A stretch of 64,000 bases of DNA from an uncultured Gammaproteobacteria bacterium (GTDB taxonomy: Bacteria; Patescibacteriota; Microgenomatia; Levybacterales; GWA1-39-11). The notes beneath the pieces were generated by a model. That model was not told where the DNA came from and did not search any database. It was given only the letters and a program-made list of their open reading frames with translations. Numbering within the stretch: position 1 is the first letter of the stretch; each line of letters opens with the position of its first letter. Both the position numbers and the translations under genes were made by a program. Shown piece after piece: positions 1 through 64,000 of the stretch. The stretch spans positions 90,923 through 154,922 of the forward strand of contig CAZVGS010000002.1 in assembly GCA_964627245.1 (NCBI GenBank), given 5' to 3'.

Positions 1-144
1 AACTGTTGACATGGCAATTACAACATGCAGGAGAAGTATCATAAATCAATATTACTAAAAAGGTGAAATAAAGTCTACCAAGATCATAACGCAAATATAA
101 TATAAAACACCAAAGGAGGAAAAGAAAAAATATTATTGCCACCC

Positions 145-927
145 TTATTCATTTTTACAAGAATCTGATATACCCAAACCGTCTTCTAGAACATAGTCTC
201 CGATCCCGATTCTTTTTATTGATAAGGCGAATGCACCGCAAAAGATCTTCTCACCAACGTCTGATGCCAACTTTCTTACATATGTACCTGACGAACAAGA
301 TACTTTAATTTTAACAGTCCTAAATTTTTCCCCTGCGTATTTCTCTCCAAACCCCTCCCACCGTTTTATTATCTCATCTTGCCTAAAATCCCCCTTAACT
401 TCTCTAATTCTTTTAGTTATTTCCGCGACCAAATCACTACAAGATATAAAAGACAAACCAAGAACCTCCAATGAGTATATTTCGACCTCTTTTTCTGGAA
501 TTACGATTTCAGAAAGTTTATTTCTTCTTGACCACCAATAGAGCGGTTTTCCATTAACTGTCATCGAAGAGTAGTGGGGATACTTTTGCTTTTGTTTTCC
601 GATAAACGACTCCAAAGTCTTTTTAATATCTTCTCTGCCTATTTTTTTTATATTTACCTTTTCAATAATCCCAAGAGCATCGTACGTATCGGTTGTCACG
701 CCCAAAACAAACTCGGCTTCATAGTTTTTTGAAAGACTCTCATACTTTTTTCTATATTTATTCTCCTCTCCAACCAACAACAACAATAATCCATCAGCCA
801 TTGGGTCAAGCCGTCCAGCATAAGATATAGCTTCATTTCTATATTCAGAATTAATTTTCCTGAATTCATCGATCGCTTCAAGTGGAGTTGATCCTAACTT
901 CTTGTTAATTAAAATAATTTTTTTCAT
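145..927 (-). CDS. truB: tRNA pseudouridine(55) synthase TruB
   Basis: 260 aa ORF with the TruB catalytic motif AGRLDPMADGLLLLLVG (catalytic Asp in GxLDxxAxG context); typical TruB length. Confidence 0.8.
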   Translation of the reverse strand: MKKIILINKKLGSTPLEAIDEFRKINSEYRNEAISYAGRLDPMADGLLLLLVGEENKYRKKYESLSKNYEAEFVLGVTTDTYDALGIIEKVNIKKIGREDIKKTLESFIGKQKQKYPHYSSMTVNGKPLYWWSRRNKLSEIVIPEKEVEIYSLEVLGLSFISCSDLVAEITKRIREVKGDFRQDEIIKRWEGFGEKYAGEKFRTVKIKVSCSSGTYVRKLASDVGEKIFCGAFALSIKRIGIGDYVLEDGLGISDSCKNE

Positions 928-1089
928 CGGGGTAGCAAGATTAAATAGAATCAGCTCTTCTTATAATCTCTTGAATATTTACCCCACATATCACAACCCA
1001 TTCCGTCAAGCTTGTTCTGACATAAAAAACAGATTCGCCAGCAAAAGTCACCTTCCACATAAGAATAAAGTATAACAAACTAGCACTCG

Positions 1090-1118
1090 TTGACAATAAC
1101 TGCTAATTTAGCTACAAT
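1090..1118 (+). promoter_or_regulatory. sigma70-like promoter of the clpB-like gene: TTGACA -17 bp- TACAAT, about 6 nt upstream of the ATG
   Basis: ttgaca at 1090-1095, 17 nt spacer, tacaat at 1113-1118, ATG at 1125; perfect consensus hexamers, implying a very short or leaderless 5' UTR. Confidence 0.5.
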
Positions 1119-1124
1119 ATTGTT

Positions 1125-3281
1125 ATGCCAGACCAGGACCTAGACTTCCTCAAACCCATAACGCCCGAAGAGGGCCTTAAAAAATTCACGATAGATCTAA
1201 CAGCCCAGGCAAAAGAAGGCAAGCTGGATCCCGTGATAGGCCGGGAGGAAGAAATAAGAAGAGTAATGGAAATACTCTCAAGAAGGACAAAAAACAACCC
1301 AATCCTAATTGGAGACCCAGGGGTAGGAAAAACTGCAATTGTCGAAGGGCTTGCGCAAAAAATTGTAGCAGGCAATGTCCCAACAACACTTCAAGATAAA
1401 ACTGTTCTTGTGTTGGATTTCGCTCAACTTTTAGCGGGTGCGAAATTTAGGGGTGAATTTGAAGAAAGACTAAAAGCAGTCGTTAAAGCAGTTGAGGAAT
1501 CTAATGGGGAGTATGTTGTCTTCATAGACGAACTGCATACACTTGTAGGAGGAGGGTCCTCTGATGGGGCGGTTGATGCGGCAAACATCTTAAAACCGTC
1601 TCTTGCCAGGGGGTTATTAAGGGTTGTGGGGGCCACAACAATTTCAGAATACAGAAAATACGTTGAGAGCGATCAAGCATTGGCAAGAAGATTTCAACCT
1701 GTAACTGTCAACGAGCCATCAATCGAAGACACTATATCCGTTCTTCGAGGTCTTAAAGAACGATATCAACTCCATCATGGGATAAGAATTACTGACAACG
1801 CGCTTATTGCTGCCGCAAAGCTTTCAGCTCAATATATTCCCCAAAGATTTTTGCCTGATAAGGCAATTGATCTTGTTGATGAGGCGGCCGCCGCGATAAA
1901 AATTGAAGCTGAAAGCATGCCGACAGAACTTGATGCCTTAAAAAGAAAGATTACAAGCCTTGAAATAGAGCTTGCAGCTCTAAGAAAGGAGAAGAGGGAT
2001 AGTGTTGAGATGAGGAGAAAAGAAGGAGAAAAAGAGCTTGAAGAGCTAAAAGTGAAAGCGGGAAAAATTGAAAACCGGTGGAAAGCCCAAGGGGAAATAA
2101 TAAAAACCATACAAGACAAAAGAGCAAAACTTGACGCTGCAAGGATAGAGTTGGAAAGAGCCCAACGCGAGGTAAACCTTCAAAGAGCAGCAGAGCTAGC
2201 GTATGGAACAATTCCAAACCTTGAAAAGGAGATCGAGAAGAATCAAGAGGAGTGGAGTAAAATTCCACAAGACGAGAGGGCTTTGCGTGAGGAGGTTGAT
2301 GAAGATGATATCGCCAAGGTTGTCGCAAGATGGACAGGCATTCCAGTAACCAGACTTCTATCGACCGAGTCAGAAAAACTTTCACACCTTGAAGAGGAGT
2401 TATCAAAAAGAGTAATTGGGCAGAAAGAGGCATTAAGCACATTGTCTAAAGCCATAAGAAGATCTAGAACGGGACTTGGAGCAAAAGATAAGCCAATAGG
2501 ATCTTTTCTTTTTTTGGGTCCGACGGGTGTTGGCAAAACGGAAACCGCAAAGGCTTTAGCCGAAATTCTTTTTTCAGATGAACACGCTATAACAAGAATC
2601 GACATGAGTGAATATCAAGAGGCGCATAGCGTTGCTCGACTTATTGGTGCGCCTCCAGGATATGTAGGCCACGAAGAAGGCGGTCAGCTAACAGAAGCTG
2701 TTAGAAGAAAGCCTTATTCTGTCGTATTGATTGATGAAATCGAAAAAGCCCATCCTCAAGTTTTTAATCTGTTCCTGCAGATATTTGATGAGGGAAGACT
2801 TACTGACAGCACAGGCAAAACAATAGATTTTAAAAATGCGATTATTATTATGACTTCAAATTTGGGTAGTGAATTAGTTCTTGAAAGTAAAAACAGAGAG
2901 GATCTTAAAACAAAAATCAACTCGGCCCTACACAAATTTTTCAGACCAGAGTTTCTTAACAGAATTGACGCAACTGTTATATACAGCAAGCTGACAGAGC
3001 AAGAAATAAAAGATATTTCCCGCCTGCAGCTTGAACGGGTTGCGAAAAGACTCGAAGAATCAAACATCAAGCTGGATATTACGAATGAGCTCATCGATCA
3101 CTTTGCAAAAAAAGGATTCGACCCAATATTTGGGGCTAGACCTCTTAAGCGCAACATCGAAGATGAACTTGTTGATAAAATTGCCATGCAAATTCTTGAA
3201 AACCAGATAAAACCTGGTGATACAGTTGAGGCAAAACCAAAAGGCAAAGATTTGGAAGTTGCCCCACAGTTTAAGAACTGA
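1125..3281 (+). CDS. clpB: ClpB/ClpC-family AAA+ chaperone lacking the N-terminal domain (two NBDs plus coiled-coil middle domain)
   Basis: 718 aa; first Walker [10 protein letters not shown], second Walker [10 protein letters not shown], long coiled-coil M-domain ([14 protein letters not shown]...), Clp signature region; only 197 nt non-coding upstream, so the N-domain is genuinely absent. Confidence 0.8.
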
Positions 3282-3316
3282 TTTTAATTTAACTCCTTTT
3301 AAGCTAAAATAGGGTC

Positions 3317-4303
3317 ATGCTTAGAACTCTTTTTGAATATTTACAAAAAAACCAATTCATAGCTGGTCTGGTTCTTCTTGGGTTAGTTCTTATTATTTAT
3401 CAGCTAAAAGAGATTATCGCAGTCATTTTTATGGCTTATATAATTGTTGCAGCCCTCAATCCCGTGGTTAATTTTTTGAGAAAGAGGAAGGTTCCTAACT
3501 CTGTAGCGGTAATGCTTACTTTTTTTACGACTCTTTGTCTTTTTGTGTTGCTGATCGCCCCCTTAGTGCCTTTTTTAACCCAGCAGATCCAATCTCTAGG
3601 TACAAGATTTCCGTTCTTCCTACAGCAGGCAGCTACGTCTATTGGCATCTCCCTTAATTCTGATGACCTCGGGAAAATTTTTACGGGAGAACAGATTGGC
3701 CAGAATGCATTTGCGCTTGCCGGGGGAGTTTTCGGTGGATTTTTCACTATAGTTTCAACAATTGCCATAAGTTTTTATCTGCTTCTTTCTTATGAAAAGG
3801 CAAAATCCGGAGTCTCAAAACTCTTTGCAGAAAAACATCAGCAAAGAGCAGGGGAGATAATTGAGCAAGTAAATGATAAGCTGGGGGCTTGGCTTCAGGG
3901 ACAGCTTTTACTATCTTTGTCTATCGGTCTTTTAACGTGGGTTAGCCTTACCATCTTACAGGTTCCATTTGCCCTTCCATTGGCAGTTCTTGCAGGAATA
4001 TTTGAAATTGTGCCAACTGTTGGGCCAATTATTGCCGCAGTTCCTGCCGTCATAGTAGCTCTTACAATTTCGCCTAATATGGCACTGATAATTATTGCTC
4101 TTTATATAGGTATTCAAATGCTTGAGAACCATCTCCTGGTTCCCCGAATTATGCAAAGAGCAGTGGGTCTTAATCCCGTTATAGTGATTTTGGGAGTAAT
4201 AATAGGGGGAAATCTTATGGGAATTGCAGGGGCGCTTCTTTCAGTCCCATTCATCTCCCTTATTGTTTTGACCTTGAGAAATTTAGAAAAATCCAGAGAA
4301 TAG
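3317..4303 (+). CDS. AI-2E family transporter (PerM/YhhT-like membrane protein, UPF0118)
   Basis: 328 aa polytopic membrane protein with the characteristic layout and C-terminal conserved region of the AI-2E family. Confidence 0.55.
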   Translation: MLRTLFEYLQKNQFIAGLVLLGLVLIIYQLKEIIAVIFMAYIIVAALNPVVNFLRKRKVPNSVAVMLTFFTTLCLFVLLIAPLVPFLTQQIQSLGTRFPFFLQQAATSIGISLNSDDLGKIFTGEQIGQNAFALAGGVFGGFFTIVSTIAISFYLLLSYEKAKSGVSKLFAEKHQQRAGEIIEQVNDKLGAWLQGQLLLSLSIGLLTWVSLTILQVPFALPLAVLAGIFEIVPTVGPIIAAVPAVIVALTISPNMALIIIALYIGIQMLENHLLVPRIMQRAVGLNPVIVILGVIIGGNLMGIAGALLSVPFISLIVLTLRNLEKSRE

Positions 4304-4318
4304 GCTCTTGACAAAAAG

Positions 4319-4327
4319 TTATCCACA
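4319..4327 (+). promoter_or_regulatory. DnaA box (TTATCCACA) inside the dnaA promoter spacer
   Basis: perfect consensus 9-mer TTATCCACA at 4319-4327, between a TTGACA -35 hexamer (4308-4313) and a weak -10 (catact, 4331-4336); classic dnaA autoregulation arrangement. Confidence 0.6.
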
Positions 4328-4381
4328 TTACATACTGTAACGATCCTAAAAGGTACGGCCGCCCAACACTTCTGAAATCTT

Positions 4382-5716
4382 ATGGACGAACTCTGGAAAA
4401 AAACACTTGAAGAAATTGAACTTGAGGTTTCAAAACCGCGCTTTGTTACTTTTTTCAAGCAAACCCAACTGGTATCAATAGAAGGGGATGTCGCGACAAT
4501 CTCTTCGCCTAACTATATGGCAAGCGCTTACATTGAGAAAAATTATTATTCTCTTGTTAAAAGAGCTTTGGACAAATATTCTGAAAAGAACCTAAGCCTT
4601 GTCTTTGTAACAAATTCAAAAGAAACACTAACCACTGACGGAGGACCTCTTTTTTCAAGCTCTGTAATAAAAAAAGCCGAGAAAAAACCCCTTGCCCGAA
4701 TACGGGAGGACTTCACCTTTGACACTTTCGCAGTTTCTGACAGCAATCAGCTGGCTTATACAGCGGCTATGGCTGTTGCGGAGGACCCCGGAGGAAAATA
4801 CAACCCCTTATTTCTATATGGAACTGTGGGGGTTGGAAAAACACATCTTATGAATTCCATAGCCAACATTGTTCACCAAAAAAAGGGAGGGGCGAGTATT
4901 ATCTACCTGACAACGGAGGAATTCACCAATGAAGTTGTCGAGGCCATACAATTCAAAACAACACAGCAATTAAGAAGAAAGTTCAGAAACGCAGACCTGT
5001 TACTGCTTGACGATATTCAATTTCTAACGGGTAAGGAAAAAGTTCAAGAAGAGCTTTTTCACACATTTAATGCTCTCATCGACAGAAAGGGTCAGGTCAT
5101 CTTCTCCTCAGACCGTCCCCCTCATGAATTAAGAAAAATCGAAGCTAGGCTGGCGTCCAGATTTGAGGGCGGCCTTACGGTTGATATTGAACCTCCCGAT
5201 TTTGAATTAAGAACAGCAATCCTCTTGATAAAAAGCGCAAAGTTCGGTTTTTCATTAACGCCTGACCTTGCAAAAATTATTGCACAAAAAGTTTCTGACT
5301 CAAGAGGGCTTGAGGGATTTTTACTAAAACTCTCATCTCTCTTATCAACCTCCAATTCCCCGGTCGTTACCGAAGAACTTATAAAGAAGTGCTTAGGCAA
5401 AAGCAGACAGGAAAAAACGGTTGTTCATCCAGACGATTTAATTAATGCTGTTTGTGAATTTTATGACATAAAGCAAACCCAGCTTAAGGGATCCAAGAGA
5501 GATGCTTCCCTGGTCAGGCCCAGACACATATGCATGTTTTTATTGAAAGAGCAGGGACTTACCTTTGTTGAAATAGGAAACCTTCTTGGAGGAAGAGATC
5601 ACACAACGGTTATGCACGGTGTGGAAAAGATTTCCAAGATGAGCCCAAAGACACCCTTTCTAAATGAGGAAATCATGTCGATAAAAAAGAGCATTACCAA
5701 CACTTATCTACAATGA
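4382..5716 (+). CDS. dnaA: chromosomal replication initiator protein DnaA
   Basis: 444 aa; AAA+ Walker A GTVGVGKTHL, Walker B LLLLDDIQFL, C-terminal DnaA DNA-binding domain (signature region around VRPRHICMFLLKE); followed by dnaN. Confidence 0.9.
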   Translation: MDELWKKTLEEIELEVSKPRFVTFFKQTQLVSIEGDVATISSPNYMASAYIEKNYYSLVKRALDKYSEKNLSLVFVTNSKETLTTDGGPLFSSSVIKKAEKKPLARIREDFTFDTFAVSDSNQLAYTAAMAVAEDPGGKYNPLFLYGTVGVGKTHLMNSIANIVHQKKGGASIIYLTTEEFTNEVVEAIQFKTTQQLRRKFRNADLLLLDDIQFLTGKEKVQEELFHTFNALIDRKGQVIFSSDRPPHELRKIEARLASRFEGGLTVDIEPPDFELRTAILLIKSAKFGFSLTPDLAKIIAQKVSDSRGLEGFLLKLSSLLSTSNSPVVTEELIKKCLGKSRQEKTVVHPDDLINAVCEFYDIKQTQLKGSKRDASLVRPRHICMFLLKEQGLTFVEIGNLLGGRDHTTVMHGVEKISKMSPKTPFLNEEIMSIKKSITNTYLQ

Positions 5717-5743
5717 AAAAACACAAACCGGGTTATAAACAAA

Positions 5744-5817
5744 TTATCAACAATATTATCAACAAGATATCCACATTTTACTCACCTCGCCCTTTTGCTT
5801 TTATACACTTATCCACC
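5744..5817 (+). promoter_or_regulatory. cluster of four DnaA-box-like 9-mers in the dnaA-dnaN intergenic region (candidate oriC)
   Basis: TTATCAACA (5744-5752), TTATCAACA (5756-5764), aTATCCACA (5767-5775), TTATCCACC (5809-5817) within 75 bp of AT-rich spacer between dnaA stop and dnaN start. Confidence 0.6.
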
Positions 5818-5844
5818 TATACTACTACTGCTACTATTTAATAT

Positions 5845-6945
5845 ATGAAAGTATCTTTTCTTCCAGAAAACATAATTAAATATTTACCACTTATCAACAA
5901 GGCTCTACCATCCCACACACAGGTTCCAATCCTTTCAAACGTTTTATTAAAAGCTACAAAAGAAGGGTTGACCCTTGAAGCAACAGATCTTGAAATCGGG
6001 GTAAGGATTAAAATACCGTCAAAAATAGAAGAAGAAGGTTCAATAACGGTTCCCGGTAAAGAGTTCCTTGAAACAATAAACTCCCTTCCCAAGGAAAAAA
6101 TTTTATTAGAAAAAGACAAAGACTTACTTGTTTTAACCTGCATGGATAGCCGGGCTGTTTTTAATACAATTTCAGGTGAGGAATTCCCCCAACTATTAAA
6201 GGAAAAAGGAGACTTGGTTTTTAGGATGAAGAGAGAACAATTTGTCAGCGTTTTTTCAAACATTACGTTTTCAGTCTCACAGGAGGAATCAAGACCCCAG
6301 TTAACAGGGGTCTTTATTGAGGTTGTTGATGACGGGGTTAATTTTGTATCAACGGACGGTTACAGGATGACGATGAAGAAAATAAAAGAAAAAGAAGTAA
6401 AGAGAAAAGAAGGATTAATAGTTTCCGTCAAGCTTATAAATGAAGTAATTTCTCTTAAAGGAAGTGAGGATATAAGTCTTTTTGTAAATGAGAAAGAAAG
6501 CCAGGTGATTTTTGAAGTGGGAGACGTGCTTGTTATTGGAAGAATGATAGGAGGGGTCTTTCCTGATTATTTGAATGTATTACCAAAAAAATCCTTAACA
6601 AATATAGTTTTTGATAGGGAGGGGTTGCTTCAGAATGTCAAGCTAGCATCGGTTTTTGCAAAAGATAGTAGTAATATCGTAACGTTAAAAATAAAAAATG
6701 GAATTGTTTCTGTTGAAACAAAAACCCAAGGCATTGGAAGCGGGGAGGCAAGCGTCGATTGTGATCAAAAAGGGGAAGATGTACAAATAACTTTTAACAT
6801 CAAGTATCTGTCAGATGTTTTAAAAGCGGCTAATGGTAAAACGATAAAAATGGGTCTCAACTCATCTTCAGAACCCGCTTTGTTTGAAGACAAGGAATTT
6901 TTACACGTTATTATGCCCATTCAGGTGGAAGGGTTGGGTGGGTAG
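5845..6945 (+). CDS. dnaN: DNA polymerase III beta sliding clamp DnaN
   Basis: 366 aa; N-terminal MKVSFLPENIIKYLPLINKALPSH... typical of DnaN, three-domain length, immediately downstream of dnaA. Confidence 0.85.
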   Translation: MKVSFLPENIIKYLPLINKALPSHTQVPILSNVLLKATKEGLTLEATDLEIGVRIKIPSKIEEEGSITVPGKEFLETINSLPKEKILLEKDKDLLVLTCMDSRAVFNTISGEEFPQLLKEKGDLVFRMKREQFVSVFSNITFSVSQEESRPQLTGVFIEVVDDGVNFVSTDGYRMTMKKIKEKEVKRKEGLIVSVKLINEVISLKGSEDISLFVNEKESQVIFEVGDVLVIGRMIGGVFPDYLNVLPKKSLTNIVFDREGLLQNVKLASVFAKDSSNIVTLKIKNGIVSVETKTQGIGSGEASVDCDQKGEDVQITFNIKYLSDVLKAANGKTIKMGLNSSSEPALFEDKEFLHVIMPIQVEGLGG

Positions 6946-7434
6946 CTATTCTATGTCGAAGACTCCGCTTGGAACAGGTGGAACGTCTATTATTAGTGTA
7001 TATTCGTAGGGTGTGTAAAGTCTTTTATTTGATGTAGACACTGTTGTTGTGAGGATGGTTACTCTTGTGCTTCCAAGTTGCCATTTTGTCTTTGGGATTA
7101 TGTGGATTGTTTTTTTATCTTCTCCACCCCTAACGAAAACATCTGTTTGTGGTTCTATTTCATAGCGTAGATCTATTGGTCTAATTTCCTCGCTGAATCT
7201 GAGAGTGATTTTTTGAAAAGTGAGATATGGTTCAGTTGGGTTTTGGGGAGGAAGAGCGTTTTGTATGAAGAGGTCGGTGGGCTCAGGTGTGATAGTCGGT
7301 ACAACCGTAATAGTTGTTTTTGGGTAATCCGTGACGGGATCTGGTTTTTTGGAAAAAAAGAATATCAATAGAAGGAAAAGTGTAGCTAGAAGAATGCCAG
7401 AACTAAATATTAATAATTTTTTATTCATTTTCAT
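6946..7434 (-). CDS. hypothetical N-terminally membrane-anchored protein
   Basis: 162 aa; single N-terminal hydrophobic helix then a Pro/Thr-rich segment; no recognisable family; first gene of the T4SS-like block. Confidence 0.4.
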   Translation of the reverse strand: MKMNKKLLIFSSGILLATLFLLLIFFFSKKPDPVTDYPKTTITVVPTITPEPTDLFIQNALPPQNPTEPYLTFQKITLRFSEEIRPIDLRYEIEPQTDVFVRGGEDKKTIHIIPKTKWQLGSTRVTILTTTVSTSNKRLYTPYEYTLIIDVPPVPSGVFDIE

Positions 7435-7437
7435 TTT

Positions 7438-8064
7438 TTATTTACAAAAATAATTTGGCGCGTCTTGCCACGATTGGTTACCTGAGTTATCTATTTTTGC
7501 AAACTCGATGTGCAGGTGGGGACCGGATCCTGTGCTACACCCCGATTGGCAAATCTGAGCTCCTTTTTCTCCAGAGTAAATTTCCCCCCCGCCACTTCCG
7601 GGAGCAGTGTGGTGGAACTGTATCCAGTATTGGTCTTGGGTCTCCTCATCGGTTCCCCCATAGTATTGTATGGCCGTTATTCCATCGGGTCCAATGGTTT
7701 GGTGGCTAAAAGTCCATCTTATTTTTTTCCCGTTAACAAGGGGCATATAAACTGGATCTAGTGGTTGGGCGCCTATGTCCATCGCGTAAGCAAGGCTATT
7801 GTAGTTGCAAGGATAGCTTTCGTATCCAATTCCGCAATGCCCACAACCTGGGACAGGTACAGACCTGCTGCCGCAGGTGATGTTTCCGTTTGGAATCGGA
7901 CAGGAGGTTGCGTCTATGCTTTCGGGGCCACTAGAGCCTTGGGGGGGACTCCCGACTTTAGTTGTAACAGTGTTTGAGCTGTGCTCTTGAGAATAAGCAG
8001 CGACCGTTAAGAGAACCACTAATAGCAAGGGCAGTGTTAGAATGATTATTTTTTTCATGGACAA
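7438..8064 (-). CDS. secreted M23-family (LytM-like) metallopeptidase
   Basis: 208 aa; signal peptide; Cys-rich; C-terminal M23 HxH motif GPHLHIEF. Confidence 0.55.
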   Translation of the reverse strand: MSMKKIIILTLPLLLVVLLTVAAYSQEHSSNTVTTKVGSPPQGSSGPESIDATSCPIPNGNITCGSRSVPVPGCGHCGIGYESYPCNYNSLAYAMDIGAQPLDPVYMPLVNGKKIRWTFSHQTIGPDGITAIQYYGGTDEETQDQYWIQFHHTAPGSGGGEIYSGEKGAQICQSGCSTGSGPHLHIEFAKIDNSGNQSWQDAPNYFCK

Positions 8065-8588
8065 AAATCGGGATACGGGCCGAATTTTTCGTTATCTGGT
8101 ATGGATTTTGCAATCTCAAAATTTAAGTAAAACATTAAGGGGAGTTTGCATATCCCCTCGTCGCTAAAGCCTTTTTGCCTTAAGAAAGAGATAACGTCTT
8201 CTTTTGCTTTGGAAATTTGAGTAGTGATAATTTCAGCCTCAAAATCATTTGGTGCTTTTACATACTCCAGTCTGTAGGAGTTGGTGGAATTGATTATTCC
8301 CGAGTTTCCGTCAAGCTCTGAAATAATTTGACTTCTTAAGGTTTTGTCTGCTGTCAGGCCTGGCGTTGGTCTTGTGGTTACAACCACCAGCAGCTTGTCT
8401 GTTGATTCCTTGCTATATTCAACAACAGGATCATCTATTTTCCTTTCATTGCTAGCGGTGGATGTAGGGGATGGCGATTCTGTTGACGTGTCTTCTCCCC
8501 CATTCTTCAGGCTCTCAAGGAAGGTTATTCCTATGAGAATGAGTATAAAAAGAAAAATTCCGGTTCCGATTGCAAAAATTCTTTTCAT
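8055..8588 (-). CDS. hypothetical membrane-anchored protein
   Basis: ORF 8055..8618; internal Met (MKRIFAIGTGIFLF...) at 8588 avoids overlap with the upstream gene; one N-terminal TM; no family recognised. Confidence 0.35.
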   Translation of the reverse strand: MKRIFAIGTGIFLFILILIGITFLESLKNGGEDTSTESPSPTSTASNERKIDDPVVEYSKESTDKLLVVVTTRPTPGLTADKTLRSQIISELDGNSGIINSTNSYRLEYVKAPNDFEAEIITTQISKAKEDVISFLRQKGFSDEGICKLPLMFYLNFEIAKSIPDNEKFGPYPDFCP

Positions 8589-8589
8589 G

Positions 8590-9573
8590 TTAATTACTTG
8601 CGCACCCCCAATACGCAAAAGATGAGTTTATTAGATCTCTATTATATGTTACCGCATTTGATGTTTGAGAACTCCAGCCGACATCTCCATGGTCAAATTG
8701 TCCATTCCTCCCTTGTCCCATTTGAAAAAGTCCCCATGCTCCGACCGGATCAACGGCTGAGCCGTTGTACGCATTTGGATTGTACCCGCTTTCACAGGGC
8801 ACAATCTCGAAATACCATTTGTTAGCATTGCTAGGGTCAAGGCTTTGGAGGAGTCTGAATAGTGCATCTTTCGTGAATTGGCAGTCCGGATCACCAAAAT
8901 TTGCGCCAATAGGACTTGTTGCTAAGTTGTATTTCCCGCTGCAGCTGTTAGCGGTAGGATTTGCTCCGGCAGATGCACCCGATGCAACACCTGCATAGAC
9001 CGTATTTGTGATAAGTATATCGGGAGCCGTTGGGCGGAGGGTAAATGTAAAAGAATTTTGGTTTTGAGACATGGGCCAGGATATTTGGCCATTTTCGTAT
9101 GTATATGCTCCGGTCGCTTCAACAAAAGAAGTGTTGTCGGGTAAGATGTCGTAAACGACGATATCTGAAAGTGGCGTAGTCGCAACCGAGGGATTATAGG
9201 TTACGCTCACGGTGTACTGCAACTGCTCTCCATTATTTATTTCAACAGGGCCAGTCAGGGTCAGCGTTAGGCCCGGAATTGTTTGTTTGGGTTGAGATGA
9301 GTCTGTTGGAAGCGTTGGGATTGACCCTCCGGGAATTGGGTCCATAAGTCCGAAAACGATTGAAAAAAAGGCTAGAGCAAGAAGCGCGCCGATAATTATT
9401 GCACCTAAAGTCAGCGGCCCTCCGGGGAGAAAGCTGAACAGCCATCGAGCCGCTTGTATTAATTTTTTCCCCGTGCGGTATATTTTTTTTAGATTTTCTA
9501 CAGAGTCGGAGACGCTTTGTCCATCACGCTTTTTTTGATCTTTTTCATTATCAATACTTGCGATGTTTTCCAT
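8590..9573 (-). CDS. membrane-anchored protein with DUF11-like repeat domain and C-terminal transglycosylase-like (Rpf-like) domain; candidate VirB1-type cell-wall hydrolase
   Basis: 327 aa; N-terminal TM; central region resembling conserved-repeat-domain proteins (LQYTVSVTYNPSVATTPLSDIVVYDILPDNTSF); C-terminal CESGYNPNAYNGSAVDPVGAWGLFQM resembling the Transglycosylase-like family consensus CESGGNW...G.YGGLQF. Confidence 0.55.
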   Translation of the reverse strand: MENIASIDNEKDQKKRDGQSVSDSVENLKKIYRTGKKLIQAARWLFSFLPGGPLTLGAIIIGALLALAFFSIVFGLMDPIPGGSIPTLPTDSSQPKQTIPGLTLTLTGPVEINNGEQLQYTVSVTYNPSVATTPLSDIVVYDILPDNTSFVEATGAYTYENGQISWPMSQNQNSFTFTLRPTAPDILITNTVYAGVASGASAGANPTANSCSGKYNLATSPIGANFGDPDCQFTKDALFRLLQSLDPSNANKWYFEIVPCESGYNPNAYNGSAVDPVGAWGLFQMGQGRNGQFDHGDVGWSSQTSNAVTYNRDLINSSFAYWGCASN

Positions 9574-9579
9574 AAGGCT

Positions 9580-11718
9580 CTATTTTGGCTGTTGGCCTTG
9601 AAGCGGGAAAGACGATCCTTGTTGCGGGGAAGAAGGGATGGGTGGTTGATAGGTTGGGGTTTGGAAAGGAGGTTGGGTTGATTGAATGGTGGGGGGTACT
9701 AACGGCAGCGATTGTCCGGTCAGAGGAGTGGAGAGTGGGGTTGGGGTGTTTGTGAACTGTTGCCCCGGCGGATTTTGGGTACCCGGAAACTGTGGCGCGG
9801 ATTGGAGGGGTGGCGGCTGTTGCTGTTGTGGGGGGGTGCTTGGGGGAGGTGCTTCAAGCTCTCTTTCCATGGTGTCTTGGGGCCTTGAAGTAACAAGGTC
9901 GTACTCGAATTGAGATGCAACAAACTGAGCCGTTACGTGATTTTGACCTGCAAAAAGAAGACCTTCTCCAACCTGTGCCGTTAGGAGATATTGCTTTTCT
10001 CCCTCAGAAAGATTTAAGGTTTTTGCAAGCGCCTCTACTTCTGATGAGCCTTGCTTCAGTAATATCTGCATCGAGGAGCTTGAAAGTATAGCTTTTCCAT
10101 AGTCTGATGACAGAAAGTCTTCGATGTCTTGAGTAAGAGTAGTGAGTCCCAAATAATACTTACGGCAACGCTTTGCAATTCCCTGCAGAAACGAAGCCGA
10201 GTCAGGGTATTTCATCATGTACCAGGCCTCATCAACGATAAGTAGTCTCTTTTTCATTTTTGTTCTAACCCTTGTCCATATAAAATCCAAAATAACATGC
10301 ATGGCAATAGGTCTTAACACATCCTCAAGCTGTTTAAGTGAAAAAACAGTAAGCTGGTTTTTCACGTCATAATTGGTCTGGTGATTGAAAAGACCGGAAA
10401 ACCCTCCCTTGACGTATTTTTCAAGTCTAAATGCAAGCTCTTTTGCGTCCGCCTCCTCCATGTTGAGAAGGGTTTTGTAAAGATCTTCAAGAATTGGGGG
10501 TTCGTTTTTGTATGTTGAGGGATCCGGGGTAATCCCCTTTTGCTTGTAGGCAAGAACAATTGAGCGGTCCAGTATTGCTTCCTGCGTTGCGTTCATTTCT
10601 CCCATCATGGTTTTAAACAACCCATGTACGCTTAAAATTTTTGTTCCTAGCTGTGCCTCCGATTGGTCATCTGGCATAAGGGCGAAGGGATTTATCTTTA
10701 TCTCCGAATCTTTGGAAAAAGCAACATACTCTCCACCTAATGAGTCGCAAAGCACCTTGTACTCATCTTCGGGATCTATTATCATAACCTCGGCATCAAA
10801 CATCATTTGTCTCAAAACCTCAAGCTTAACAAGAAATGACTTACCGGAGCCGGATTTCCCAAAAACAACAGAATTGGCATTCTCAAACGAGAATCTGTCA
10901 ACCACAACAAGCGAATTATTTAGAGTATTTATACCGTAGAGTATACCGTTGGGATGCGATATTTCGTATGAGGTAAAGGGAAAAGTGGAAGCGACTGAGG
11001 TTGTATCCATGTTGCGCGTTGAGAAAAGCTTGTCAATTCCCGTTGGCAGAGTGGTCTTAAATCCGTCTTCCATCTGAAGGGTTGCGGGTTTTATCACCAA
11101 TAGATTGGATGACAAAAGAGACATGAGCTCTTTTGAGCGGAGATTGAGGTCTTCAAGGTCGCCTGAGGCAAGAGTTACGTAAAGCCCGAATTGATAAAAG
11201 CGCTCAAGACCTCTGGCTAACTCTTCCCGAAGCGCAATTGCATCCTCCAAAGACGCTCTTATTTTAGGATCCGGCTCAAGACCTTGCTGGGTGTCTGACT
11301 CGATTGTTGCTTCCATCTCGGCAATTTTACGCCTCAAGTTGGAAAGTACATCTTTTGACTCAACCGGGTATATGAACATAGAGATATTCATCGTTTCTTT
11401 GTAGTCGATAAGTATCGAAAGCCAGTTGGGTGAAACCTGACGGGGGTAATCAACGACAAAAAAAGTGCGGTAATATGTGTCGCCGACTCTTATGTTTTTG
11501 AAATCTACCTCAACCGACGAGGGAGCAATGATATCAACTATTCCTACAGATCCCTGCTTTAGAGCCTCTGTGCTTTTTGCATTTTGGGCAGGAGTGGGCG
11601 CTGCGGGAGGTGCTTGGACCGGCTGCTGTTGGGCATTTTGCACGGGTTGACCCTGAGCCTGTTGCGCTGTATTTGATTGGGGAGGATTTGGTTGTTCTTG
11701 TTTCTTTTTTCCAAACAT
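9580..11718 (-). CDS. virB4: type IV secretion ATPase VirB4 (Gram-positive PrgJ/TraE/TcpF-type) with low-complexity Pro/Gln-rich N- and C-terminal tails
   Basis: 712 aa; Walker A GKSGSGKSF, Walker B LLIVDEAWYMM; N-terminal core IAPSSVEVDFKNIRVGDTYYRTFFVVDYPRQVSPNWLS matches the Gram-positive VirB4 N-domain; roughly 50 aa N-terminal and 90 aa C-terminal Q/P-rich tails. Confidence 0.85.
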   Translation of the reverse strand: MFGKKKQEQPNPPQSNTAQQAQGQPVQNAQQQPVQAPPAAPTPAQNAKSTEALKQGSVGIVDIIAPSSVEVDFKNIRVGDTYYRTFFVVDYPRQVSPNWLSILIDYKETMNISMFIYPVESKDVLSNLRRKIAEMEATIESDTQQGLEPDPKIRASLEDAIALREELARGLERFYQFGLYVTLASGDLEDLNLRSKELMSLLSSNLLVIKPATLQMEDGFKTTLPTGIDKLFSTRNMDTTSVASTFPFTSYEISHPNGILYGINTLNNSLVVVDRFSFENANSVVFGKSGSGKSFLVKLEVLRQMMFDAEVMIIDPEDEYKVLCDSLGGEYVAFSKDSEIKINPFALMPDDQSEAQLGTKILSVHGLFKTMMGEMNATQEAILDRSIVLAYKQKGITPDPSTYKNEPPILEDLYKTLLNMEEADAKELAFRLEKYVKGGFSGLFNHQTNYDVKNQLTVFSLKQLEDVLRPIAMHVILDFIWTRVRTKMKKRLLIVDEAWYMMKYPDSASFLQGIAKRCRKYYLGLTTLTQDIEDFLSSDYGKAILSSSSMQILLKQGSSEVEALAKTLNLSEGEKQYLLTAQVGEGLLFAGQNHVTAQFVASQFEYDLVTSRPQDTMERELEAPPPSTPPQQQQPPPLQSAPQFPGTQNPPGQQFTNTPTPLSTPLTGQSLPLVPPTIQSTQPPFQTPTYQPPIPSSPQQGSSFPLQGQQPK

Positions 11719-11719
11719 A

Positions 11720-12373
11720 TCAAACGATTACATTTTTAATATCTTGTGAATCAAAATCAACGGTAATTGAGTCGTTGTTGAGAATTTCATAATAAAGTTT
11801 TATCAACTCTTCATGCGACAATGGTCTTGCCATAAGACCCATTCTTTCAACCTGAGCCTGAATAACAGCCCTTTTTGAAATCAAAGCGTTTTTTGCCTGA
11901 TCCGCGAAGGGTCCGCTCGTGCCTTGCTTGGATTTTGCTTGTTGTGGCGCACTGCCCGGAACGACGCTTGCCTCAAGGTAAGAGTACGGAACCACTATGT
12001 ATATCTTTTTATCCAAAAGACCTTCGTTTTTTACCAGCTCATCAATGAATTGCCTGTACATTGTTAAATGCTCTTTGAGTTTTTGGTTTTGAAGTGATTC
12101 GATTTTTTGATCCAAAAGTTTTAGGTAGTTACCCATATCAACTCTTTTTGAGACAATTAAAATTTGTATAGGAAATGAAAGTGAATTTATGAGAGACATA
12201 TATCCGTAAATTCTTGCGTTCTGCTCATCTGCTGATAAGAGAAAAAAATTAACGGATGAGATCTCAAGAACACAGCAGGCATTTTTTCCCTTAAAGAGTA
12301 CTATGTCACCAACTATGTCGACAATTTCGGTAAAGTCTTGTGTTGTTGAGTGGATTTTGTCTTTTTTTGACAT
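11720..12373 (-). CDS. hypothetical protein in T4SS block
   Basis: 217 aa, soluble, no recognisable motif; translationally coupled between the PrgI-like gene and virB4. Confidence 0.35.
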   Translation of the reverse strand: MSKKDKIHSTTQDFTEIVDIVGDIVLFKGKNACCVLEISSVNFFLLSADEQNARIYGYMSLINSLSFPIQILIVSKRVDMGNYLKLLDQKIESLQNQKLKEHLTMYRQFIDELVKNEGLLDKKIYIVVPYSYLEASVVPGSAPQQAKSKQGTSGPFADQAKNALISKRAVIQAQVERMGLMARPLSHEELIKLYYEILNNDSITVDFDSQDIKNVIV

Positions 12374-12376
12374 ATA

Positions 12377-13687
12377 TTATGCTTGCTGTGCGGTTTGGGG
12401 TGCCTGGTTCTCAAAAAGCTCGCGTCTTAGTCTTTCCCGCTGGTCAACAGAAACAATCTCGAGGGGCTCGAATAAATTTCCATCAAGTGCTATGTGTATT
12501 TGTTCAAATTCGTGTTGTTTTCTCGGGTCCTCCAGAAGAACATTGTATTCGCCGTCGGGAAGCGGGGTTGCGGCCGCAAATTGCCCAAGCGCATTAGTCT
12601 TAAAAGCTCTTACGGGAATTCCCTGAAGATCCATTATCTCAACCAATATATTCGGAAGTATTCTCCCTCTTGGGTCTTTGATTATACCCAAAACAATATT
12701 TGGGGCATCTGGAAGACTTGGAAATCCACCTTTCAGAGAGGTTTCTTTCGAAAGCGTTGTAACATTTTGAGATTCATTGGGAATTACTGTTGGGATCTTT
12801 GCTTCATTTCCTTGAACGACCGTAAGATCCTTAGGCGCTTGGGGGGGCGCTTGTTGCTGGGTCTGGATGGGAGGCTGTTGGGGGATCAGGTTTTCCATTT
12901 TGATCTCCTCAGGCTTTCCCCCTTCAAATACGGGCTTTGAATCTGTTTCCTGGACAGCCGGCGAAGGTTTTGCTATCGGGGTCTCCTTCGGAAGATTGGC
13001 CGGCGAGACAACTTTTATTGCATCTGAAATGCTTGTTTGAGGAATAGCAGACGGCTGTGCTATTTGGGTAGAACGCTGAGTTTCATTGGGGGGGGAGTCT
13101 ACTTTTTGGACTTGAGGGCTCGCCGAATGCTGGGATTCATTTAAGTAGTTATTTATATTTAAGAGCATTGCCTGCTCGCGCTCGTCGGGCCGGTAGTTCT
13201 TTTTAAGCGCCCCGTATAGAAGAGCTCTTTTTGAGGAGAGGGCACTATTATTTTCGGTTTTTTTCACCTCTATTTTTTGGGATGCTGTGCTTTGAGGTGA
13301 GAAAAATTCGCCGATAATTACCTCGGCACCCCTTTTTTTGTATATGTATTGGTTTTCGGCAGGAAGTGCCTTCAGGAAATTCTTTGCCATTACATCCATC
13401 GGACGCCCTTCAATAGGAACAAAAGCAAGCATTACGCCAAAGCTTCCAAAAAGTATGCTCAAAGGAATTTTTATGAAAGGTGTCATCGGCAAGATAAAAC
13501 AAACTGCGGCAACTATTCCGCCTCCTAAAATATAAAGAAATTGCTTGACCGTAACGCTTCCAATAAGCTTGAATTTAAATCCTGTAACGTCCTGCGGAAT
13601 AGGGTGGTTTTCCATAATAATAACAAACACACCAAGTTGATGCGCCGTTGTTAAGCGTATAACGTGAAAATTTTGTCTGCAAGACAA
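12377..13687 (-). CDS. PrgI/VirB3-like two-TM protein with long Pro/Gln-rich linker and C-terminal beta-sandwich-like domain
   Basis: N-terminus DVTGFKFKLIGSVTVKQFLYILGGGIVAAVCFIL...PIEGRPMDVMAKNFLKAL matches the PrgI-family two-helix layout that precedes VirB4 in Gram-positive systems; a more likely start is Met at 13615 (MENHPIP...); C-terminal 110 aa (GRILPNILVEIMDLQGIPV...) resembles a carboxypeptidase-regulatory/prealbumin-like fold. Confidence 0.5.
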   Translation of the reverse strand: MSCRQNFHVIRLTTAHQLGVFVIIMENHPIPQDVTGFKFKLIGSVTVKQFLYILGGGIVAAVCFILPMTPFIKIPLSILFGSFGVMLAFVPIEGRPMDVMAKNFLKALPAENQYIYKKRGAEVIIGEFFSPQSTASQKIEVKKTENNSALSSKRALLYGALKKNYRPDEREQAMLLNINNYLNESQHSASPQVQKVDSPPNETQRSTQIAQPSAIPQTSISDAIKVVSPANLPKETPIAKPSPAVQETDSKPVFEGGKPEEIKMENLIPQQPPIQTQQQAPPQAPKDLTVVQGNEAKIPTVIPNESQNVTTLSKETSLKGGFPSLPDAPNIVLGIIKDPRGRILPNILVEIMDLQGIPVRAFKTNALGQFAAATPLPDGEYNVLLEDPRKQHEFEQIHIALDGNLFEPLEIVSVDQRERLRRELFENQAPQTAQQA

Positions 13688-13738
13688 TCAAAGTGTGTCA
13701 AAACAGATATACCTTTGAGGCTGGTTGTGAAAAGAAGA

Positions 13739-15811
13739 CTAAAGAGCCCCCGACCAAGCGGCTCCGCCCGCGGCTTTTGCCCCAGCGCCTGCCGCAACAG
13801 CAATAGGTGCTATTCCAATCCCCGCAACCGCACCAACTCCAAGAATTGCAGCAAGCCAGATAAGCCACTTCATCTTGAAGTCGGGTCTTATGCCTTGAGC
13901 CTCAAGGTTTTTAATAATTCCTTGGGCTTCTTTCGATTTTGAAATTGCATCGGATAGCTTCCCAGAGAAATTTTGTTCTAAAAGTTCCCATTCATGTTTT
14001 TTGAGGCCAATTTTATGTGTTCCGGGTATTCTGTCCTTCAATCTACTTCCCAACGTGCGGGCCAAGAACATGTCTTTGAAGAGCTTGTTTCTGAGAGTCT
14101 CGCCGTGTTTTGAATATGCTTCCTCAAGCCGTTTCTTTTGATCCTCACTTAACTTTGTTAAATCTACAGTGCGGTAATCGACTGGGTCAGGAATGGGGTT
14201 GCCATCTTCATCAATAAGAGTGAATCCAAGCTCGCGTACCAACAACCTTTTGACCCCATCTTCACCTTCATAAGCAAGCATTCTAACGTCTGTATTGATT
14301 TGTGCAGTATCGGAATCTTTAGACCTAGTATTTGGGTCATATCGTATCCATCTTGTTTCCATTGCTTTTTTGATTGCTTCATCGTCTGAATTGTTTTGTT
14401 TTTCTTTGTCCTCAGTTAGAGCTTTTTTCTCAAGCCCTTCTAGCTCATCGTATCTTTTCTCCAGAGTAGAGGCGGCCGCATCAGCCATAACGTTTTCAAG
14501 TCTCTCTATCAGATCTTGTTCAGCAGCCAGCCTTGCATTTTTGCTTGCCTTTTCGCTTTTCAAGGAATCAGACTCTTTTCTCTTTATAATGTCATCACTA
14601 GCCTTGATTTCTTTTCCGAGTGCCGATGCTTCTGAAATGCTTTGCGCAATACCACTTACATAAATTCCCGCAGCGTCTTTTGCTGGTGAATATTTAGTTA
14701 ATAAATCGACAAAGTTGTTTATGTCTGTGTCTGACACAACCGTTCCTTTTAGTACATTTATGTCACCTAATAAATTGTTTATGTCATTTTGCAGTCCGCC
14801 CCTTTCGGCAGGCTTCGATGTTTTATTAAGTCTTTCTTTTGTTTGGGAGATTTCCCTTTGCTTCTCGACTATTGCTTGAAGCTCGGTAAACTTAGGTATA
14901 TTTGTTCCATTTATGACAAGTCCACCCAAGCTTTTCATAATTGTTTCTGGTGCCATTCCCTGGTCTATCCAGCTTTTTATCTGATCTTCTTGTGCAGGAG
15001 TTAATGGAGGAGTAGCGGAAATATCAGCACGTATAACATTTAGAATATTTGTTTTTGCCGTGTCGAGTTTCGGTTCAGCAATTGCCTTATCGGCTTTCGC
15101 TTTTGAATAATCTTCGTCAGTTGTTACATCCGGAAGCTTTTGGGCATCTACAGCTATGTTTTTCATAAGTTTTACAACTTCATTTCTCATCACAGGATCT
15201 TTGGCAAGCGTTTCTTCGATGTAACGTCTTCTTGCACCATCATTGAGAGATGATAGTTCTGGAAATAGTTCCTGGACTGTTGAGCTTTGAAGAATTAGGT
15301 TCAAACCATCCTCTCGCGCATTGATGAAATCTCTTGTATTACTTATGCTTGTATCTCCCCTTGCTACTCTTTCTCTAATAACTACATCAATGGATTTATT
15401 CCTTCTTCCTGCCTCTGCAGTGATATCAGCATACTGGATATAATTACTAACACCCTCAATTAGTTGTTTGGCGGTTTCGTGAGAGTTTTTTTCAGCATTG
15501 TCTGGATTTTTCGTACTATCCGGTTCTGTGGTTTGTTTTCCTGTGGCACTCACAACCTCATGCGCTTTACCTGCTCCGAATGCCAATTCCATAGCAACTG
15601 CTTGATTTGTTGAGAAAGAGCCGGCTCCGGATTCTCGGGCTGCTGTTATTCTTTCTTTCCCGGTAGCACCTTTCTCTTTAAGAGCTCTTAGTCTTTTTTG
15701 TCTCTCAAGCGTTTCGGGGCGTGTCGTTGGGATCGTGCGTGTTTCGCTTCCATATTGCAGTACATCTATCGGAGCAATTTTGGGTGTTTCTGGTGTTGAA
15801 ATGTCCGGCAT
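13739..15811 (-). CDS. large coiled-coil protein with C-terminal Gly/Ala-rich hydrophobic anchor (tail-anchored); hypothetical T4SS-associated
   Basis: 690 aa, no signal peptide, extensive coiled-coil or charged repeats, C-terminus WLIWLAAILGVGAVAGIGIAPIAVAAGAGAKAAGGAAWSGAL; no family recognised. Confidence 0.4.
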   Translation of the reverse strand: MPDISTPETPKIAPIDVLQYGSETRTIPTTRPETLERQKRLRALKEKGATGKERITAARESGAGSFSTNQAVAMELAFGAGKAHEVVSATGKQTTEPDSTKNPDNAEKNSHETAKQLIEGVSNYIQYADITAEAGRRNKSIDVVIRERVARGDTSISNTRDFINAREDGLNLILQSSTVQELFPELSSLNDGARRRYIEETLAKDPVMRNEVVKLMKNIAVDAQKLPDVTTDEDYSKAKADKAIAEPKLDTAKTNILNVIRADISATPPLTPAQEDQIKSWIDQGMAPETIMKSLGGLVINGTNIPKFTELQAIVEKQREISQTKERLNKTSKPAERGGLQNDINNLLGDINVLKGTVVSDTDINNFVDLLTKYSPAKDAAGIYVSGIAQSISEASALGKEIKASDDIIKRKESDSLKSEKASKNARLAAEQDLIERLENVMADAAASTLEKRYDELEGLEKKALTEDKEKQNNSDDEAIKKAMETRWIRYDPNTRSKDSDTAQINTDVRMLAYEGEDGVKRLLVRELGFTLIDEDGNPIPDPVDYRTVDLTKLSEDQKKRLEEAYSKHGETLRNKLFKDMFLARTLGSRLKDRIPGTHKIGLKKHEWELLEQNFSGKLSDAISKSKEAQGIIKNLEAQGIRPDFKMKWLIWLAAILGVGAVAGIGIAPIAVAAGAGAKAAGGAAWSGAL

Positions 15812-15812
15812 A

Positions 15813-16157
15813 TTATTGGATGCTTCTTATCTGTTCTTGTGCTTGTTGAAGTTGCACGTTGTCTTGTTTTTTAGCTTCTTCTGCTTGTAGCTCAGAATAA
15901 AAACTTTTATAAACAGGCCATAGAGTAGAAAGCTTGTTCAGAAAATCCATTAAGTCTTTCCTTGTGCTTAAGACTTCTAGTTGTTCAAGAATAAACTGAG
16001 CAGAGGTTTGTGAGTCCTCATCTGTAAGCGCATTCGCCTCAAGACCTTCAAGCATTGCATCGGCCAATCTAGTATAGATGCTATTTTTTTCCTCCTCGGT
16101 AACCTGGTCATAATTGTCCATATATACACAATACGTCAAGTTGAGTGAGGCTGTCAA
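15813..16157 (-). CDS. small acidic hypothetical protein
   Basis: 114 aa, strongly acidic, helical; sits between the pilin genes and the 690 aa protein. Confidence 0.3.
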   Translation of the reverse strand: MTASLNLTYCVYMDNYDQVTEEEKNSIYTRLADAMLEGLEANALTDEDSQTSAQFILEQLEVLSTRKDLMDFLNKLSTLWPVYKSFYSELQAEEAKKQDNVQLQQAQEQIRSIQ

Positions 16158-16161
16158 CTAA

Positions 16162-16458
16162 CTAGAGGGTGGGGTTTTGGATTTGACTGACTCCTGTGAG
16201 CTGGGAGATAAATCCGACGATAAAAAATGAAAGAAAGATAACGATAAGTCCAACTATCGTATACGTTGCTGTTTTTTTGGCCATGGCAACTTTTTCAGGA
16301 TCTCCTTTTGAAGTTATATACATTATGCCTGCATAGATAAAGAGAATAAGGGCAACAAGACCCGAAAAGGCAAGAGCGGCATTAACGATATTTCTTACAA
16401 TAATTGGAATACAGGCAAGAGTTGCGACGCCGTTTTCAAGACATTGGTCCCAAGGCAT
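16162..16458 (-). CDS. VirB2/TrbC-like pilin paralog 1
   Basis: 98 aa; two hydrophobic helices separated by the SxGDxxKVxxAxxxI motif (YITSKGDPEKVAMAKKTATYTIVGLIV) shared by all four tandem genes; Cys pair in the N-terminal region. Confidence 0.6.
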   Translation of the reverse strand: MPWDQCLENGVATLACIPIIVRNIVNAALAFSGLVALILFIYAGIMYITSKGDPEKVAMAKKTATYTIVGLIVIFLSFFIVGFISQLTGVSQIQNPTL

Positions 16459-16463
16459 AAAAT

Positions 16464-16874
16464 TTATTCACCGCTGAGGGTAGGAAGCTGAAGGTCAAAT
16501 AGGCTAAGTCCGAATAGCTGAAGAACGAGGTTGAGTATGAAAAATGCCAAGAATACTACGATAAGGCCAATTACGGCAGCAATTATTTGATTTCTTGCAG
16601 CTTCAACTCCTGCTTTGTCACCACCAGACGTTATCCATTTGATGCCTCCCCACACGAGGAAAAGAAGGGCAACGAGTACCGCAATAACAAATGCTATTGT
16701 TACGATAAAACCTACCAATTGACCTATGCTTCTATCGGATCCTGCGCATGCTTGCTTCAGAATTCCCGTCGCACCTTCGCAAGGATTGAGGTCTTTGGTG
16801 TCTGCAGCGTATACAGAGACAGCTGTTGCAAGATATACGGGGGCAGTTCCGAGGACAGCTAATACTTTTTTCAT
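16464..16874 (-). CDS. VirB2/TrbC-like pilin paralog 2 (with signal peptide)
   Basis: 136 aa; signal peptide ending ...SVYAADT; Cys pair (NPCEGATGILKQAC); WITSGGDKAGVEAARNQIIAAVIGLIVVFLAFFI motif. Confidence 0.6.
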   Translation of the reverse strand: MKKVLAVLGTAPVYLATAVSVYAADTKDLNPCEGATGILKQACAGSDRSIGQLVGFIVTIAFVIAVLVALLFLVWGGIKWITSGGDKAGVEAARNQIIAAVIGLIVVFLAFFILNLVLQLFGLSLFDLQLPTLSGE

Positions 16875-16918
16875 AGATAATTAATTGTTAACAGGTTTGT
16901 TATTCCTTGTCAAGCATT

Positions 16919-17260
16919 CTATATGGTAAGGTTAAAAAAGTTAACCCCAAGCGCCGAGCCTACAAAATTGATAATAAAAAAGGAGAAAAAGACGACCAAA
17001 AGCCCTATTATCGCGTAAATAATGGTGCGTCTGGCGCTTTCAACTTTTGTTTTGTCCCCCTCAGACATTATGTAATTTGCGCCTCCATATATTAGAAAAA
17101 GCAGAGCGATAATAATGCTTGCGATAAGAAGCCAGGTGATAACAAGTCCTATTATTCTTCCTCCATCTCCCTCAAGTCCTCCTGTCGGAACCCCGGAGGG
17201 CGCAGCTATTTCAATGGGTTCGCCGTCAGTGCCCGGAATGGTTAATGATAAAAGTTTCAT
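16919..17260 (-). CDS. VirB2/TrbC-like pilin paralog 3
   Basis: 113 aa; YIMSEGDKTKVESARRTIIYAIIGLLVVFFSFFI motif; Gly-rich N-terminal region. Confidence 0.55.
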   Translation of the reverse strand: MKLLSLTIPGTDGEPIEIAAPSGVPTGGLEGDGGRIIGLVITWLLIASIIIALLFLIYGGANYIMSEGDKTKVESARRTIIYAIIGLLVVFFSFFIINFVGSALGVNFFNLTI

Positions 17261-17262
17261 AA

Positions 17263-17688
17263 TTAATTAAAGCCCGGAATTTTTATAATGTCTCCTGCTA
17301 TTACTGATAGTATCACAAGCGAGAATACTATAAAAAGAAGCCCGACAATTGCCGATGTTAAGGTCTCGCGTGCTCCCTGGACAATTTCTTTATTGGCTCT
17401 TGAAACGAGGAGCTTGTATCCTGAAAAAATAATAATTATTAGTGCTGCAAATCCTCCCAACGAAAGTGCAATTGAGAATATTTTGGTAACAACCACAACC
17501 GGGCTTGAAACATCAACTATTCCTATTGCTGTATCGCACTTATTATTCGGACAAGGTTCCTTAGATGTTGCTGAACCTCCTCCCCCCGGGGGAGGATTGC
17601 TGGCAGTGTCGGCTAGGGTTGGAAAAGTAATAAACATAAGAAGGGTTATTGCTAAAAGCAACGGCAGGTTTATTAAAAATTTTTTCAT
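17263..17688 (-). CDS. VirB2/TrbC-like pilin paralog 4 (with signal peptide)
   Basis: 141 aa; signal peptide; Cys pair (EPCPNNKCD); LLVSRANKEIVQGARETLTSAIVGLLFIVFSLVI motif. Confidence 0.55.
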   Translation of the reverse strand: MKKFLINLPLLLAITLLMFITFPTLADTASNPPPGGGGSATSKEPCPNNKCDTAIGIVDVSSPVVVVTKIFSIALSLGGFAALIIIIFSGYKLLVSRANKEIVQGARETLTSAIVGLLFIVFSLVILSVIAGDIIKIPGFN

Positions 17689-17725
17689 ATATATATGGTA
17701 CTTTTAATAACGCTCCAATTCAACA

Positions 17726-19057
17726 TCACGCCAATTTGTAGCCGGTACCTTTTAAGGTCTGGATGTAATGGGGATTTGCAGGATCTATTTCCACCTTTTT
17801 TCTTAGCCTGTAAAATATCTGATCCAATGCTTGGTCGGTGACCCCCTCCTGGGATTTTTGCTCACTCCATGTGGCAGATATGAGTTCGTCTTTTGTGCAG
17901 ATCTTCCCCCTATTGAGGATTAAGTACTTTAATAGTCTGAATTCCAGCGGAGAAAGTCTGTTTGAGACCTGAATATCTCCTATATATATTTCATTTTTTG
18001 CTTCATCGTAAGAGAGTGATTCGGTGCTTTTGACAGGAATATTATTGATGAATGATTCGAAAAGGGGTATGGTAATCCCATTCTCATTGTATAGAAAGGT
18101 ATTTACTAAATAAGGAAATTCTTCCTTTGTTTTTTCAAAGGAAACGTTTTCTTTTAGTGCAAGCTGTTCTGCAGGAAGAAGCGCATGCCAAATCTCATCA
18201 AGGGCTTTTTGTATGGTGGATCTTTTTTTAAGGAATTCTTCGATATTCTCAACAGGCTCATTTTCAGTTGTAACTGCCTCGAAAGATAATTTTGAAAGTC
18301 TTGAATGTCCACCTGTCATCTCCAATATCTTTCTTTTTTGCTCTGGATCAAGCTTTTTTCTAGCGGCTTTTTCGATATATGAGGCTCGAAAATCAAGCCA
18401 TACATCATCACTGAAAGACACATAGACAACATTTTCTGCTATAAGATCATGAAAATCAGTGAGTAGTGAGGAGTCTAAGAGTTCTTCAAGAGGTCTTACT
18501 AGTGAAAATATACACCCAAATCTATATTTTGCACGGTTTCTTAGTGAGTTGAGATTATTGAAAAATTGAGGGGTAATGCTTGGTATTATGCATTCAAATT
18601 TGTCAAAAAGTAAATTTATGGTTAACTTTTTTTCAATGGATAGGTAGTCGATGCTTTTTTTCAGGCTTTGAAAGAGCATAAGCTCATCTCCACCGGATAG
18701 CCCTTCTTTCAAAAAGTCGTTAATTTTTTGAGAGTCTTTCATCATCCGTCTTTCGCCAAGCGAAAAAGAGAGGGAAATTAGGATAAATTTTAATATTTCA
18801 AAAAGAGACTTGTCATTTACTTCGGAGCAATCCAGGTAGACAAAGTGCAGTAATTTTTCGTAGTCGCCATAATTGTTGTATCTCGCATCTCTATTATAGG
18901 AAAGAAGGCGAAGAACATTGCTTTTTCCGCACCCCGGGATACCTACGAGTTGAGTTGAAAGGCCTTTTTCAAGGTACGGAATTATCAATTTGAACTCGCG
19001 TTCACGTGTTTTTGGAGGGTAGAGCGAATCAAAATATTTTAACGGCTGTAAATCCAT
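17726..19057 (-). CDS. P-loop NTPase fused to a C-terminal OmpR/PhoB-type winged-helix DNA-binding domain (putative regulator of the T4SS-like locus)
   Basis: 443 aa; Walker A GIPGCGKSN near the N-terminus; C-terminal 80 aa (LSPLEFRLLKYLILNRGKICTKDELISATWSE...YRLRKKVEIDPANPHYIQTLKGTGYKLA) fits the trans_reg_C pattern. Confidence 0.6.
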   Translation of the reverse strand: MDLQPLKYFDSLYPPKTREREFKLIIPYLEKGLSTQLVGIPGCGKSNVLRLLSYNRDARYNNYGDYEKLLHFVYLDCSEVNDKSLFEILKFILISLSFSLGERRMMKDSQKINDFLKEGLSGGDELMLFQSLKKSIDYLSIEKKLTINLLFDKFECIIPSITPQFFNNLNSLRNRAKYRFGCIFSLVRPLEELLDSSLLTDFHDLIAENVVYVSFSDDVWLDFRASYIEKAARKKLDPEQKRKILEMTGGHSRLSKLSFEAVTTENEPVENIEEFLKKRSTIQKALDEIWHALLPAEQLALKENVSFEKTKEEFPYLVNTFLYNENGITIPLFESFINNIPVKSTESLSYDEAKNEIYIGDIQVSNRLSPLEFRLLKYLILNRGKICTKDELISATWSEQKSQEGVTDQALDQIFYRLRKKVEIDPANPHYIQTLKGTGYKLA

Positions 19058-19097
19058 AATCTAATGATACAACGAAAATAAGCTTGTTGTCAGGTCC

Positions 19098-22013
19098 TTG
19101 AGAGGAACATATCAAGTTGACGAAGTACACTTCCCATACAATGAGCGCATGGAAAACGAATTGACACATTACCAAGCCTTGGCCAATAATGTAGTTAGGA
19201 CTACTACGGGTTTTGATAGAAATCCGCGGTCAAAACTTATGGAAGAAAACGGCGAAATCAATAGTCTCGAGAAAGAAGTTGTTAGTGAGGAAGAGCTTAA
19301 GAAAAGAGCAGTGCGTCAGCTGTCCGAAAGACAAAGAAAAGTAGAAGAAGCGTGGCAGAAAGTATTAAAAGAAAAGCAGGCTAGAGGAGAAAAAGTAACG
19401 CAAGAGGACGTGGAGATAGCAAGAAGGGCTAGTGAAAAAGGTGAAATGCCTGTAAATGTCGGCGGCGCAAGCGACGGATTTGAGGGTTTTAATGCAGAGA
19501 AATATAAACAGACCAAGTTCGGTCAATTCGCGCAAGAGTTAAAAGTAGCAGGGGAAAAAGGGGAGGTTACTAATGAGTTATTGCAGGATATAGGAAATAG
19601 GGCAAGGGCAGCTGTTGTAAGTGGGCAGGATCAATTTGTTTACGACCAATTTGCTGGAGAAATAAATGAGATAGTCACAAGATTGGCAGCTCAAGAGCAA
19701 AGTAATCAAGAACGAGCCGGTCAAGAGCAGAGTAGTCAGGGGGATGTTAAGACAAGAACGATTGAAGAATTGCTGCAAAGCAGGGTTAATGCTTCTCTTG
19801 AAAAGAAAGAAGGAAGAAGCAGTAATCCTCGTTCGATTCAAGAAGTTGCGTTAAGTATTATAAATGACGAGGGACCTGATAGGTGGGGTCCAAACGGCAC
19901 TTATCCTCTCGTAGAGTTGATCTACGATGAAAATGGAGAGCCAAAATACAAAACTAATTATAAAGGTGAAAAAACACTAGATCCTCAAGTAAAGCTTAAT
20001 GAAAAAAATTTTGTGAGATGGTTTCGGGAGCGTATGATGTATCACCACGCAAGTAATTCAAGAGATGAAAGCTTGCAGCTCGGAAACCTTGTGGGTATAA
20101 CCAGTGAATTTGGAAGTACGATAAACATTTTTTCAATGGATAAAGATCGTGCTCAGTATTTCCTTGACGAATCAACCGGGACTGTTATGGATAAACTAGC
20201 CAATCAATTAAAAATGGAGTTATGGCTTTTTGGGAACATGAGAAATTACGACCTTTTGTACCAAAAATATATGGGGAGCGACTCCGACCTTCCAAAATTC
20301 TTGTCCCAGCTTCATGAGAAAGAGGAAATCACCCAGCCTCAGAGTCTTGAGACTATCATGACATTGCCTAAAGAATTTGGTGAAGATGGTGACACGTCAG
20401 TCGGAGACGGCATAAGGAAGGCATACGAAATATACTATTATGCGTCTGACTATAACATGCTCAAAAAAGTTTTGGGAGAAAATTCCATATTTTTCAAAAG
20501 AGAAGGATTTGAGAATGCATTAAGAATTATTGAAGGGTTGAATCCAACCGATGCCATACCTCAGTCATCACAAAAAATAATAGACTCGGTATTTGACGGA
20601 AAGAATGTTAATCCAGAAAAATTTATAAAACTCATGAATCCATTCAATGAAAAGAACAAGCCTGAGTTTGCGAAAAAGCTTATCCGCGAAATGGTAAGGC
20701 AGGTTATTTCCAGAAAGTATGACTTAGAATATGGCTTGACGGAAATGAGGGTTGTGAATGGGGTATTTAATAGTGAGGATGTTAAGGAGAGAGATCTGGT
20801 CAGAAAGGATTTAGAATACGCTGAAGCTTTTGCTTGGGTTTTAACTCATTGGACTGGGGCAGCAGCAAGAAATGACACAGGCGCAATCGGTTTTGACGCC
20901 TTCACAAAGACTATGAAATTAAGAGAATACAGAAAAGGCCAGTCCGGGTTAAATAGGGCGGGGTCTTTTGGGAATGAATATGATCTTGGAGTATTTAAGG
21001 GCTTAGCGGTCGATTTTTTTAACGGAATAACTGTTGAGAAAAAGCTTGAGGATAAAGGTAACAATTACACTCCCTTTGAGATCTTTAGGATAATGAGTGA
21101 TATAGAGGACTCATCTCTTCCCGAGGACGAGAAAAAAAGGCAAAAGACCCAGTGGGCGAAGAGGCTTAACTTTGAGCAATACATACAAAGATCATATTCC
21201 GGGGATCACATCAACCGTGCTTTTGAAATATTCCACGCCACGCTTGGGGCCGAGGAGATGAGGCTTGAGGAGATAGTCAAGTGGGACCCTTTTAGGGGAA
21301 TAATATTGGATAGGGGTAAATTTGAAGAGCAGGTTAAGGAGAAATTTCTAAAGCCCATAAGATATGCATTCAGAACATACGCCCAGCTTGATATGGGCAA
21401 GATGCAGAGACTTCAAGTCGGTGGCTTTGGTTCCAATGACCTCCCAATTTATAAGGATGTAACCACGGCAGAAACCATATTTGGACCTGAGGTGTTAAAA
21501 GATATAAGGCCAATGGCACAACAAAGATATGAAGGTTGGAATAGTGAGGATAAAGGTAAATTCGATGAAAGGCTAAAGCAACGTGGAGTAGATTTTAACT
21601 CGCTTTCTGCGGATGAGAAAAAACAGCAAATATGGCAGGACTATTTATCATCTCAAGACGGTAAAGATATTCTTTGGAAAAGGGCGGCCATGGCAAAGAT
21701 TGCGGCCCACATAAAATCTCACAGAGAATTTGGTAACGGGTATACACAATTTACAGCGGGTATGGTAGAAACGTTTTACCAGGCTCTCGAATCAATAAAG
21801 GCAATGGATATTAATGAAGGAGAGGATGATACAGAGCTTTCCTACGCCCAAAGCTTTCTGTCCAAGGAGGATATTGAATGGATAAGAAAAAGAAGCGGAA
21901 CAACTCACAAGAGGCTATTTATGGTTGACTTCTTAGGCAAGGGAGTCGGAACGGGGGTTGCAAAAGGCATGTGGGAAGGAGCAGGGGTTATTATCAAAGA
22001 TATATTCAAGTAG
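19098..22013 (+). CDS. large hypothetical soluble protein (971 aa) of the T4SS-like block
   Basis: long ORF beginning with TTG at 19098 (first ATG at 19149, MENELTHYQ...); acidic, no TM, no recognisable catalytic motif (no clear relaxase HUH triad or P-loop). Confidence 0.45.
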   Translation: MRGTYQVDEVHFPYNERMENELTHYQALANNVVRTTTGFDRNPRSKLMEENGEINSLEKEVVSEEELKKRAVRQLSERQRKVEEAWQKVLKEKQARGEKVTQEDVEIARRASEKGEMPVNVGGASDGFEGFNAEKYKQTKFGQFAQELKVAGEKGEVTNELLQDIGNRARAAVVSGQDQFVYDQFAGEINEIVTRLAAQEQSNQERAGQEQSSQGDVKTRTIEELLQSRVNASLEKKEGRSSNPRSIQEVALSIINDEGPDRWGPNGTYPLVELIYDENGEPKYKTNYKGEKTLDPQVKLNEKNFVRWFRERMMYHHASNSRDESLQLGNLVGITSEFGSTINIFSMDKDRAQYFLDESTGTVMDKLANQLKMELWLFGNMRNYDLLYQKYMGSDSDLPKFLSQLHEKEEITQPQSLETIMTLPKEFGEDGDTSVGDGIRKAYEIYYYASDYNMLKKVLGENSIFFKREGFENALRIIEGLNPTDAIPQSSQKIIDSVFDGKNVNPEKFIKLMNPFNEKNKPEFAKKLIREMVRQVISRKYDLEYGLTEMRVVNGVFNSEDVKERDLVRKDLEYAEAFAWVLTHWTGAAARNDTGAIGFDAFTKTMKLREYRKGQSGLNRAGSFGNEYDLGVFKGLAVDFFNGITVEKKLEDKGNNYTPFEIFRIMSDIEDSSLPEDEKKRQKTQWAKRLNFEQYIQRSYSGDHINRAFEIFHATLGAEEMRLEEIVKWDPFRGIILDRGKFEEQVKEKFLKPIRYAFRTYAQLDMGKMQRLQVGGFGSNDLPIYKDVTTAETIFGPEVLKDIRPMAQQRYEGWNSEDKGKFDERLKQRGVDFNSLSADEKKQQIWQDYLSSQDGKDILWKRAAMAKIAAHIKSHREFGNGYTQFTAGMVETFYQALESIKAMDINEGEDDTELSYAQSFLSKEDIEWIRKRSGTTHKRLFMVDFLGKGVGTGVAKGMWEGAGVIIKDIFK

Positions 22014-22014
22014 G

Positions 22015-24264
22015 CTAAGCAGATCCTTCCGGCTTTTCGGGCTCATCAGGTGCTGTGTCCGGTTGGGGTGCTTCCGGAGCCGGGCTATCTGCTGCTGGGT
22101 GCTCGGGTTCTGTCTCACCGCTTCTTCCTATTTCGCTTCCGTCAGCTTCTCCGCCTGCCATACGCGCTCTAGATCTTTCCATGACTTCGCGTTTTGTTTT
22201 TTCAGCAAGTGTTTCTCCCTCAATAGATGGAGAGGTGGCTCCCGAAGTGCCTCCGGGCCTTGTAGCACTAGCAATTGTAGATTTTTTCTTGCCACCAAAA
22301 ATTGAAGGTAGCCAGCCAACTTTATGCTCTGACTTCTCCTTTTCACTCATTCCCCTCATGCTTAATCCTTCATTTGTATGCGTTTGTTTAATTCCTCCGC
22401 CCGTAAGGGCTCTGCCAATCCCTGCAAATTTTCTCTGAGCCCATAGGGAGCCTTCCTTTGGAGCGCCAAGTGCGTCTTTACCGAATAATTCGTGTTTTAT
22501 CCCAGATATTGGCTTGCCCAAGGCTCCTTGCCCAGTACCAAGAGCACGTCCTATGGAGCTTGCAAATTTGAAGTCTTGAGCCTTTAGAGTCTCTTTTACT
22601 ATATTTGCAACCTCAGGTGTCAGAAGCAATATTCCCATGCCTAAAATTGCCGCAAACCCGGCCATGCTATTGCTGAAGTCACCGACAAGAGGTGGTATAA
22701 AAACATTTCCGTTGCTTTGTCCGACACTGTCAATTAAGACCTTACCTAAAAGAAGCATCATATAAGTTGCGGGAAAGACTGCTAAATTTGCAACTACGCT
22801 TCGAAACCAAGACCCGACCCCCATCTGTACCCCCGGGAGTATGCCAAATGCTATAAAGAAAGGAGCAAAAATTAGAAAAAGGAAAAGGTAAATATAGGCT
22901 TTTATCAGCTGAAACCATAACCGGAACATTGCAGTAAAAATAGCAATAAGTATGATAAAAAAGGCAATAAGGTTTGGTAAGAGTTCTCTTAATAAAGTTT
23001 CTGTAAGTGCAGCAACTGCTCCTCCAGCTATTGTTCCAGCTGGCCAGCCCATTAAAAAGCCAGGTATTACTTGAAATCCTCCCCCTCCCCCTATTCCCAG
23101 GAAAGATCCTTGTATTGAAAACCCCCCACCAGGAGTATTTGATACTAGAGTTCCAACTTGTATTCCAGCAACAAAACCTGCTCCTATACTCGCTGCATGT
23201 ATTAAATAATTCACAAAACTCTGATTTGCAAAACTTCCCACAGTACCTTTCGCTATATTGCCTAGACCTCCAATCAGCCCTCCTATGAGCGGGATCTTAC
23301 TTAGCAATGAACCAAGTTCACTTAGACCGGGGATATGTTTTATTATACTGCCAAATATATCACCAATACCTTTAATTTCGGGTAGGCCAGGAATACTTGG
23401 GCCGCCTCCGGGGCCAAGACCTATAGCATCTTTAATAGAACCGACAACGGTTCCTGTTACGTGAGTTGCTATTCCGGCAATCCCTCCGGCATTAGTGCCG
23501 CCTGCCAATTGATTGGCTGCCGTAAAAGGATTTGCTCCCTGAATATCCGATGGTTTGAGCCCGCCGACATCGGCCCCGGGAATACTTGCCATAATTCCGT
23601 AAATAAAATAAGTGCTAATTCTCATAAGATCAATCATAAATCCGACAATTGCGTAGGAAAGAGTAATAAAGACAAGGCCGATTATTATCTTTGGAATTGC
23701 ATTTTGAATTGTCATAACACTTCTAGGGTCAATTTTTACACGAAACATTATTCCAACTCCGATAACGACAAATATAAGAACAAAAAATAAATACATTATA
23801 TTTCTAAAAGCTTCCCAGATAGGTAAAAATGGAGTAAGTCCGCGGAACCCATCCCCGGTCCCGAATTGCGCATTGGCAGTCTTTGTGAGGCCAAAATTTG
23901 AGGCAACGTGCGCAATGTATTGACTTCCTGATGCAGGAAAATCATAAGTAGCTGCAATTCCCCTGTTCATAAATCCCAAAGCGCCTCCGCTTTCAACAAA
24001 CCCGATTTTCCCATCATTCCCGCTTGCTCCCAGGCATTTTCCTTCAGGGTTAATGGGGTTAATTCCCGAAAGCTGGCAGGAGATGGCAGACATCAGCTCA
24101 ATAAATACAACCTGTGAATAGGTACTTAAATTTTGCGGTACATTTTGCTCAATATTTAAGGGGAGGGATTGATTTGGGGGGGGAGTTAAATTTTGGGCAA
24201 AGGATGAGTTAGTAGAAAGTGCTAGGAAAAATACAGCAAAGATAACACCAAATATTTTTTTCAT
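22015..24264 (-). CDS. VirB6/TrbL-like polytopic membrane protein with disordered Pro/Glu-rich C-terminus
   Basis: 749 aa; signal peptide, then at least six hydrophobic helices separated by Gly-rich loops, hydrophilic C-terminal tail; position next to other T4SS genes; family assignment by topology only. Confidence 0.45.
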   Translation of the reverse strand: MKKIFGVIFAVFFLALSTNSSFAQNLTPPPNQSLPLNIEQNVPQNLSTYSQVVFIELMSAISCQLSGINPINPEGKCLGASGNDGKIGFVESGGALGFMNRGIAATYDFPASGSQYIAHVASNFGLTKTANAQFGTGDGFRGLTPFLPIWEAFRNIMYLFFVLIFVVIGVGIMFRVKIDPRSVMTIQNAIPKIIIGLVFITLSYAIVGFMIDLMRISTYFIYGIMASIPGADVGGLKPSDIQGANPFTAANQLAGGTNAGGIAGIATHVTGTVVGSIKDAIGLGPGGGPSIPGLPEIKGIGDIFGSIIKHIPGLSELGSLLSKIPLIGGLIGGLGNIAKGTVGSFANQSFVNYLIHAASIGAGFVAGIQVGTLVSNTPGGGFSIQGSFLGIGGGGGFQVIPGFLMGWPAGTIAGGAVAALTETLLRELLPNLIAFFIILIAIFTAMFRLWFQLIKAYIYLFLFLIFAPFFIAFGILPGVQMGVGSWFRSVVANLAVFPATYMMLLLGKVLIDSVGQSNGNVFIPPLVGDFSNSMAGFAAILGMGILLLTPEVANIVKETLKAQDFKFASSIGRALGTGQGALGKPISGIKHELFGKDALGAPKEGSLWAQRKFAGIGRALTGGGIKQTHTNEGLSMRGMSEKEKSEHKVGWLPSIFGGKKKSTIASATRPGGTSGATSPSIEGETLAEKTKREVMERSRARMAGGEADGSEIGRSGETEPEHPAADSPAPEAPQPDTAPDEPEKPEGSA

Positions 24265-24348
24265 GGCAGTGCTTTTAGTATTGCTAAATTAGCGTGAAAA
24301 ATCAACTGCACCAAAGTTGTAAAAGATAGAATTTGAAGCAGAATATAT

Positions 24349-24990
24349 TTGACATGGGAAAGTCTGGGGAGTAGTATACAAAGACCAATGAAAAGGGCGG
24401 TTTTTCTCCTCATTTTTATGTTTTTGGCGCTTTTGGTATTTCCAAGATCAGATTCTTTCGCGCAGGAAAACGTAGTCGAAACAGAGACTCCCATCGGAGA
24501 AAGTGAAACGGCAACGGAAAGTGCCCCAACCGTTACAAAAGTAAATTACGAGCTGCCGTATCCCGGAATGCTTCCCGACAACCCATTCTATTTTTTGAAA
24601 GTTATAAGGGATGGGATTGTTAAGATGTTAATAAACGATGATCTTAAAAGAGCGCGCTTTAGTCTTGAAAGCGGGGAGAAGAGAATGTATGCAGGAAAAC
24701 TTTTGGTAGAGAAAAATAAAGACGAACTGGCTGTTGAGACTATCTCAAAAAGCAATAATTATCTAGACGATGCGCTAAAGGCGATAGTAATATACATGAA
24801 AGCGCATCCCAAAAATACGGACGCAAAACAATTTCTCCACCAATTTGATTCTGCGGTCAGGAAGCATATGGAAATAGCAGGCGAGATAAAAGACAAAGTA
24901 GATAAAAATTACCAAAACCTTTTTGCAAAAGAGCAAGAAAGAATGAAAAAAATAGAACAAAGTGTAAAAGGCTTGCTCCTCAGCAGTTAG
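24349..24990 (+). CDS. secreted DUF5667-like protein
   Basis: 213 aa (probable start MKRAVFLL at 24388); signal peptide; PGMLPDNPFYFLKVIRDGI resembles the DUF5667 N-terminal motif; coiled-coil. Confidence 0.4.
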   Translation: MTWESLGSSIQRPMKRAVFLLIFMFLALLVFPRSDSFAQENVVETETPIGESETATESAPTVTKVNYELPYPGMLPDNPFYFLKVIRDGIVKMLINDDLKRARFSLESGEKRMYAGKLLVEKNKDELAVETISKSNNYLDDALKAIVIYMKAHPKNTDAKQFLHQFDSAVRKHMEIAGEIKDKVDKNYQNLFAKEQERMKKIEQSVKGLLLSS

Positions 24991-25115
24991 ATTATCCTGC
25001 CGTTTTGGACATTTTTATTGTACGTAAAATTAACACTTTTCATGGAATTTTCCGTGAAAACAAAAATGAGGCTAAAAAGTAAGATGGTACAATTTGATCT
25101 AGTTATTAATAGTTG

Positions 25116-25165
25116 ACACTATAAATCTAGTGGTTTACAGTAGTTGTTGACACTAAATATTGTGT
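25116..25165 (+). promoter_or_regulatory. two NrdR-box-like palindromes overlapping consensus -35 hexamers upstream of nrdR-nrdJ
   Basis: acactataaatctagtg (25116-25132) and ACACTAAATATTGTGT (25150-25165) fit the NrdR box pattern acaCwAtATaTwGtgt; each preceded by gTTGACA (25113-25118, 25147-25152); spacing about 34 bp. Confidence 0.55.
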
Positions 25166-25247
25166 CAGTTCTTTTCACGGAATTACACTTTCTCTCTTAA
25201 AGATTAAGAACGAAAGTAGTAGTACATTTACAATACGCTAGAAATTT

Positions 25248-25697
25248 ATGCATTGTCCATATTGTCATTCAAACAACACGGAGGTATCAGAAACAAGAGT
25301 AGGTGAGGACGGAAGCAACATAAGACGCCGACGTCTTTGCTCTGACTGCAAAAAGAGGTTCACGACCTATGAGAGGATCGAGAACATAATGCTTTTAGTT
25401 AAGAAAAAAGATAACAGGTCTGAAAGATTTTCGAGGGACAAGCTGCGGGGAGGGATACTCAAGTCGGTCGAAAAAACGACGGTAACAATTGACCAGGTAA
25501 ATAATATAGTTGATGAGGTTGAGCGGGAAATTTTAGGACGTGATAGTGTTGAAGTTGAGAGTAAGACCATCGGCAGACTGGTTGCAACAAGGCTTAAGAA
25601 ATTGGACAAAATTGCATATATAAGATTTGCCAGCGTATTTCAACATTTTGTTGATATAGAAGATTTTGAAAGAGAAGTGAAAAAGTTATTAAAATAG
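25248..25697 (+). CDS. nrdR: transcriptional repressor NrdR
   Basis: 149 aa; N-terminal zinc ribbon CPYC...CSDC followed by ATP-cone; directly upstream of nrdJ. Confidence 0.9.
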   Translation: MHCPYCHSNNTEVSETRVGEDGSNIRRRRLCSDCKKRFTTYERIENIMLLVKKKDNRSERFSRDKLRGGILKSVEKTTVTIDQVNNIVDEVEREILGRDSVEVESKTIGRLVATRLKKLDKIAYIRFASVFQHFVDIEDFEREVKKLLK

Positions 25698-25704
25698 ACA
25701 AAGC

Positions 25705-28086
25705 TTGAATTTATATATGAGTGAATTAACAGGAATTCGACAAAAAGTATTTTTAGACCGCTACGCATTGAAGGACAAAGACGGTTCTTTGCTCGAAAAA
25801 ACCCCCGAGGAAATGTGGAGACGGGTTGCTTGGGGAATTTCCCAAAATGAAAAAAAGGGCGATCAGAAAAAATGGGAGAGTGAATTTTATAGAGTCATGG
25901 ATGACTTCAAATTCGTTCCCGCAGGAAGAATTTTATCCGGCGCCGGAACCAACTACCAGGTAACCTATTTTAATTGTTTTGTTATCCCTTCCCCCAAAGA
26001 CTCAAGAGACGGAATTCTCGAAAGCCTCAAGCAGTTGGTTGAAATTCAAAGCAGAGCCGGTGGAGTTGGGTTGAATCTATCTTCTCTTAGACCCCGAGGT
26101 GCAAGGGTTAAGAAGGTTAACGGAACATCTTCAGGTCCTGTTACATGGGCTGGGCTTTTTTCTTATGCTACGCACGATGTTGTTCAGCAGGGCGGATCAA
26201 GAAGGGGTGCAACTATGCTTATGCTTTGGGATTGGCATCCTGATATCGAGGAATTTATAACTGTTAAGGAGGACTTATCAAAGATAAACGGCGCCAATTT
26301 GTCTGTTTGTGTGTCGGATGCTTTCATGGAGGCAGTTAAGAAGGATGCTGATTGGGACTTAATATACCCGGATATTGATGATCCCGAATACGACAAACTG
26401 TGGGATGGGGAAATTGATAAATGGAAGGCTTTAGGCAAAAAAGTTAATGTCCATAAGACCGTTAAGGCACGCGAATTATGGGATCTTATCTGCAAAGCGG
26501 CATGGAACAGCGCCGAGCCAGGTCTTCATTTTATGGAGCGCTCCAACAAAAGATCTAACACTTGGTATTTTGAAAGACTTATTGCAACAAACCCTTGCGG
26601 AGAGCAGCCTCTTGGTGCTTGGGCTGTTTGTAATTTGGGAGCAATGAATTTGTCTGCATATGTAAAAGACGCTGATCTTTCCAATGAAAAGGTGGGGTGG
26701 TTTGACTTTGAGTCATTTGAAAAAGACGTAAAAGTTGCGATGCGCCTTTTGGATAATGTAATTGATCAGACATATTATTTTTTCAAAGAAAATGAAAAAT
26801 GCGCAAAAGAAATAAGAAGAACGGGTCTTGGAATAATGGGTCTTGGGGATGCACTAATCAAAATGCAGCTTGCTTACGGCTCTGAGGAATCGCTTCCAGT
26901 AATTGAAAAAATATTTAAGACTCTTCGCGACAGCGCTTATGATGCTTCAAGCGATATGGCAAAAGAGAAGGGATCTTTCCCGATGTATGATAAAGAAAAG
27001 TATCAGAAGGGGTATCATATAAAGGCTCTTCCGAAAAATCTACGTGAAAAAATTGAAAAGCAAGGAATAAGAAATGCAGTTTTACTCACAATTGCACCAA
27101 CAGGAACAACTTCATTGGTATCGGGAGTGTCATCGGGCGTTGAGCCAGTTTATGAGTTCTCTTTCCTGAGACGGTGGAGAGGCGGGGAAGAAATAATATA
27201 TCATCCCTTATTTGAAGAGTGGAAGAAAGCTCATATGGAAAATCAAAAGCCTTCCTATTTTGTAAGTGCAAATGACCTAACTCCTATTGAGCATGCTAAA
27301 GTGCAGGCGGTTGCTCAAGAATATATAGACTCATCCATTTCAAAAACAGTAAATGCGCCGAATACCCACACAATTGATGATGTAAAGACTCTTTACATGA
27401 TGGCATACGACATGGGTCTTAAAGGAGTAACCTATATGAGAGACGGGTCTAGGCAAGGAGTTTTGGAGAGAGTGGACGATAAGAAAAAAGAAGAGGTAAA
27501 GGAGGAAGCGAAGATGCCTATAAGAAAAAGACCGCTTGCTTTAACCGGAGTAACACACGAAACACAAACACCCTTGGGAAATACATTTATAACCATAAAT
27601 CACGACAGTGAGGGAAAGCCATTTGAGTTATTTATAAATTCCGGAAAGTCCGGAAGTGATGTAATGGCCATGTCTGAAGCATTGGGAAGAATTATGTCAA
27701 TGGTTCTAAGGATGCAGTCCTCGGTTGAGCCAAGAGAAAGGATCCGCGAAATGATTGACCAGCTAACCGGTATCGGCGGCGGAAGGTCTGTAGGGTTTGG
27801 AGCAAATAGGGTAAGGTCTCTTCCCGACGCAGTTGCAAAAGTCCTGGCTGAGCATTTTGAATTTAGAGTTAATGGACATGTGGCGGATAAAAATCCGATG
27901 AAGTCGGTTAAAGCGGATGAGATAGAAGGAGTTGCTACTCAAGCTCCCTTGCCAATGGTTGCCGCCGTAGCTCCCGCGTCCTCAACTCACGCAAATGCAG
28001 ACCTTTGTCCGGAATGCGGGTCGGCATCATTTGTTCATGAAGAAGGCTGTGCCAAATGCTACTCTTGCGGACATGCTGAGTGTTAA
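25705..28086 (+). CDS. nrdJ: adenosylcobalamin-dependent (class II) ribonucleoside reductase NrdJ
   Basis: 793 aa; FKFVPAGRILSGAGT, active-site NPCGEQPL, C-terminal CxxC...CxxC zinc ribbon; probable start MSELTG at 25717. Confidence 0.85.
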   Translation: MNLYMSELTGIRQKVFLDRYALKDKDGSLLEKTPEEMWRRVAWGISQNEKKGDQKKWESEFYRVMDDFKFVPAGRILSGAGTNYQVTYFNCFVIPSPKDSRDGILESLKQLVEIQSRAGGVGLNLSSLRPRGARVKKVNGTSSGPVTWAGLFSYATHDVVQQGGSRRGATMLMLWDWHPDIEEFITVKEDLSKINGANLSVCVSDAFMEAVKKDADWDLIYPDIDDPEYDKLWDGEIDKWKALGKKVNVHKTVKARELWDLICKAAWNSAEPGLHFMERSNKRSNTWYFERLIATNPCGEQPLGAWAVCNLGAMNLSAYVKDADLSNEKVGWFDFESFEKDVKVAMRLLDNVIDQTYYFFKENEKCAKEIRRTGLGIMGLGDALIKMQLAYGSEESLPVIEKIFKTLRDSAYDASSDMAKEKGSFPMYDKEKYQKGYHIKALPKNLREKIEKQGIRNAVLLTIAPTGTTSLVSGVSSGVEPVYEFSFLRRWRGGEEIIYHPLFEEWKKAHMENQKPSYFVSANDLTPIEHAKVQAVAQEYIDSSISKTVNAPNTHTIDDVKTLYMMAYDMGLKGVTYMRDGSRQGVLERVDDKKKEEVKEEAKMPIRKRPLALTGVTHETQTPLGNTFITINHDSEGKPFELFINSGKSGSDVMAMSEALGRIMSMVLRMQSSVEPRERIREMIDQLTGIGGGRSVGFGANRVRSLPDAVAKVLAEHFEFRVNGHVADKNPMKSVKADEIEGVATQAPLPMVAAVAPASSTHANADLCPECGSASFVHEEGCAKCYSCGHAEC

Positions 28087-28314
28087 CGTAGCATAGAGCA
28101 AGAGCAAGCTCGCTTACAGTTGTGGGCACGCAGAGTGCTAAAATTAGTGGTTAGTTACTAGTTATTGGTGAATAGTTGGTAAGTAATTATTAAGTAGATT
28201 AAACAGTTATTTAGGTAAGTAGGGTGATCTAGACATAGAAATTCCCTCTCAGTGCCGCTACCGTAAAGACGGAAAACTAATTACTTTTATTGCTCGAGCA
28301 AGCTTATTTTTTGT

Positions 28315-28343
28315 AACCTTCTCGAGTTAGAGAAGGTTTTTTT
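28315..28343 (+). terminator. strong hairpin plus U-tract that ends nrdJ transcription and sequesters the Shine-Dalgarno of the downstream adenosyltransferase gene
   Basis: perfect 9-bp stem aaccttctc / gagaaggtt (28315-28323 with 28330-28338), 6-nt loop, then ttttt directly before ATG 28344; the 3' arm contains the only SD-like gaagg; a weaker hairpin plus T-run lies at 28290-28312. Confidence 0.55.
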
Positions 28344-28895
28344 ATGTCAATTTATACAAAAAAAGGAGACAAGGGAAAAACGTCTTTAGGAAGCGGTGTA
28401 AAAAAGTGGAAAGATGATGTGCGCGTAGATACATACGGTACGGTTGATGAGTTAAATTCTTTACTTGGTGTTGTTTCTTCAGAGCTTAACGCTAAAAAGG
28501 CACCCGGCAGATACTTAAATAATATAATCCTAAAAATCCAGGACGACCTTTTTTCTATCGGATCCTATTTATCAAATCCTGCAAATTCTAAGCTAATTTC
28601 TCATCTATCTAATAACACTTTAGAGTTTGAAAAAGAAATTGACGGGATGACAAAAATTCTCCCTGAATTATCCAATTTTATCTTACCTGGCGGTGGAAAA
28701 GCGGGAGCACTCTTGCAGTTTGCCAGAGCAGTATCAAGAAGGTGTGAGAGAAAACTAGTCACGCTTTCCAAAGAAGAAAAAATAAATGAAGATGTCTTGC
28801 AGTATATCAACAGACTCTCAGATCTTTTTTTCACCATGAGCAGATACGCAAATTTTAAGGAAAATATAAAAGAAACAATTTGGAAAAGAAGATAA
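28344..28895 (+). CDS. PduO-type ATP:cob(I)alamin adenosyltransferase
   Basis: 183 aa; N-terminus MSIYTKKGDKGKTSL matches the PduO/MMAB family start (MxIYTKTGDKGxTSL); functionally coherent with B12-dependent NrdJ. Confidence 0.75.
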   Translation: MSIYTKKGDKGKTSLGSGVKKWKDDVRVDTYGTVDELNSLLGVVSSELNAKKAPGRYLNNIILKIQDDLFSIGSYLSNPANSKLISHLSNNTLEFEKEIDGMTKILPELSNFILPGGGKAGALLQFARAVSRRCERKLVTLSKEEKINEDVLQYINRLSDLFFTMSRYANFKENIKETIWKRR

Positions 28896-28898
28896 ATT

Positions 28899-30026
28899 AT
28901 GAGCGTCGAAGCATCAGTCCAGCAAAGGCAAAGCCTTCAATTTGATCCCGAATTTCATAGAAATGAAGCAAGGCAGATAAATTCAATAGTGTCTATCGGG
29001 GAATACCGCCAGAGAAAAGAGCAGTTTTTAGAATACATTCCATTTAATGTTGAGACGGCGCTGGGGGAACGATTTAATGTTTCATTAAGTACATACGAAT
29101 ACGACATAGATGGCGGGATAATATATGGGAAAGGCATAGATGAGCCTGCGATAAACAGTTTTAGAAGGGGCAGGGATTTTAGGCGCAAAACAGGAAATCC
29201 CATAGATCACGCACGTGAGGATGCTGAAATTGAAGGATTTGAAAAAATACAATCACACCTTACTGACCCCTCAACTAGAGTGGGTAGCATGATGCTTTCG
29301 GTTTCTCCAAAGGGTGGAGAGGGTTCTTCTTATGGCCACAATTTTTATGACATTTTTATCTTAAAGGAGACAGAAAGCGGGAAAAGATACATTGAAGCAA
29401 GACGCTATGCGTCAGGTCTTGATATCGATGAATATGCCTCGGTTCTTATGCCATTTGGAGTTGAAATTGATAAGCAAAATCCTGATGTAGGCCTTCTTAA
29501 AGACCCCATAAAAATTCCTCCGATGTTAACGCCTGATGACCTGCACAAATATTTGCATAAAGACAAAGGCTTTATGAGCGAGGAAAAATTTGCTGTTGTC
29601 AGAAAGCATACAAAAGCTTTAAGGCATGAATTTGCGCAAAGTCTGCTTGATGATCCCGACAACAATTTAGAGCACGAAAGAATATATAACGCAATACTCA
29701 ATAAGGCAGATGAAATAAGTGAGCGGGTAGGCAGGGAAGGAATTGAGATCTGGTCAAAAATTGAGCCTATTTCGACCAGATTTGCGGTAATAACAGATAT
29801 TGAGAATTATAGTAAAAAAGAAGTTAGAGAAGTTATAACCGGATGCGGTGTTTCTGCAGGGCTTGGCAATGGAAAAGAGAAAACTTCTCCTTTTAGCGTC
29901 TCGGAATTCGGGAAAAATTGGGATTATCACAAGGGAGATTGTGTGAATTGTAAGGCAAGATATACGCAAGTTGGGCCATGTAATATTTGCAAAGATTGTG
30001 AAAAAGAATTCGACAAAGAAGAATAA
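28899..30026 (+). CDS. hypothetical protein with C-terminal Cys4 zinc ribbon
   Basis: 375 aa; C-terminus CVNCKARYTQVGPCNICKDC; no other motif. Confidence 0.35.
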   Translation: MSVEASVQQRQSLQFDPEFHRNEARQINSIVSIGEYRQRKEQFLEYIPFNVETALGERFNVSLSTYEYDIDGGIIYGKGIDEPAINSFRRGRDFRRKTGNPIDHAREDAEIEGFEKIQSHLTDPSTRVGSMMLSVSPKGGEGSSYGHNFYDIFILKETESGKRYIEARRYASGLDIDEYASVLMPFGVEIDKQNPDVGLLKDPIKIPPMLTPDDLHKYLHKDKGFMSEEKFAVVRKHTKALRHEFAQSLLDDPDNNLEHERIYNAILNKADEISERVGREGIEIWSKIEPISTRFAVITDIENYSKKEVREVITGCGVSAGLGNGKEKTSPFSVSEFGKNWDYHKGDCVNCKARYTQVGPCNICKDCEKEFDKEE

Positions 30027-30032
30027 GATTGG

Positions 30033-30770
30033 GTGAATTTTTTGTACAATAAATTCATGCTCGATTTTATTGCATCACTTTTGTATCCAAAAAAATGTAT
30101 TAAATGCAGAAAGAGCGGAGCATATATTTGCGATAGCTGCTTTTCGGCAATAAAATTTCTGGACTTTCAAACTTGTGCAGTATGCCAGAAAGGGTCAATT
30201 GACGGATTAACTCATCCCAGGTGCAGAACTGCCTACGGAATAGACGGGATAATATCATCAATTGCATATAAAGGCATTGTTAAAAAGCTGCTTTATCAAT
30301 TCAAATATTCTCCATTTTTGTCCGACCTTAAAACAATTTTAGGAAAAATATTCTATGAAGGACTTATCCAGCAGGAAGCATTTGTTAGCTTTATAACTTC
30401 CAAAAGGATTTACATAATTTCTGTTCCTCTGCATCCCATGCGTTTGAAAAAAAGAGGGTATAACCAGGCAGAACTATTAGGTAAAGAATTGTCTTCAAGT
30501 TTGAATATCAAATATATTCCTGGCGTTTTACTAAGAAAAGTTAATACAAGGCCCCAATTTGATCTAAAAAAAGGGGAGAGGGGTAAAAATATTTTGGGAG
30601 CATTTTCTATCAATCCAAAGTTTCAAAAAAGAATAAAAGGAAAAAGATTTTTGTTGGTTGATGATATTACAACAACGGGATCGACACTTCGTGAATGTTC
30701 AAAAATACTTAAAAAATCAGGAGCTGTGCGTGTGATTGGAGTTGCACTGGCGCATGAGGGATTGATGTAG
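30033..30770 (+). CDS. comFC: ComF family phosphoribosyltransferase-like competence protein
   Basis: 245 aa; N-terminal Cys4 zinc finger (CIKC...CDSC / CAVC...HPRC) and C-terminal PRTase motif FLLVDDITTTGSTL. Confidence 0.7.
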   Translation: MNFLYNKFMLDFIASLLYPKKCIKCRKSGAYICDSCFSAIKFLDFQTCAVCQKGSIDGLTHPRCRTAYGIDGIISSIAYKGIVKKLLYQFKYSPFLSDLKTILGKIFYEGLIQQEAFVSFITSKRIYIISVPLHPMRLKKRGYNQAELLGKELSSSLNIKYIPGVLLRKVNTRPQFDLKKGERGKNILGAFSINPKFQKRIKGKRFLLVDDITTTGSTLRECSKILKKSGAVRVIGVALAHEGLM

Positions 30771-31061
30771 TTTTGGGTCTGTCGGTAGAAGTGATGAGAT
30801 AAGGATTATTTTTGGTTAGTCTGGTATGTCTCTTTTCTCGGGAAAATTTATAATACATTATATCCGATTTTGAGAATAGACGGGATGCATGTTGCGATGC
30901 ACACCCCATGTAAAAGAAAGTGTTTTTTTGTAACTAGCGGCAGTAATTGCAGATTGAGTTATTCCTATAATTTTAGCTGCTTCTACGTTTGTAAGATTAT
31001 ATGCGAAATTGGCTATAGGTATAAATCCAGCGCTTTCTTTTTCCATAAGCTATTAAGAGTG

Positions 31062-31451
31062 TGGAGATGGGGGGTAATGAGCCCCCGTCCAAAAATCATA
31101 TATAAAAACATCTACAAGCGTAGTCTGGGTTAAATTTCACTGTTTTATACTTCCCAAACTAAGAAAAAACAGCTAAGGTCTAATACAAAATAGCCCGACC
31201 GGCGCTATTAGGTTTTGCTAACAGGTTTATGCCCGTTTCCTCGTGCTAGCTGCGGATTGGAAACGAACAGGTCTTAGGCGAATGCCGCGTAACCTACGCC
31301 CGAATTTACATTCGGCATACGATTAGCGAAAAATCGCTTTACACCGCTAAAATTAGATTTAGCATGTATTTTTGATCCTTTTTTACGGCTTTGAATCATT
31401 GCCGGCTTGCAGTTTTTAAAGTACAATTCTTGTCGATACAATTGCATCCCC
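31062..31451 (-). ncRNA. ssrA: tmRNA (SsrA), minus strand, adjacent to smpB; predicted tag ANRMPNVNSGVGYAAFA
   Basis: minus-strand 5' end GGGGAUGCAAUUGUAUCGACAAG (compare E. coli GGGGCUGAUUCUGGAUUCGAC); 3' end GGACGGGGGCUCAUUACCCCCCAUCUCC-A (T-stem GGGGG/CCCCC, acceptor CAUCUCC pairing with 5' GGGGAUG including the G3-U wobble, discriminator A, no encoded CCA); internal tag frame from plus 31327 down to 31274 ending ...YAAFA-TAA. Confidence 0.75.
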
Positions 31452-31633
31452 TCGTCAAAATCTCATCTTTTATTCGCTTTAAGTTGACTTAAAGCTTCAT
31501 TGACGATGAGCTTCTCCTCTTCCAAAATGCTAAAGCATTTTGAGTTGGAAACAAAAGTATTATAGCACTTTTAGTCTATGATATCAAGCCTATAGCATGA
31601 TAAATGAAGCTAAAGAGCTTCAAAATATCAAGA

Positions 31634-32074
31634 TTAGAACTCGTTTTTAAGCTCACGGTCGCGGTCTCTTTGTATGGCTTGATTTTTTGCGTCTTTACGG
31701 CGTTCGTGTTCTTGTTTACCTTTTGCAAGGCCAATTTCAAGCTTAAATTTCCCATGTTTTAGATAAAGTGAGAGTGGGGCAAGGGTAAATTTACCGGTAT
31801 CAAGCTTATTTTTTATGCCCAAAAGCTCTTTTTTATGAAGTAGTAGACGACGTGTTCTATCCTCCTGATAGCCCTCAACTCTAGAGTATTTATAGGGGAA
31901 AATTTTGGCATTTATAAGATATGCCTGGTTACTCATGATTTTGACATAAGCGCTATTTATATCAACATGCCCAAGCCTAATGGCTTTGACCTCAGATCCG
32001 ATAAGCTCAATACCGGCTTCGAACTTTTCTTCTATATTGAATTTATTTGGTGCTTTCTTGTTAAATATTTTCAT
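31634..32074 (-). CDS. smpB: SsrA-binding protein SmpB
   Basis: 146 aa; typical SmpB sequence (LIGSEVKAIR..., YSRVEGYQEDRTRRLLLHKKE, basic C-terminal tail). Confidence 0.85.
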   Translation of the reverse strand: MKIFNKKAPNKFNIEEKFEAGIELIGSEVKAIRLGHVDINSAYVKIMSNQAYLINAKIFPYKYSRVEGYQEDRTRRLLLHKKELLGIKNKLDTGKFTLAPLSLYLKHGKFKLEIGLAKGKQEHERRKDAKNQAIQRDRDRELKNEF

Positions 32075-32343
32075 AGTATTTTAGGAAATATAATTCATTA
32101 TATCATCATAAATATTTTTTTAGCCTCAGGAGAAAGGGAGGAGAGTGCGGTAAAAATGAGCATTTTGTCTCAAATGATATAGTTGTATATAGTTACATGT
32201 GAAAAGTAGTGTGGATAACTTTTCACAGCCCTATAGTATTGCTGGTATAACTTAGGAGTATCATTTGAGGCTAATAACCGGTTTATCGCAGAAAAACGAA
32301 AAATAATCGAAAAGGTTTTATGACTGCTAAGGCTAGATTTAGA

Positions 32344-34224
32344 TTATAGATTAAAACTATAAACAATATTTCCGCTTAATACATAACCAATTTCATTTTC
32401 TTCATCAATTGCAAATGAATTTGCATCTTCGATAAATGAGCCCTCGTATTGCGTAACATAGTCGCCCTCTCCACTTATTACCACTACCCTCTGATTTTTC
32501 ACGTCGAGAACGTATATGTTGTCAAGTTCCGGTTCTGCGTAAATCTTGGCACCCGGACCGAAGGGAGAGGCAAGGCCGGTGAGCTCAAAATCGTCTTCAG
32601 CTCCTTTAGTGAAGCTTTGGATATCACCTTTTTCGCTCAGTATATAAATAGGGCCAGCAATAGACATATCTACCGGAGTGCTCTTAAAACTTGGCTCTTT
32701 CGTAAAGTAGGTGACTCCCTCGTATGCAGGCGATCGATATTTTAGGATATCATTGTTAGTTAGTGTGTAAAGATTGCTTCCAAAAATATCAAAAGCACTA
32801 CCCTCTATGTCGTCCATCACGTCATTAATATTCCCATTACCTCGGTCAATGCTTTTGACTCCTTCACCCATGGTGTATATGTATTTATCGTCGGCGCTTA
32901 TGAAGTTGTCGGAAGAGTTAATGTCGTAGGTTTTTCCTATAGTGCCGTCATCATCGATAGTTATAACCTGCTTTCCTGTTTTATCAAGCAATAAAAGGGT
33001 TCCGCCTTTTGCTGTAATTGCCGTTATGCTTTTTATCTCACTACCCGTCTTAACAAACTCCTTGATATTTTTTGCACTCCCCCCTCCCCCAAGCCCAGAA
33101 ATTTTTTCCTGAATTTGAGATTTAAGGCCGCTTAGGTCTTTATACTCATTTGAATCTTCGCTGTATTTTTGAAGAGCAGCATCAACGTCAGCGTTAAGCT
33201 TCGAGAACTCTTCAAGTGCAAGTGTTTTGTTGAGACTTTCAAGCTCAGCAGCCTCGTCAAACCGGCTTTTGATAGGATCAAAAATTTTGGAAAATTCAGC
33301 TTCCTTTTTGGCTTCGTTAGATTTTATTGTCTGAAATGCAATTCCTCCGACAAGAACAGCAATTAGAACCAGGATTGCTCCTCCGATAAGAATTTTTTTA
33401 TTGAAAAAATTTATTTTCGGAAGTGAAAAGCTTGGCAGTCTTGATTTTTTCTCCTCGTCATAAGAAGCATCTTCATACGAGTCGTGCAACTCGGCATTAC
33501 CTGTATCCGTTTCGGCAGGAGCTTTTGTCCAGAGGTTTTCTTTTTCCGGTGAAATATCTTCCTGCTCATCTTTCTCGTCAGAAGCCATTTCCAGAGAATC
33601 TTCCATTGTTGGATCTTCAATTACTTTGTCTTCTTTAACGTCCATACTTTTGAATTGAAGTATTATCGCACCTTCGGTTCCCTTAGAATCGCCATGAATA
33701 AGAGGCGTTATTGTTTCTGCAATTTGTAAAACGTCATTCGAAGCAAGCTGCTCGGTTAATCCGTCGAGAGGCATTTTTTTGGCGAAATCACCGGTTTCAA
33801 GCAGTATGATGTCATCATGCCTTAATTTGCCTGAAAAGCCGTGAAGCTCTCCCTCAATACCGGTCGCGACTACGCCTACCTTGTCACCTCTTTTTATAAC
33901 AACCCGCCCTTCGGAAGCGATTACTATGTAAAGTATTTCTCCTACAATTGCTCCAATTATTATTGAGTATTTGTATTCGCCTTCAATGCTTTTTGTGGCA
34001 TTAGAAACTGCCTTTTTAATATTGTCTAAAGTTTTTTCGTCGAGTGCAAAAAATTCACGCTGTAATTTTTCAAGTAACTCTTTCCCAAATGGAGTAACCG
34101 GGCTCTTGCTTTCGGGCTTTTCGATGCTTAATGCCATGTAGACATTAAGAGTCGTATACGCTTGTGCCCAGGAAGTATCGGTTGCGTTAGGTACAATTTT
34201 TGATAGAAGAATGTCTTGGTTCAT
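32344..34224 (-). CDS. hypothetical bitopic membrane protein (N-terminal cytoplasmic domain, TM, coiled coil, C-terminal beta-rich extracellular domain)
   Basis: 626 aa; N-terminal domain has weak resemblance to the end of PP2C phosphatases (GDKVGVVATG...HDDIILLETGDFAK); central TM ILIGGAILVLIAVLVGGIAF; C-terminal region rich in repeated strands, suggesting a beta-propeller or NHL-like fold. Confidence 0.3.
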   Translation of the reverse strand: MNQDILLSKIVPNATDTSWAQAYTTLNVYMALSIEKPESKSPVTPFGKELLEKLQREFFALDEKTLDNIKKAVSNATKSIEGEYKYSIIIGAIVGEILYIVIASEGRVVIKRGDKVGVVATGIEGELHGFSGKLRHDDIILLETGDFAKKMPLDGLTEQLASNDVLQIAETITPLIHGDSKGTEGAIILQFKSMDVKEDKVIEDPTMEDSLEMASDEKDEQEDISPEKENLWTKAPAETDTGNAELHDSYEDASYDEEKKSRLPSFSLPKINFFNKKILIGGAILVLIAVLVGGIAFQTIKSNEAKKEAEFSKIFDPIKSRFDEAAELESLNKTLALEEFSKLNADVDAALQKYSEDSNEYKDLSGLKSQIQEKISGLGGGGSAKNIKEFVKTGSEIKSITAITAKGGTLLLLDKTGKQVITIDDDGTIGKTYDINSSDNFISADDKYIYTMGEGVKSIDRGNGNINDVMDDIEGSAFDIFGSNLYTLTNNDILKYRSPAYEGVTYFTKEPSFKSTPVDMSIAGPIYILSEKGDIQSFTKGAEDDFELTGLASPFGPGAKIYAEPELDNIYVLDVKNQRVVVISGEGDYVTQYEGSFIEDANSFAIDEENEIGYVLSGNIVYSFNL

Positions 34225-34230
34225 AAAAAG

Positions 34231-34467
34231 TTAAAGCGAAAAAACTACAAGTAATAATAGTATAAAGGAAATTAAAGAATGAATCACGGCAACTGATTGA
34301 AAGACAGGCGCAAAAGTCGCAAGATTCATAAGTCTGTTATAAGAAAAAATCTGAAAAGCAAGCATTAATGCATAAAAATTATAAATTATTAAGCTCACCA
34401 AGAGAACAGCCCTCGTAAACGAGTCTGTATTTTGGAAAAAGCTAATAGTTGTTTCTATAATATTCAT
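34231..34467 (-). CDS. small membrane protein (2 TM)
   Basis: 78 aa hydrophobic ORF translationally coupled to the upstream bPH gene. Confidence 0.3.
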   Translation of the reverse strand: MNIIETTISFFQNTDSFTRAVLLVSLIIYNFYALMLAFQIFSYNRLMNLATFAPVFQSVAVIHSLISFILLLLVVFSL

Positions 34468-35105
34468 TTTGTTCCTAGAAGTCCTACAATGATTTGTGCT
34501 ATTTTTGCTGGTCTTGGAGCCTTGTCGAATTCAATGTTTGGCTTGGTACCCGCAGTCTGGATTGTGACCTCTCCGTAGTTAAATAATGAGCGGATAAATC
34601 CAATTTGAGAATGATTGACGTCTTGAATGAACTCATTGTTGGTTTCTGAAACATCTTTTAACAATATTCCATGAATATCAATATCTCTTATACGCAAGTT
34701 GGTGAGAATGCCTACATGAAAATACCAAAGCGTGAATCTTAGAAGTACAAAACCAAAAACCATTAAATAAAAGAATAGAGCAATAAGCATGCCGGTTTGG
34801 GGGTTGGGAGGGGTGAATGGAAAAAACATGATAACTAGCGGAAGAAGGGTTATGGGAATAAGTCCAAGAAGAATCGCTGATAAAATCCAAGGGACGTTGG
34901 TTATGAAGTGACGTCTTACAATGAGAATAATTTCCTCATTTGGCTTTTGGTCAGCAAATGTAATATTTTTAGGATGCTCAAGAAAAGAGGAGTAAAAGTG
35001 TGGGCTAATTTTAGAATGGCTGTGTGAAATTTTCGAATCACTCACGCTTCTCTCTTCTTGCTCGTCTTTTGCAGTTAAAATAAATTCTCCTCTGATATCA
35101 CTCAT
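34464..35105 (-). CDS. bacterial PH-domain (YdbS/YdbT-like, DUF304) membrane protein
   Basis: 213 aa; two TM helices followed by a domain ending NYGEVTIQTAG typical of bPH_2. Confidence 0.5.
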   Translation of the reverse strand: MSDIRGEFILTAKDEQEERSVSDSKISHSHSKISPHFYSSFLEHPKNITFADQKPNEEIILIVRRHFITNVPWILSAILLGLIPITLLPLVIMFFPFTPPNPQTGMLIALFFYLMVFGFVLLRFTLWYFHVGILTNLRIRDIDIHGILLKDVSETNNEFIQDVNHSQIGFIRSLFNYGEVTIQTAGTKPNIEFDKAPRPAKIAQIIVGLLGTK

Positions 35106-35152
35106 TGTAATTGGAATTATACGCCTAATAAGTATCTAAGTTCAAATTGCAC

Positions 35153-36868
35153 CTACTTTTTCTCAACATTAAAGAACGCGAATCCGCTTTGAGGTATAGA
35201 AAGGTAGCCAGGAGCCCTTAAATTAAAAGCTTTTTTGAACTCATCACCGCTGAAAGAAATGCCATTAACTGTAACATTTGTAGTTGATCCATTATTGCTT
35301 TGTGAAACCGAAACGCTTGACGCCTGAGATATTCCGCCGTTTGATGATACAAGGTTTCTTAATTCATCTCTGCTGTATGGGTTTCCTCCCCAGCATTCTG
35401 TTGTCGTGGGAGTTATACGTCCGGTATCGATGCCATCGGTTCTTAGGGCAATTGCCGCATTAACAATATCTGCCATTTCCTCAGGGGAAAGCCACGGATT
35501 TGATCTGCCGCATTTATTTGATGATGGGCTATAACCTTGTGTGTACCAAGCCTTGTACAGCCAAGGGGAACCGCCAATTTTATCATACGCATTATCAATA
35601 AAATTACCCCCCCCACTGCCATTTGTGGTATCCCAGCCGATAGGACTTGCATAGCCTCCATGGGTTGAAGCATAGTAAGTTACTACATCTTCCAAGACTT
35701 GTCCGCGGGTTTGTTCAACTGCTTGTTTCCACGCATCAGGTGGGTTGTCTGCTTTGCCCGAGTTAAAAACCTGACAAGCTTCAGTTGTACAGATCTCCTT
35801 GTTTTCAGCCTTATATCTATATGCATATGTTCTTGCAGCGACTGCTTGTGCTTTTAATGCTTCCGGATGCCAAGACGACGGCATTTCAGCGATACCAAGC
35901 AGATATCTTCCCTCAAAATCTATTTCGCCATGACCCGCTACGCGTATGTTGCCATTGGTATCTTTATTAACAGGCTCCTTCCCATAATAAGCATTTAAGA
36001 TCTGTCTGTAGTTTTGTCCGTTTTGCGCTCTTCCGCGGGCACCATATTGGCTCATGCCTTTTCTGTGGGTATGAGCGCCAAATGAAAACACGGCGAAATA
36101 ACCGGAAGGCGCAGATTCACGAAATCCATTTATTGACGCGTTATAATCATCAGCTAAATTACTATCCCCAATCGTAGCCGTAAATCCTCCAGATCTTGCA
36201 TTAATAATCTCTGTCTGGCGCGCTGTAAGAGTTGCAATTTGTCCTGAAAGGTCTGCTTGGTATGCTTTTGCTCCATCAACGACTTTTTGCACTTCAGACC
36301 TTTGAGTGCCAAGTGTCTTCATTGCAGAAGCAAGTCTTTTTTGTTCGTTTTCTAGTCTGGTTTTTTTTCCTTCAAGGTCTACTATTTGAAGGGCAATGTT
36401 TGTAATGGTTTCTTTATCTCTTTTGGTGTATCTTTCGTGATATGTTAAAAGCTTGGTTACATCACCTGCATCTTCGCCCGACAAAAATATGATAAGGGGT
36501 GTAAAACCGTAGCTGTTAATATAGCTATTCCTTACAGTGAAATTGAATATTTCCTGATTCTCGGATAAATTTTCATATCCTTTCTCAATTTCAATTTTTC
36601 TCTTGGCAATATCCGATTCTATAAGTCCAACTTGAAAATCTATATTATCAAGTTGTTTTTTTAGATTTGTCAGCTGGCCTTCTAAGGGTTTTGTAGCGTT
36701 TTGGGATGAGGTTAAGGCACTTTGAAGTTCTTGTATTTGCTTGTTAAGATCGTCCAATTCGTCAGAATAAGCGCTTTTATAAAAGAAGTTGCCGCTAAAT
36801 AGAAATGTTAGCAAAAATAAAATAATTAGTAATTTTTTGGCTCCGGATTTTTTGTAAAGAAATTTCAT
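35153..36868 (-). CDS. secreted SpoIID/LytB-domain protein with N-terminal coiled-coil region
   Basis: 571 aa; signal or anchor sequence; long coiled-coil; C-terminal SpoIID/LytB signature (GAHTHRKGMSQYGARGRAQNGQNYRQILNAYYG). Confidence 0.65.
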   Translation of the reverse strand: MKFLYKKSGAKKLLIILFLLTFLFSGNFFYKSAYSDELDDLNKQIQELQSALTSSQNATKPLEGQLTNLKKQLDNIDFQVGLIESDIAKRKIEIEKGYENLSENQEIFNFTVRNSYINSYGFTPLIIFLSGEDAGDVTKLLTYHERYTKRDKETITNIALQIVDLEGKKTRLENEQKRLASAMKTLGTQRSEVQKVVDGAKAYQADLSGQIATLTARQTEIINARSGGFTATIGDSNLADDYNASINGFRESAPSGYFAVFSFGAHTHRKGMSQYGARGRAQNGQNYRQILNAYYGKEPVNKDTNGNIRVAGHGEIDFEGRYLLGIAEMPSSWHPEALKAQAVAARTYAYRYKAENKEICTTEACQVFNSGKADNPPDAWKQAVEQTRGQVLEDVVTYYASTHGGYASPIGWDTTNGSGGGNFIDNAYDKIGGSPWLYKAWYTQGYSPSSNKCGRSNPWLSPEEMADIVNAAIALRTDGIDTGRITPTTTECWGGNPYSRDELRNLVSSNGGISQASSVSVSQSNNGSTTNVTVNGISFSGDEFKKAFNLRAPGYLSIPQSGFAFFNVEKK

Positions 36869-36930
36869 GTTTGAAAGTTAGGTTCAATTATGTCAATGCT
36901 AATGTTATAATAAGTTCTTGATCGACAAGT

Positions 36931-37002
36931 GGGCATGTAGCTCAGGGGTAGAGCGCTACTCTTATAAAGTAGATGTCCTTGGTTCAATTCCAAGCATGCC
37001 CA
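36931..37002 (+). tRNA. tRNA-Ile (anticodon UAU)
   Basis: cloverleaf: acceptor GGGCATG/CATGCCC, D-arm GCTC-AGGGGTA-GAGC, anticodon stem CTACT/AGTAG with loop CTTATAA (anticodon TAT), T-arm CTTGG-TTCAATT-CCAAG, discriminator A; no encoded CCA. Confidence 0.7.
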
Positions 37003-37023
37003 CTCATTATAGCTTTTTCCCCT

Positions 37024-39462
37024 CTACAAATTGCCGCCTACTCCGCCGTCTTTCCCAGGTAATTTATCTTGCGGATTTACCTTATCCAAAACCTCAAAGA
37101 GCCTGGATCTTTTTGCGATTTCCTGATCTACAATGTCTCTCTGTCTTCCGTATTTGAGTCTTGAGAGTTCGCGTATCAATTCTGCAACACGCGGATTTTG
37201 AAGCTTTTTATCTTCTTCAATATTTCTCGTCAAATCCAGTGAGAAAGGAGTTGTGGGATCACCGCCGACTAAAGTTTTGACATAAGCGTGATATCTTTCA
37301 ACATTGATAAGATCCCCTTCGTTGAATGTCGGCTGAAATTCGTGCTGCAGATATCCGGCGTCGGTAACCCCTACCCTAAAAGAACAAATAGTTCCGACAT
37401 TTCCAAAAATAGCGTTTTTAACGTCTTCATCAATTTGCCCAATAAATTGATTTGCTACGGTTAAATTGAGTCTGTATTTCCTTGCCTCGGAAAGTATCTG
37501 TGCAAAATCGGGAGTCGCAAAATTCTGGAACTCATCAACATATAGGAAAAAGTCCTTTCTCTGGTCTTGGGGCATATCTTGCCTTGACATAGCGGCAACC
37601 AACAATTTAGGCACGAGTATAAGTCCAAGAAAGCTGGAATTTTCCTCACCGATCCGGCCTTTGTTAAGAGAAATCAAAAGAATTTTTTGATCGTCCATAA
37701 CTTGCCTGAAATTAAATGCACTTTCTGACTGTCCTATTATATTTCTCATCATTTTATTAGTGACAAATCTTCCGAATTTACTGACTATATAATCCAAAGT
37801 TTCTGACTTATGAAAGTCTGACGTCTGTGCTATCTGATCCGTCCAGTAGCGTCTCACCATTGGGTCATCAACTTTTGGCAGCAACTCCTGAACAAAAGAC
37901 ATATCGGTAAGCGCTCTTACAACCTCAACAAATGTATTACCCTTTTCAGACATAACTGTCAGCATTGCATTTCTAACCGAATGTTCAAAGCGAGGCCCGA
38001 TGATACCTGTTTTTTGAGGATCGTAGAGCTTATACATAAGGTTAATAATTGATGAAGTAACAAAGTGTTTTTGATCTTCAGTGTCCGCTTCAAGCATGTT
38101 AAGCCCCATCGGCCGCTCTGTATCCGACGGGTCAAATAGAATTACATCTTCTGCTCTTTGAGGCGGAATTAGTGTCAATATGTCATCAATCAAATCACCA
38201 TGAGGATCAATAACAGCAACGCCTTGGCCGGATCTTATATCCTGCATTATCATATCTTTCAAAAATTCGGATTTTCCAACTCCAGTTTTACCGATGATAT
38301 ACATATGCCTGCGTCTATCATCATCGCCTATGAATACTGATTTTTCCTGACCACGGAACAGACTTTTCCCAATGTATAATCCTTCCGTTGGAATGTTAGC
38401 CGGTGCAGGCGCGGTGCGTGCTGCAAGCCAATTTATATAAGGACTTTCAACGCTTTTATTGGGAAAGTGAAAAATAGTGGCTAATTCTTCCGTTGTCAGA
38501 ACCGTTCCCTTTGTAAAAAGAGGCAAGTGGCGGTAAATAAAATCTACCATAAGCATGCTTTTGAAAAACTTCGGTTCTTCCTTAGTAAATGAATTGTAGG
38601 GTGAAGAAAATTGAGTAAATGAATTTTCAATATTTGAAAGATGGGCATCTGCCGCTTCTTTAGAAGACGAGCTTACAACAACTCTTATGTGGGTCGTAAA
38701 ACCAGGTTTTGAAATTTTCTGCTCTATTGCTTCCAATTCTTTAGGGTCAGTTGAATATTTGGCAGTTTCTGGATTTGATTCCGTTTTTTTACTCTCTGTA
38801 ATATGTGCGCGACCGGCCTTTTTCCATTGATCTCCTGCGTTTGCTATTACAATTTGCAAAGCTGCCGCTTCTCCTTCCTGCATTTTTCCAAGAGTTGATG
38901 TCAGAGTTGATAAGGGATCCAGGGCAAAATCCTTATAGGTTTTTATAGGTTTGAAGCTCTCTTTTTTGAGTGTTAATCCTGCAAATGAAACTTTGCCTTC
39001 ATTTTCAAAGATATTATAGTCGTCAACTTCCTTTATTTGTGCGTCAGGATAAGCGCCGTTGATTTGCTTCTCAACCATATCCTGAAGCTTTTTTGGTACT
39101 CCGACATAAAATCTTATATCCTGCGGTTTTGCAACCACTTCAAAAGTAATGCTGTCCCCAACTTTTGTAAAGGAAAGCATTCCACTAACTGATTTTAATG
39201 ATGCAAAGCTTGAAAACAACTGCTCGGCGGCGTCAATTTTTATTTCGTTGTCCCGGGGAAGAGCTACTTCAAGAAGTGTACTGTCTAGTGATTTTTTGTG
39301 TCTTTTTTTTGCCCTACTCCAAATTCCATAAAAATAAATTGCGCCTATCGTTATTGCAGCAACAAAGCTCAAAAGCAAAATACTTGAAAGAAAGGTTAGC
39401 GCTGTATTTAGTAAAAAAGATGTATCAAACATGATATCCCTCCGAAAAGACTTTCCCTCCAA
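37024..39462 (-). CDS. virD4: type IV secretion coupling protein (VirD4/TraG/TcpA-like T4CP)
   Basis: 812 aa; N-terminal TM helix; Walker A IIGKTGVGKSEF; Walker B FLYVDEFQNFA; overall T4CP/FtsK-like layout; lies 22 nt downstream of tRNA-Ile. Confidence 0.8.
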   Translation of the reverse strand: MEGKSFRRDIMFDTSFLLNTALTFLSSILLLSFVAAITIGAIYFYGIWSRAKKRHKKSLDSTLLEVALPRDNEIKIDAAEQLFSSFASLKSVSGMLSFTKVGDSITFEVVAKPQDIRFYVGVPKKLQDMVEKQINGAYPDAQIKEVDDYNIFENEGKVSFAGLTLKKESFKPIKTYKDFALDPLSTLTSTLGKMQEGEAAALQIVIANAGDQWKKAGRAHITESKKTESNPETAKYSTDPKELEAIEQKISKPGFTTHIRVVVSSSSKEAADAHLSNIENSFTQFSSPYNSFTKEEPKFFKSMLMVDFIYRHLPLFTKGTVLTTEELATIFHFPNKSVESPYINWLAARTAPAPANIPTEGLYIGKSLFRGQEKSVFIGDDDRRRHMYIIGKTGVGKSEFLKDMIMQDIRSGQGVAVIDPHGDLIDDILTLIPPQRAEDVILFDPSDTERPMGLNMLEADTEDQKHFVTSSIINLMYKLYDPQKTGIIGPRFEHSVRNAMLTVMSEKGNTFVEVVRALTDMSFVQELLPKVDDPMVRRYWTDQIAQTSDFHKSETLDYIVSKFGRFVTNKMMRNIIGQSESAFNFRQVMDDQKILLISLNKGRIGEENSSFLGLILVPKLLVAAMSRQDMPQDQRKDFFLYVDEFQNFATPDFAQILSEARKYRLNLTVANQFIGQIDEDVKNAIFGNVGTICSFRVGVTDAGYLQHEFQPTFNEGDLINVERYHAYVKTLVGGDPTTPFSLDLTRNIEEDKKLQNPRVAELIRELSRLKYGRQRDIVDQEIAKRSRLFEVLDKVNPQDKLPGKDGGVGGNL

Positions 39463-39610
39463 CAGTTTCAGCGATTTCCTTCATTTTTTTTAGATCAAAA
39501 CTCTCATGGTGGAGTACCATTTCTTCAAATACCCCAACCGGAATAACATTTTCCGCAGATCTTTCTATCACTAAATTATCCTGCTCCTCAAAAAGCACAC
39601 TCATACACAT
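39425..39610 (-). CDS. small ORF overlapping the start of the coupling protein gene (possible coupled small protein)
   Basis: 61 aa acidic ORF whose 3' end overlaps the T4CP start by 38 nt; no homology recognised. Confidence 0.2.
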   Translation of the reverse strand: MCMSVLFEEQDNLVIERSAENVIPVGVFEEMVLHHESFDLKKMKEIAETVGGKVFSEGYHV

Positions 39611-39785
39611 CTATCATAACATAACATAAGCTATATAGACTCGCCTCAATAGGTTCAAATGCAACATTGAGAGCTTTTTTTTGAGCCTAATTCTGATATA
39701 ATGTTTGGCAAGGTATTTCTTAAAAATCAGAGTTCGTAGACTTTAGGTTTGTTATTTGTAGTTTTAGACTACTACCTACCATAAT

Positions 39786-39876
39786 GGAGGAGTCGCATAG
39801 CTGGTCCATTGCGGGGGATTGCTAATCCCCTGAGCTCTTAAACAAGCTCGCGCAGGTTCAAATCCTGTCTCCTCCG
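39786..39876 (+). tRNA. tRNA-Ser (anticodon GCU)
   Basis: type II tRNA: acceptor GGAGGAG/CTCCTCC, anticodon stem GGGGA/TCCCC with loop TTGCTAA (GCT), long variable arm, T-loop TTCAAAT, discriminator G. Confidence 0.75.
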
Positions 39877-39967
39877 CAACGTAAGAAATTTTCATCCGAA
39901 AATTTCCACGTTGCTGAAACGTTTTAATTTATGAAATTTATTACGTTTTGCCTATGATGCAGTGCCC

Positions 39968-40227
39968 ATGTATTATGTTTATGTTCTTTTAAGTAATAAA
40001 GATAAAAGTTTTTATATTGGTTATACAGCAAATTTAAAAAAGAGATTAGCCGAGCATAATTCTGGTAAGTCGAAAGCAACAAAATAAAAATACCTTATAA
40101 ATTATTGTTTTATAAAGCATTTACTAATAAAAAAGACGCAAAACATAGGGAAGAGTATCTAAAAAGCGGGTGGGGATTTAAAAGCATAAACAAAATGTTA
40201 GTGAATGCACTCGGAGAGGTCGCATAG
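39968..40227 (+). pseudogene. GIY-YIG (UPF0213-type) small nuclease gene disrupted by a frameshift in a poly-A run
   Basis: frame A: MYYVYVLLSNKDKSFYIGYTANLKKRLAEHNSGKSKATK-stop; the next frame continues IPYKLLFYKAFTNKKDAKHREEYLKSGWGFKSINKMLVNAL..., the conserved C-terminal half of this family; break lies in aaaataaaaata near 40080; the 3' end overlaps tRNA-Ser(UGA). Confidence 0.5.
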
Positions 40228-40298
40228 TGGTCTAGTGCAGCGGTCTTGAAAACCGCCAGGTGAAAGCCTCGAGGGTTCGAATCCCTCCCTCTCCGCCA
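40213..40298 (+). tRNA. tRNA-Ser (anticodon UGA), CCA encoded
   Basis: acceptor GGAGAGG/CCTCTCC, anticodon stem GCGGT/ACCGC with loop CTTGAAA (TGA), long variable arm, T-arm GAGGG-TTCGAAT-CCCTC, discriminator G, then CCA. Confidence 0.8.
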
Positions 40299-40342
40299 GC
40301 ATACATATTGAAATAAGATTTGAATGAGCATAAGATAAATAT

Positions 40343-40819
40343 GTGTCTGTCCAAAGAGCATTAATATTTATAATTTGTATTGCGACCCCTCTTTTAATTG
40401 GTTTTCTAGGTAGTTACTTTACGCTTCCCTCCATCCAGAGTTGGTACCAGACTCTTCAAAAGCCGATAATTGCACCTCCTAACTGGATTTTCGGACCTGT
40501 TTGGACAACCCTTTACATTTTTATGGGTACTGCAAGTTATCTAGTATTTCAAAATGGGGTAAAAAAGAAAAATACTTATGCCCTAAAGATCTACGCTCTG
40601 CAATTGTCATTAAATCTTCTATGGTCAATAGTTTTTTTCGGACTGCAATCAATATTAGGAGGTATGGTTGTTATTACCTTATTATGGATAATTATTCTTT
40701 TGACAATAAAAGAGTTTGCTAAATTAAATAAAACTGCTGGATTGCTTTTGTGGCCGTATATTGCCTGGGTATCATTTGCCGGCATCCTGAATTTATTGCT
40801 ACTTATTCTTAACAAGTAG
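40343..40819 (+). CDS. tspO: TspO/MBR family tryptophan-rich sensory protein
   Basis: 158 aa, five TM helices, Trp-rich (WYQTLQKPIIAPPNWIFGPVWTTLY) typical of TspO. Confidence 0.75.
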   Translation: MSVQRALIFIICIATPLLIGFLGSYFTLPSIQSWYQTLQKPIIAPPNWIFGPVWTTLYIFMGTASYLVFQNGVKKKNTYALKIYALQLSLNLLWSIVFFGLQSILGGMVVITLLWIIILLTIKEFAKLNKTAGLLLWPYIAWVSFAGILNLLLLILNK

Positions 40820-40861
40820 CTTGAATTTTTTCTTTGAATTGTCTATTGTATTAGTCCTTCT

Positions 40862-42277
40862 ATGCTTTATGACAAATTAGCAATTCTTGATGTAGAAACA
40901 ACCGGCGCTGTTCCCCCTTATGACAGGATAATCGAAATTGGAATAATAAGAATTGAAAAAGGAGAGATTGTAAAAAAGTTTGAAACTCTTCTCAATCCCG
41001 AAGTAACAATTTCCCCATTCATAGAAAATTTGACAGGAATTGTAAATTCGGATCTAAAAAGTGCGCCTGTATTTTCGGAAATAAAAAGTGATCTGGCGGA
41101 ACTTTTGGAGGGATGTACTTTTGTTGCGCACAATGCCAGGTTTGATTATTCATTCATTAAAAATGAGTATAAAAGGATCGGCATTTTATACAGTGCAAAG
41201 CAATTATGCAGTGTAAAAATGTCACGGCTATTATTTCCGAATTTTTCCCATCACAATTTAGACAGCATTATTGAAAGATTTGAAATAGAATGCAAAAGAC
41301 GGCACCGCGCATTGGACGATGCGTTAGTTGTTTGGGAATTTTTGAAGAAATTAGAAAAATCTATAAATGAGGAAAAATTAAAAAAAGTTTTTGACACAAT
41401 ACTAAAAAAGCCTTCACTCCCTTACCTTCTAAAACATAAAGATGTAAATTTGCTTCCTGAAAAGCCGGGGGTTTATTTATTTTTTGGAAAAAGTGAAATA
41501 CCCTTATATATAGGAAAGAGCGTAAATATAAGGGATAGGGTGCTTTCGCATTTTATTAATGATACGGATTCATCAACCGAGTTGGAAATTTCTCAGCAAG
41601 TGGAAAGGATAGAAACATTTGTTACAGGAGGTGAATTAAGTGCATTGTTACTCGAATCAGAGTTAGTCAAGAAAATGCAGCCTATATATAATAGGAAGCT
41701 TAGATATGCTAGAAAATTAGTTACGCTTCGAAAAAAAGAACGGAAGGATGGATACTACAGCTTGAGTATTTCAAATGGGGAGGAAATAAAAAGTGATGAC
41801 ATAGAAAGCATATTAGGAATATTTAAGAGTGTAAAATCAGCTAAAGAACACTTGTCGCGGATGGTCAATGAAAATTTCTTATGTCAAAAAATGCTAGGAC
41901 TGCAAAATGGTAAAGGGCCTTGTTTCTCTTACCACTTGGAAGTTTGCCGGGGTGCGTGTGTCAATAAAGAAAAACCTGAGATGTTCAACGCCAGATTTGT
42001 TATGGCATTTTCCTCAACAAAATTAAAAGCATGGCCATTTAACGGACCGATATTGATTAATGAGAAAAGTGAAGACATAGAAGAAGCTCTGGTGTTTGAT
42101 AAATGGTGCTATTTAGGAAAATACAGTGAATACAATTCATCTCAAGAAGCATTGGCAATTTCGGATTTTGATGTTTACAAAATTTTGGCGAGCTTCTTAA
42201 AAGACCCAAAGAATTTGAAGAAAGTTACTACTATTTCACAACAGAGTATTTCAAAAGAAGAGTTCCTTTACCATTAA
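40862..42277 (+). CDS. DnaQ-like 3'-5' exonuclease fused to GIY-YIG nuclease domain (Cho/UvrC-homolog-like)
   Basis: 471 aa; N-terminal exonuclease motif I LAILDVETTG and downstream H-x4-D region; central GIY-YIG motif PGVYLFFGKSEIPLYIGKSVNIRDR. Confidence 0.7.
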   Translation: MLYDKLAILDVETTGAVPPYDRIIEIGIIRIEKGEIVKKFETLLNPEVTISPFIENLTGIVNSDLKSAPVFSEIKSDLAELLEGCTFVAHNARFDYSFIKNEYKRIGILYSAKQLCSVKMSRLLFPNFSHHNLDSIIERFEIECKRRHRALDDALVVWEFLKKLEKSINEEKLKKVFDTILKKPSLPYLLKHKDVNLLPEKPGVYLFFGKSEIPLYIGKSVNIRDRVLSHFINDTDSSTELEISQQVERIETFVTGGELSALLLESELVKKMQPIYNRKLRYARKLVTLRKKERKDGYYSLSISNGEEIKSDDIESILGIFKSVKSAKEHLSRMVNENFLCQKMLGLQNGKGPCFSYHLEVCRGACVNKEKPEMFNARFVMAFSSTKLKAWPFNGPILINEKSEDIEEALVFDKWCYLGKYSEYNSSQEALAISDFDVYKILASFLKDPKNLKKVTTISQQSISKEEFLYH

Positions 42278-42767
42278 GTTTGTCCACAGATAAAAGTTTT
42301 AGACTTACATCAATTTCTTCTTCTCCAACTATTCCGTTTCCAAGACCGAGAATTTTTGGCTCTAAAGTCTGCCAAACATCCGTTATAAGTTTTTCCCTAA
42401 AAAAGCCGGTTGCCGTGTGTGCACCTCCTACAAAAAGCGCTTCTTTATAACCCACTTTTTTTAGACGGCGGACAAGTGTCTTAACCGGTTCATTTGTGAA
42501 TTCCAACTGGCCATCGATTTTTTCTTTGTTATATTTATTTGGAGTTCTGGTAATTACAATTCTTAATTTTCCTTTTTTGTGAACCATTTGATTTTTTGCG
42601 CCTTCGTAAGTCGTCGAGCCCATTATGATAAGAGATGCTTCATCTCTTTTCTTTGTAAATATTTCAGCGTCTTCATCAGACCGCCATTCATGATGACTCT
42701 CAAGTCCTGTACTTTTTTGTGTCGTCCTCCCATCCAAAGATGTAACAATCATATAAATAATTTTCAT
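42231..42767 (-). CDS. RibD C-terminal domain / dihydrofolate reductase-like family protein
   Basis: 178 aa; MKIIYMIVTSLDGRTT... and overall pattern of the bacterial bifunctional deaminase-reductase C-terminal family. Confidence 0.55.
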   Translation of the reverse strand: MKIIYMIVTSLDGRTTQKSTGLESHHEWRSDEDAEIFTKKRDEASLIIMGSTTYEGAKNQMVHKKGKLRIVITRTPNKYNKEKIDGQLEFTNEPVKTLVRRLKKVGYKEALFVGGAHTATGFFREKLITDVWQTLEPKILGLGNGIVGEEEIDVSLKLLSVDKLNGKGTLLLKYSVVK

Positions 42768-42782
42768 AAGAGAATTGTAGCA

Positions 42783-43517
42783 TTACTTTTTTGCAACTAT
42801 TATATAGTTTGATTCGCCGAAAAACTTCAGGGATAGATTATCTAGAAAAGTAGCTATATCCGAAAGTACCCGTGAGTAATTAAGAAATCTTACAAATTTT
42901 CCTGCATACGGATTTACAAAAAGAAAATTTCTAAATATGCCTTCTGTTTTTTTTGTTTCTAAAATTCGGAACCCTGCATCTTTTATCAGCTTTCTAAGAA
43001 GACGAAGATTATATCTGCGGAGATGACCAACTTCTTTATCAAATTTTCTTGTAGCACCCAACTTATGCAGTGGAGCATTTACTGAAGGAGTAGATAATAT
43101 TAGTATTCCCCCATTTTTAAGCAGACTATTTATCTTTCTTAGGGCAAGTTTATCACTTGGTAAGTGTTCAATTACTTCGGTGAATATTACTGCGTCGAAT
43201 TTTTTTGTACTGTTGAATTTTGGAAATTCGGATTGTACAAAATCGACATTACTTAGACCCATCATTTTTGCGCTTTCCCTACACTTTCTGATTGCCTTTT
43301 CAGAGATGTCCAAACCCAAAACATAATTTTTTTTAGAAGCCAAATAGAATGAGAGAGATCCTGCCCCACAGCCGATGTCCAGCACCGACACATTTTCCCT
43401 TATATGTTTGTTTAATTTATTTATAAGTAAGCGATATGTAAAATTACTTTCGCTTACAATGCGTGGCTGTTGATGGGTTTTTCGATGATATCTTTCGTGG
43501 ATTCTTTTACTTGACAT
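42783..43517 (-). CDS. class I SAM-dependent methyltransferase
   Basis: 244 aa; motif I VLDIGCGAGSLSF. Confidence 0.65.
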   Translation of the reverse strand: MSSKRIHERYHRKTHQQPRIVSESNFTYRLLINKLNKHIRENVSVLDIGCGAGSLSFYLASKKNYVLGLDISEKAIRKCRESAKMMGLSNVDFVQSEFPKFNSTKKFDAVIFTEVIEHLPSDKLALRKINSLLKNGGILILSTPSVNAPLHKLGATRKFDKEVGHLRRYNLRLLRKLIKDAGFRILETKKTEGIFRNFLFVNPYAGKFVRFLNYSRVLSDIATFLDNLSLKFFGESNYIIVAKK

Positions 43518-43569
43518 ACTTTATTTAGAGTGATTATATATTCTTAGATAACATTTTTCATCATTTAAC

Positions 43570-45354
43570 ATGAAGAAAGTATTACTTGCCCTAATATTTC
43601 TTTTTCTTTTTACTACTTTAATTTCCGATAAATCACATGCAGCAGTATTGTTTGAAGATGATTTCGAAGACGGTGATAGCAATGGATGGACTGCTATTCT
43701 AGGACCGAACATGTGGGAGGTAAAAGAAATAAGCGGGAATAAGATGTTCGGCGCAAGAATTAACGGAGGGTCTACTCTTATGGATATTGTTGCGACGACT
43801 ATTAATACTCCTAATTATTAAATAGAGTTTGATTATATGCCTGTAACCGGTGCTGATCGAAATCTAGATTTTAGATGGATAAAAAACCCGGATGACACAG
43901 GATATACACCATATGAAGTACATTACATTGGGGCAAATTATTCATTCAATAATTTTGGTGCTACACCAATTGCTACTAATCCACTAATAGATAATCAACT
44001 GAATCACATTACTATAATATTGGAAGGCCAGAGAGTTCAATTTTTTGTTAATCAAGTTAAAATAATTGACCACACAGTTCCAGGATACGAGTATACTAGT
44101 GAGAAAGTTGGTTTAAGATTAAGTACTGGAGCTTCGTTTCCGACGGAGGGCTGGTTTGATAATGTTAAGGTAACTACTTTGGATCATGAGGATGAAGATC
44201 AGGGACTGGATGTGCCTTTGCTGAAACAAACAAACCCATTATGGGGTAACGACATTTATGATACAGCTGGTAACTGGTCTTCTAATGGCGTGACAATGGC
44301 GGATTGGGGTTGTGCAGTTACTTCTGCTTCGATGGTATTTCAATATAATGGTTTAACTAAAATGCAGGATGATTCTGAATTAAATCCAGGAAGCATCAAC
44401 TCGTGGCTTAAAAATCAACCTGACGGTTATGTTAGAAATGGCTTATTGAACTGGATTGCTTTATCCAGACTTTCTAGAGAAGTATCTGCGAATAATTCGG
44501 TTGCATTTGACGCTTTAGAATACGCAAGACATAGTGTAGACGATGCATACCTAACAAATATTATAGAAAACAGTCAGCCTGCAATTCTTCATGAACCTGG
44601 ACATTTTATAGTTGCAAAAGGGGTTAGTGAAGAAGACTCGACTTTCTGGATTAATGATCCATACTTTGAGATTAATAAATTGTCAGACTCAAAATACAGT
44701 AACTCATATGCAAAAATAGGAACATATACCCCGGTAAATTCCGACTTATCATACATGATGTTAGTGGTTGATTCCCATGTCGAAATAACACTGCTTGATC
44801 CGGTTGGAGATCAGGTTGGGGAAATTGAGTTAGAAGAACCAATTAGCGATCCTGAAAACGATTCCAACAATAACGTTGGATCTCTTAAGATATTGTATCT
44901 TCCAAAACCTGAAAGCGGTGAATACGAGCTAAATTTAAGTTCCACTACCGGGGGTTCTTATGTTCTTGATCAATATTACTATGACGAGAATGGGGAAATG
45001 CATGTAATTACGAGCACTGGTCTTCTCGATGAAGGAGATACAAACATTTACTTAGTTAATTATGATAAAGATGAAATTTCTAACACAACCTCTGAGATGT
45101 TGACTGATGAGGAAGTCACTTTCGAAAGTATTAGGCAGAAGATCAAAGATGGCTACAAGGATAAAAAAATAAAATTCGGGACCTACATTGTTTTGCTTGT
45201 TGAACTGGAGATTGCTGAAAGAGCAAAAAAAGTAAAAATTTCACAAGGCTCCCTTAACTTAATGGTACACACTCTTAAAAGAGATAAGAGAATTGATGAT
45301 GATTTCAAAAGTGAATTGATTGAAGATATTCAAGCACTCAAAGATAATTTGTAA
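43570..45354 (+). pseudogene. secreted LamG/DUF1080-like plus papain-like (C39-like) peptidase-domain protein interrupted by an in-frame TAA at 43819-43821
   Basis: ORFs 43570..43821 (signal peptide plus first half of a DUF1080-like domain: FEDDFEDGDSNGW...WEV) and 43837..45354 are in the same frame, separated only by TAA plus 15 nt; the domain continues across the stop (...TINTPNY*IEFDYMPVTG...RVQFFVNQVKIID...FDNVKV); the downstream part has a Cys/His peptidase-like pair (WGCAVTSASMV; EPGHFIVAKG). Confidence 0.5.
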
Positions 45355-45999
45355 TTACTTACTGTCTATACTCTTTTTTATTTGTTCAATAGGAATTAAT
45401 TCGCTCAGGAATATCCTCGCGGTTACATTACAAGGGCAATCTGAAATATTCTCTTTTGTTGCTTTTCCATAATAATCAATCGAGTATTCAAGAATTATTA
45501 TTTGCAGAGTGTCCCCGGTTTTTTTGAGATAACCCCATACACTTGATCCGGGTCTATCTGCTGATAACACACTTATTTCTGTTCCAAAAAGGCTAATACT
45601 TGAACGCCAATCAGCATTTTCAAGAAGTTTATTGCTTGTAATTTCAAAATTATTTATCGATGAAGAACTAATATCGTGTAAATTTTTTTCAGTTGTAATC
45701 CACTCAGTTCCTTCCAGTGGGATATCTAACTGATTCCCTGATGAATCGTAGAGAAGTGAATTGTTGGATATAGATAGGGAATTGGGAGCATTTTTATCAG
45801 CTTTACTCCATGCAGCTTCCGGATATATTACAGTGGGATCTGTCAAAAATGTTGTATTCTGCGAAATTGTTGAGTTAGAATCGGATTCTATCTTTTGATT
45901 GTTTTGTTGAAATAGTAATAGATTAATTAAAACAGCTACTTCCAGTAGTACGACTGTTGCTAGCAGAAAAATCAAAAAAATAAGATGGGACCTTTTCAC
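45355..45999 (-). CDS. hypothetical secreted or membrane-anchored protein
   Basis: 214 aa; N-terminal hydrophobic anchor; Ser/Asn-rich; no family recognised. Confidence 0.3.
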   Translation of the reverse strand: MKRSHLIFLIFLLATVVLLEVAVLINLLLFQQNNQKIESDSNSTISQNTTFLTDPTVIYPEAAWSKADKNAPNSLSISNNSLLYDSSGNQLDIPLEGTEWITTEKNLHDISSSSINNFEITSNKLLENADWRSSISLFGTEISVLSADRPGSSVWGYLKKTGDTLQIIILEYSIDYYGKATKENISDCPCNVTARIFLSELIPIEQIKKSIDSK

Positions 46000-46065
46000 T
46001 ATCTATAGTTTAACATTTTTGGTATTTCTTGCTAAAGATATTCCCTTTTTGTAATACTAAGTAAT

Positions 46066-46890
46066 ATGGAGAAATTGTTTGTTGTTAAAAGGTCCGGGGA
46101 GAGGGAGGAATATAGCGAGGAAAAAGTAAGACGCTCAATGAATAGGGTTGGAGTTCCTGATAACCTCAAGCCTGAAGTACTGCAGCATATTAGGCAAAAG
46201 TTTGAGAATAGTGAAATGAGTACGGATGATGTTTTTCATCACATCATGGAGTTCTTAGAGCCCCGTGACAGGAAATCATCTTTGCGTCTTAACTTACGTG
46301 AAGCCATATTTGATTTGGGTCCGACCGGTTTTCCATTCGAGCAGTATCTTTCAAAAATTTTTGAAAGTATGGGATACAAGGTTGAAACGAATGTTAATTT
46401 GGAGGGAGATTGTGTAAGACACGAAATTGATATTTTACTTGAAAAAGACGGGCACAGGGAAATAGTTGAAGTTAAATTTCACAATCATCACGTCGTCAAA
46501 ACAGATGTTCAGGTCGCTTTGTATACCTACGCGCGGTTTTTGGATGTTAAGGAGAAGAATAATATTTCAAATGTTTGGCTTATTACGAATACAAAGCTGA
46601 CTGAAGATGCGATAACCTACACAAAATGTAAAGGAATTCCGGCAATTGCATGGAATTATCCTGAAAAAGGAAATTTGCAGGATTTGGTTGAAGAGCCTGC
46701 GATGTATCCCATAACTCTTTTGACCTCTCTATCAGAACAAGAGAAAAAAAGACTTATTGAAAAAGATGTCGTTTTGTGTACAGACCTTCTTACTAAGAGC
46801 GACGTTGATTTGGCTGATCCTTTGCTTAGAAATGACAGTTTACAAAAAGCGCGTGATGATGCAAAATTAGTGTGCCCCTTGCCCCAATAG
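46066..46890 (+). CDS. ATP-cone domain fused to Mrr-like restriction endonuclease domain
   Basis: 274 aa; N-terminal ATP-cone (MEKLFVVKRSGEREEYSEEKVRRSMNRVGV); C-terminal PD-(D/E)xK-like core (HEIDILLEKDGHREIVEVKFHNHH...). Confidence 0.5.
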   Translation: MEKLFVVKRSGEREEYSEEKVRRSMNRVGVPDNLKPEVLQHIRQKFENSEMSTDDVFHHIMEFLEPRDRKSSLRLNLREAIFDLGPTGFPFEQYLSKIFESMGYKVETNVNLEGDCVRHEIDILLEKDGHREIVEVKFHNHHVVKTDVQVALYTYARFLDVKEKNNISNVWLITNTKLTEDAITYTKCKGIPAIAWNYPEKGNLQDLVEEPAMYPITLLTSLSEQEKKRLIEKDVVLCTDLLTKSDVDLADPLLRNDSLQKARDDAKLVCPLPQ

Positions 46891-46895
46891 TAATA

Positions 46896-47954
46896 ATGGC
46901 AAAAATCATAACTCTACCCGGTCTTATAGATGTTCATACCCACCTGCGTACACCCGGGCAAAGTCACAAAGAAGACTTTTATACAGGGACACTCGCTTCA
47001 CTAAATGGTGGTTTTACGACTGTTATTGACATGCCGAATAATGCGGTACCTATTACCACAAAAAGACTTTTAGATGAAAAGATAAGAATTGCAAAAACTC
47101 AAGCAGTCTCAGATATCGGTTTTCACTTTGGATCTTTAGGTGACAATCTCGATGAATTTAAGAAAGTTAATGGTAAAGTCATGGGGTTGAAGCTGTATCT
47201 TAATATGACTACGGGAGGATTTATCATTGGCAAAAAAGAGTTAAATGCAATATACAAATCCTGGGAGTCAAAACAGCCAATTTTACTACATGCGGAAGAG
47301 GATGTTTTGGATATGGTTTTTGAGATAGTGAAGCGTACAAAAAAAGCAACTCATATTTGTCACGTTTCATCGGAAGAAGAACTAACAAAAATTGCAAAAG
47401 CAAAAGAAAAGGGACTTCCTGTTACTTGCGGAATAACTCCTCACCATTTATTTTTGACAAAAGAGGATGGAAAAAAACTTGGGGCATACGGAAAAATGAA
47501 ACCTTACCTTAAAGGGAAAAAAGATCAAAGGTTTATATGGGAGAATTTACAGTACGTAGATATTATTGAGTCTGATCACGCACCGCATACCGTGAAAGAA
47601 AAAGATACGGAGGAACCATTTGGTGTTCCGGGTCTTGATACCACTCTACCCCTTTTGTTGTCTGCGTCAGAAGAAGGCAAACTAACTTTGGATGAAATAA
47701 TTCAGCTTTGTCATACCAATCCTGCAAGAATATTCAATGTCCCAACTGCCAAAAACACCTTAGTTGATGTTGAGATGAAAGAATATATACTTTCAAAAAA
47801 AGACTTAAAAACAAAATGCGCCTGGTCACCCTTTGAAGGAAGAAAAGTTATTGGAAAAGTCAGAAGCGTCACAATCCGCGGAAAAGAAATTTACAAAAAC
47901 GGAAAATTAGCTGTAAAGAAAGGCAGTGGAAAAGTAATCTCCCCAAGCATATAA
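46896..47954 (+). CDS. dihydroorotase-like cyclic amidohydrolase (PyrC family)
   Basis: metal-binding DVHTHLRTPG motif, later HAE... and D-H motifs; the ORF runs from 46872, but MAKIITLPG at 46896 avoids overlap. Confidence 0.6.
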   Translation: MAKIITLPGLIDVHTHLRTPGQSHKEDFYTGTLASLNGGFTTVIDMPNNAVPITTKRLLDEKIRIAKTQAVSDIGFHFGSLGDNLDEFKKVNGKVMGLKLYLNMTTGGFIIGKKELNAIYKSWESKQPILLHAEEDVLDMVFEIVKRTKKATHICHVSSEEELTKIAKAKEKGLPVTCGITPHHLFLTKEDGKKLGAYGKMKPYLKGKKDQRFIWENLQYVDIIESDHAPHTVKEKDTEEPFGVPGLDTTLPLLLSASEEGKLTLDEIIQLCHTNPARIFNVPTAKNTLVDVEMKEYILSKKDLKTKCAWSPFEGRKVIGKVRSVTIRGKEIYKNGKLAVKKGSGKVISPSI

Positions 47955-47961
47955 TCATGGC

Positions 47962-48438
47962 ATGAGCCATAAGGTTGAATCGCCCAATTCTTACGAGGTT
48001 TTGTCTCCTGCAGAAAAGAATGGAATGTTAAAGACAGCGCTTTTAAGTTTGCCAAGACAATTAACATTGGGAGAGCCACAACTGGTTGAAAATCTCAAAT
48101 TCATTAATCACCTTTCTGAATTACTCGAATTTTCCCGCGGTACGAAAGGATCAACAAGATTTATTTTGGACAACGCTGCCTATGCAACAGAGTTTGGCGT
48201 GGAGGCAGTTGCTCCGAAGCCTGAAAGGTTTGATCCTGAAAAGTCGTTTCCCACAGTACTCTTTAATCCGCTTGATCCTGAAGGTCTTTTTGGAGATAAC
48301 CCCCAGTTAACCGAACAAAGAGGATTGATTTACCTTTCGAAGAATAGGGAAGCCTCCAGGTACAATTCACGAGAGCACAAACTATATGCAGTTTGGTGGG
48401 CTGAATATGTTACTGCCTACCACCATGACCCGTTTTAG
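47962..48438 (+). CDS. hypothetical protein
   Basis: 158 aa, no motif recognised. Confidence 0.3.
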   Translation: MSHKVESPNSYEVLSPAEKNGMLKTALLSLPRQLTLGEPQLVENLKFINHLSELLEFSRGTKGSTRFILDNAAYATEFGVEAVAPKPERFDPEKSFPTVLFNPLDPEGLFGDNPQLTEQRGLIYLSKNREASRYNSREHKLYAVWWAEYVTAYHHDPF

Positions 48439-48447
48439 GCAACTAGA

Positions 48448-49563
48448 TCATGCCGGTTTGTTTTGTTGGGATTTAATTTCAATGGCAAGGCTTGGGTTCC
48501 ACATTGCACCGGTTGCAGACATAACAGCATCTGCACCTGCTTCGCGATATTCAAAATAATCCTCAGGAGTTGTCACTCCTCCAACACCTGTAATGCTAAA
48601 TTGATAATTTTTTTTGTCTTTAATTTTCTTAAGTTTCTTTACAAAATCAAGACCTGCCCATTTTATTCCTGCACCGCAAAGACCACTTCTAGTTCTGTTT
48701 GGCCCCGGTAGAGCTTGCTTACCATTTGCATCCACAACTGTCGCCTGCAAAGTGTTAATGCCTGAAATATCATCGGCATATTCGTTTGCGATTTCTGCTA
48801 ACTTTTCAAGTTCCTTAGTGTTTTTATAATAACCAACTTTAACTGAAAAAGGAGTATTTCCGATTACACTTCTTATTTTTTCACAAACTTTTTTTGTAAC
48901 ATCCAAGTTGTAACAAACCAACCCCTCATTGCCAATATTTGGACAGGAGAGATTAGTCTCCAATACCTTTGCTCCGGTTTCATATGCTAACCTTGCTGCA
49001 AGAACATAGTCATCGATAAATTGTTTTTGCGTTTGGTCTTTCTTTACAGTCCCCATAAAACTTAACACCATAACTTGTCCATTGCCTTCGTAAGAAATAG
49101 CTTTTTTTACATCTTCCTGCCAAACCTCAGGATTTTTGGAAGGTACTCCGAAGGAATTCGTAATGGTAATCGGATCCTTAAATACCCCGTCAACAACAAT
49201 TGGTTGATCGAGTTTTTCCAAAGTTAGATTTCCACCCTTTTTAACTGCCAAAAGATTTGGAAAGGGATGACAGGGGTAGGCCGTTGCTCTGACTGTTTTA
49301 TACACACAAATATCAAAACCGTTCTCAAAAGCTCCTTTGATAAACTTGCTATTCAAAAGAGGTCCTGCAGGAATACCAAAAGGCAGGTTAACTTTTAGAC
49401 CAAGATAATCATACTTAAGAGTTTTTTCCTTCGCCAATTTCTTTGGATTTGCAAAATCTCCAAAAGGACCCTTATTGTAGTTATCTTCGTAGCTTAAGTG
49501 CGGATCATAAAAGGGGACTTTAATCATTGGTCTAAGATTAGCAGATCGCAAAATATGAGTCAA
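48448..49563 (-). CDS. dihydroorotate dehydrogenase-family flavoprotein (PyrD-like)
   Basis: 371 aa; C-terminal FMN-binding TIM-barrel signature ...ITGVGGVTTPEDYFEYREAGADAVMSATGAMWNP. Confidence 0.6.
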   Translation of the reverse strand: MTHILRSANLRPMIKVPFYDPHLSYEDNYNKGPFGDFANPKKLAKEKTLKYDYLGLKVNLPFGIPAGPLLNSKFIKGAFENGFDICVYKTVRATAYPCHPFPNLLAVKKGGNLTLEKLDQPIVVDGVFKDPITITNSFGVPSKNPEVWQEDVKKAISYEGNGQVMVLSFMGTVKKDQTQKQFIDDYVLAARLAYETGAKVLETNLSCPNIGNEGLVCYNLDVTKKVCEKIRSVIGNTPFSVKVGYYKNTKELEKLAEIANEYADDISGINTLQATVVDANGKQALPGPNRTRSGLCGAGIKWAGLDFVKKLKKIKDKKNYQFSITGVGGVTTPEDYFEYREAGADAVMSATGAMWNPSLAIEIKSQQNKPA

Positions 49564-49566
49564 TTG

Positions 49567-50289
49567 TCATCGGATGTAAAGTCCTCCATTAACATCGATA
49601 GTTGAGCCGGTAATATAAGAGGCGTCTTCAGAGAGAAGAAAAAATACTGCACCGGCTACATCGTTAACATTTCCTGCTCTCTTAACAAGACTATTTTCTA
49701 TGTTCTTTTGCCTATCTTTGGTTTTCATTCTTCTGGACATTCTCGTATCAATCATCCCAGGAGCAACTGCATTTACCAGTATATTATACTTACTAAGGCT
49801 TCTTGCAAGAGATTTTGTTAACCCGATTTGGCCTGCTTTTGAAGCTGAATAAGCAGGATCGCGACTACCCAAATGTGCTCCTGTTGATGAAATATTTACT
49901 ATTCTTCCTCCATAGTGTTTCATAAACGGCAAAGCATACTTTATGCATCGAAAAGTCGCACTGAGATTAATTTCAATAACTAAATCCCACAAGTCATCAG
50001 TATATTTTTCGAAAGAAACAATGGGATAAACACCTGCATTATTTATCAAAACATCTATTCTTTTTTGTTCTTTTTTTAATCCTTCAAAAAAAGATTTAAC
50101 TTCATTCTTATTTAAGAAATCTATCTCAAAAGTCCTCACTTTTGAGCCTAAATTTTCTAATGTTTTTATGTTTGTTTTGCTGATTTTATGTTTGCTAAGA
50201 AGTATGAGGTGCCACCCATCCTCAGAAAGCCGTTTAGCAATTGAAAATCCAATATCACCATGGGCTCCTGTAATTAATGCTGTTTTCAT
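49567..50289 (-). CDS. short-chain dehydrogenase/reductase (FabG-like)
   Basis: 240 aa; TGAHGDIGFSIA Rossmann motif, YSASKAG catalytic motif. Confidence 0.7.
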   Translation of the reverse strand: MKTALITGAHGDIGFSIAKRLSEDGWHLILLSKHKISKTNIKTLENLGSKVRTFEIDFLNKNEVKSFFEGLKKEQKRIDVLINNAGVYPIVSFEKYTDDLWDLVIEINLSATFRCIKYALPFMKHYGGRIVNISSTGAHLGSRDPAYSASKAGQIGLTKSLARSLSKYNILVNAVAPGMIDTRMSRRMKTKDRQKNIENSLVKRAGNVNDVAGAVFFLLSEDASYITGSTIDVNGGLYIR

Positions 50290-51152
50290 CTTAAAACTAT
50301 ACCGTATGATTGCATCTTCTTAATTGCCTCATCTATGTCTTGTTGGGAAATAATTACACCATTTCTCTTAATCGCGTGTGAAGCAAGAATTGTTCCTATT
50401 TCTGCACACTGTTCCGGAGGTAATTTTCTAATAAAAGCTAGAATAAATCCGAGAGAAAATGCATCGCCAGCACCTGTTGTATCGGTAAGTTCCCGTTTTT
50501 GGGTTGGCACAAATACCTCCTGGTTTTGACCGTCTCTATAGTGAACTGTTGCTCCACGCGGCCCAAGCGTAGTGACTACTACTTTGGGTCCATAATCGAG
50601 GACTTCATTTTGATCTGAAACATTGAGAATGCTTTTTGCCCTTTGCCATTCTGATTCATTAAGAAATAATATTTGAGATCGTCTTAGGACATCAAGATGC
50701 AGATATTCATCAGCCTTCAATAGCTTTGGCCCAGGAGTGTATGTTAGTAATCCCTCTCTTTTCCTTGCAACATTTTTAGCCAACCCGTGGTGCGCGCTTG
50801 CCAGATGTACCACTTTGTATGGTTCTATTTCGTCTCCTGAAACCACAACATGAGGACTCAGTTCTGCGACTCCATTATCATGCCATTCACCGATTTGATT
50901 AAGTTCGGCTATCTCGTTTATAGGTATTGATATACCAGGACGCCGAGGAGAAAGTGTTATATCTACACCTATTTCACTGAGAAGGTTAGTGTATCTGACG
51001 CTTATTTCGTCAGTCCCAAACAAAGCTAGCAACCCCGTATCGACACCAAAGACTTTTCCGTTGATTGCTATACCTGCTGCAGCTCCCCCAAAATAATCAT
51101 TTCCTTCAATTTTATCAATGGCAGCATATCCTACAGAGAGTAGCTCCGGCAT
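50286..51152 (-). CDS. PfkB-family carbohydrate/nucleoside kinase (ribokinase-like)
   Basis: 288 aa; C-terminal DTTGAGDAFSLGF motif. Confidence 0.65.
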   Translation of the reverse strand: MPELLSVGYAAIDKIEGNDYFGGAAAGIAINGKVFGVDTGLLALFGTDEISVRYTNLLSEIGVDITLSPRRPGISIPINEIAELNQIGEWHDNGVAELSPHVVVSGDEIEPYKVVHLASAHHGLAKNVARKREGLLTYTPGPKLLKADEYLHLDVLRRSQILFLNESEWQRAKSILNVSDQNEVLDYGPKVVVTTLGPRGATVHYRDGQNQEVFVPTQKRELTDTTGAGDAFSLGFILAFIRKLPPEQCAEIGTILASHAIKRNGVIISQQDIDEAIKKMQSYGIVLR

Positions 51153-51156
51153 ATTG

Positions 51157-51807
51157 TTAAGTAAAATTCAATAAATCTATAAAATTAGGGATTGTATGCG
51201 TAAAACCAGCTTTTTCTATCTTTTTACCATCGATCCCATAAAGAACTCCTATTGAGTCAACTCCAGCATTTGAAGCAGAAAGTGAATCAACGCTAGTATC
51301 TCCTACCATCACTATTTCATCGAGTGGAATTTTTGTTTTTCGGGCGATATAAAGGATACATCCCTTGTTTGGTTTATCTCCTCCTGGCATTCCACCACCA
51401 TAAACGACTTCGAATAAGCTATCTACTTTAAGGGACTTAAGTATTCGATTAATCGAGGACGCTTTCTTAGTAGTTAGAATAGCAAGCTTTCTATCCAACC
51501 CAATCAATTTCTTGAGGGTTTCCTCTACGCCTGGAAAAAAGATGAGTTCTTTGATAGCACTTTCTAGTAAGTAAGATCTAAAATCCTCGGTGAGTTTCTC
51601 AATTTCTTGTTTTGAAAGATCTGGTTTTAAAAGTGAAAAAGCTTCTCCAATAGATACCTTACCTATCGTTGGATAAATCAATAAAGGATCTACCTCTTCG
51701 TATCGATTTTTAACTAATGCGTAATTTACACTTTTTGATATATGTTGGCGTGAATCAACTAACGTCCCGTCAAAATCAAAGATAAAAAGCTTATATCTAC
51801 GCATCAT
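51157..51807 (-). CDS. HAD-superfamily phosphatase
   Basis: 216 aa; motif I FIFDFDGTLVDS, motif IV VGDTSVD. Confidence 0.65.
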   Translation of the reverse strand: MMRRYKLFIFDFDGTLVDSRQHISKSVNYALVKNRYEEVDPLLIYPTIGKVSIGEAFSLLKPDLSKQEIEKLTEDFRSYLLESAIKELIFFPGVEETLKKLIGLDRKLAILTTKKASSINRILKSLKVDSLFEVVYGGGMPGGDKPNKGCILYIARKTKIPLDEIVMVGDTSVDSLSASNAGVDSIGVLYGIDGKKIEKAGFTHTIPNFIDLLNFT

Positions 51808-52657
51808 TTTTTCGCATTGTAAATTTATCTTCGGGTATTACGTGGCCAAGATTGACAGCCTTTGAACGGAGGTCGCTGGCTATTATTTCATTGGCAGGCT
51901 CTATATGGATAGAGACAGGAGTTACTCTAATGCCTGCTGACTCAATTCCTTTTATCTTGCGTGGATTATTTGTTAGTAGTCTAACCGACTTTACTCCAAT
52001 ATGATGCAACATATCTCCTGCGATAGTAAAGTCACGTACCTCTGATGGGTATCCCGCCTTTTTGTATGCTTTATCAGTATCAACACGTTCCCCAGTTTCT
52101 GGATCTATCTTTTGAGATATCTTTCCATTTCTCCACTCAAACATCCCATTTAATTGAGCCATTTTTCCTGAAACGCCTGTGCCTCTTCCTTCCTGTTCGA
52201 GATACATTATTATTCCACTCCCTTCATCGCGCACTTGATTCATTGCCTCACGAAATTCATCTTTGCATTCACAATTTATTGCTCCATACACCTCACTTGT
52301 TCTACAGGAAGAATGAATTCTAACCAAAATATCTTCACCGTTTCCCAAGGCATTTTCAACGATGTTTCCAAAAACTAGCATTTCATGATGAGAACCGTTT
52401 GTGTAGTCTCCAAAAACAAGGTACGTCCAATCACCAAACTCGGTAGGTAAAGGTGAGCGTCCGATCTCTTCAACTAGAGGTTTTTGTTCAGTTCTTAGTA
52501 TTTTTTGCATTTCGGTTTCATTTTCCCAGGGCTTTTTCCAAATAAATTTTCTCAAATTGACTATTTGATTGACAGAGAGCTCATGCGGATCATAATGTCC
52601 AGACAAGCCTCCAATAAATTCTTGCCCTTGATCTAAGCGTATTTCAGCTGATTTCAT
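51797..52657 (-). CDS. GTP cyclohydrolase II (RibA)-family protein
   Basis: 286 aa; zinc-site pattern VRIHSSCRTSEVYGAINCECKDE (compare RibA HSECLTGD..CDCG) and EGRGTGVSGKMAQL. Confidence 0.55.
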   Translation of the reverse strand: MKSAEIRLDQGQEFIGGLSGHYDPHELSVNQIVNLRKFIWKKPWENETEMQKILRTEQKPLVEEIGRSPLPTEFGDWTYLVFGDYTNGSHHEMLVFGNIVENALGNGEDILVRIHSSCRTSEVYGAINCECKDEFREAMNQVRDEGSGIIMYLEQEGRGTGVSGKMAQLNGMFEWRNGKISQKIDPETGERVDTDKAYKKAGYPSEVRDFTIAGDMLHHIGVKSVRLLTNNPRKIKGIESAGIRVTPVSIHIEPANEIIASDLRSKAVNLGHVIPEDKFTMRKNDA

Positions 52658-52725
52658 CGAATTATAGCTTATTCAATTTTCCGTATCAACTAGCTAAGTT
52701 TTATTACATTTGAGTTCACGATTCA

Positions 52726-53817
52726 ATGACAATATTGTCAATATATAAAAATGGTGATAGACTCCAGAAAATGTTTGAAAATTACTCCTTCGCTGACTTA
52801 TTTAGGAAATATAAGGTAAAGGCTGGATTGAAGACATTGTCACATCTTGGTGAGGAATTTGAAAAACAGGGGTTGTTGTTTGAAAATAGCATCTTCTCAC
52901 ACTGGCAACGTGGTTCAAGAATTCCCACGAATAGAAATACTCTTCTTGCTCTGATAAGAATATTTATTAAGCGAAAAGCAATAAAAACCATTACAGAAAT
53001 TAACATATTTCTTGAATCAAGCGGGCATGGATATCTCACAAGAACAGAAGCGGGTGCGTTGTTCTCAAGCATTAAAAGGTATCGACGTGAAGGATTCATT
53101 GGTAGACCTGGTATACCTCTGGTCAATAAAACATCTCATCGACTAGGGAGGACTGCAGAAGAAATATTCATAGAAAATAATTTGGCAATTTTTAATTTCG
53201 ATACACCTTTTACATATACAACCGGATTAAAGAGTCCGATGTTCGTTGATAACAGACTACTTCTTTCTTTGACCAAAGAGCGAGACTTTATTATTAATGA
53301 AATGGTAAAGTTTATTAAAAGAAATGTACCTATTGGTGAAATAGATTATGTGTCATCTTCATTCTCATTTGCTGCGCCATTTGGTGTACTGGTTGCGGCT
53401 GCACTAAAACTTCCCCTCATCTTAATAAGAGAAAGTAAATCTTCGTACGGACGATTTACGAAGATTGAGGGACATCTACCATATGGAAAAAGAGTACTAA
53501 TAGTAGAAGATCTTATCTCAACAGGGGTCGCAGTAATTGATAATTGTGAAACCGTACGTTTGGCGGGAGGAAAGACTAAATATTGTGTTTCTCTTGTTGA
53601 CTACGAAATAAAACTTGTACGAAAAAGTATGGCTGCTCACAATCTGAAAGTCTTTGCACTAACTAGTGGTAAGAGAATTCTCATAGAGGCAGAGAAGAAA
53701 GGAGTGTTAACAAAAGATGAAAAAAAGGAGGTAACAGACTGGTTAGAAGCACCTTTTAAGTGGGGTAAGATAAGGGGATGTTACAAGAACGGAAGCGCGA
53801 CAGATTATTATAAATAG
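52726..53817 (+). CDS. protein with unknown N-terminal domain and C-terminal type-I phosphoribosyltransferase (orotate PRTase-like) domain
   Basis: 363 aa; C-terminal GLKSPMFVDNRLLLS and PRPP-binding VLIVEDLISTGVAV motifs resemble PyrE. Confidence 0.55.
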   Translation: MTILSIYKNGDRLQKMFENYSFADLFRKYKVKAGLKTLSHLGEEFEKQGLLFENSIFSHWQRGSRIPTNRNTLLALIRIFIKRKAIKTITEINIFLESSGHGYLTRTEAGALFSSIKRYRREGFIGRPGIPLVNKTSHRLGRTAEEIFIENNLAIFNFDTPFTYTTGLKSPMFVDNRLLLSLTKERDFIINEMVKFIKRNVPIGEIDYVSSSFSFAAPFGVLVAAALKLPLILIRESKSSYGRFTKIEGHLPYGKRVLIVEDLISTGVAVIDNCETVRLAGGKTKYCVSLVDYEIKLVRKSMAAHNLKVFALTSGKRILIEAEKKGVLTKDEKKEVTDWLEAPFKWGKIRGCYKNGSATDYYK

Positions 53818-53824
53818 TTGGTGT

Positions 53825-54307
53825 TTGACGTGTTTCAAAAAGCTTTGGTATAGTTGTTATATGCGATTTCTCAAAATAATTTTTGGCATTCTTCCTATAC
53901 GCTACGCTAGTGCGCACTGTGATGTTCCTTGCGGGATTTATGACCCTAAAGCTATGCAGATTGCTGCTGCAACTGTTCTTGTAATGGTTCAAAAGATTAA
54001 CTCTTTAGAAAAACCTGAAAAAGAAGATAAAAAAGAATGGCTAAATTATAAAAATGGTCTTACTCGAATGATTTGGACAAAAGAGGAGCATGCGAGGAAA
54101 TGCAAGGAAGAACTTTTAATACTTTGGACCGATTATTTTAAGCCTGAACATTTGGAAAAATTCCCTGATTTACACAATACTTTTTGGAGAGCAGCCAAGC
54201 TTTGCTCACAAAATAAGCAAGAAATTTCCGAAGATACTGCTCAAGCTTTAGTTGATGCCACTTCCAGCATTGCTGATATCTTCCAAAAAACAAAAGCTAA
54301 TCCGTGA
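53825..54307 (+). CDS. sodN: nickel-containing superoxide dismutase precursor (SodN)
   Basis: mature N-terminus HCDVPCGIYDP matches the Ni-hook motif HCDLPCGVYDP; leader ...ILPIRYASA precedes it (probable start Met 53861); helical 4-helix-bundle-sized remainder. Confidence 0.8.
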   Translation: MTCFKKLWYSCYMRFLKIIFGILPIRYASAHCDVPCGIYDPKAMQIAAATVLVMVQKINSLEKPEKEDKKEWLNYKNGLTRMIWTKEEHARKCKEELLILWTDYFKPEHLEKFPDLHNTFWRAAKLCSQNKQEISEDTAQALVDATSSIADIFQKTKANP

Positions 54308-54606
54308 ACCTCCTCCGCAATTTTCCAGTAAAAAGATTCCGTATAAAAAATAAAAGCATGAGTCCAGTTCTTAAAGAAAAATCTGAGGTTATTACTTTCC
54401 CATATTTATTCTTCCAGCCAAAAATAGGAGATATTATTGTTTTTAACAATATTGTTCCGCCATTTATTTTCTGTAAAAAGATTACTAAAATTATTGGGGA
54501 TAGGATATGGGTTGAAGGAGTCAATAGAAAAGTAAGTATTGATAGTAGAAATTTTGGGTTTATCGATAAAAAAAATATTATTGGAAAAGTAATAATTAAA
54601 TTCTAA
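54304..54606 (+). CDS. sodX: signal-peptidase-I-like NiSOD maturation protease (SodX)
   Basis: 100 aa S24/S26-like fold (...IGDIIVFN...GDRIWVEGVNRKVSIDSRNFGFIDKKNIIGKVI) immediately downstream of sodN. Confidence 0.6.
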   Translation: MNLLRNFPVKRFRIKNKSMSPVLKEKSEVITFPYLFFQPKIGDIIVFNNIVPPFIFCKKITKIIGDRIWVEGVNRKVSIDSRNFGFIDKKNIIGKVIIKF

Positions 54607-55106
54607 TGCTCATTTCTCTAGTTATAATAATCTTATTGCTGGTAATCCTTTCTTTTGTTTGGCCTCCTGACAGTCCGTGGAGTCCATGGTGGAGAACATC
54701 CAGAAAGACGGCAAGGATAGCTTGTAAATTAGCAAAAATTTCAAGTAAAGACGTTGTATATGAGTTGGGAAGCGGAGACGGCGAATTCATTCTTACTGCT
54801 GTTTCGGAGTTTGGTGCAAAGAAAGCAGTAGGGATAGAAATTGATCACACGAGATATTTAATAGCTTCCTTAAAAAAGAAGAAGGCAAAAATAAAAAATG
54901 TTAAGTTTATCCGCTCTGATTTCAAAAAAGTAAATCTAAGTAGTGCAAATATTGTATATTTCTATCTGGTGCCGGCAGTAATAAAAAGAATATTGCCGAA
55001 GCTTAAAAAAGAACTAAAGCCCGGAACAAGAATTATCAGTTATAAATACAAATTGCCCGTTAAAGAATTAAAAAGAAAAGGGGAACTCTATCTTTATCAA
55101 ATTTGA
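54606..55106 (+). CDS. class I SAM-dependent methyltransferase (small)
   Basis: 166 aa; motif I VYELGSGDGEF. Confidence 0.55.
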   Translation: MLISLVIIILLLVILSFVWPPDSPWSPWWRTSRKTARIACKLAKISSKDVVYELGSGDGEFILTAVSEFGAKKAVGIEIDHTRYLIASLKKKKAKIKNVKFIRSDFKKVNLSSANIVYFYLVPAVIKRILPKLKKELKPGTRIISYKYKLPVKELKRKGELYLYQI

Positions 55107-56119
55107 ATTTTTTTTCTGAGTTTTAGATATAACCATCTAGCTTTGTCCGCAATTTTATAAATTTGATACATATTTTTACTTATAATCAAATCATAGCTTC
55201 CTGCAAATTCGGTTAATGTTGCGCCATAGCCTTCTTTGAATTTGTGAAATCCAAACCATGGATCTTTAGGGTCAGGATTATTTCCAAGGGCTCCCCACAT
55301 ATCAAAGTATTTCAAACCGAGGCTTTTCCCGAATTTAATAGACTCCCACATAATAAGATTTGATGCCATTACTTTTCTATTCTCGGAAGATGATGCGCCG
55401 TAGGGATAGTAAAGATAATCATGGAATACAAAAAGAACCCAGGAGGTCAGAGTTTTTTTGTTATATTTAGCATTTATCAAGTGAGCGCTGAGTCCTTTAT
55501 TCTTAATATTTAAGTTGCCTAATGTCTCCCACATTTTTTTGTGATAATCAGGAGTATGTGCAAAGAACTTCTGTCTGTTTGTTGTTTCCTCTGTAAGCCT
55601 TAAATACTCTTCAAATGCCTTTTGCGAGTTCTCAATTTCTATTTTAACTCCATGTTTTTGAGCCACTTTAATATTGTATCTGGTTTTTGAGTGAAAGCTT
55701 TTCATAAGCTCTTCTTCATTTTTTGTTAAGTCTAAAATGAACGTAAATTTGGTAAAAAGAGGATGGAAAGAAGGCCGAAGAGCACTGTTGTTGATTAACG
55801 ATTTACGATTTATGACATTTGGTTCGAGTTGGATAAAAATGCAATTATTGTCTGTTCCAATTTTTTTTAATTCGTCAAGAATTTCTTTTGTTGGATTATT
55901 ACCCTTTGGCAAATATCCTATCGTGAGTTTGGTCCTTGGTATTTTGTGAATTGTTAATGTAAATCCGTCAACTAACTTTCCATTTTTTATCAAACCTCTT
56001 CTAACAACCTTAACTCCTGTTTTTTTTCTGAATTCACCCCATTCATAGCTTTGGAGAGGATGAGAAACAACTAAATTGAAATTATTTTTATTTGACTCGT
56101 TGATATCAGTAAATTCCAT
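55097..56119 (-). CDS. FemAB-family aminoacyl-transferase (peptidoglycan interpeptide bridge formation)
   Basis: 340 aa; overall FemABX-like pattern (…YEWGEFRKKTG…, paired GNAT-like halves). Confidence 0.5.
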   Translation of the reverse strand: MEFTDINESNKNNFNLVVSHPLQSYEWGEFRKKTGVKVVRRGLIKNGKLVDGFTLTIHKIPRTKLTIGYLPKGNNPTKEILDELKKIGTDNNCIFIQLEPNVINRKSLINNSALRPSFHPLFTKFTFILDLTKNEEELMKSFHSKTRYNIKVAQKHGVKIEIENSQKAFEEYLRLTEETTNRQKFFAHTPDYHKKMWETLGNLNIKNKGLSAHLINAKYNKKTLTSWVLFVFHDYLYYPYGASSSENRKVMASNLIMWESIKFGKSLGLKYFDMWGALGNNPDPKDPWFGFHKFKEGYGATLTEFAGSYDLIISKNMYQIYKIADKARWLYLKLRKKIQI

Positions 56120-56162
56120 ATTTCCCAGTATTAACTATCTACAGAATAACGGCAAGCTCTTT

Positions 56163-58019
56163 TCACCAGTACTCTTTATTTAGAATGGTAGTGTCAATGT
56201 TGTTATACGAAAGGACTTCTTCGGGAAGCTCATAAATAAATCTTGAAGGGGTGGCGGTATTTCTTTGACCGAAGATAATTCTCTGTCTTGCATAAGTCAA
56301 GTATAAGTTTTTTTTAGCTCGAGTTACGCCGACATAACAAAGCCGGCGTTCTTCTTCTATATCTGAATAGTCAAAGAGACTCTGAGCATGTGGAAAGACT
56401 CCTTCTTCAAGACCCACAATAAAAACCATACTAAACTCCAATCCTTTTGCAGCATGCATAGTCATTAGAGTTACCGCTTGTTCATTTTCCAAAGCTTTCT
56501 TTCCATTTGGCAAATAATCTTGCTCAACAAGCGCAACGTTTTCTAGAAAATCTATTAGATTTGGAAATTCAATAGCAACAGAACGCAACTCCTTAATATT
56601 TTCCAGCCGAGATCTGTCCTCAGCGTCTTCGGGGTCATACCTTTCTAAATACTTAGATTTTTTAAGTACTTCATCAATGATTTCAATTGTTTCTTTGCTG
56701 TCTATGTAGTTTGATTCATTAAACTCTCTTCTATAGAACTCAAATTCTTCAAACCTCCTTTTACCTAATTTTTGTATTCTTTTTAATGAAACTTCATCTT
56801 TTTGATTTGAAAGATATGAAATATAGGAAAGAACGTCTTTCACTTCTTTTCTATCATAAAATCTGACACCTCCTACAAGTTTGTATGGGATAGAGTGATG
56901 TAGAAAGACTTCCTCAAGTGTTCTTGATTGGGCATTCATCCGGTACAATATGGCAACATTATTCAAGTCAAAGTCAGGATCTGAAGATCTCTTCTCGGAT
57001 ATTTTTTTTACAATGTACTCCGCTTCTTTATGTTCATTATCTGCCTCAAAAATGTTTATTTCATCCCCTTCTTTATTATCGGTCCAAAGATTTAATACAG
57101 GATGAGAGGAATTATTGGAGATTATAGAATAGGCTGCGTCAAGAATTATTTGGGTTGATCTATAATTTTGTGATAGTTTGAAGATCTTTGATGTGGGATA
57201 ATCGTTCTTGAATTTCTCCAAATTCTTGTAGTCAGCTCCCCTAAATGAATAAATACTTTGAGAGAAATCTCCAACGATGCAAATGTTATTATTTTTTTCG
57301 GATAAGTATTTTGTGAGCTTATATTGACTCAGATTTGTGTCTTGATATTCATCAATTAGTATATATTGAAAAATATCTTGATAATAATTTAATGTTTTGG
57401 GTGAATCCTTGAAAAGCGTTAACGTTTTGTTCAACAGGTCGTCAAAGTCAAGTGCATTTCTTTCGAAAAGCAGCTGCTGATATAGGGGATAAATTTTTGC
57501 AACTCTTTCCTGAATGTATCCCCTTGCATATTTTTTGTATTGTTCTTCATCAATCATTTGATTTTTAGCAGAGGATATTGCCTCAAGTGCAGCGCGGGGC
57601 CTTACATCTTTGACTGAAAACTCCAGCTTCTCGAAGCAGTCTTTTATAGTATCGATCTGATCATTTGTGTCGTAGATCACGAAATTATGAGGTATTCCAA
57701 TGGCAACTCCGCTCTTTCTCAATATCCTTGCGCATAAGGAATGGAATGTTGACACTGTCGGTGTGTCACCCATACTTTCCATTGCCTGATTTTGAAGCAG
57801 CTTTATTCTATCCCTCATCTCCCCCGCCGCTTTATTCGAAAAGGTTACCATGAGGATGTTAGCTGGATTAACACCTTTTTCATTTATCAGATACAATACC
57901 TTATTAACCAATACTCTTGTTTTGCCGCTTCCAGCACCAGCAAGTATAATCGCAGGGCCGTTAACGTGCTTAACGGCTTCGAGTTGTTCTTTATTCAATT
58001 TGTTGAGCGGATCTATCAT
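56163..58019 (-). CDS. UvrD/PcrA-family ATP-dependent DNA helicase
   Basis: 618 aa; motif I AGAGSGKTRVL, motif II LIDEYQDTN, further SF1 helicase motifs. Confidence 0.8.
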   Translation of the reverse strand: MIDPLNKLNKEQLEAVKHVNGPAIILAGAGSGKTRVLVNKVLYLINEKGVNPANILMVTFSNKAAGEMRDRIKLLQNQAMESMGDTPTVSTFHSLCARILRKSGVAIGIPHNFVIYDTNDQIDTIKDCFEKLEFSVKDVRPRAALEAISSAKNQMIDEEQYKKYARGYIQERVAKIYPLYQQLLFERNALDFDDLLNKTLTLFKDSPKTLNYYQDIFQYILIDEYQDTNLSQYKLTKYLSEKNNNICIVGDFSQSIYSFRGADYKNLEKFKNDYPTSKIFKLSQNYRSTQIILDAAYSIISNNSSHPVLNLWTDNKEGDEINIFEADNEHKEAEYIVKKISEKRSSDPDFDLNNVAILYRMNAQSRTLEEVFLHHSIPYKLVGGVRFYDRKEVKDVLSYISYLSNQKDEVSLKRIQKLGKRRFEEFEFYRREFNESNYIDSKETIEIIDEVLKKSKYLERYDPEDAEDRSRLENIKELRSVAIEFPNLIDFLENVALVEQDYLPNGKKALENEQAVTLMTMHAAKGLEFSMVFIVGLEEGVFPHAQSLFDYSDIEEERRLCYVGVTRAKKNLYLTYARQRIIFGQRNTATPSRFIYELPEEVLSYNNIDTTILNKEYW

Positions 58020-58049
58020 TTGCTATAATTATACGATATTGCCCTTGTT

Positions 58050-58712
58050 ATGAATAAAAAACTATATATAGCAAATTGGAAATCACACAAAACAAAAGAG
58101 GAGGCAATAATTTTTTTCAACAGCCTAAAGACCGAAATAGATAAAGTAGATCTTTCAGATAAGGAAATAGTAATTGCCCCGCCTTTTACTCTTATTGCAG
58201 AATGCAGAGATCTAATTGAAAAACACAATCTTCCGGTAAAATTAGCTGCACAAAATGTTTCTCCATTTCCCCAGGGTGCCTATACCGGTGAGGTTAACGC
58301 CAGACAAGTAGCAGAGTTTGCGGAATATGTAATTATTGGTCATTCTGAGAGAAGAAAATATTTCCATGAGGCAGAGGCTGATTTGGAGAATAAAATTCGA
58401 GAGGCAAAAGAGGTAGGCCTTACAATTATTCAGTGTGTTCAAGATGAAAATGGGATAGTCCACAAAGGAGTAGGGATTGTTGCATACGAACCCCCTAGCG
58501 CGATAGGGTCAGGTGACCCAGACGACCCCGAGCATGTCGCATACGTTTTTAAGAATATAAGTGCAGACAATTCTGACGTTTCGGTCCTGTATGGGGGGAG
58601 TATAAACCCTGGAAATATAAAAAGTTATCTAGGTATTGAGAAATTGGCGGGATTTTTAATTGGCGGGGCAAGCCTGGAAGCTGATTCATTCATTTCACTT
58701 CTTAATGGTTAA
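58050..58712 (+). CDS. tpiA: triosephosphate isomerase
   Basis: 220 aa; ANWKSHKT and active-site IIGHSERR motifs. Confidence 0.8.
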   Translation: MNKKLYIANWKSHKTKEEAIIFFNSLKTEIDKVDLSDKEIVIAPPFTLIAECRDLIEKHNLPVKLAAQNVSPFPQGAYTGEVNARQVAEFAEYVIIGHSERRKYFHEAEADLENKIREAKEVGLTIIQCVQDENGIVHKGVGIVAYEPPSAIGSGDPDDPEHVAYVFKNISADNSDVSVLYGGSINPGNIKSYLGIEKLAGFLIGGASLEADSFISLLNG

Positions 58713-59856
58713 AGAAACAAAACTCCAGAAAAAAAATATACTGCTTCTTTGTGCAGTCGTAGCTTTTATACTGATCGGAATTTTCCACAAACAGCTTGGA
58801 TCGCTTCTCGGAATTTTTTATGGAGTAACTATTGATAAAGCGATCAACCTTACAGCGCGTGAAAAGGAGTCATTCAACATTGCACTTCTAGGTATTGGAG
58901 GCGCAGCCCACGACGGACCTGATCTTTCAGACACGATGATTGTTGCAAACGTTAATCTAAAACAGAATGAAGTTTTTATGTTTTCCATTCCCAGGGATTT
59001 GTGGATCGAGCGGAACAAAGACAAAATTAACGGCATTTATGCCAAAGAAAAAAATGATGGCAATGGGTTAGGAGGGGTTGCGGGAGTTTTGGAAATGATT
59101 ACCGGCCAAAAAATTGATTATGTATTTGTTCTTGATTTTGAAGGATTTACAAAACTCGTAGATCATCTTGGGGGTATAGATGTTAATGTTACTTCTACAT
59201 TAGACGATTATCATTATCCTATTGAGGGGCTCGAAAACGAAACATGCGGAAAGAGCGATGAGGAAATATCGGAGTTCTCAGCTACGGTTTCGGCGGAAAT
59301 GGATTTTTGGGACTACTTCCCTTGCAGGTACAAACACCTGCATGTTGATAAAGGAACAGTTCATATGGATGGCCAGCTTGCTTTGGAGTTTGTCAGATCC
59401 AGGCACGGAGTTGGTTCTGAGGGTAGTGATTTCGCAAGGTCTAAAAGACAACAGCAAGTGATTACGGCATTAAAGGATAAGGCTTTTTCACTTGGCGTGA
59501 TATTAAATCCTGTAAAACTGATTGGGGTATTTAATATTTTAAGGGAAAATATTGATACAAATATTGATATCGAGAAAGTAGATGATTTTATAAAGCTTGC
59601 AGATAAGTTGAAGGACGGAGAAATTAACAGTTACGTTTTTGATCAAGGAAATGGGTCTGATGAGTTTGGATTATTGCTAAATCCACCAATAACCGAAGAG
59701 TATAGATATAAATGGGTTCTTATTCCAAGGATTGGCAATGATGATTTTTCTGAGATTAAAGAGTATGTTAGTTGTGTTACAAAAGGTGATGATTGTAGGA
59801 TAGGAAAACAGGGCATCCTCACTCCATCACCAACTGCAGTTGATGATACCCGCTAG
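58705..59856 (+). CDS. LytR-CpsA-Psr (LCP) family cell-envelope phosphotransferase
   Basis: N-terminal TM then LCP core (NIALLGIGGAAHDGPDLSDTMIVANVN...FSIPRDL); the ORF extends from 58660, but MVKETK at 58705 overlaps tpiA by only 8 nt. Confidence 0.65.
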   Translation: MVKETKLQKKNILLLCAVVAFILIGIFHKQLGSLLGIFYGVTIDKAINLTAREKESFNIALLGIGGAAHDGPDLSDTMIVANVNLKQNEVFMFSIPRDLWIERNKDKINGIYAKEKNDGNGLGGVAGVLEMITGQKIDYVFVLDFEGFTKLVDHLGGIDVNVTSTLDDYHYPIEGLENETCGKSDEEISEFSATVSAEMDFWDYFPCRYKHLHVDKGTVHMDGQLALEFVRSRHGVGSEGSDFARSKRQQQVITALKDKAFSLGVILNPVKLIGVFNILRENIDTNIDIEKVDDFIKLADKLKDGEINSYVFDQGNGSDEFGLLLNPPITEEYRYKWVLIPRIGNDDFSEIKEYVSCVTKGDDCRIGKQGILTPSPTAVDDTR

Positions 59857-61994
59857 AGCTTGTATAGTTTTGAATTGTTAACCTTAAATACAACTTTTCC
59901 AAGTACGCCGAATTTCTCCTCATCAATGTTTTGGTACTTTTCCCTTTCAAGATTTCCGATATAAACATATTCTATATTATATTTCTCAATAAGCGGTATT
60001 GTTTGCGCAAACCCTGCCTCGTATAAATTTTTAATGTCATCAAGTCTTGATTGAGGAAAACTGTAGTCTCCCCGCCATAACCATTCATGGACAGTCCAGC
60101 CAAGCGGTGTGGGAAGTCCCGTGTTTGCAGAAATTCTGCCATAGTCGGTATAAGAGTCTCCCTGGGCTTCCAGAATAATCGGCTGGCCTTTTATATTTTT
60201 TTGTATCCAGAGGATTGCTAGATAGTCATCTCCCCGCGAAGATTTTAAGTAACTAATTCCATCTAGGCTTTTTTGGTTCTTAAGTTCACCAAAATACGAA
60301 TTAACCGCAAAGTACGGGTACATAAGAATTAATGCTAGAAAGAAGAATATGACTGGTATCCATCTAGCCCTTTTGCCGTTGTGAAGTATGTATGTTATAG
60401 AAAAACTTGTAACAAGCATAAGCATAATAAATGCCTGATATCCTAGCTTGAACATTGTGTTGGCCCGGTAATGTGCAGGATAGATATCTTTTGCGTATAT
60501 GAATTCCGGAGCGGCAATTAAGATTGTTGATAGGAGAGTTAAAAGTAAAAGATATATAAAAACAGCGGGCGTTTTTTTAAGTCTTAATATTTTGATAACA
60601 AAAACAGTCGTGAATAGATAGAAGAAACCATAAAGAATTGTAAGCATCCAAAATGGAGTCCTTTGACAATGATCTGCTTCAAATATGAATGGTCCTACTC
60701 TTCCTAAATTAATTAAGAAATCCGGTGCACATAAAATACCAATCCCGGATACGAAAGGTTTGAAATTAATGTTGAAAGGAAATGTAAAAATAAAATATCC
60801 AAATCCAGCAAATAAGATGATCTTAAGGCTCGCTAGTAAATAAGTTCTTTTATTTGTAATTCTATTAAAATAATATTTAAAATTAAACCAATGGATTTTA
60901 TTCTTTGTATCTTTAATCCCTAATAAATCGCTTCTCCAAATAAAAGCTGTCATTATCAGCAGGATAAAATAAATTATTCCATCCCATGCATTTGTCATAT
61001 ACATAACAGCGAGCATAAAGGAAATGAGAAGGGTAATTTTATAAGTAAGTTTTTTATCCAGAAAAACTTTTAGTATCAATGCAAGAGTCAGAAAGACAAA
61101 TGGTATGTCCAGGACATGTCCATGAAGATCTGAAACTACGAATGAGTAAGATGGAAATTCATGAATAGTGAAAGGTATGAATCTTGTAGCATTTGGATAC
61201 CAGTAACTATTCGGAAATGTCTGTGGTAGAAAGGGCAACTGCCAAAAAGGAACAGGATTTTCAGGAGGAGAGTATGGCTTAAAAAAGGTGTATACGGTAT
61301 GCAGATTTCCACCTAGGGACGTTATTATTCCTGCTAAAAAACCCGACAAGACACTTGTTTTATTGGACTTAAAAACAACAGAACTAACAGTCGAAACGAT
61401 AGAAAGAGAACACGTAACAGTGAAAGCAAAAATTGTTGAAAGCATAAGGTTGAAAGCAATAAAAGGCGGTATGTTTGAAAGTTTGATTAATACAGCTGTA
61501 GTTAAATGTCCAAAATAATAATAATTTATTGAAAAAGGAGGAAACCAGATGTCTGTCGGCGGAAAGTAAGTGCTTCTTAGTATAGAATTCATGAATCCGA
61601 AATCCATGAATTTCTCAAGACCATTTATGTCAGGTTGGAATGATTTTATATAACTCCAAAAAGAAAGAGCTAGCAGGAATATAGCTTCTTGAAAGAGAAT
61701 AACGGTGATATCTTTCTTTTGTAATTTAAGTTTGTGTTTGCGTAATAACCACAGGTTAAAAAGACCTGCAGCTGCAATAATTATAAATATTGAAAATCTA
61801 GTGAAAGGCAAAATATGCAGCACTCCGGCTATGAATATTGCATACGATAGAACTAAAATCCCAATTATCTTTGAGAAAATGTATCCTTTGTCAAAAAATT
61901 TTGGGAAAAGAGATTTGGTAACCGGCAAGAAAAGAAGTCCGATTCCCAGAAGGACAAACCACCATTTTAGAATAAAAACAAAGTCAGAATTCAT
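59853..61994 (-). CDS. large polytopic membrane protein (YYY/DUF2298-like, putative glycosyltransferase-like) with C-terminal extracytoplasmic domain
   Basis: 713 aa; at least 12 predicted TM helices, then a 150 aa soluble C-terminal domain; family inferred from topology only. Confidence 0.35.
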   Translation of the reverse strand: MNSDFVFILKWWFVLLGIGLLFLPVTKSLFPKFFDKGYIFSKIIGILVLSYAIFIAGVLHILPFTRFSIFIIIAAAGLFNLWLLRKHKLKLQKKDITVILFQEAIFLLALSFWSYIKSFQPDINGLEKFMDFGFMNSILRSTYFPPTDIWFPPFSINYYYFGHLTTAVLIKLSNIPPFIAFNLMLSTIFAFTVTCSLSIVSTVSSVVFKSNKTSVLSGFLAGIITSLGGNLHTVYTFFKPYSPPENPVPFWQLPFLPQTFPNSYWYPNATRFIPFTIHEFPSYSFVVSDLHGHVLDIPFVFLTLALILKVFLDKKLTYKITLLISFMLAVMYMTNAWDGIIYFILLIMTAFIWRSDLLGIKDTKNKIHWFNFKYYFNRITNKRTYLLASLKIILFAGFGYFIFTFPFNINFKPFVSGIGILCAPDFLINLGRVGPFIFEADHCQRTPFWMLTILYGFFYLFTTVFVIKILRLKKTPAVFIYLLLLTLLSTILIAAPEFIYAKDIYPAHYRANTMFKLGYQAFIMLMLVTSFSITYILHNGKRARWIPVIFFFLALILMYPYFAVNSYFGELKNQKSLDGISYLKSSRGDDYLAILWIQKNIKGQPIILEAQGDSYTDYGRISANTGLPTPLGWTVHEWLWRGDYSFPQSRLDDIKNLYEAGFAQTIPLIEKYNIEYVYIGNLEREKYQNIDEEKFGVLGKVVFKVNNSKLYKL

Positions 61995-62572
61995 TATGCC
62001 TTTATATATTTTAGAAGTTCTTCAAGATTTGTTATTGGAGTAACATTTTTTGGAAGCTCTGAAGGTATGGATTGATTATTCATTACCCAATAAATTTTTA
62101 GTTTTGGATTCTTTTTTGCTAAGTAGGTAGATAAATGTATATCATCGTCTATATATGTATCAATTTTTAATTTTTCTATAGTTTTGGACTTAAATAAATG
62201 AGGCTGTGAATTGTTGTAGTTGAAGTAAATTCCGTCAAAGTATTTAGCCAATCCATACTTATCCAATAATTTTTCAGTTCTATTTCTTAAAAAACCGAAC
62301 CTGCTTGAAACAAGATAGGTTTTATTATTTTTAATTGTATAAATTTTTTTTAAAGTATTAACATTCTCGTTAATTAGCGGTCTAAAGATGGGATAGTGTG
62401 TCAGTATTCTAATTTTTTGTTCAAATTTACCCGGGAATCTATAGTGCATCTTGCCGTTTTTTGTTGTGCTCTTAAAATAGGTAGAGCCTTTATATAAAAA
62501 ATCAATTAAAGAATACGGAACGTAGGGAGGGTAATCAATAAAAACTTTGTCAAAGTCAAACCCAATTACCAT
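61994..62572 (-). CDS. hypothetical HAD-like protein
   Basis: 192 aa; N-terminal GFDFDKVFID resembles HAD motif I. Confidence 0.3.
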   Translation of the reverse strand: MVIGFDFDKVFIDYPPYVPYSLIDFLYKGSTYFKSTTKNGKMHYRFPGKFEQKIRILTHYPIFRPLINENVNTLKKIYTIKNNKTYLVSSRFGFLRNRTEKLLDKYGLAKYFDGIYFNYNNSQPHLFKSKTIEKLKIDTYIDDDIHLSTYLAKKNPKLKIYWVMNNQSIPSELPKNVTPITNLEELLKYIKA

Positions 62573-62574
62573 AT

Positions 62575-63615
62575 TTATTTAAAAAACTTTTGTGCAAAAT
62601 CAACAAGCTTAAAATTCCAAACGGTTCTATGCGTTGTCCCTTCTCTTCCGATAAATTCTTTCCTATGTTTTCTATACCAATCATATGATTCATCTAAAAT
62701 ATCTTGATTGCTTTTCTTGGGTTTGAATTTTAGGATTTTTTTTGCCTTATCAATGCTTACGTAAGAATCGACAGGAAAAGTTTTATAGTGCCATGCAACT
62801 AATGGAGAAAGATTGAGAGCTTCTAATATCGAAAGTGCAATTTGTGTCGGCAGGACCGGAAGCGCTATTATTTTTGATTTCGATCCGGCAGATTTAATCA
62901 AGTTTGTTAAGTTTTCCCTCCACGTTCCGAATTTTTCAGACCCTATATTAACTATTTCACCGGATTTTTTTATAGTGAGCGCAGAATGAATAGCATCGCA
63001 TAAATCGCCAACTTCAAGAAGCTGATATAAATTATTCCCATTGCCTAATATAAAAACCGGCCTGTTATTGTAGATTGCTTCAAACCAAATGGTGAATACG
63101 CCGAGCCGCTCAGGTCCCAAAAAAGATTTTGGTCTTAAAATATTTACTTGCAGACCCTTTTTTTGATAGGACATGCATAGTTTTTCGGCTTCAGCCTTGG
63201 ACTCTCCGTAGTGCCCAATAGGATATATCTTGTCTGTTTCCTTTTCAGGTAAGGTTCTGGGAACCCCGTACATAGCAGTTGTTGAGATAAAAACAACTCT
63301 TTTAACTTTGTGATTTAATGCAGCTTTTAGGACATTTTTTGTGCCGTTAACATTCACGTCAAAAATATATTTTTTGTCATGATGGATCGGAAGCGCTGCT
63401 GCGGCGTGAACAACATAGTCAACTTTACTAAAATAATCCTCAATCCTGTTGAAGTTTCTGATGTCTTCATTAATAACTACAACTTTCCCTTCAAGGTCTT
63501 TAGCAGTTAAAGGAGCAGTATCCAGAAGGATAACGCGATACTTCTGTTTTAAAAAAAATCGTGACAAGTGTACTCCTAAAAATCCTGTTCCACCCGTAAT
63601 TAATATGCTTTTCAT
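62575..63615 (-). CDS. NAD-dependent epimerase/dehydratase (UDP-sugar epimerase-like)
   Basis: 346 aa; N-terminal ITGGTGFLG Rossmann motif, YxxxK catalytic motif (YGESKAEAEK). Confidence 0.7.
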   Translation of the reverse strand: MKSILITGGTGFLGVHLSRFFLKQKYRVILLDTAPLTAKDLEGKVVVINEDIRNFNRIEDYFSKVDYVVHAAAALPIHHDKKYIFDVNVNGTKNVLKAALNHKVKRVVFISTTAMYGVPRTLPEKETDKIYPIGHYGESKAEAEKLCMSYQKKGLQVNILRPKSFLGPERLGVFTIWFEAIYNNRPVFILGNGNNLYQLLEVGDLCDAIHSALTIKKSGEIVNIGSEKFGTWRENLTNLIKSAGSKSKIIALPVLPTQIALSILEALNLSPLVAWHYKTFPVDSYVSIDKAKKILKFKPKKSNQDILDESYDWYRKHRKEFIGREGTTHRTVWNFKLVDFAQKFFK

Positions 63616-63655
63616 AAAATCTAATTCTAGTCAATAAAAGAAATTAAATCAATGC

Positions 63656-63982
63656 TTATTGTTTTTTGAAAATCATAATTTTTGGATGATCATACACAGT
63701 GAATGATTCATCAGCAGTGCTGTCATTTAGAGTGATATTGAGAAAAGGTACGGTTGGATATTCTGAAAACTCAGCTACTTTGGTAAAGCCTAAGTTGCCT
63801 GAAAACAAATTATTGTAGTAATTTGCCGTCTGTGGGTAGCACTTCCCTGGCAGTAATTTATCACAGTCTGTCATTTTTTGCAGGGGTGTATATAGTCTAT
63901 TGGAAGCAATTATTATGTATTCTGCTCTTTGTAGCGAAGCATTGATACCCTGCCATTTAGATGGTGTATCTGGATTATACAA
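63656..63982 (-). CDS. hypothetical protein (may be the C-terminal part of a longer gene that starts beyond the window edge)
   Basis: 108 aa ORF; Met at 63982 lies only 18 nt from the window end, so the true start may lie outside. Confidence 0.25.
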   Translation of the reverse strand: MYNPDTPSKWQGINASLQRAEYIIIASNRLYTPLQKMTDCDKLLPGKCYPQTANYYNNLFSGNLGFTKVAEFSEYPTVPFLNITLNDSTADESFTVYDHPKIMIFKKQ

Positions 63983-64000
63983 AGGTAGGGATTCATGGAT

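Follow-up and report, generated by a model that had tools for sequence, protein, structure and literature searches.

A composite cluster of late pyrimidine genes and a recently exchanged RibA-like enzyme block in a Patescibacteria-type bacterium

Does a gene cluster that combines PyrC-, PyrD- and PyrE-like proteins with a RibA-like cyclohydrolase, a PfkB kinase, a HAD phosphatase, an SDR oxidoreductase and an ATP-cone nuclease encode a single pathway, or several functions side by side? The initial annotation of this locus proposed one salvage or modified-nucleotide pathway in a reduced-genome organism. We analyzed the cluster within its 64-kb window, the whole stretch of DNA available to us, and compared it with related loci. 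The evidence supports a reduced-genome host, as had been suggested, and one of the Patescibacteria type (CPR). The cluster, on the other hand, is not one pathway but a composite of three transcription units in differing orientations. Its architecture is very probably that of a late pyrimidine core with an inserted four-enzyme block, the ATP-cone/AF1548 nuclease being a conserved neighbor without a demonstrated role.

Results

All eight enzyme families are present as open reading frames at the coordinates in Table 1. Pfam and NCBIfam confirm each of the original family calls, and profile searches reassign none. A ninth gene, encoding a protein of 158 residues without a family, had been overlooked. 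Every enzyme of the cluster scores below the NCBIfam equivalog cutoffs, so that names such as "PyrC-like" and "PyrD-like" are fair wording. The main ORFs of the window with 100 aa or more (55–63.6 kb being taken from the gene table) contain no pyrB, pyrF or carAB domains, which agrees with the first description, and no ribD deaminase, ribB, ribH or ribE domains. The sole rib-related domain in the window is a stand-alone RibD_C protein (42231–42767), whose gene is also syntenic in a relative (the one carrying P0243) that has no RibA-like block. The combination is indeed non-canonical, with the RibA-like gene outside any riboflavin operon. The gene order is not due to chance, because it is repeated in another species (L125/L126) and in part in L091.

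Table 1 Features of the cluster, in window coordinates.
Feature	Coordinates	Strand	Basis or remark
ATP-cone + AF1548-type PD-(D/E)xK nuclease + C-terminal AF1548-like_C domain	46066..46890	+	Pfam, PDB
pyrC, CAD-type (type III-like) dihydroorotase	46896..47954	+	CAD-domain match, motifs, TIGR00857
Orphan hyp158, all-helical, 158 aa	47962..48438	+	No family; AF2 model
pyrD, CPR-type class-1-like dihydroorotate dehydrogenase	48448..49563	-	Pfam DHO_dh 76 bits; fifth and last gene of the operon
SDR oxidoreductase (FabG-like), accessory block	49567..50289	-	adh_short_C2 193 bits
PfkB-family kinase, accessory block	50286..51152	-	PfkB 96 bits
HAD-IA phosphatase, accessory block	51157..51807	-	HAD_2 123 bits
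RibA-like zinc cyclohydrolase (CPR-specific subfamily), opening gene of the operon	51797..52657	-	GTP_cyclohydro2 136.6 bits
Divergent intergenic region, 68 bp	52658..52725		Best promoter-like site of the cluster
Diverged OPRTase domain (aa 140-363) preceded by a helical, probably XRE-like DNA-binding domain (aa 17-115)	52726..53817	+	NF001729, PDB
Recent exchange tract: SDR, PfkB, HAD, RibA-like and HTH-PRT genes	49400..53900		Identity to L125/L126

Homology and context show that the core of the cluster consists of late de novo pyrimidine genes, namely those for PyrC, PyrD and an OPRTase-derived fusion protein. The mechanical ORF of pyrC starts at GTG 46872, while gene callers in related contigs take ATG 46896 (352 aa). 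PyrC matches the dihydroorotase domain of human CAD over its full length (298 bits, E 6.6e-88), and the motifs with its metal and substrate ligands (DVHTHLRTPG, GLKLYLN, HAE, HICHV and SDHAPHT) all align with CAD. It scores 256 against TIGR00857 (cutoff 279) and is a near-textbook CAD-type dihydroorotase. The likely start of pyrD is ATG 49527 (359 aa), following the call on contig L001. In the PDB, PyrD is most similar to DHODA and DHODB of L. lactis; NLSCPN (including the Cys), VKV and GINT are aligned. This PyrD family has ~70% identity across CPR; it lies within a prs-pyrF-pyrE-pyrD operon in L120, in Daviesbacteria L121 its neighbor is the diverged PRT of the fusion protein, there standing alone, and in L124 pyrC and pyrD are adjacent. 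Since PyrC is CAD-type with all ligands aligned, and in view of the L120 operon and the L124 pairing, PyrC and PyrD are the normal late pyrimidine genes of the lineage. The alternative named in the initial annotation, that these are simply scattered canonical genes, comes close to describing the two of them; the RibA-like, HAD, PfkB and SDR genes form a separate accessory block.

The fusion of an ATP-cone to an Mrr-type nuclease was recovered (Mrr_cat E 1.6e-8), the ATP-cone at 23.9 bits, just below its cutoff of 25.8. The C-terminal 160 aa match AF1548 (PDB 1Y88; 128 bits, E 3.5e-36), and a D...EVK motif is readable in the translation. PADLOC gives weak PDDEXK/Cas4 matches and nothing more. 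The gene lies directly upstream of pyrC, an adjacency shared by three related genomes (L002, L126 and that of the P0243 relative). Nothing ties it to the chemistry of the cluster in the way that had been proposed; it is only a conserved syntenic neighbor of pyrC. The orphan protein has no Pfam, NCBIfam or PADLOC match and nine relatives among 1.84 billion representatives. At E<1, no fold in the PDB matches its AF2 model (pLDDT 86, pTM 0.83). The gene is confined to genomes with the RibA-like block, being present in L125/L126 and L091 and missing from the P0243 relative.

The RibA-like, HAD, PfkB and SDR genes are an insertion that separates the fusion gene from pyrD, and they now form one operon with pyrD. 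The five minus-strand genes overlap by 4–11 nt or are separated by 3–4 nt, the start of the HAD gene overlapping the RibA-like stop by 11 nt. Comparison with L125/L126 shows a recent exchange, between species, of the four-enzyme block together with the fusion gene. Over the 4.5-kb tract nucleotide identity is 98.4–100%, compared to 61–79%, mostly 68–78%, on either side; at 47750–49500 it takes intermediate values of 77–94%, forming a shoulder. The SDR is 99% identical to its L125/L126 counterpart. Synonymous differences number 1–4 per gene within the tract and affect 117 of 273 codons outside it; codon differences in the diverged flanking genes are mostly synonymous. The pattern is present in two independent assemblies. 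In the P0243 relative the order is ATP-cone/Mrr-pyrC, convergent pyrD and divergent HTH-PRT-NiSOD, and the locus contains no RibA-like, HAD, PfkB, SDR or hyp158 gene.

A single dedicated pathway of all nine genes, leading to a modified nucleotide or pterin-like product, would account for the tight clustering, for the entire order being kept in L125/L126 and for enzymes that all fall below equivalog cutoffs. We consider it most improbable. Other CPR genomes have PyrD and PyrC with prs, pyrF and pyrE or as a pair alone, the block is missing from the syntenic relative even though pyr genes and nuclease are there, and the recombination tract sets the block apart from pyrC and the nuclease; the three transcription units and the near-textbook PyrC also speak against it. 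The L120 and L124 contexts, the P0243 relative and the exchange tract largely refute such a pathway.

Within the accessory block, the SDR shows the TGxxxxIG, NNAG and S...YxxxK motifs and is below every NCBIfam equivalog cutoff. The HAD protein carries DFDGT and GDTSVD; its nearest NCBIfam families, phosphoglycolate phosphatase and PpaX, are all below cutoff, and its PDB matches are uncharacterized HAD phosphatases. The top NCBIfam match of the PfkB protein is a nucleoside kinase (Thermoplasmatales), with ribose-1-phosphate kinases ranking next, and by far its best PDB match is MJ0406 (2C49, E 1e-20), an archaeal nucleoside kinase that accepts guanosine and inosine. The PfkB protein is most like an archaeal broad-specificity nucleoside kinase. 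Its orthologues (43–59% identity) adjoin RibA-like genes in L091, L101, L105 and L117.

The RibA-like protein scores 127 against TIGR00505 (cutoff 206) and belongs to a subfamily with 54–72% identity across more than 100 CPR sequences. Among solved structures, true GTP cyclohydrolases II come nearest to it (E 3.5e-36), and it is 30–39% identical to canonical RibAs. Compared to 81 of these it keeps R49, H51, S52, C54, T56, C65 and C67 as well as E92, G93, R94, K101, R128 and TNNPxK; the zinc triad, the Arg nucleophile and the phosphate/ribose residues are retained. The substitutions are S62A, D66E, Q70E, I96T, A104Q, Y105L, G111R, N118Y and Y182D, together with a change at Q108. About ten canonical invariant residues are thereby replaced, and the nine besides Tyr105 are 100% conserved in the 81 canonical enzymes. 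The Tyr105 position is an invariant Leu in the subfamily, so the active-site check suggested at the outset returns an intact Cys triad and Arg but a lost catalytic Tyr. There is also an added insert of 17–18 residues. In sequence, true RibA (128 bits) is far closer to the protein than are URC1-type proteins (28 bits), with which it has no specific substitutions in common.

At ~26 dereplicated loci the neighbors of RibA-like genes are PfkB (11), a small zinc beta-tent protein (10), PyrF-type (8) and HAD (5) genes and, more rarely, UMP-kinase-like (4), PyrD (2) and guanylate kinase (1) genes, the last following the pair with the RibA-like gene in L008. The neighbors are pyrimidine genes by ~14 to 1, and PyrF-type, UMP-kinase-like and PyrD genes accompany RibA-like genes repeatedly in independent lineages. 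The PyrF partner is a variant PyrF. There are NUDIX genes close by in L005 and at the P0243 locus, and phage-like contigs carry the RibA-like gene alone. No riboflavin genes lie beside RibA-like genes in the window or in any of the ~26 neighborhoods, and the reaction is probably not riboflavin synthesis.

A non-canonical flavin supply, in which the RibA-like protein, the HAD as an ARPP-type phosphatase, the SDR as a ribosyl reductase, the nearby RibD_C protein and other partners provide the FMN-dependent PyrD of the operon with riboflavin or some flavin analogue, is accordingly very unlikely. RibA family membership, the RibD_C protein and an operon that also encodes PyrD, a flavoprotein family, would fit it, and HAD phosphatases carry out the dephosphorylation step of riboflavin synthesis. 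Against this stand the missing ribB, ribH, ribE and deaminase genes in the window and neighborhoods, the syntenic RibD_C in a genome without the block, the remodeled active site, the solitary phage-like copies and the PyrF-like partner in most genomes, which needs no cofactor. It is somewhat less improbable that the block is unrelated to pyrimidines and lies beside pyrD by chance, for example as a nucleotide-pool sanitizing or phage–host conflict module that destroys an NTP. The mobility of the block, the phage-like contigs and the nearby NUDIX genes are consistent with such a module, and E. coli RibA hydrolyses 8-oxo-GTP. The recurrent pyrimidine association argues otherwise, PADLOC defense families give no match for any accessory-block protein, and the regulators at the position divergent from RibA-like genes are metabolite-sensor types.

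The extra N-terminal domain noted for the PyrE-like protein is present as a 140-aa extension, and its affiliation is with regulators: it shares 37% identity with the N-terminal parts of NB-ARC/TPR proteins encoded at the same divergent position in L008, L009 and L104. This shared domain matches HTH_31 weakly (E 0.003); its AF2 model in the fusion protein is all-helical, with non-significant Foldseek matches to repressors (E>1). The fusion protein scores 137 against NF001729 (cutoff 245), and in the PDB it comes closest to OPRTases of Bacillus and Streptococcus (E 1e-26). It retains the PRPP loop VEDLISTG but lacks the Lys/His of the loop (SKxKxHG) as well as GIPH. HTH-PRT fusions are rare (three clusters). 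The protein is probably a regulator and/or the PyrE of the lineage; it may simply be the active PyrE, because stand-alone versions of the diverged PRT adjoin pyrD. In the divergent intergenic region, upstream of the operon, there is a strong promoter-like site, TTGATA-17-TATAAT (minus strand, 52689 to 52661), which agrees with the consensus at 11 of 12 positions, and L091 has the same arrangement, TTGAkA...CGGAAA...TATAAT-yCG-ATG. Only 3 nt separate the –10 box of this predicted site from the ATG, which makes the transcription start uncertain.

Discussion

Architecture and chemistry taken together, our best explanation has about an even chance of being right; the specific chemistry, with a substrate inferred from gene neighbors, is tentative. 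The HTH-PRT protein would sense orotate, PRPP or OMP via its PRT domain and control the divergent promoter, much as B. subtilis PurR responds to PRPP. A scavenged nucleoside would be phosphorylated by PfkB and brought to the triphosphate by housekeeping kinases. The RibA-like protein would bind this triphosphate through the conserved RibA phosphate/ribose residues, expel pyrophosphate via Arg208 and use its Cys118/129/131 zinc site to open the ring of the base by hydrolysis. The HAD would then remove phosphate from the ring-opened ribotide, with the SDR reducing the released carbonyl fragment. Replacement of the base pocket and the catalytic Tyr would imply a substrate and/or product other than in the GTP-to-DARPP step of riboflavin synthesis, and the overwhelmingly pyrimidine-nucleotide neighbors at the ~26 loci favor a pyrimidine (uridine/orotidine-type) nucleotide.

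GTP stays a serious candidate substrate, because the protein is nearer to true RibA and lacks URC1-type-specific substitutions. It is possible, if rather doubtful, that a RibA-like enzyme without the Tyr that assists formate release stops at a formamido-pyrimidine nucleotide, an outcome like that of GTP cyclohydrolase III, with PfkB supplying guanosine. HAD and SDR would process the product, recycling ribose phosphate for PRPP or making an aminopyrimidine metabolite. Besides the true GTP cyclohydrolases II as closest solved relatives, the retained triphosphate, ribose, zinc and Arg-nucleophile residues, the MJ0406-like kinase and the guanylate kinase in L008 point this way, as does the invariant Leu: in 2008 Spoonamore and Bandarian reportedly found the formylated product to be made by a Streptomyces paralogue with a Tyr-to-Met change. 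The nine further replaced invariant residues and the insert, however, argue for a different base pocket, and the neighbors are largely pyrimidine genes. There is also no conserved formamidase, deaminase or reductase partner, and the nearby RibD_C gene is present too in the relative without the block. The RibA mechanism has two steps, ring cleavage and then deformylation (PMC9478397).

The claim of a single salvage or modified-nucleotide pathway therefore does not hold: PyrC and PyrD are normal pyrimidine genes, and the block is separate, absent from the P0243 relative and recently exchanged. The proposed opening of a pyrimidine nucleotide would follow a logic like that of the yeast URC route, which combines a PRTase, a GCH-II homologue and an SDR (PMC7530994). 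No URC4 or urea-amidolyase equivalent was found. It is also odd that a catabolic ring-opening enzyme would share an operon with the biosynthetic pyrD.

A composite locus

The locus is a composite. Its nine ORFs fall into three units (see table), and Pfam and NCBIfam profile searches recover every family named in the initial annotation: a sub-threshold ATP-cone with Mrr_cat, a dihydroorotase-type amidohydrolase, DHO_dh, SDR, PfkB, HAD, GTP_cyclohydro2 and an OPRTase-like domain, the last preceded by a 140-residue extension. All the cluster enzymes score beneath the NCBIfam equivalog cutoffs. The ninth gene encodes a 158-residue orphan with no Pfam or NCBIfam family and no significant PDB fold match in Foldseek; a 154-residue protein encoded 3′ of pyrD in L124, a contig from the homologous set, was considered as its homologue and rejected as not homologous. 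Within the second unit the genes overlap by 4–11 nt or are separated by gaps of 3–4 nt, and its RibA-like gene diverges from the third unit across a 68-bp spacer, in which the predicted promoter is a consensus match with its –10 box 3 nt from the ATG. An Rfam search of the cluster finds no RNA elements, and PADLOC returns no defence-family match for the accessory block of RibA-like, HAD, PfkB and SDR genes. The absence of pyrB, pyrF and carAB, first remarked for the cluster, extends to the whole 64-kb window, in which tblastn detects no OMP decarboxylase gene and in which ribB, ribH, ribE and the ribD deaminase were likewise not found.

Features of the window and of the homologous loci compared with it
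Feature	Sequence	Position	Strand
Type-IV-secretion-like cluster	window	9580-19057	
NrdR, ribonucleotide reductase and adenosyltransferase genes	window	25248-28895	
NrdR	window	25248-25697	
tRNA-Ile, anticodon TAT (UAU)	window	36931-37003	
Coupling-protein-like gene	window	37024-39462	
RibD_C/DHFR-like protein, stand-alone	window	42231-42767	
Cluster of nine ORFs	window	46066-53817	
Unit 1: ATP-cone/Mrr, pyrC-like, orphan	window		plus
Unit 2: RibA-like, HAD, PfkB, SDR, pyrD-like	window		minus
Unit 3: PRT-like, NiSOD onwards	window		plus
Orphan, 158 residues	window	47962-48438	plus
Exchanged 4.5-kb tract	window	49400-53900	
RibA-like gene	window	51797-52657	minus
PRT fusion gene	window	52726-53817	plus
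Palindrome at fusion start codon	window	52727-52740	
Nickel superoxide dismutase, S26-type peptidase	window	53825-54606	
Small zinc protein (about six more loci)	L005	9540-9902	
Small zinc protein	L090	8748-9077	
Small zinc protein	L105	3293-3628	
Small zinc protein	L114	9969-10277	
PyrF-type gene	L008	10819-11661	
PyrF-type gene	L090	10794-11672	
PyrF-type gene	L095	1076-1921	
PyrF-type gene	L097		
PyrF-type gene	L109		
423-residue protein	L101	3212-4483	
423-residue protein	L105	4517-5788	
Phage-like, 82-kb contig	L006/L007/L111/L123		
Phage-like, 59-kb contig	L122		
Phage-like contig	L112		

The pyrimidine genes

The PyrC protein resembles CAD-type (type III) dihydroorotases from end to end. 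It aligns at full length with the human CAD domain (298 bits, E 6.6e-88, 344 residues), with all binuclear-metal ligands (HxH, carboxylated Lys, His, Cys/His, Asp) in register and the substrate motifs HLRxPG and MPN, which supply the substrate-binding Arg and Asn, also aligned; bacterial type I dihydroorotases match it at far lower scores. It reaches 256.2 against the TIGR00857 cutoff of 279.05 and stays under the cutoff of every equivalog model, and the CAD-type subclass seems to be poorly covered by these models. PyrD (76 bits to Pfam DHO_dh, best curated equivalog score 78.5 bits against a cutoff of 269) is very distant from the solved class 1A/1B DHODHs (44 bits). In alignment with L. lactis DHODA it shares with the class 1 enzymes the catalytic Cys in NLSCPN, the FMN- and orotate-binding Lys in VK(V/L) and Asn in (I/V)N(T/S), and the FMN-phosphate loop GGV, but differs from the solved proteins in having about 50 extra N-terminal residues and no adjacent PyrK-type partner.

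Many CPR sequences belong to the PyrD family, at about 70% identity, and its members lie in ordinary pyrimidine surroundings. One closes a prs-pyrF-pyrE-pyrD run in L120, a 1.08-Mb contig, another lies directly 3′ of a pyrC 58% identical to that of the window (L124), and a third adjoins a stand-alone diverged PRT gene on a Daviesbacteria contig; pyrC, pyrD and PRT occur together at the P0243 locus of a syntenic relative. The pyr genes are true members of their families, found in pyrimidine contexts. The idea of an unusual pyr-like set holds for the families, whereas a dedicated non-canonical pathway does not hold for the three pyr-type genes: given these contexts, they are essentially scattered canonical genes, the lineage's normal pyrimidine genes.

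An inserted and exchanged block

The P0243 contig carries, in order, exonuclease, RibD_C, glycosyltransferase, ATP-cone/Mrr, pyrC, convergent pyrD, divergent PRT fusion, NiSOD and peptidase genes and, three genes past the peptidase, FemAB, UvrD, TIM, LytR and DUF2298. It contains neither the RibA-like, HAD, PfkB and SDR genes nor the orphan. Conservation of the neighbourhood, proposed as a check, is borne out in a second species, in which two independent assemblies (L125 and L126) have exactly the gene order of the window. The DNA identity to these assemblies is 61–79% in the flanks, mostly 68–78%, compared to 98.4–100% over a 4.5-kb tract, with the orphan and pyrD forming an intermediate shoulder between tract and flank. 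Synonymous differences number 1–4 per gene in the tract, compared to 117 of 273 codons in the flanking ATP-cone gene. Because even synonymous sites are near-identical, recent exchange is indicated rather than purifying selection. The block and the fusion gene have recently been exchanged between species, and the four enzyme genes form a unit that was both inserted and exchanged; the tract looks like the product of recent recombination or of a gene-specific sweep in a CPR population. In L091, a more distant relative, the RibA-like–HAD–PfkB–SDR–pyrD order is retained at 57–70% identity.

Two neighbours deserve mention. The stand-alone RibD_C/DHFR-like gene, 3.3 kb from the cluster, is probably unrelated to the RibA-like block; we rejected it as a pathway member, as it is syntenic in the relative that has no block and never adjoins a RibA-like gene elsewhere. 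After the nickel superoxide dismutase gene comes that of a short peptidase of the S26 type, which probably matures the dismutase, and the pair is kept in L125 and at the P0243 locus.

The RibA-like protein

The RibA-like protein clearly belongs to the GTP cyclohydrolase II fold family (136.6 bits to PF00925 against a cutoff of 23.3; E 3.5e-36 to 2BZ0), but falls below the curated cutoffs (TIGR00505, 126.7 against 205.85; NF001591, 131.6 against 148). Among the matches listed, more than 100 homologues are 54–72% identical to it, and the named ones are nearly all from CPR. Our alignment comprised 20 members of this family, E. coli RibA and 80 canonical RibAs drawn from a wide range of phyla. In E. 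coli numbering, R49, H51, S52, C54, T56, C65, C67, Y88, E92, G93, R94, K101, D113, T114, R128, TNNPxK, K186 and H192 are kept, among them the zinc, triphosphate/ribose and covalent-nucleotidyl sites. In the family's own numbering C118/C129/C131, R208, R113, E156, R158, K165 and TNNPxK are invariant in all 20 members. Of the catalytic features singled out initially for checking, the zinc Cys triad is in place (C54/C65/C67 of E. coli as C118/C129/C131), as is the Arg128 nucleophile, while the catalytic tyrosine is gone: Tyr105 aligns with an invariant Leu169. This tyrosine reportedly hydrogen-bonds the zinc-bound water.

The change of Tyr105 is one of several. S62A, D66E, Q70E, I96T, A104Q, Y105L, G111R, N118Y and Y182D are swaps in which the new residue is as invariant as the old, and Q108 is also replaced, mostly by Thr; the residues swapped are 100% conserved in the 81 canonical enzymes. 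An insert of 17–18 residues follows position 105, and an N-terminal extension carries a W..PW motif. The alignment thus describes a pocket that is, by sequence, remodelled. A scan of species-representative genomes with the RibA-like alignment returned only canonical RibAs (30–39% identity), through peptide patterns common to both, and a metagenome scan with a subfamily-specific segment returned 27 loci, mostly short. We did not find this family in the literature on GTP cyclohydrolase II in Patescibacteria/CPR, on CPR pyrimidine synthesis or on URC1.

Neighbourhoods of RibA-like genes

We surveyed the gene neighbourhoods of about 26 dereplicated RibA-like loci. The most frequent neighbours are a PfkB kinase (11 loci), a Yippee/RIG-I-CTD-like zinc protein of about 105 residues (10) and a PyrF-type gene (8), followed by HAD (5), UMP-kinase-like (4), PyrD (2) and guanylate kinase (1) genes. 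A hidden riboflavin route is unlikely: no rib gene adjoins a RibA-like gene at any of the roughly 26 loci, and the window contains none of ribD deaminase, ribB, ribH and ribE.

The zinc protein is a small beta-tent protein of 102–120 residues with two CxxC motifs, whose matches to Yippee/Mis18 and to the RIG-I C-terminal domain are weak; it is absent from the window. The PyrF-type genes pass TIGR02127 (pyrF_sub2), yet form a distinct clade, with DxKxxE-M-G in five of five complete sequences where the canonical protein of L120 has DxKxxD-I, and LDT or LDS in place of canonical LDP. In another lineage (L101 and L105) a 423-residue protein with no match in Pfam, NCBIfam or the PDB takes the place of the SDR: its gene follows the RibA-like gene, at the point where HAD, PfkB and SDR stand in the window, and precedes a short HAD gene and an orthologous PfkB gene. 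The PfkB protein of the window has MJ0406 (2C49), the nucleoside kinase of M. jannaschii, as by far its closest PDB match (E 1e-20; runner-up 7e-9), and its top NCBIfam match is also a nucleoside kinase. On three phage-like contigs, two of them in IMG/VR, the RibA-like gene occurs apart from the partners it usually has; these contigs encode PrimPol/DnaB, prohead protease, HNH and many glycosyltransferases, and on one of them the gene adjoins that of a ThiF-like E1.

The PRT fusion protein

The C-terminal domain of the fusion protein is OPRTase-derived, matching Bacillus and Streptococcus OPRTases at about E 1e-26 (B. anthracis, 3e-26). It keeps the PRPP loop VEDLISTG and FTxxTGxKSPxxxDNR. Its flexible loop reads RESKSSYGRFTK in place of canonical RSKxKxHGxGN, so that the catalytic Lys..Lys-x-His-Gly is replaced, and AAPF stands in place of GIPH. 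The curated scores are low (NF001729, 137 against 245; TIGR00336, 80.5 against 106.8), and the domain belongs to a small diverged OPRTase subfamily in which both the loop and GIPH are replaced. The N-terminal domain (residues 17–115) is 37% identical (E 1e-22) to the N-termini of 737-residue NB-ARC/TPR proteins, whose genes lie upstream of, and likewise diverge from, RibA-like genes at three other loci (L008, L009 and L104) and in which this domain weakly matches HTH_31 (E 0.003). Its AF2 model is helical, with a pLDDT of about 85 for core residues 20–110; the best Foldseek neighbours, the Phi106 repressor, EspR and lambda-repressor-like proteins, are non-significant (E>1). The fusion architecture occurs in three sequence clusters only.

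These features suggest that the PyrE-like fusion protein is probably a regulator, and such a PRT-fold sensor-regulator may control the RibA-like block; it could instead be the active PyrE. A perfect palindrome, TGACAATATTGTCA, overlaps its start codon and could be a candidate operator or a coincidence of the coding sequence. L091 carries TGACATAACTGTCA at the position of this palindrome, and GTCA-N7-TGAC lies upstream of the RibA-like genes of L008 and L104. In B. subtilis PurR a PRT fold serves as a PRPP sensor. The fusion protein resembles B. subtilis PurR and PyrR in its PRT fold, degenerate catalytic loop, predicted nucleic-acid-binding part and location beside nucleotide genes, but differs from PurR in that its PRT domain is OPRTase-derived and its predicted DNA-binding domain XRE/lambda-repressor-like rather than winged-helix.

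The ATP-cone nuclease and the rest of the window

The C-terminal 160 residues of the predicted nuclease score 128 bits against AF1548 (1Y88), with EID...EVK of the PD-(D/E)xK core aligned to EID...ECK, and PADLOC gives weak PDDEXK matches only. The ATP-cone scores 23.9 bits, below the Pfam cutoff of 25.8, and is faint in relatives. The N-terminus is NrdR-like in its putative ATP-cone, but here it is fused to an AF1548-type domain and lacks a zinc ribbon. The gene adjoins pyrC in three related genomes, a proximity that synteny of the whole region explains equally well.

In gene content the remaining window resembles the origin region of a Patescibacteria chromosome: it has dnaA, dnaN, type-IV-secretion-like pilins, SmpB, tmRNA, and NrdR with a class II ribonucleotide reductase; the source names of homologues include Candidatus Daviesbacteria and Patescibacteria group. 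NrdR (zinc ribbon and ATP-cone), the second ATP-cone protein of the window, is followed first by a class II-type reductase with a TSCPD domain and next by a PduO-type cobalamin adenosyltransferase. The type-IV-secretion-like cluster comprises a TraG/VirB4-like ATPase, a PrgI-like protein, three T4SS pilin genes and a Trans_reg_C regulator, and a coupling-protein-like gene of the same set lies apart. ARAGORN calls a tRNA-Ile with a UAU anticodon. This tRNA is uncommon in bacteria, where AUA is usually read by a lysidine-modified CAU tRNA.

A possible role for the RibA-like block

Neighbourhood statistics, which point to pyrimidine nucleotides, and the precedent of yeast URC lead us to favour, tentatively, the view that the RibA-like enzyme opens the ring of a pyrimidine nucleotide in URC-like fashion. 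In this scheme PfkB would start a nucleoside on its way to the triphosphate, PPi release and opening of the base ring would fall to the RibA-like enzyme, HAD and SDR would process the products, and the fusion protein would regulate the divergent operon. A broader proposal, which we regard as quite improbable, is that the RibA-like protein is a new nucleotide cyclohydrolase off the riboflavin path and, with its recurrent partners, forms a route specific to CPR and CPR phages for interconverting or remodelling nucleotides. The partners would be the nucleoside-type PfkB, the DxKxxE PyrF paralogue, the zinc beta-tent protein, UMP-kinase-like proteins and, in the window, also HAD and SDR. In its boldest form, the proposal has a scavenged purine nucleotide converted to a 6-substituted pyrimidine nucleotide and finished by the variant PyrF; if true, this would give organisms without the early pyrimidine steps a bypass from purines to pyrimidines.

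CPR/Patescibacteria are believed to rely on hosts for their nucleotides. Here the late pyrimidine pathway is conserved, and its enzymes are unusual: PyrC is of the CAD type and PyrD is deep-branching. The RibA paralogue is widespread and strongly conserved, sits in pyrimidine-nucleotide neighbourhoods and on phage-like contigs, and is swapped as part of a unit, and this conservation, phage carriage and swapping form the pattern expected of a trait under current selection. The current annotation "GTP cyclohydrolase II" would mislead metabolic reconstructions into assigning part of riboflavin synthesis to these organisms. Once the reaction is defined, the label would be put right, and a new step of nucleotide salvage might come to light.

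Comparison with known systems

The RibA-like protein shares with E. coli RibA (2BZ0/2BZ1) the fold family, the Cys3 zinc site, the Arg128 nucleophile and the phosphate and ribose contacts R49/E92/R94/K101/TNNPxK, and differs in the Tyr105→Leu change, nine further invariant residues, the insert and the N-terminal extension. It also differs from canonical RibA in never having rib-gene neighbours at the surveyed loci. The RibA-like family resembles FAPy-forming cyclohydrolases, archaeal GCH III and a Streptomyces Tyr→Met paralogue, in having lost the catalytic tyrosine. The Streptomyces paralogue reportedly halts at the formylated intermediate. The GTP cyclohydrolase two-step mechanism has been described (PMC9478397). 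A variant reaction from GTP to a formamidopyrimidine is nearly as likely as the URC-like reading. Loss of Tyr from an otherwise intact RibA site predicts arrest at the formylated intermediate, but many more pocket residues are changed here and an insert is added, and no formamidase partner is present.

The URC-like reading, which we favour, has points of difference from the yeast pathway. The RibA-like protein scores only 28 bits against 7EJ3 and 31.6 bits against NF005536 (PRK07198, cutoff 403), and lacks the Tyr that the solved URC1-type proteins 7EJ3 and 7EEV keep. A comparison of the pocket substitutions of URC1-like and CPR proteins gave no common pattern. URC4 and urea amidolyase domains are absent from the window and from the RibA-like loci examined, HAD and PfkB are extra in the window, and its PRT, unlike the URC PRTase, derives from OPRTases and carries a fused DNA-binding-like domain. 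The yeast URC pathway comprises a GCH-II homologue (URC1), a PRTase (URC6) and an SDR (URC8) (PMC7530994). Likewise, the 4.5-kb exchanged tract of the window encodes all three protein types, a PRTase fold, a GCH-II homologue and an SDR, and in both systems a RibA homologue is tied to pyrimidine rather than flavin metabolism.
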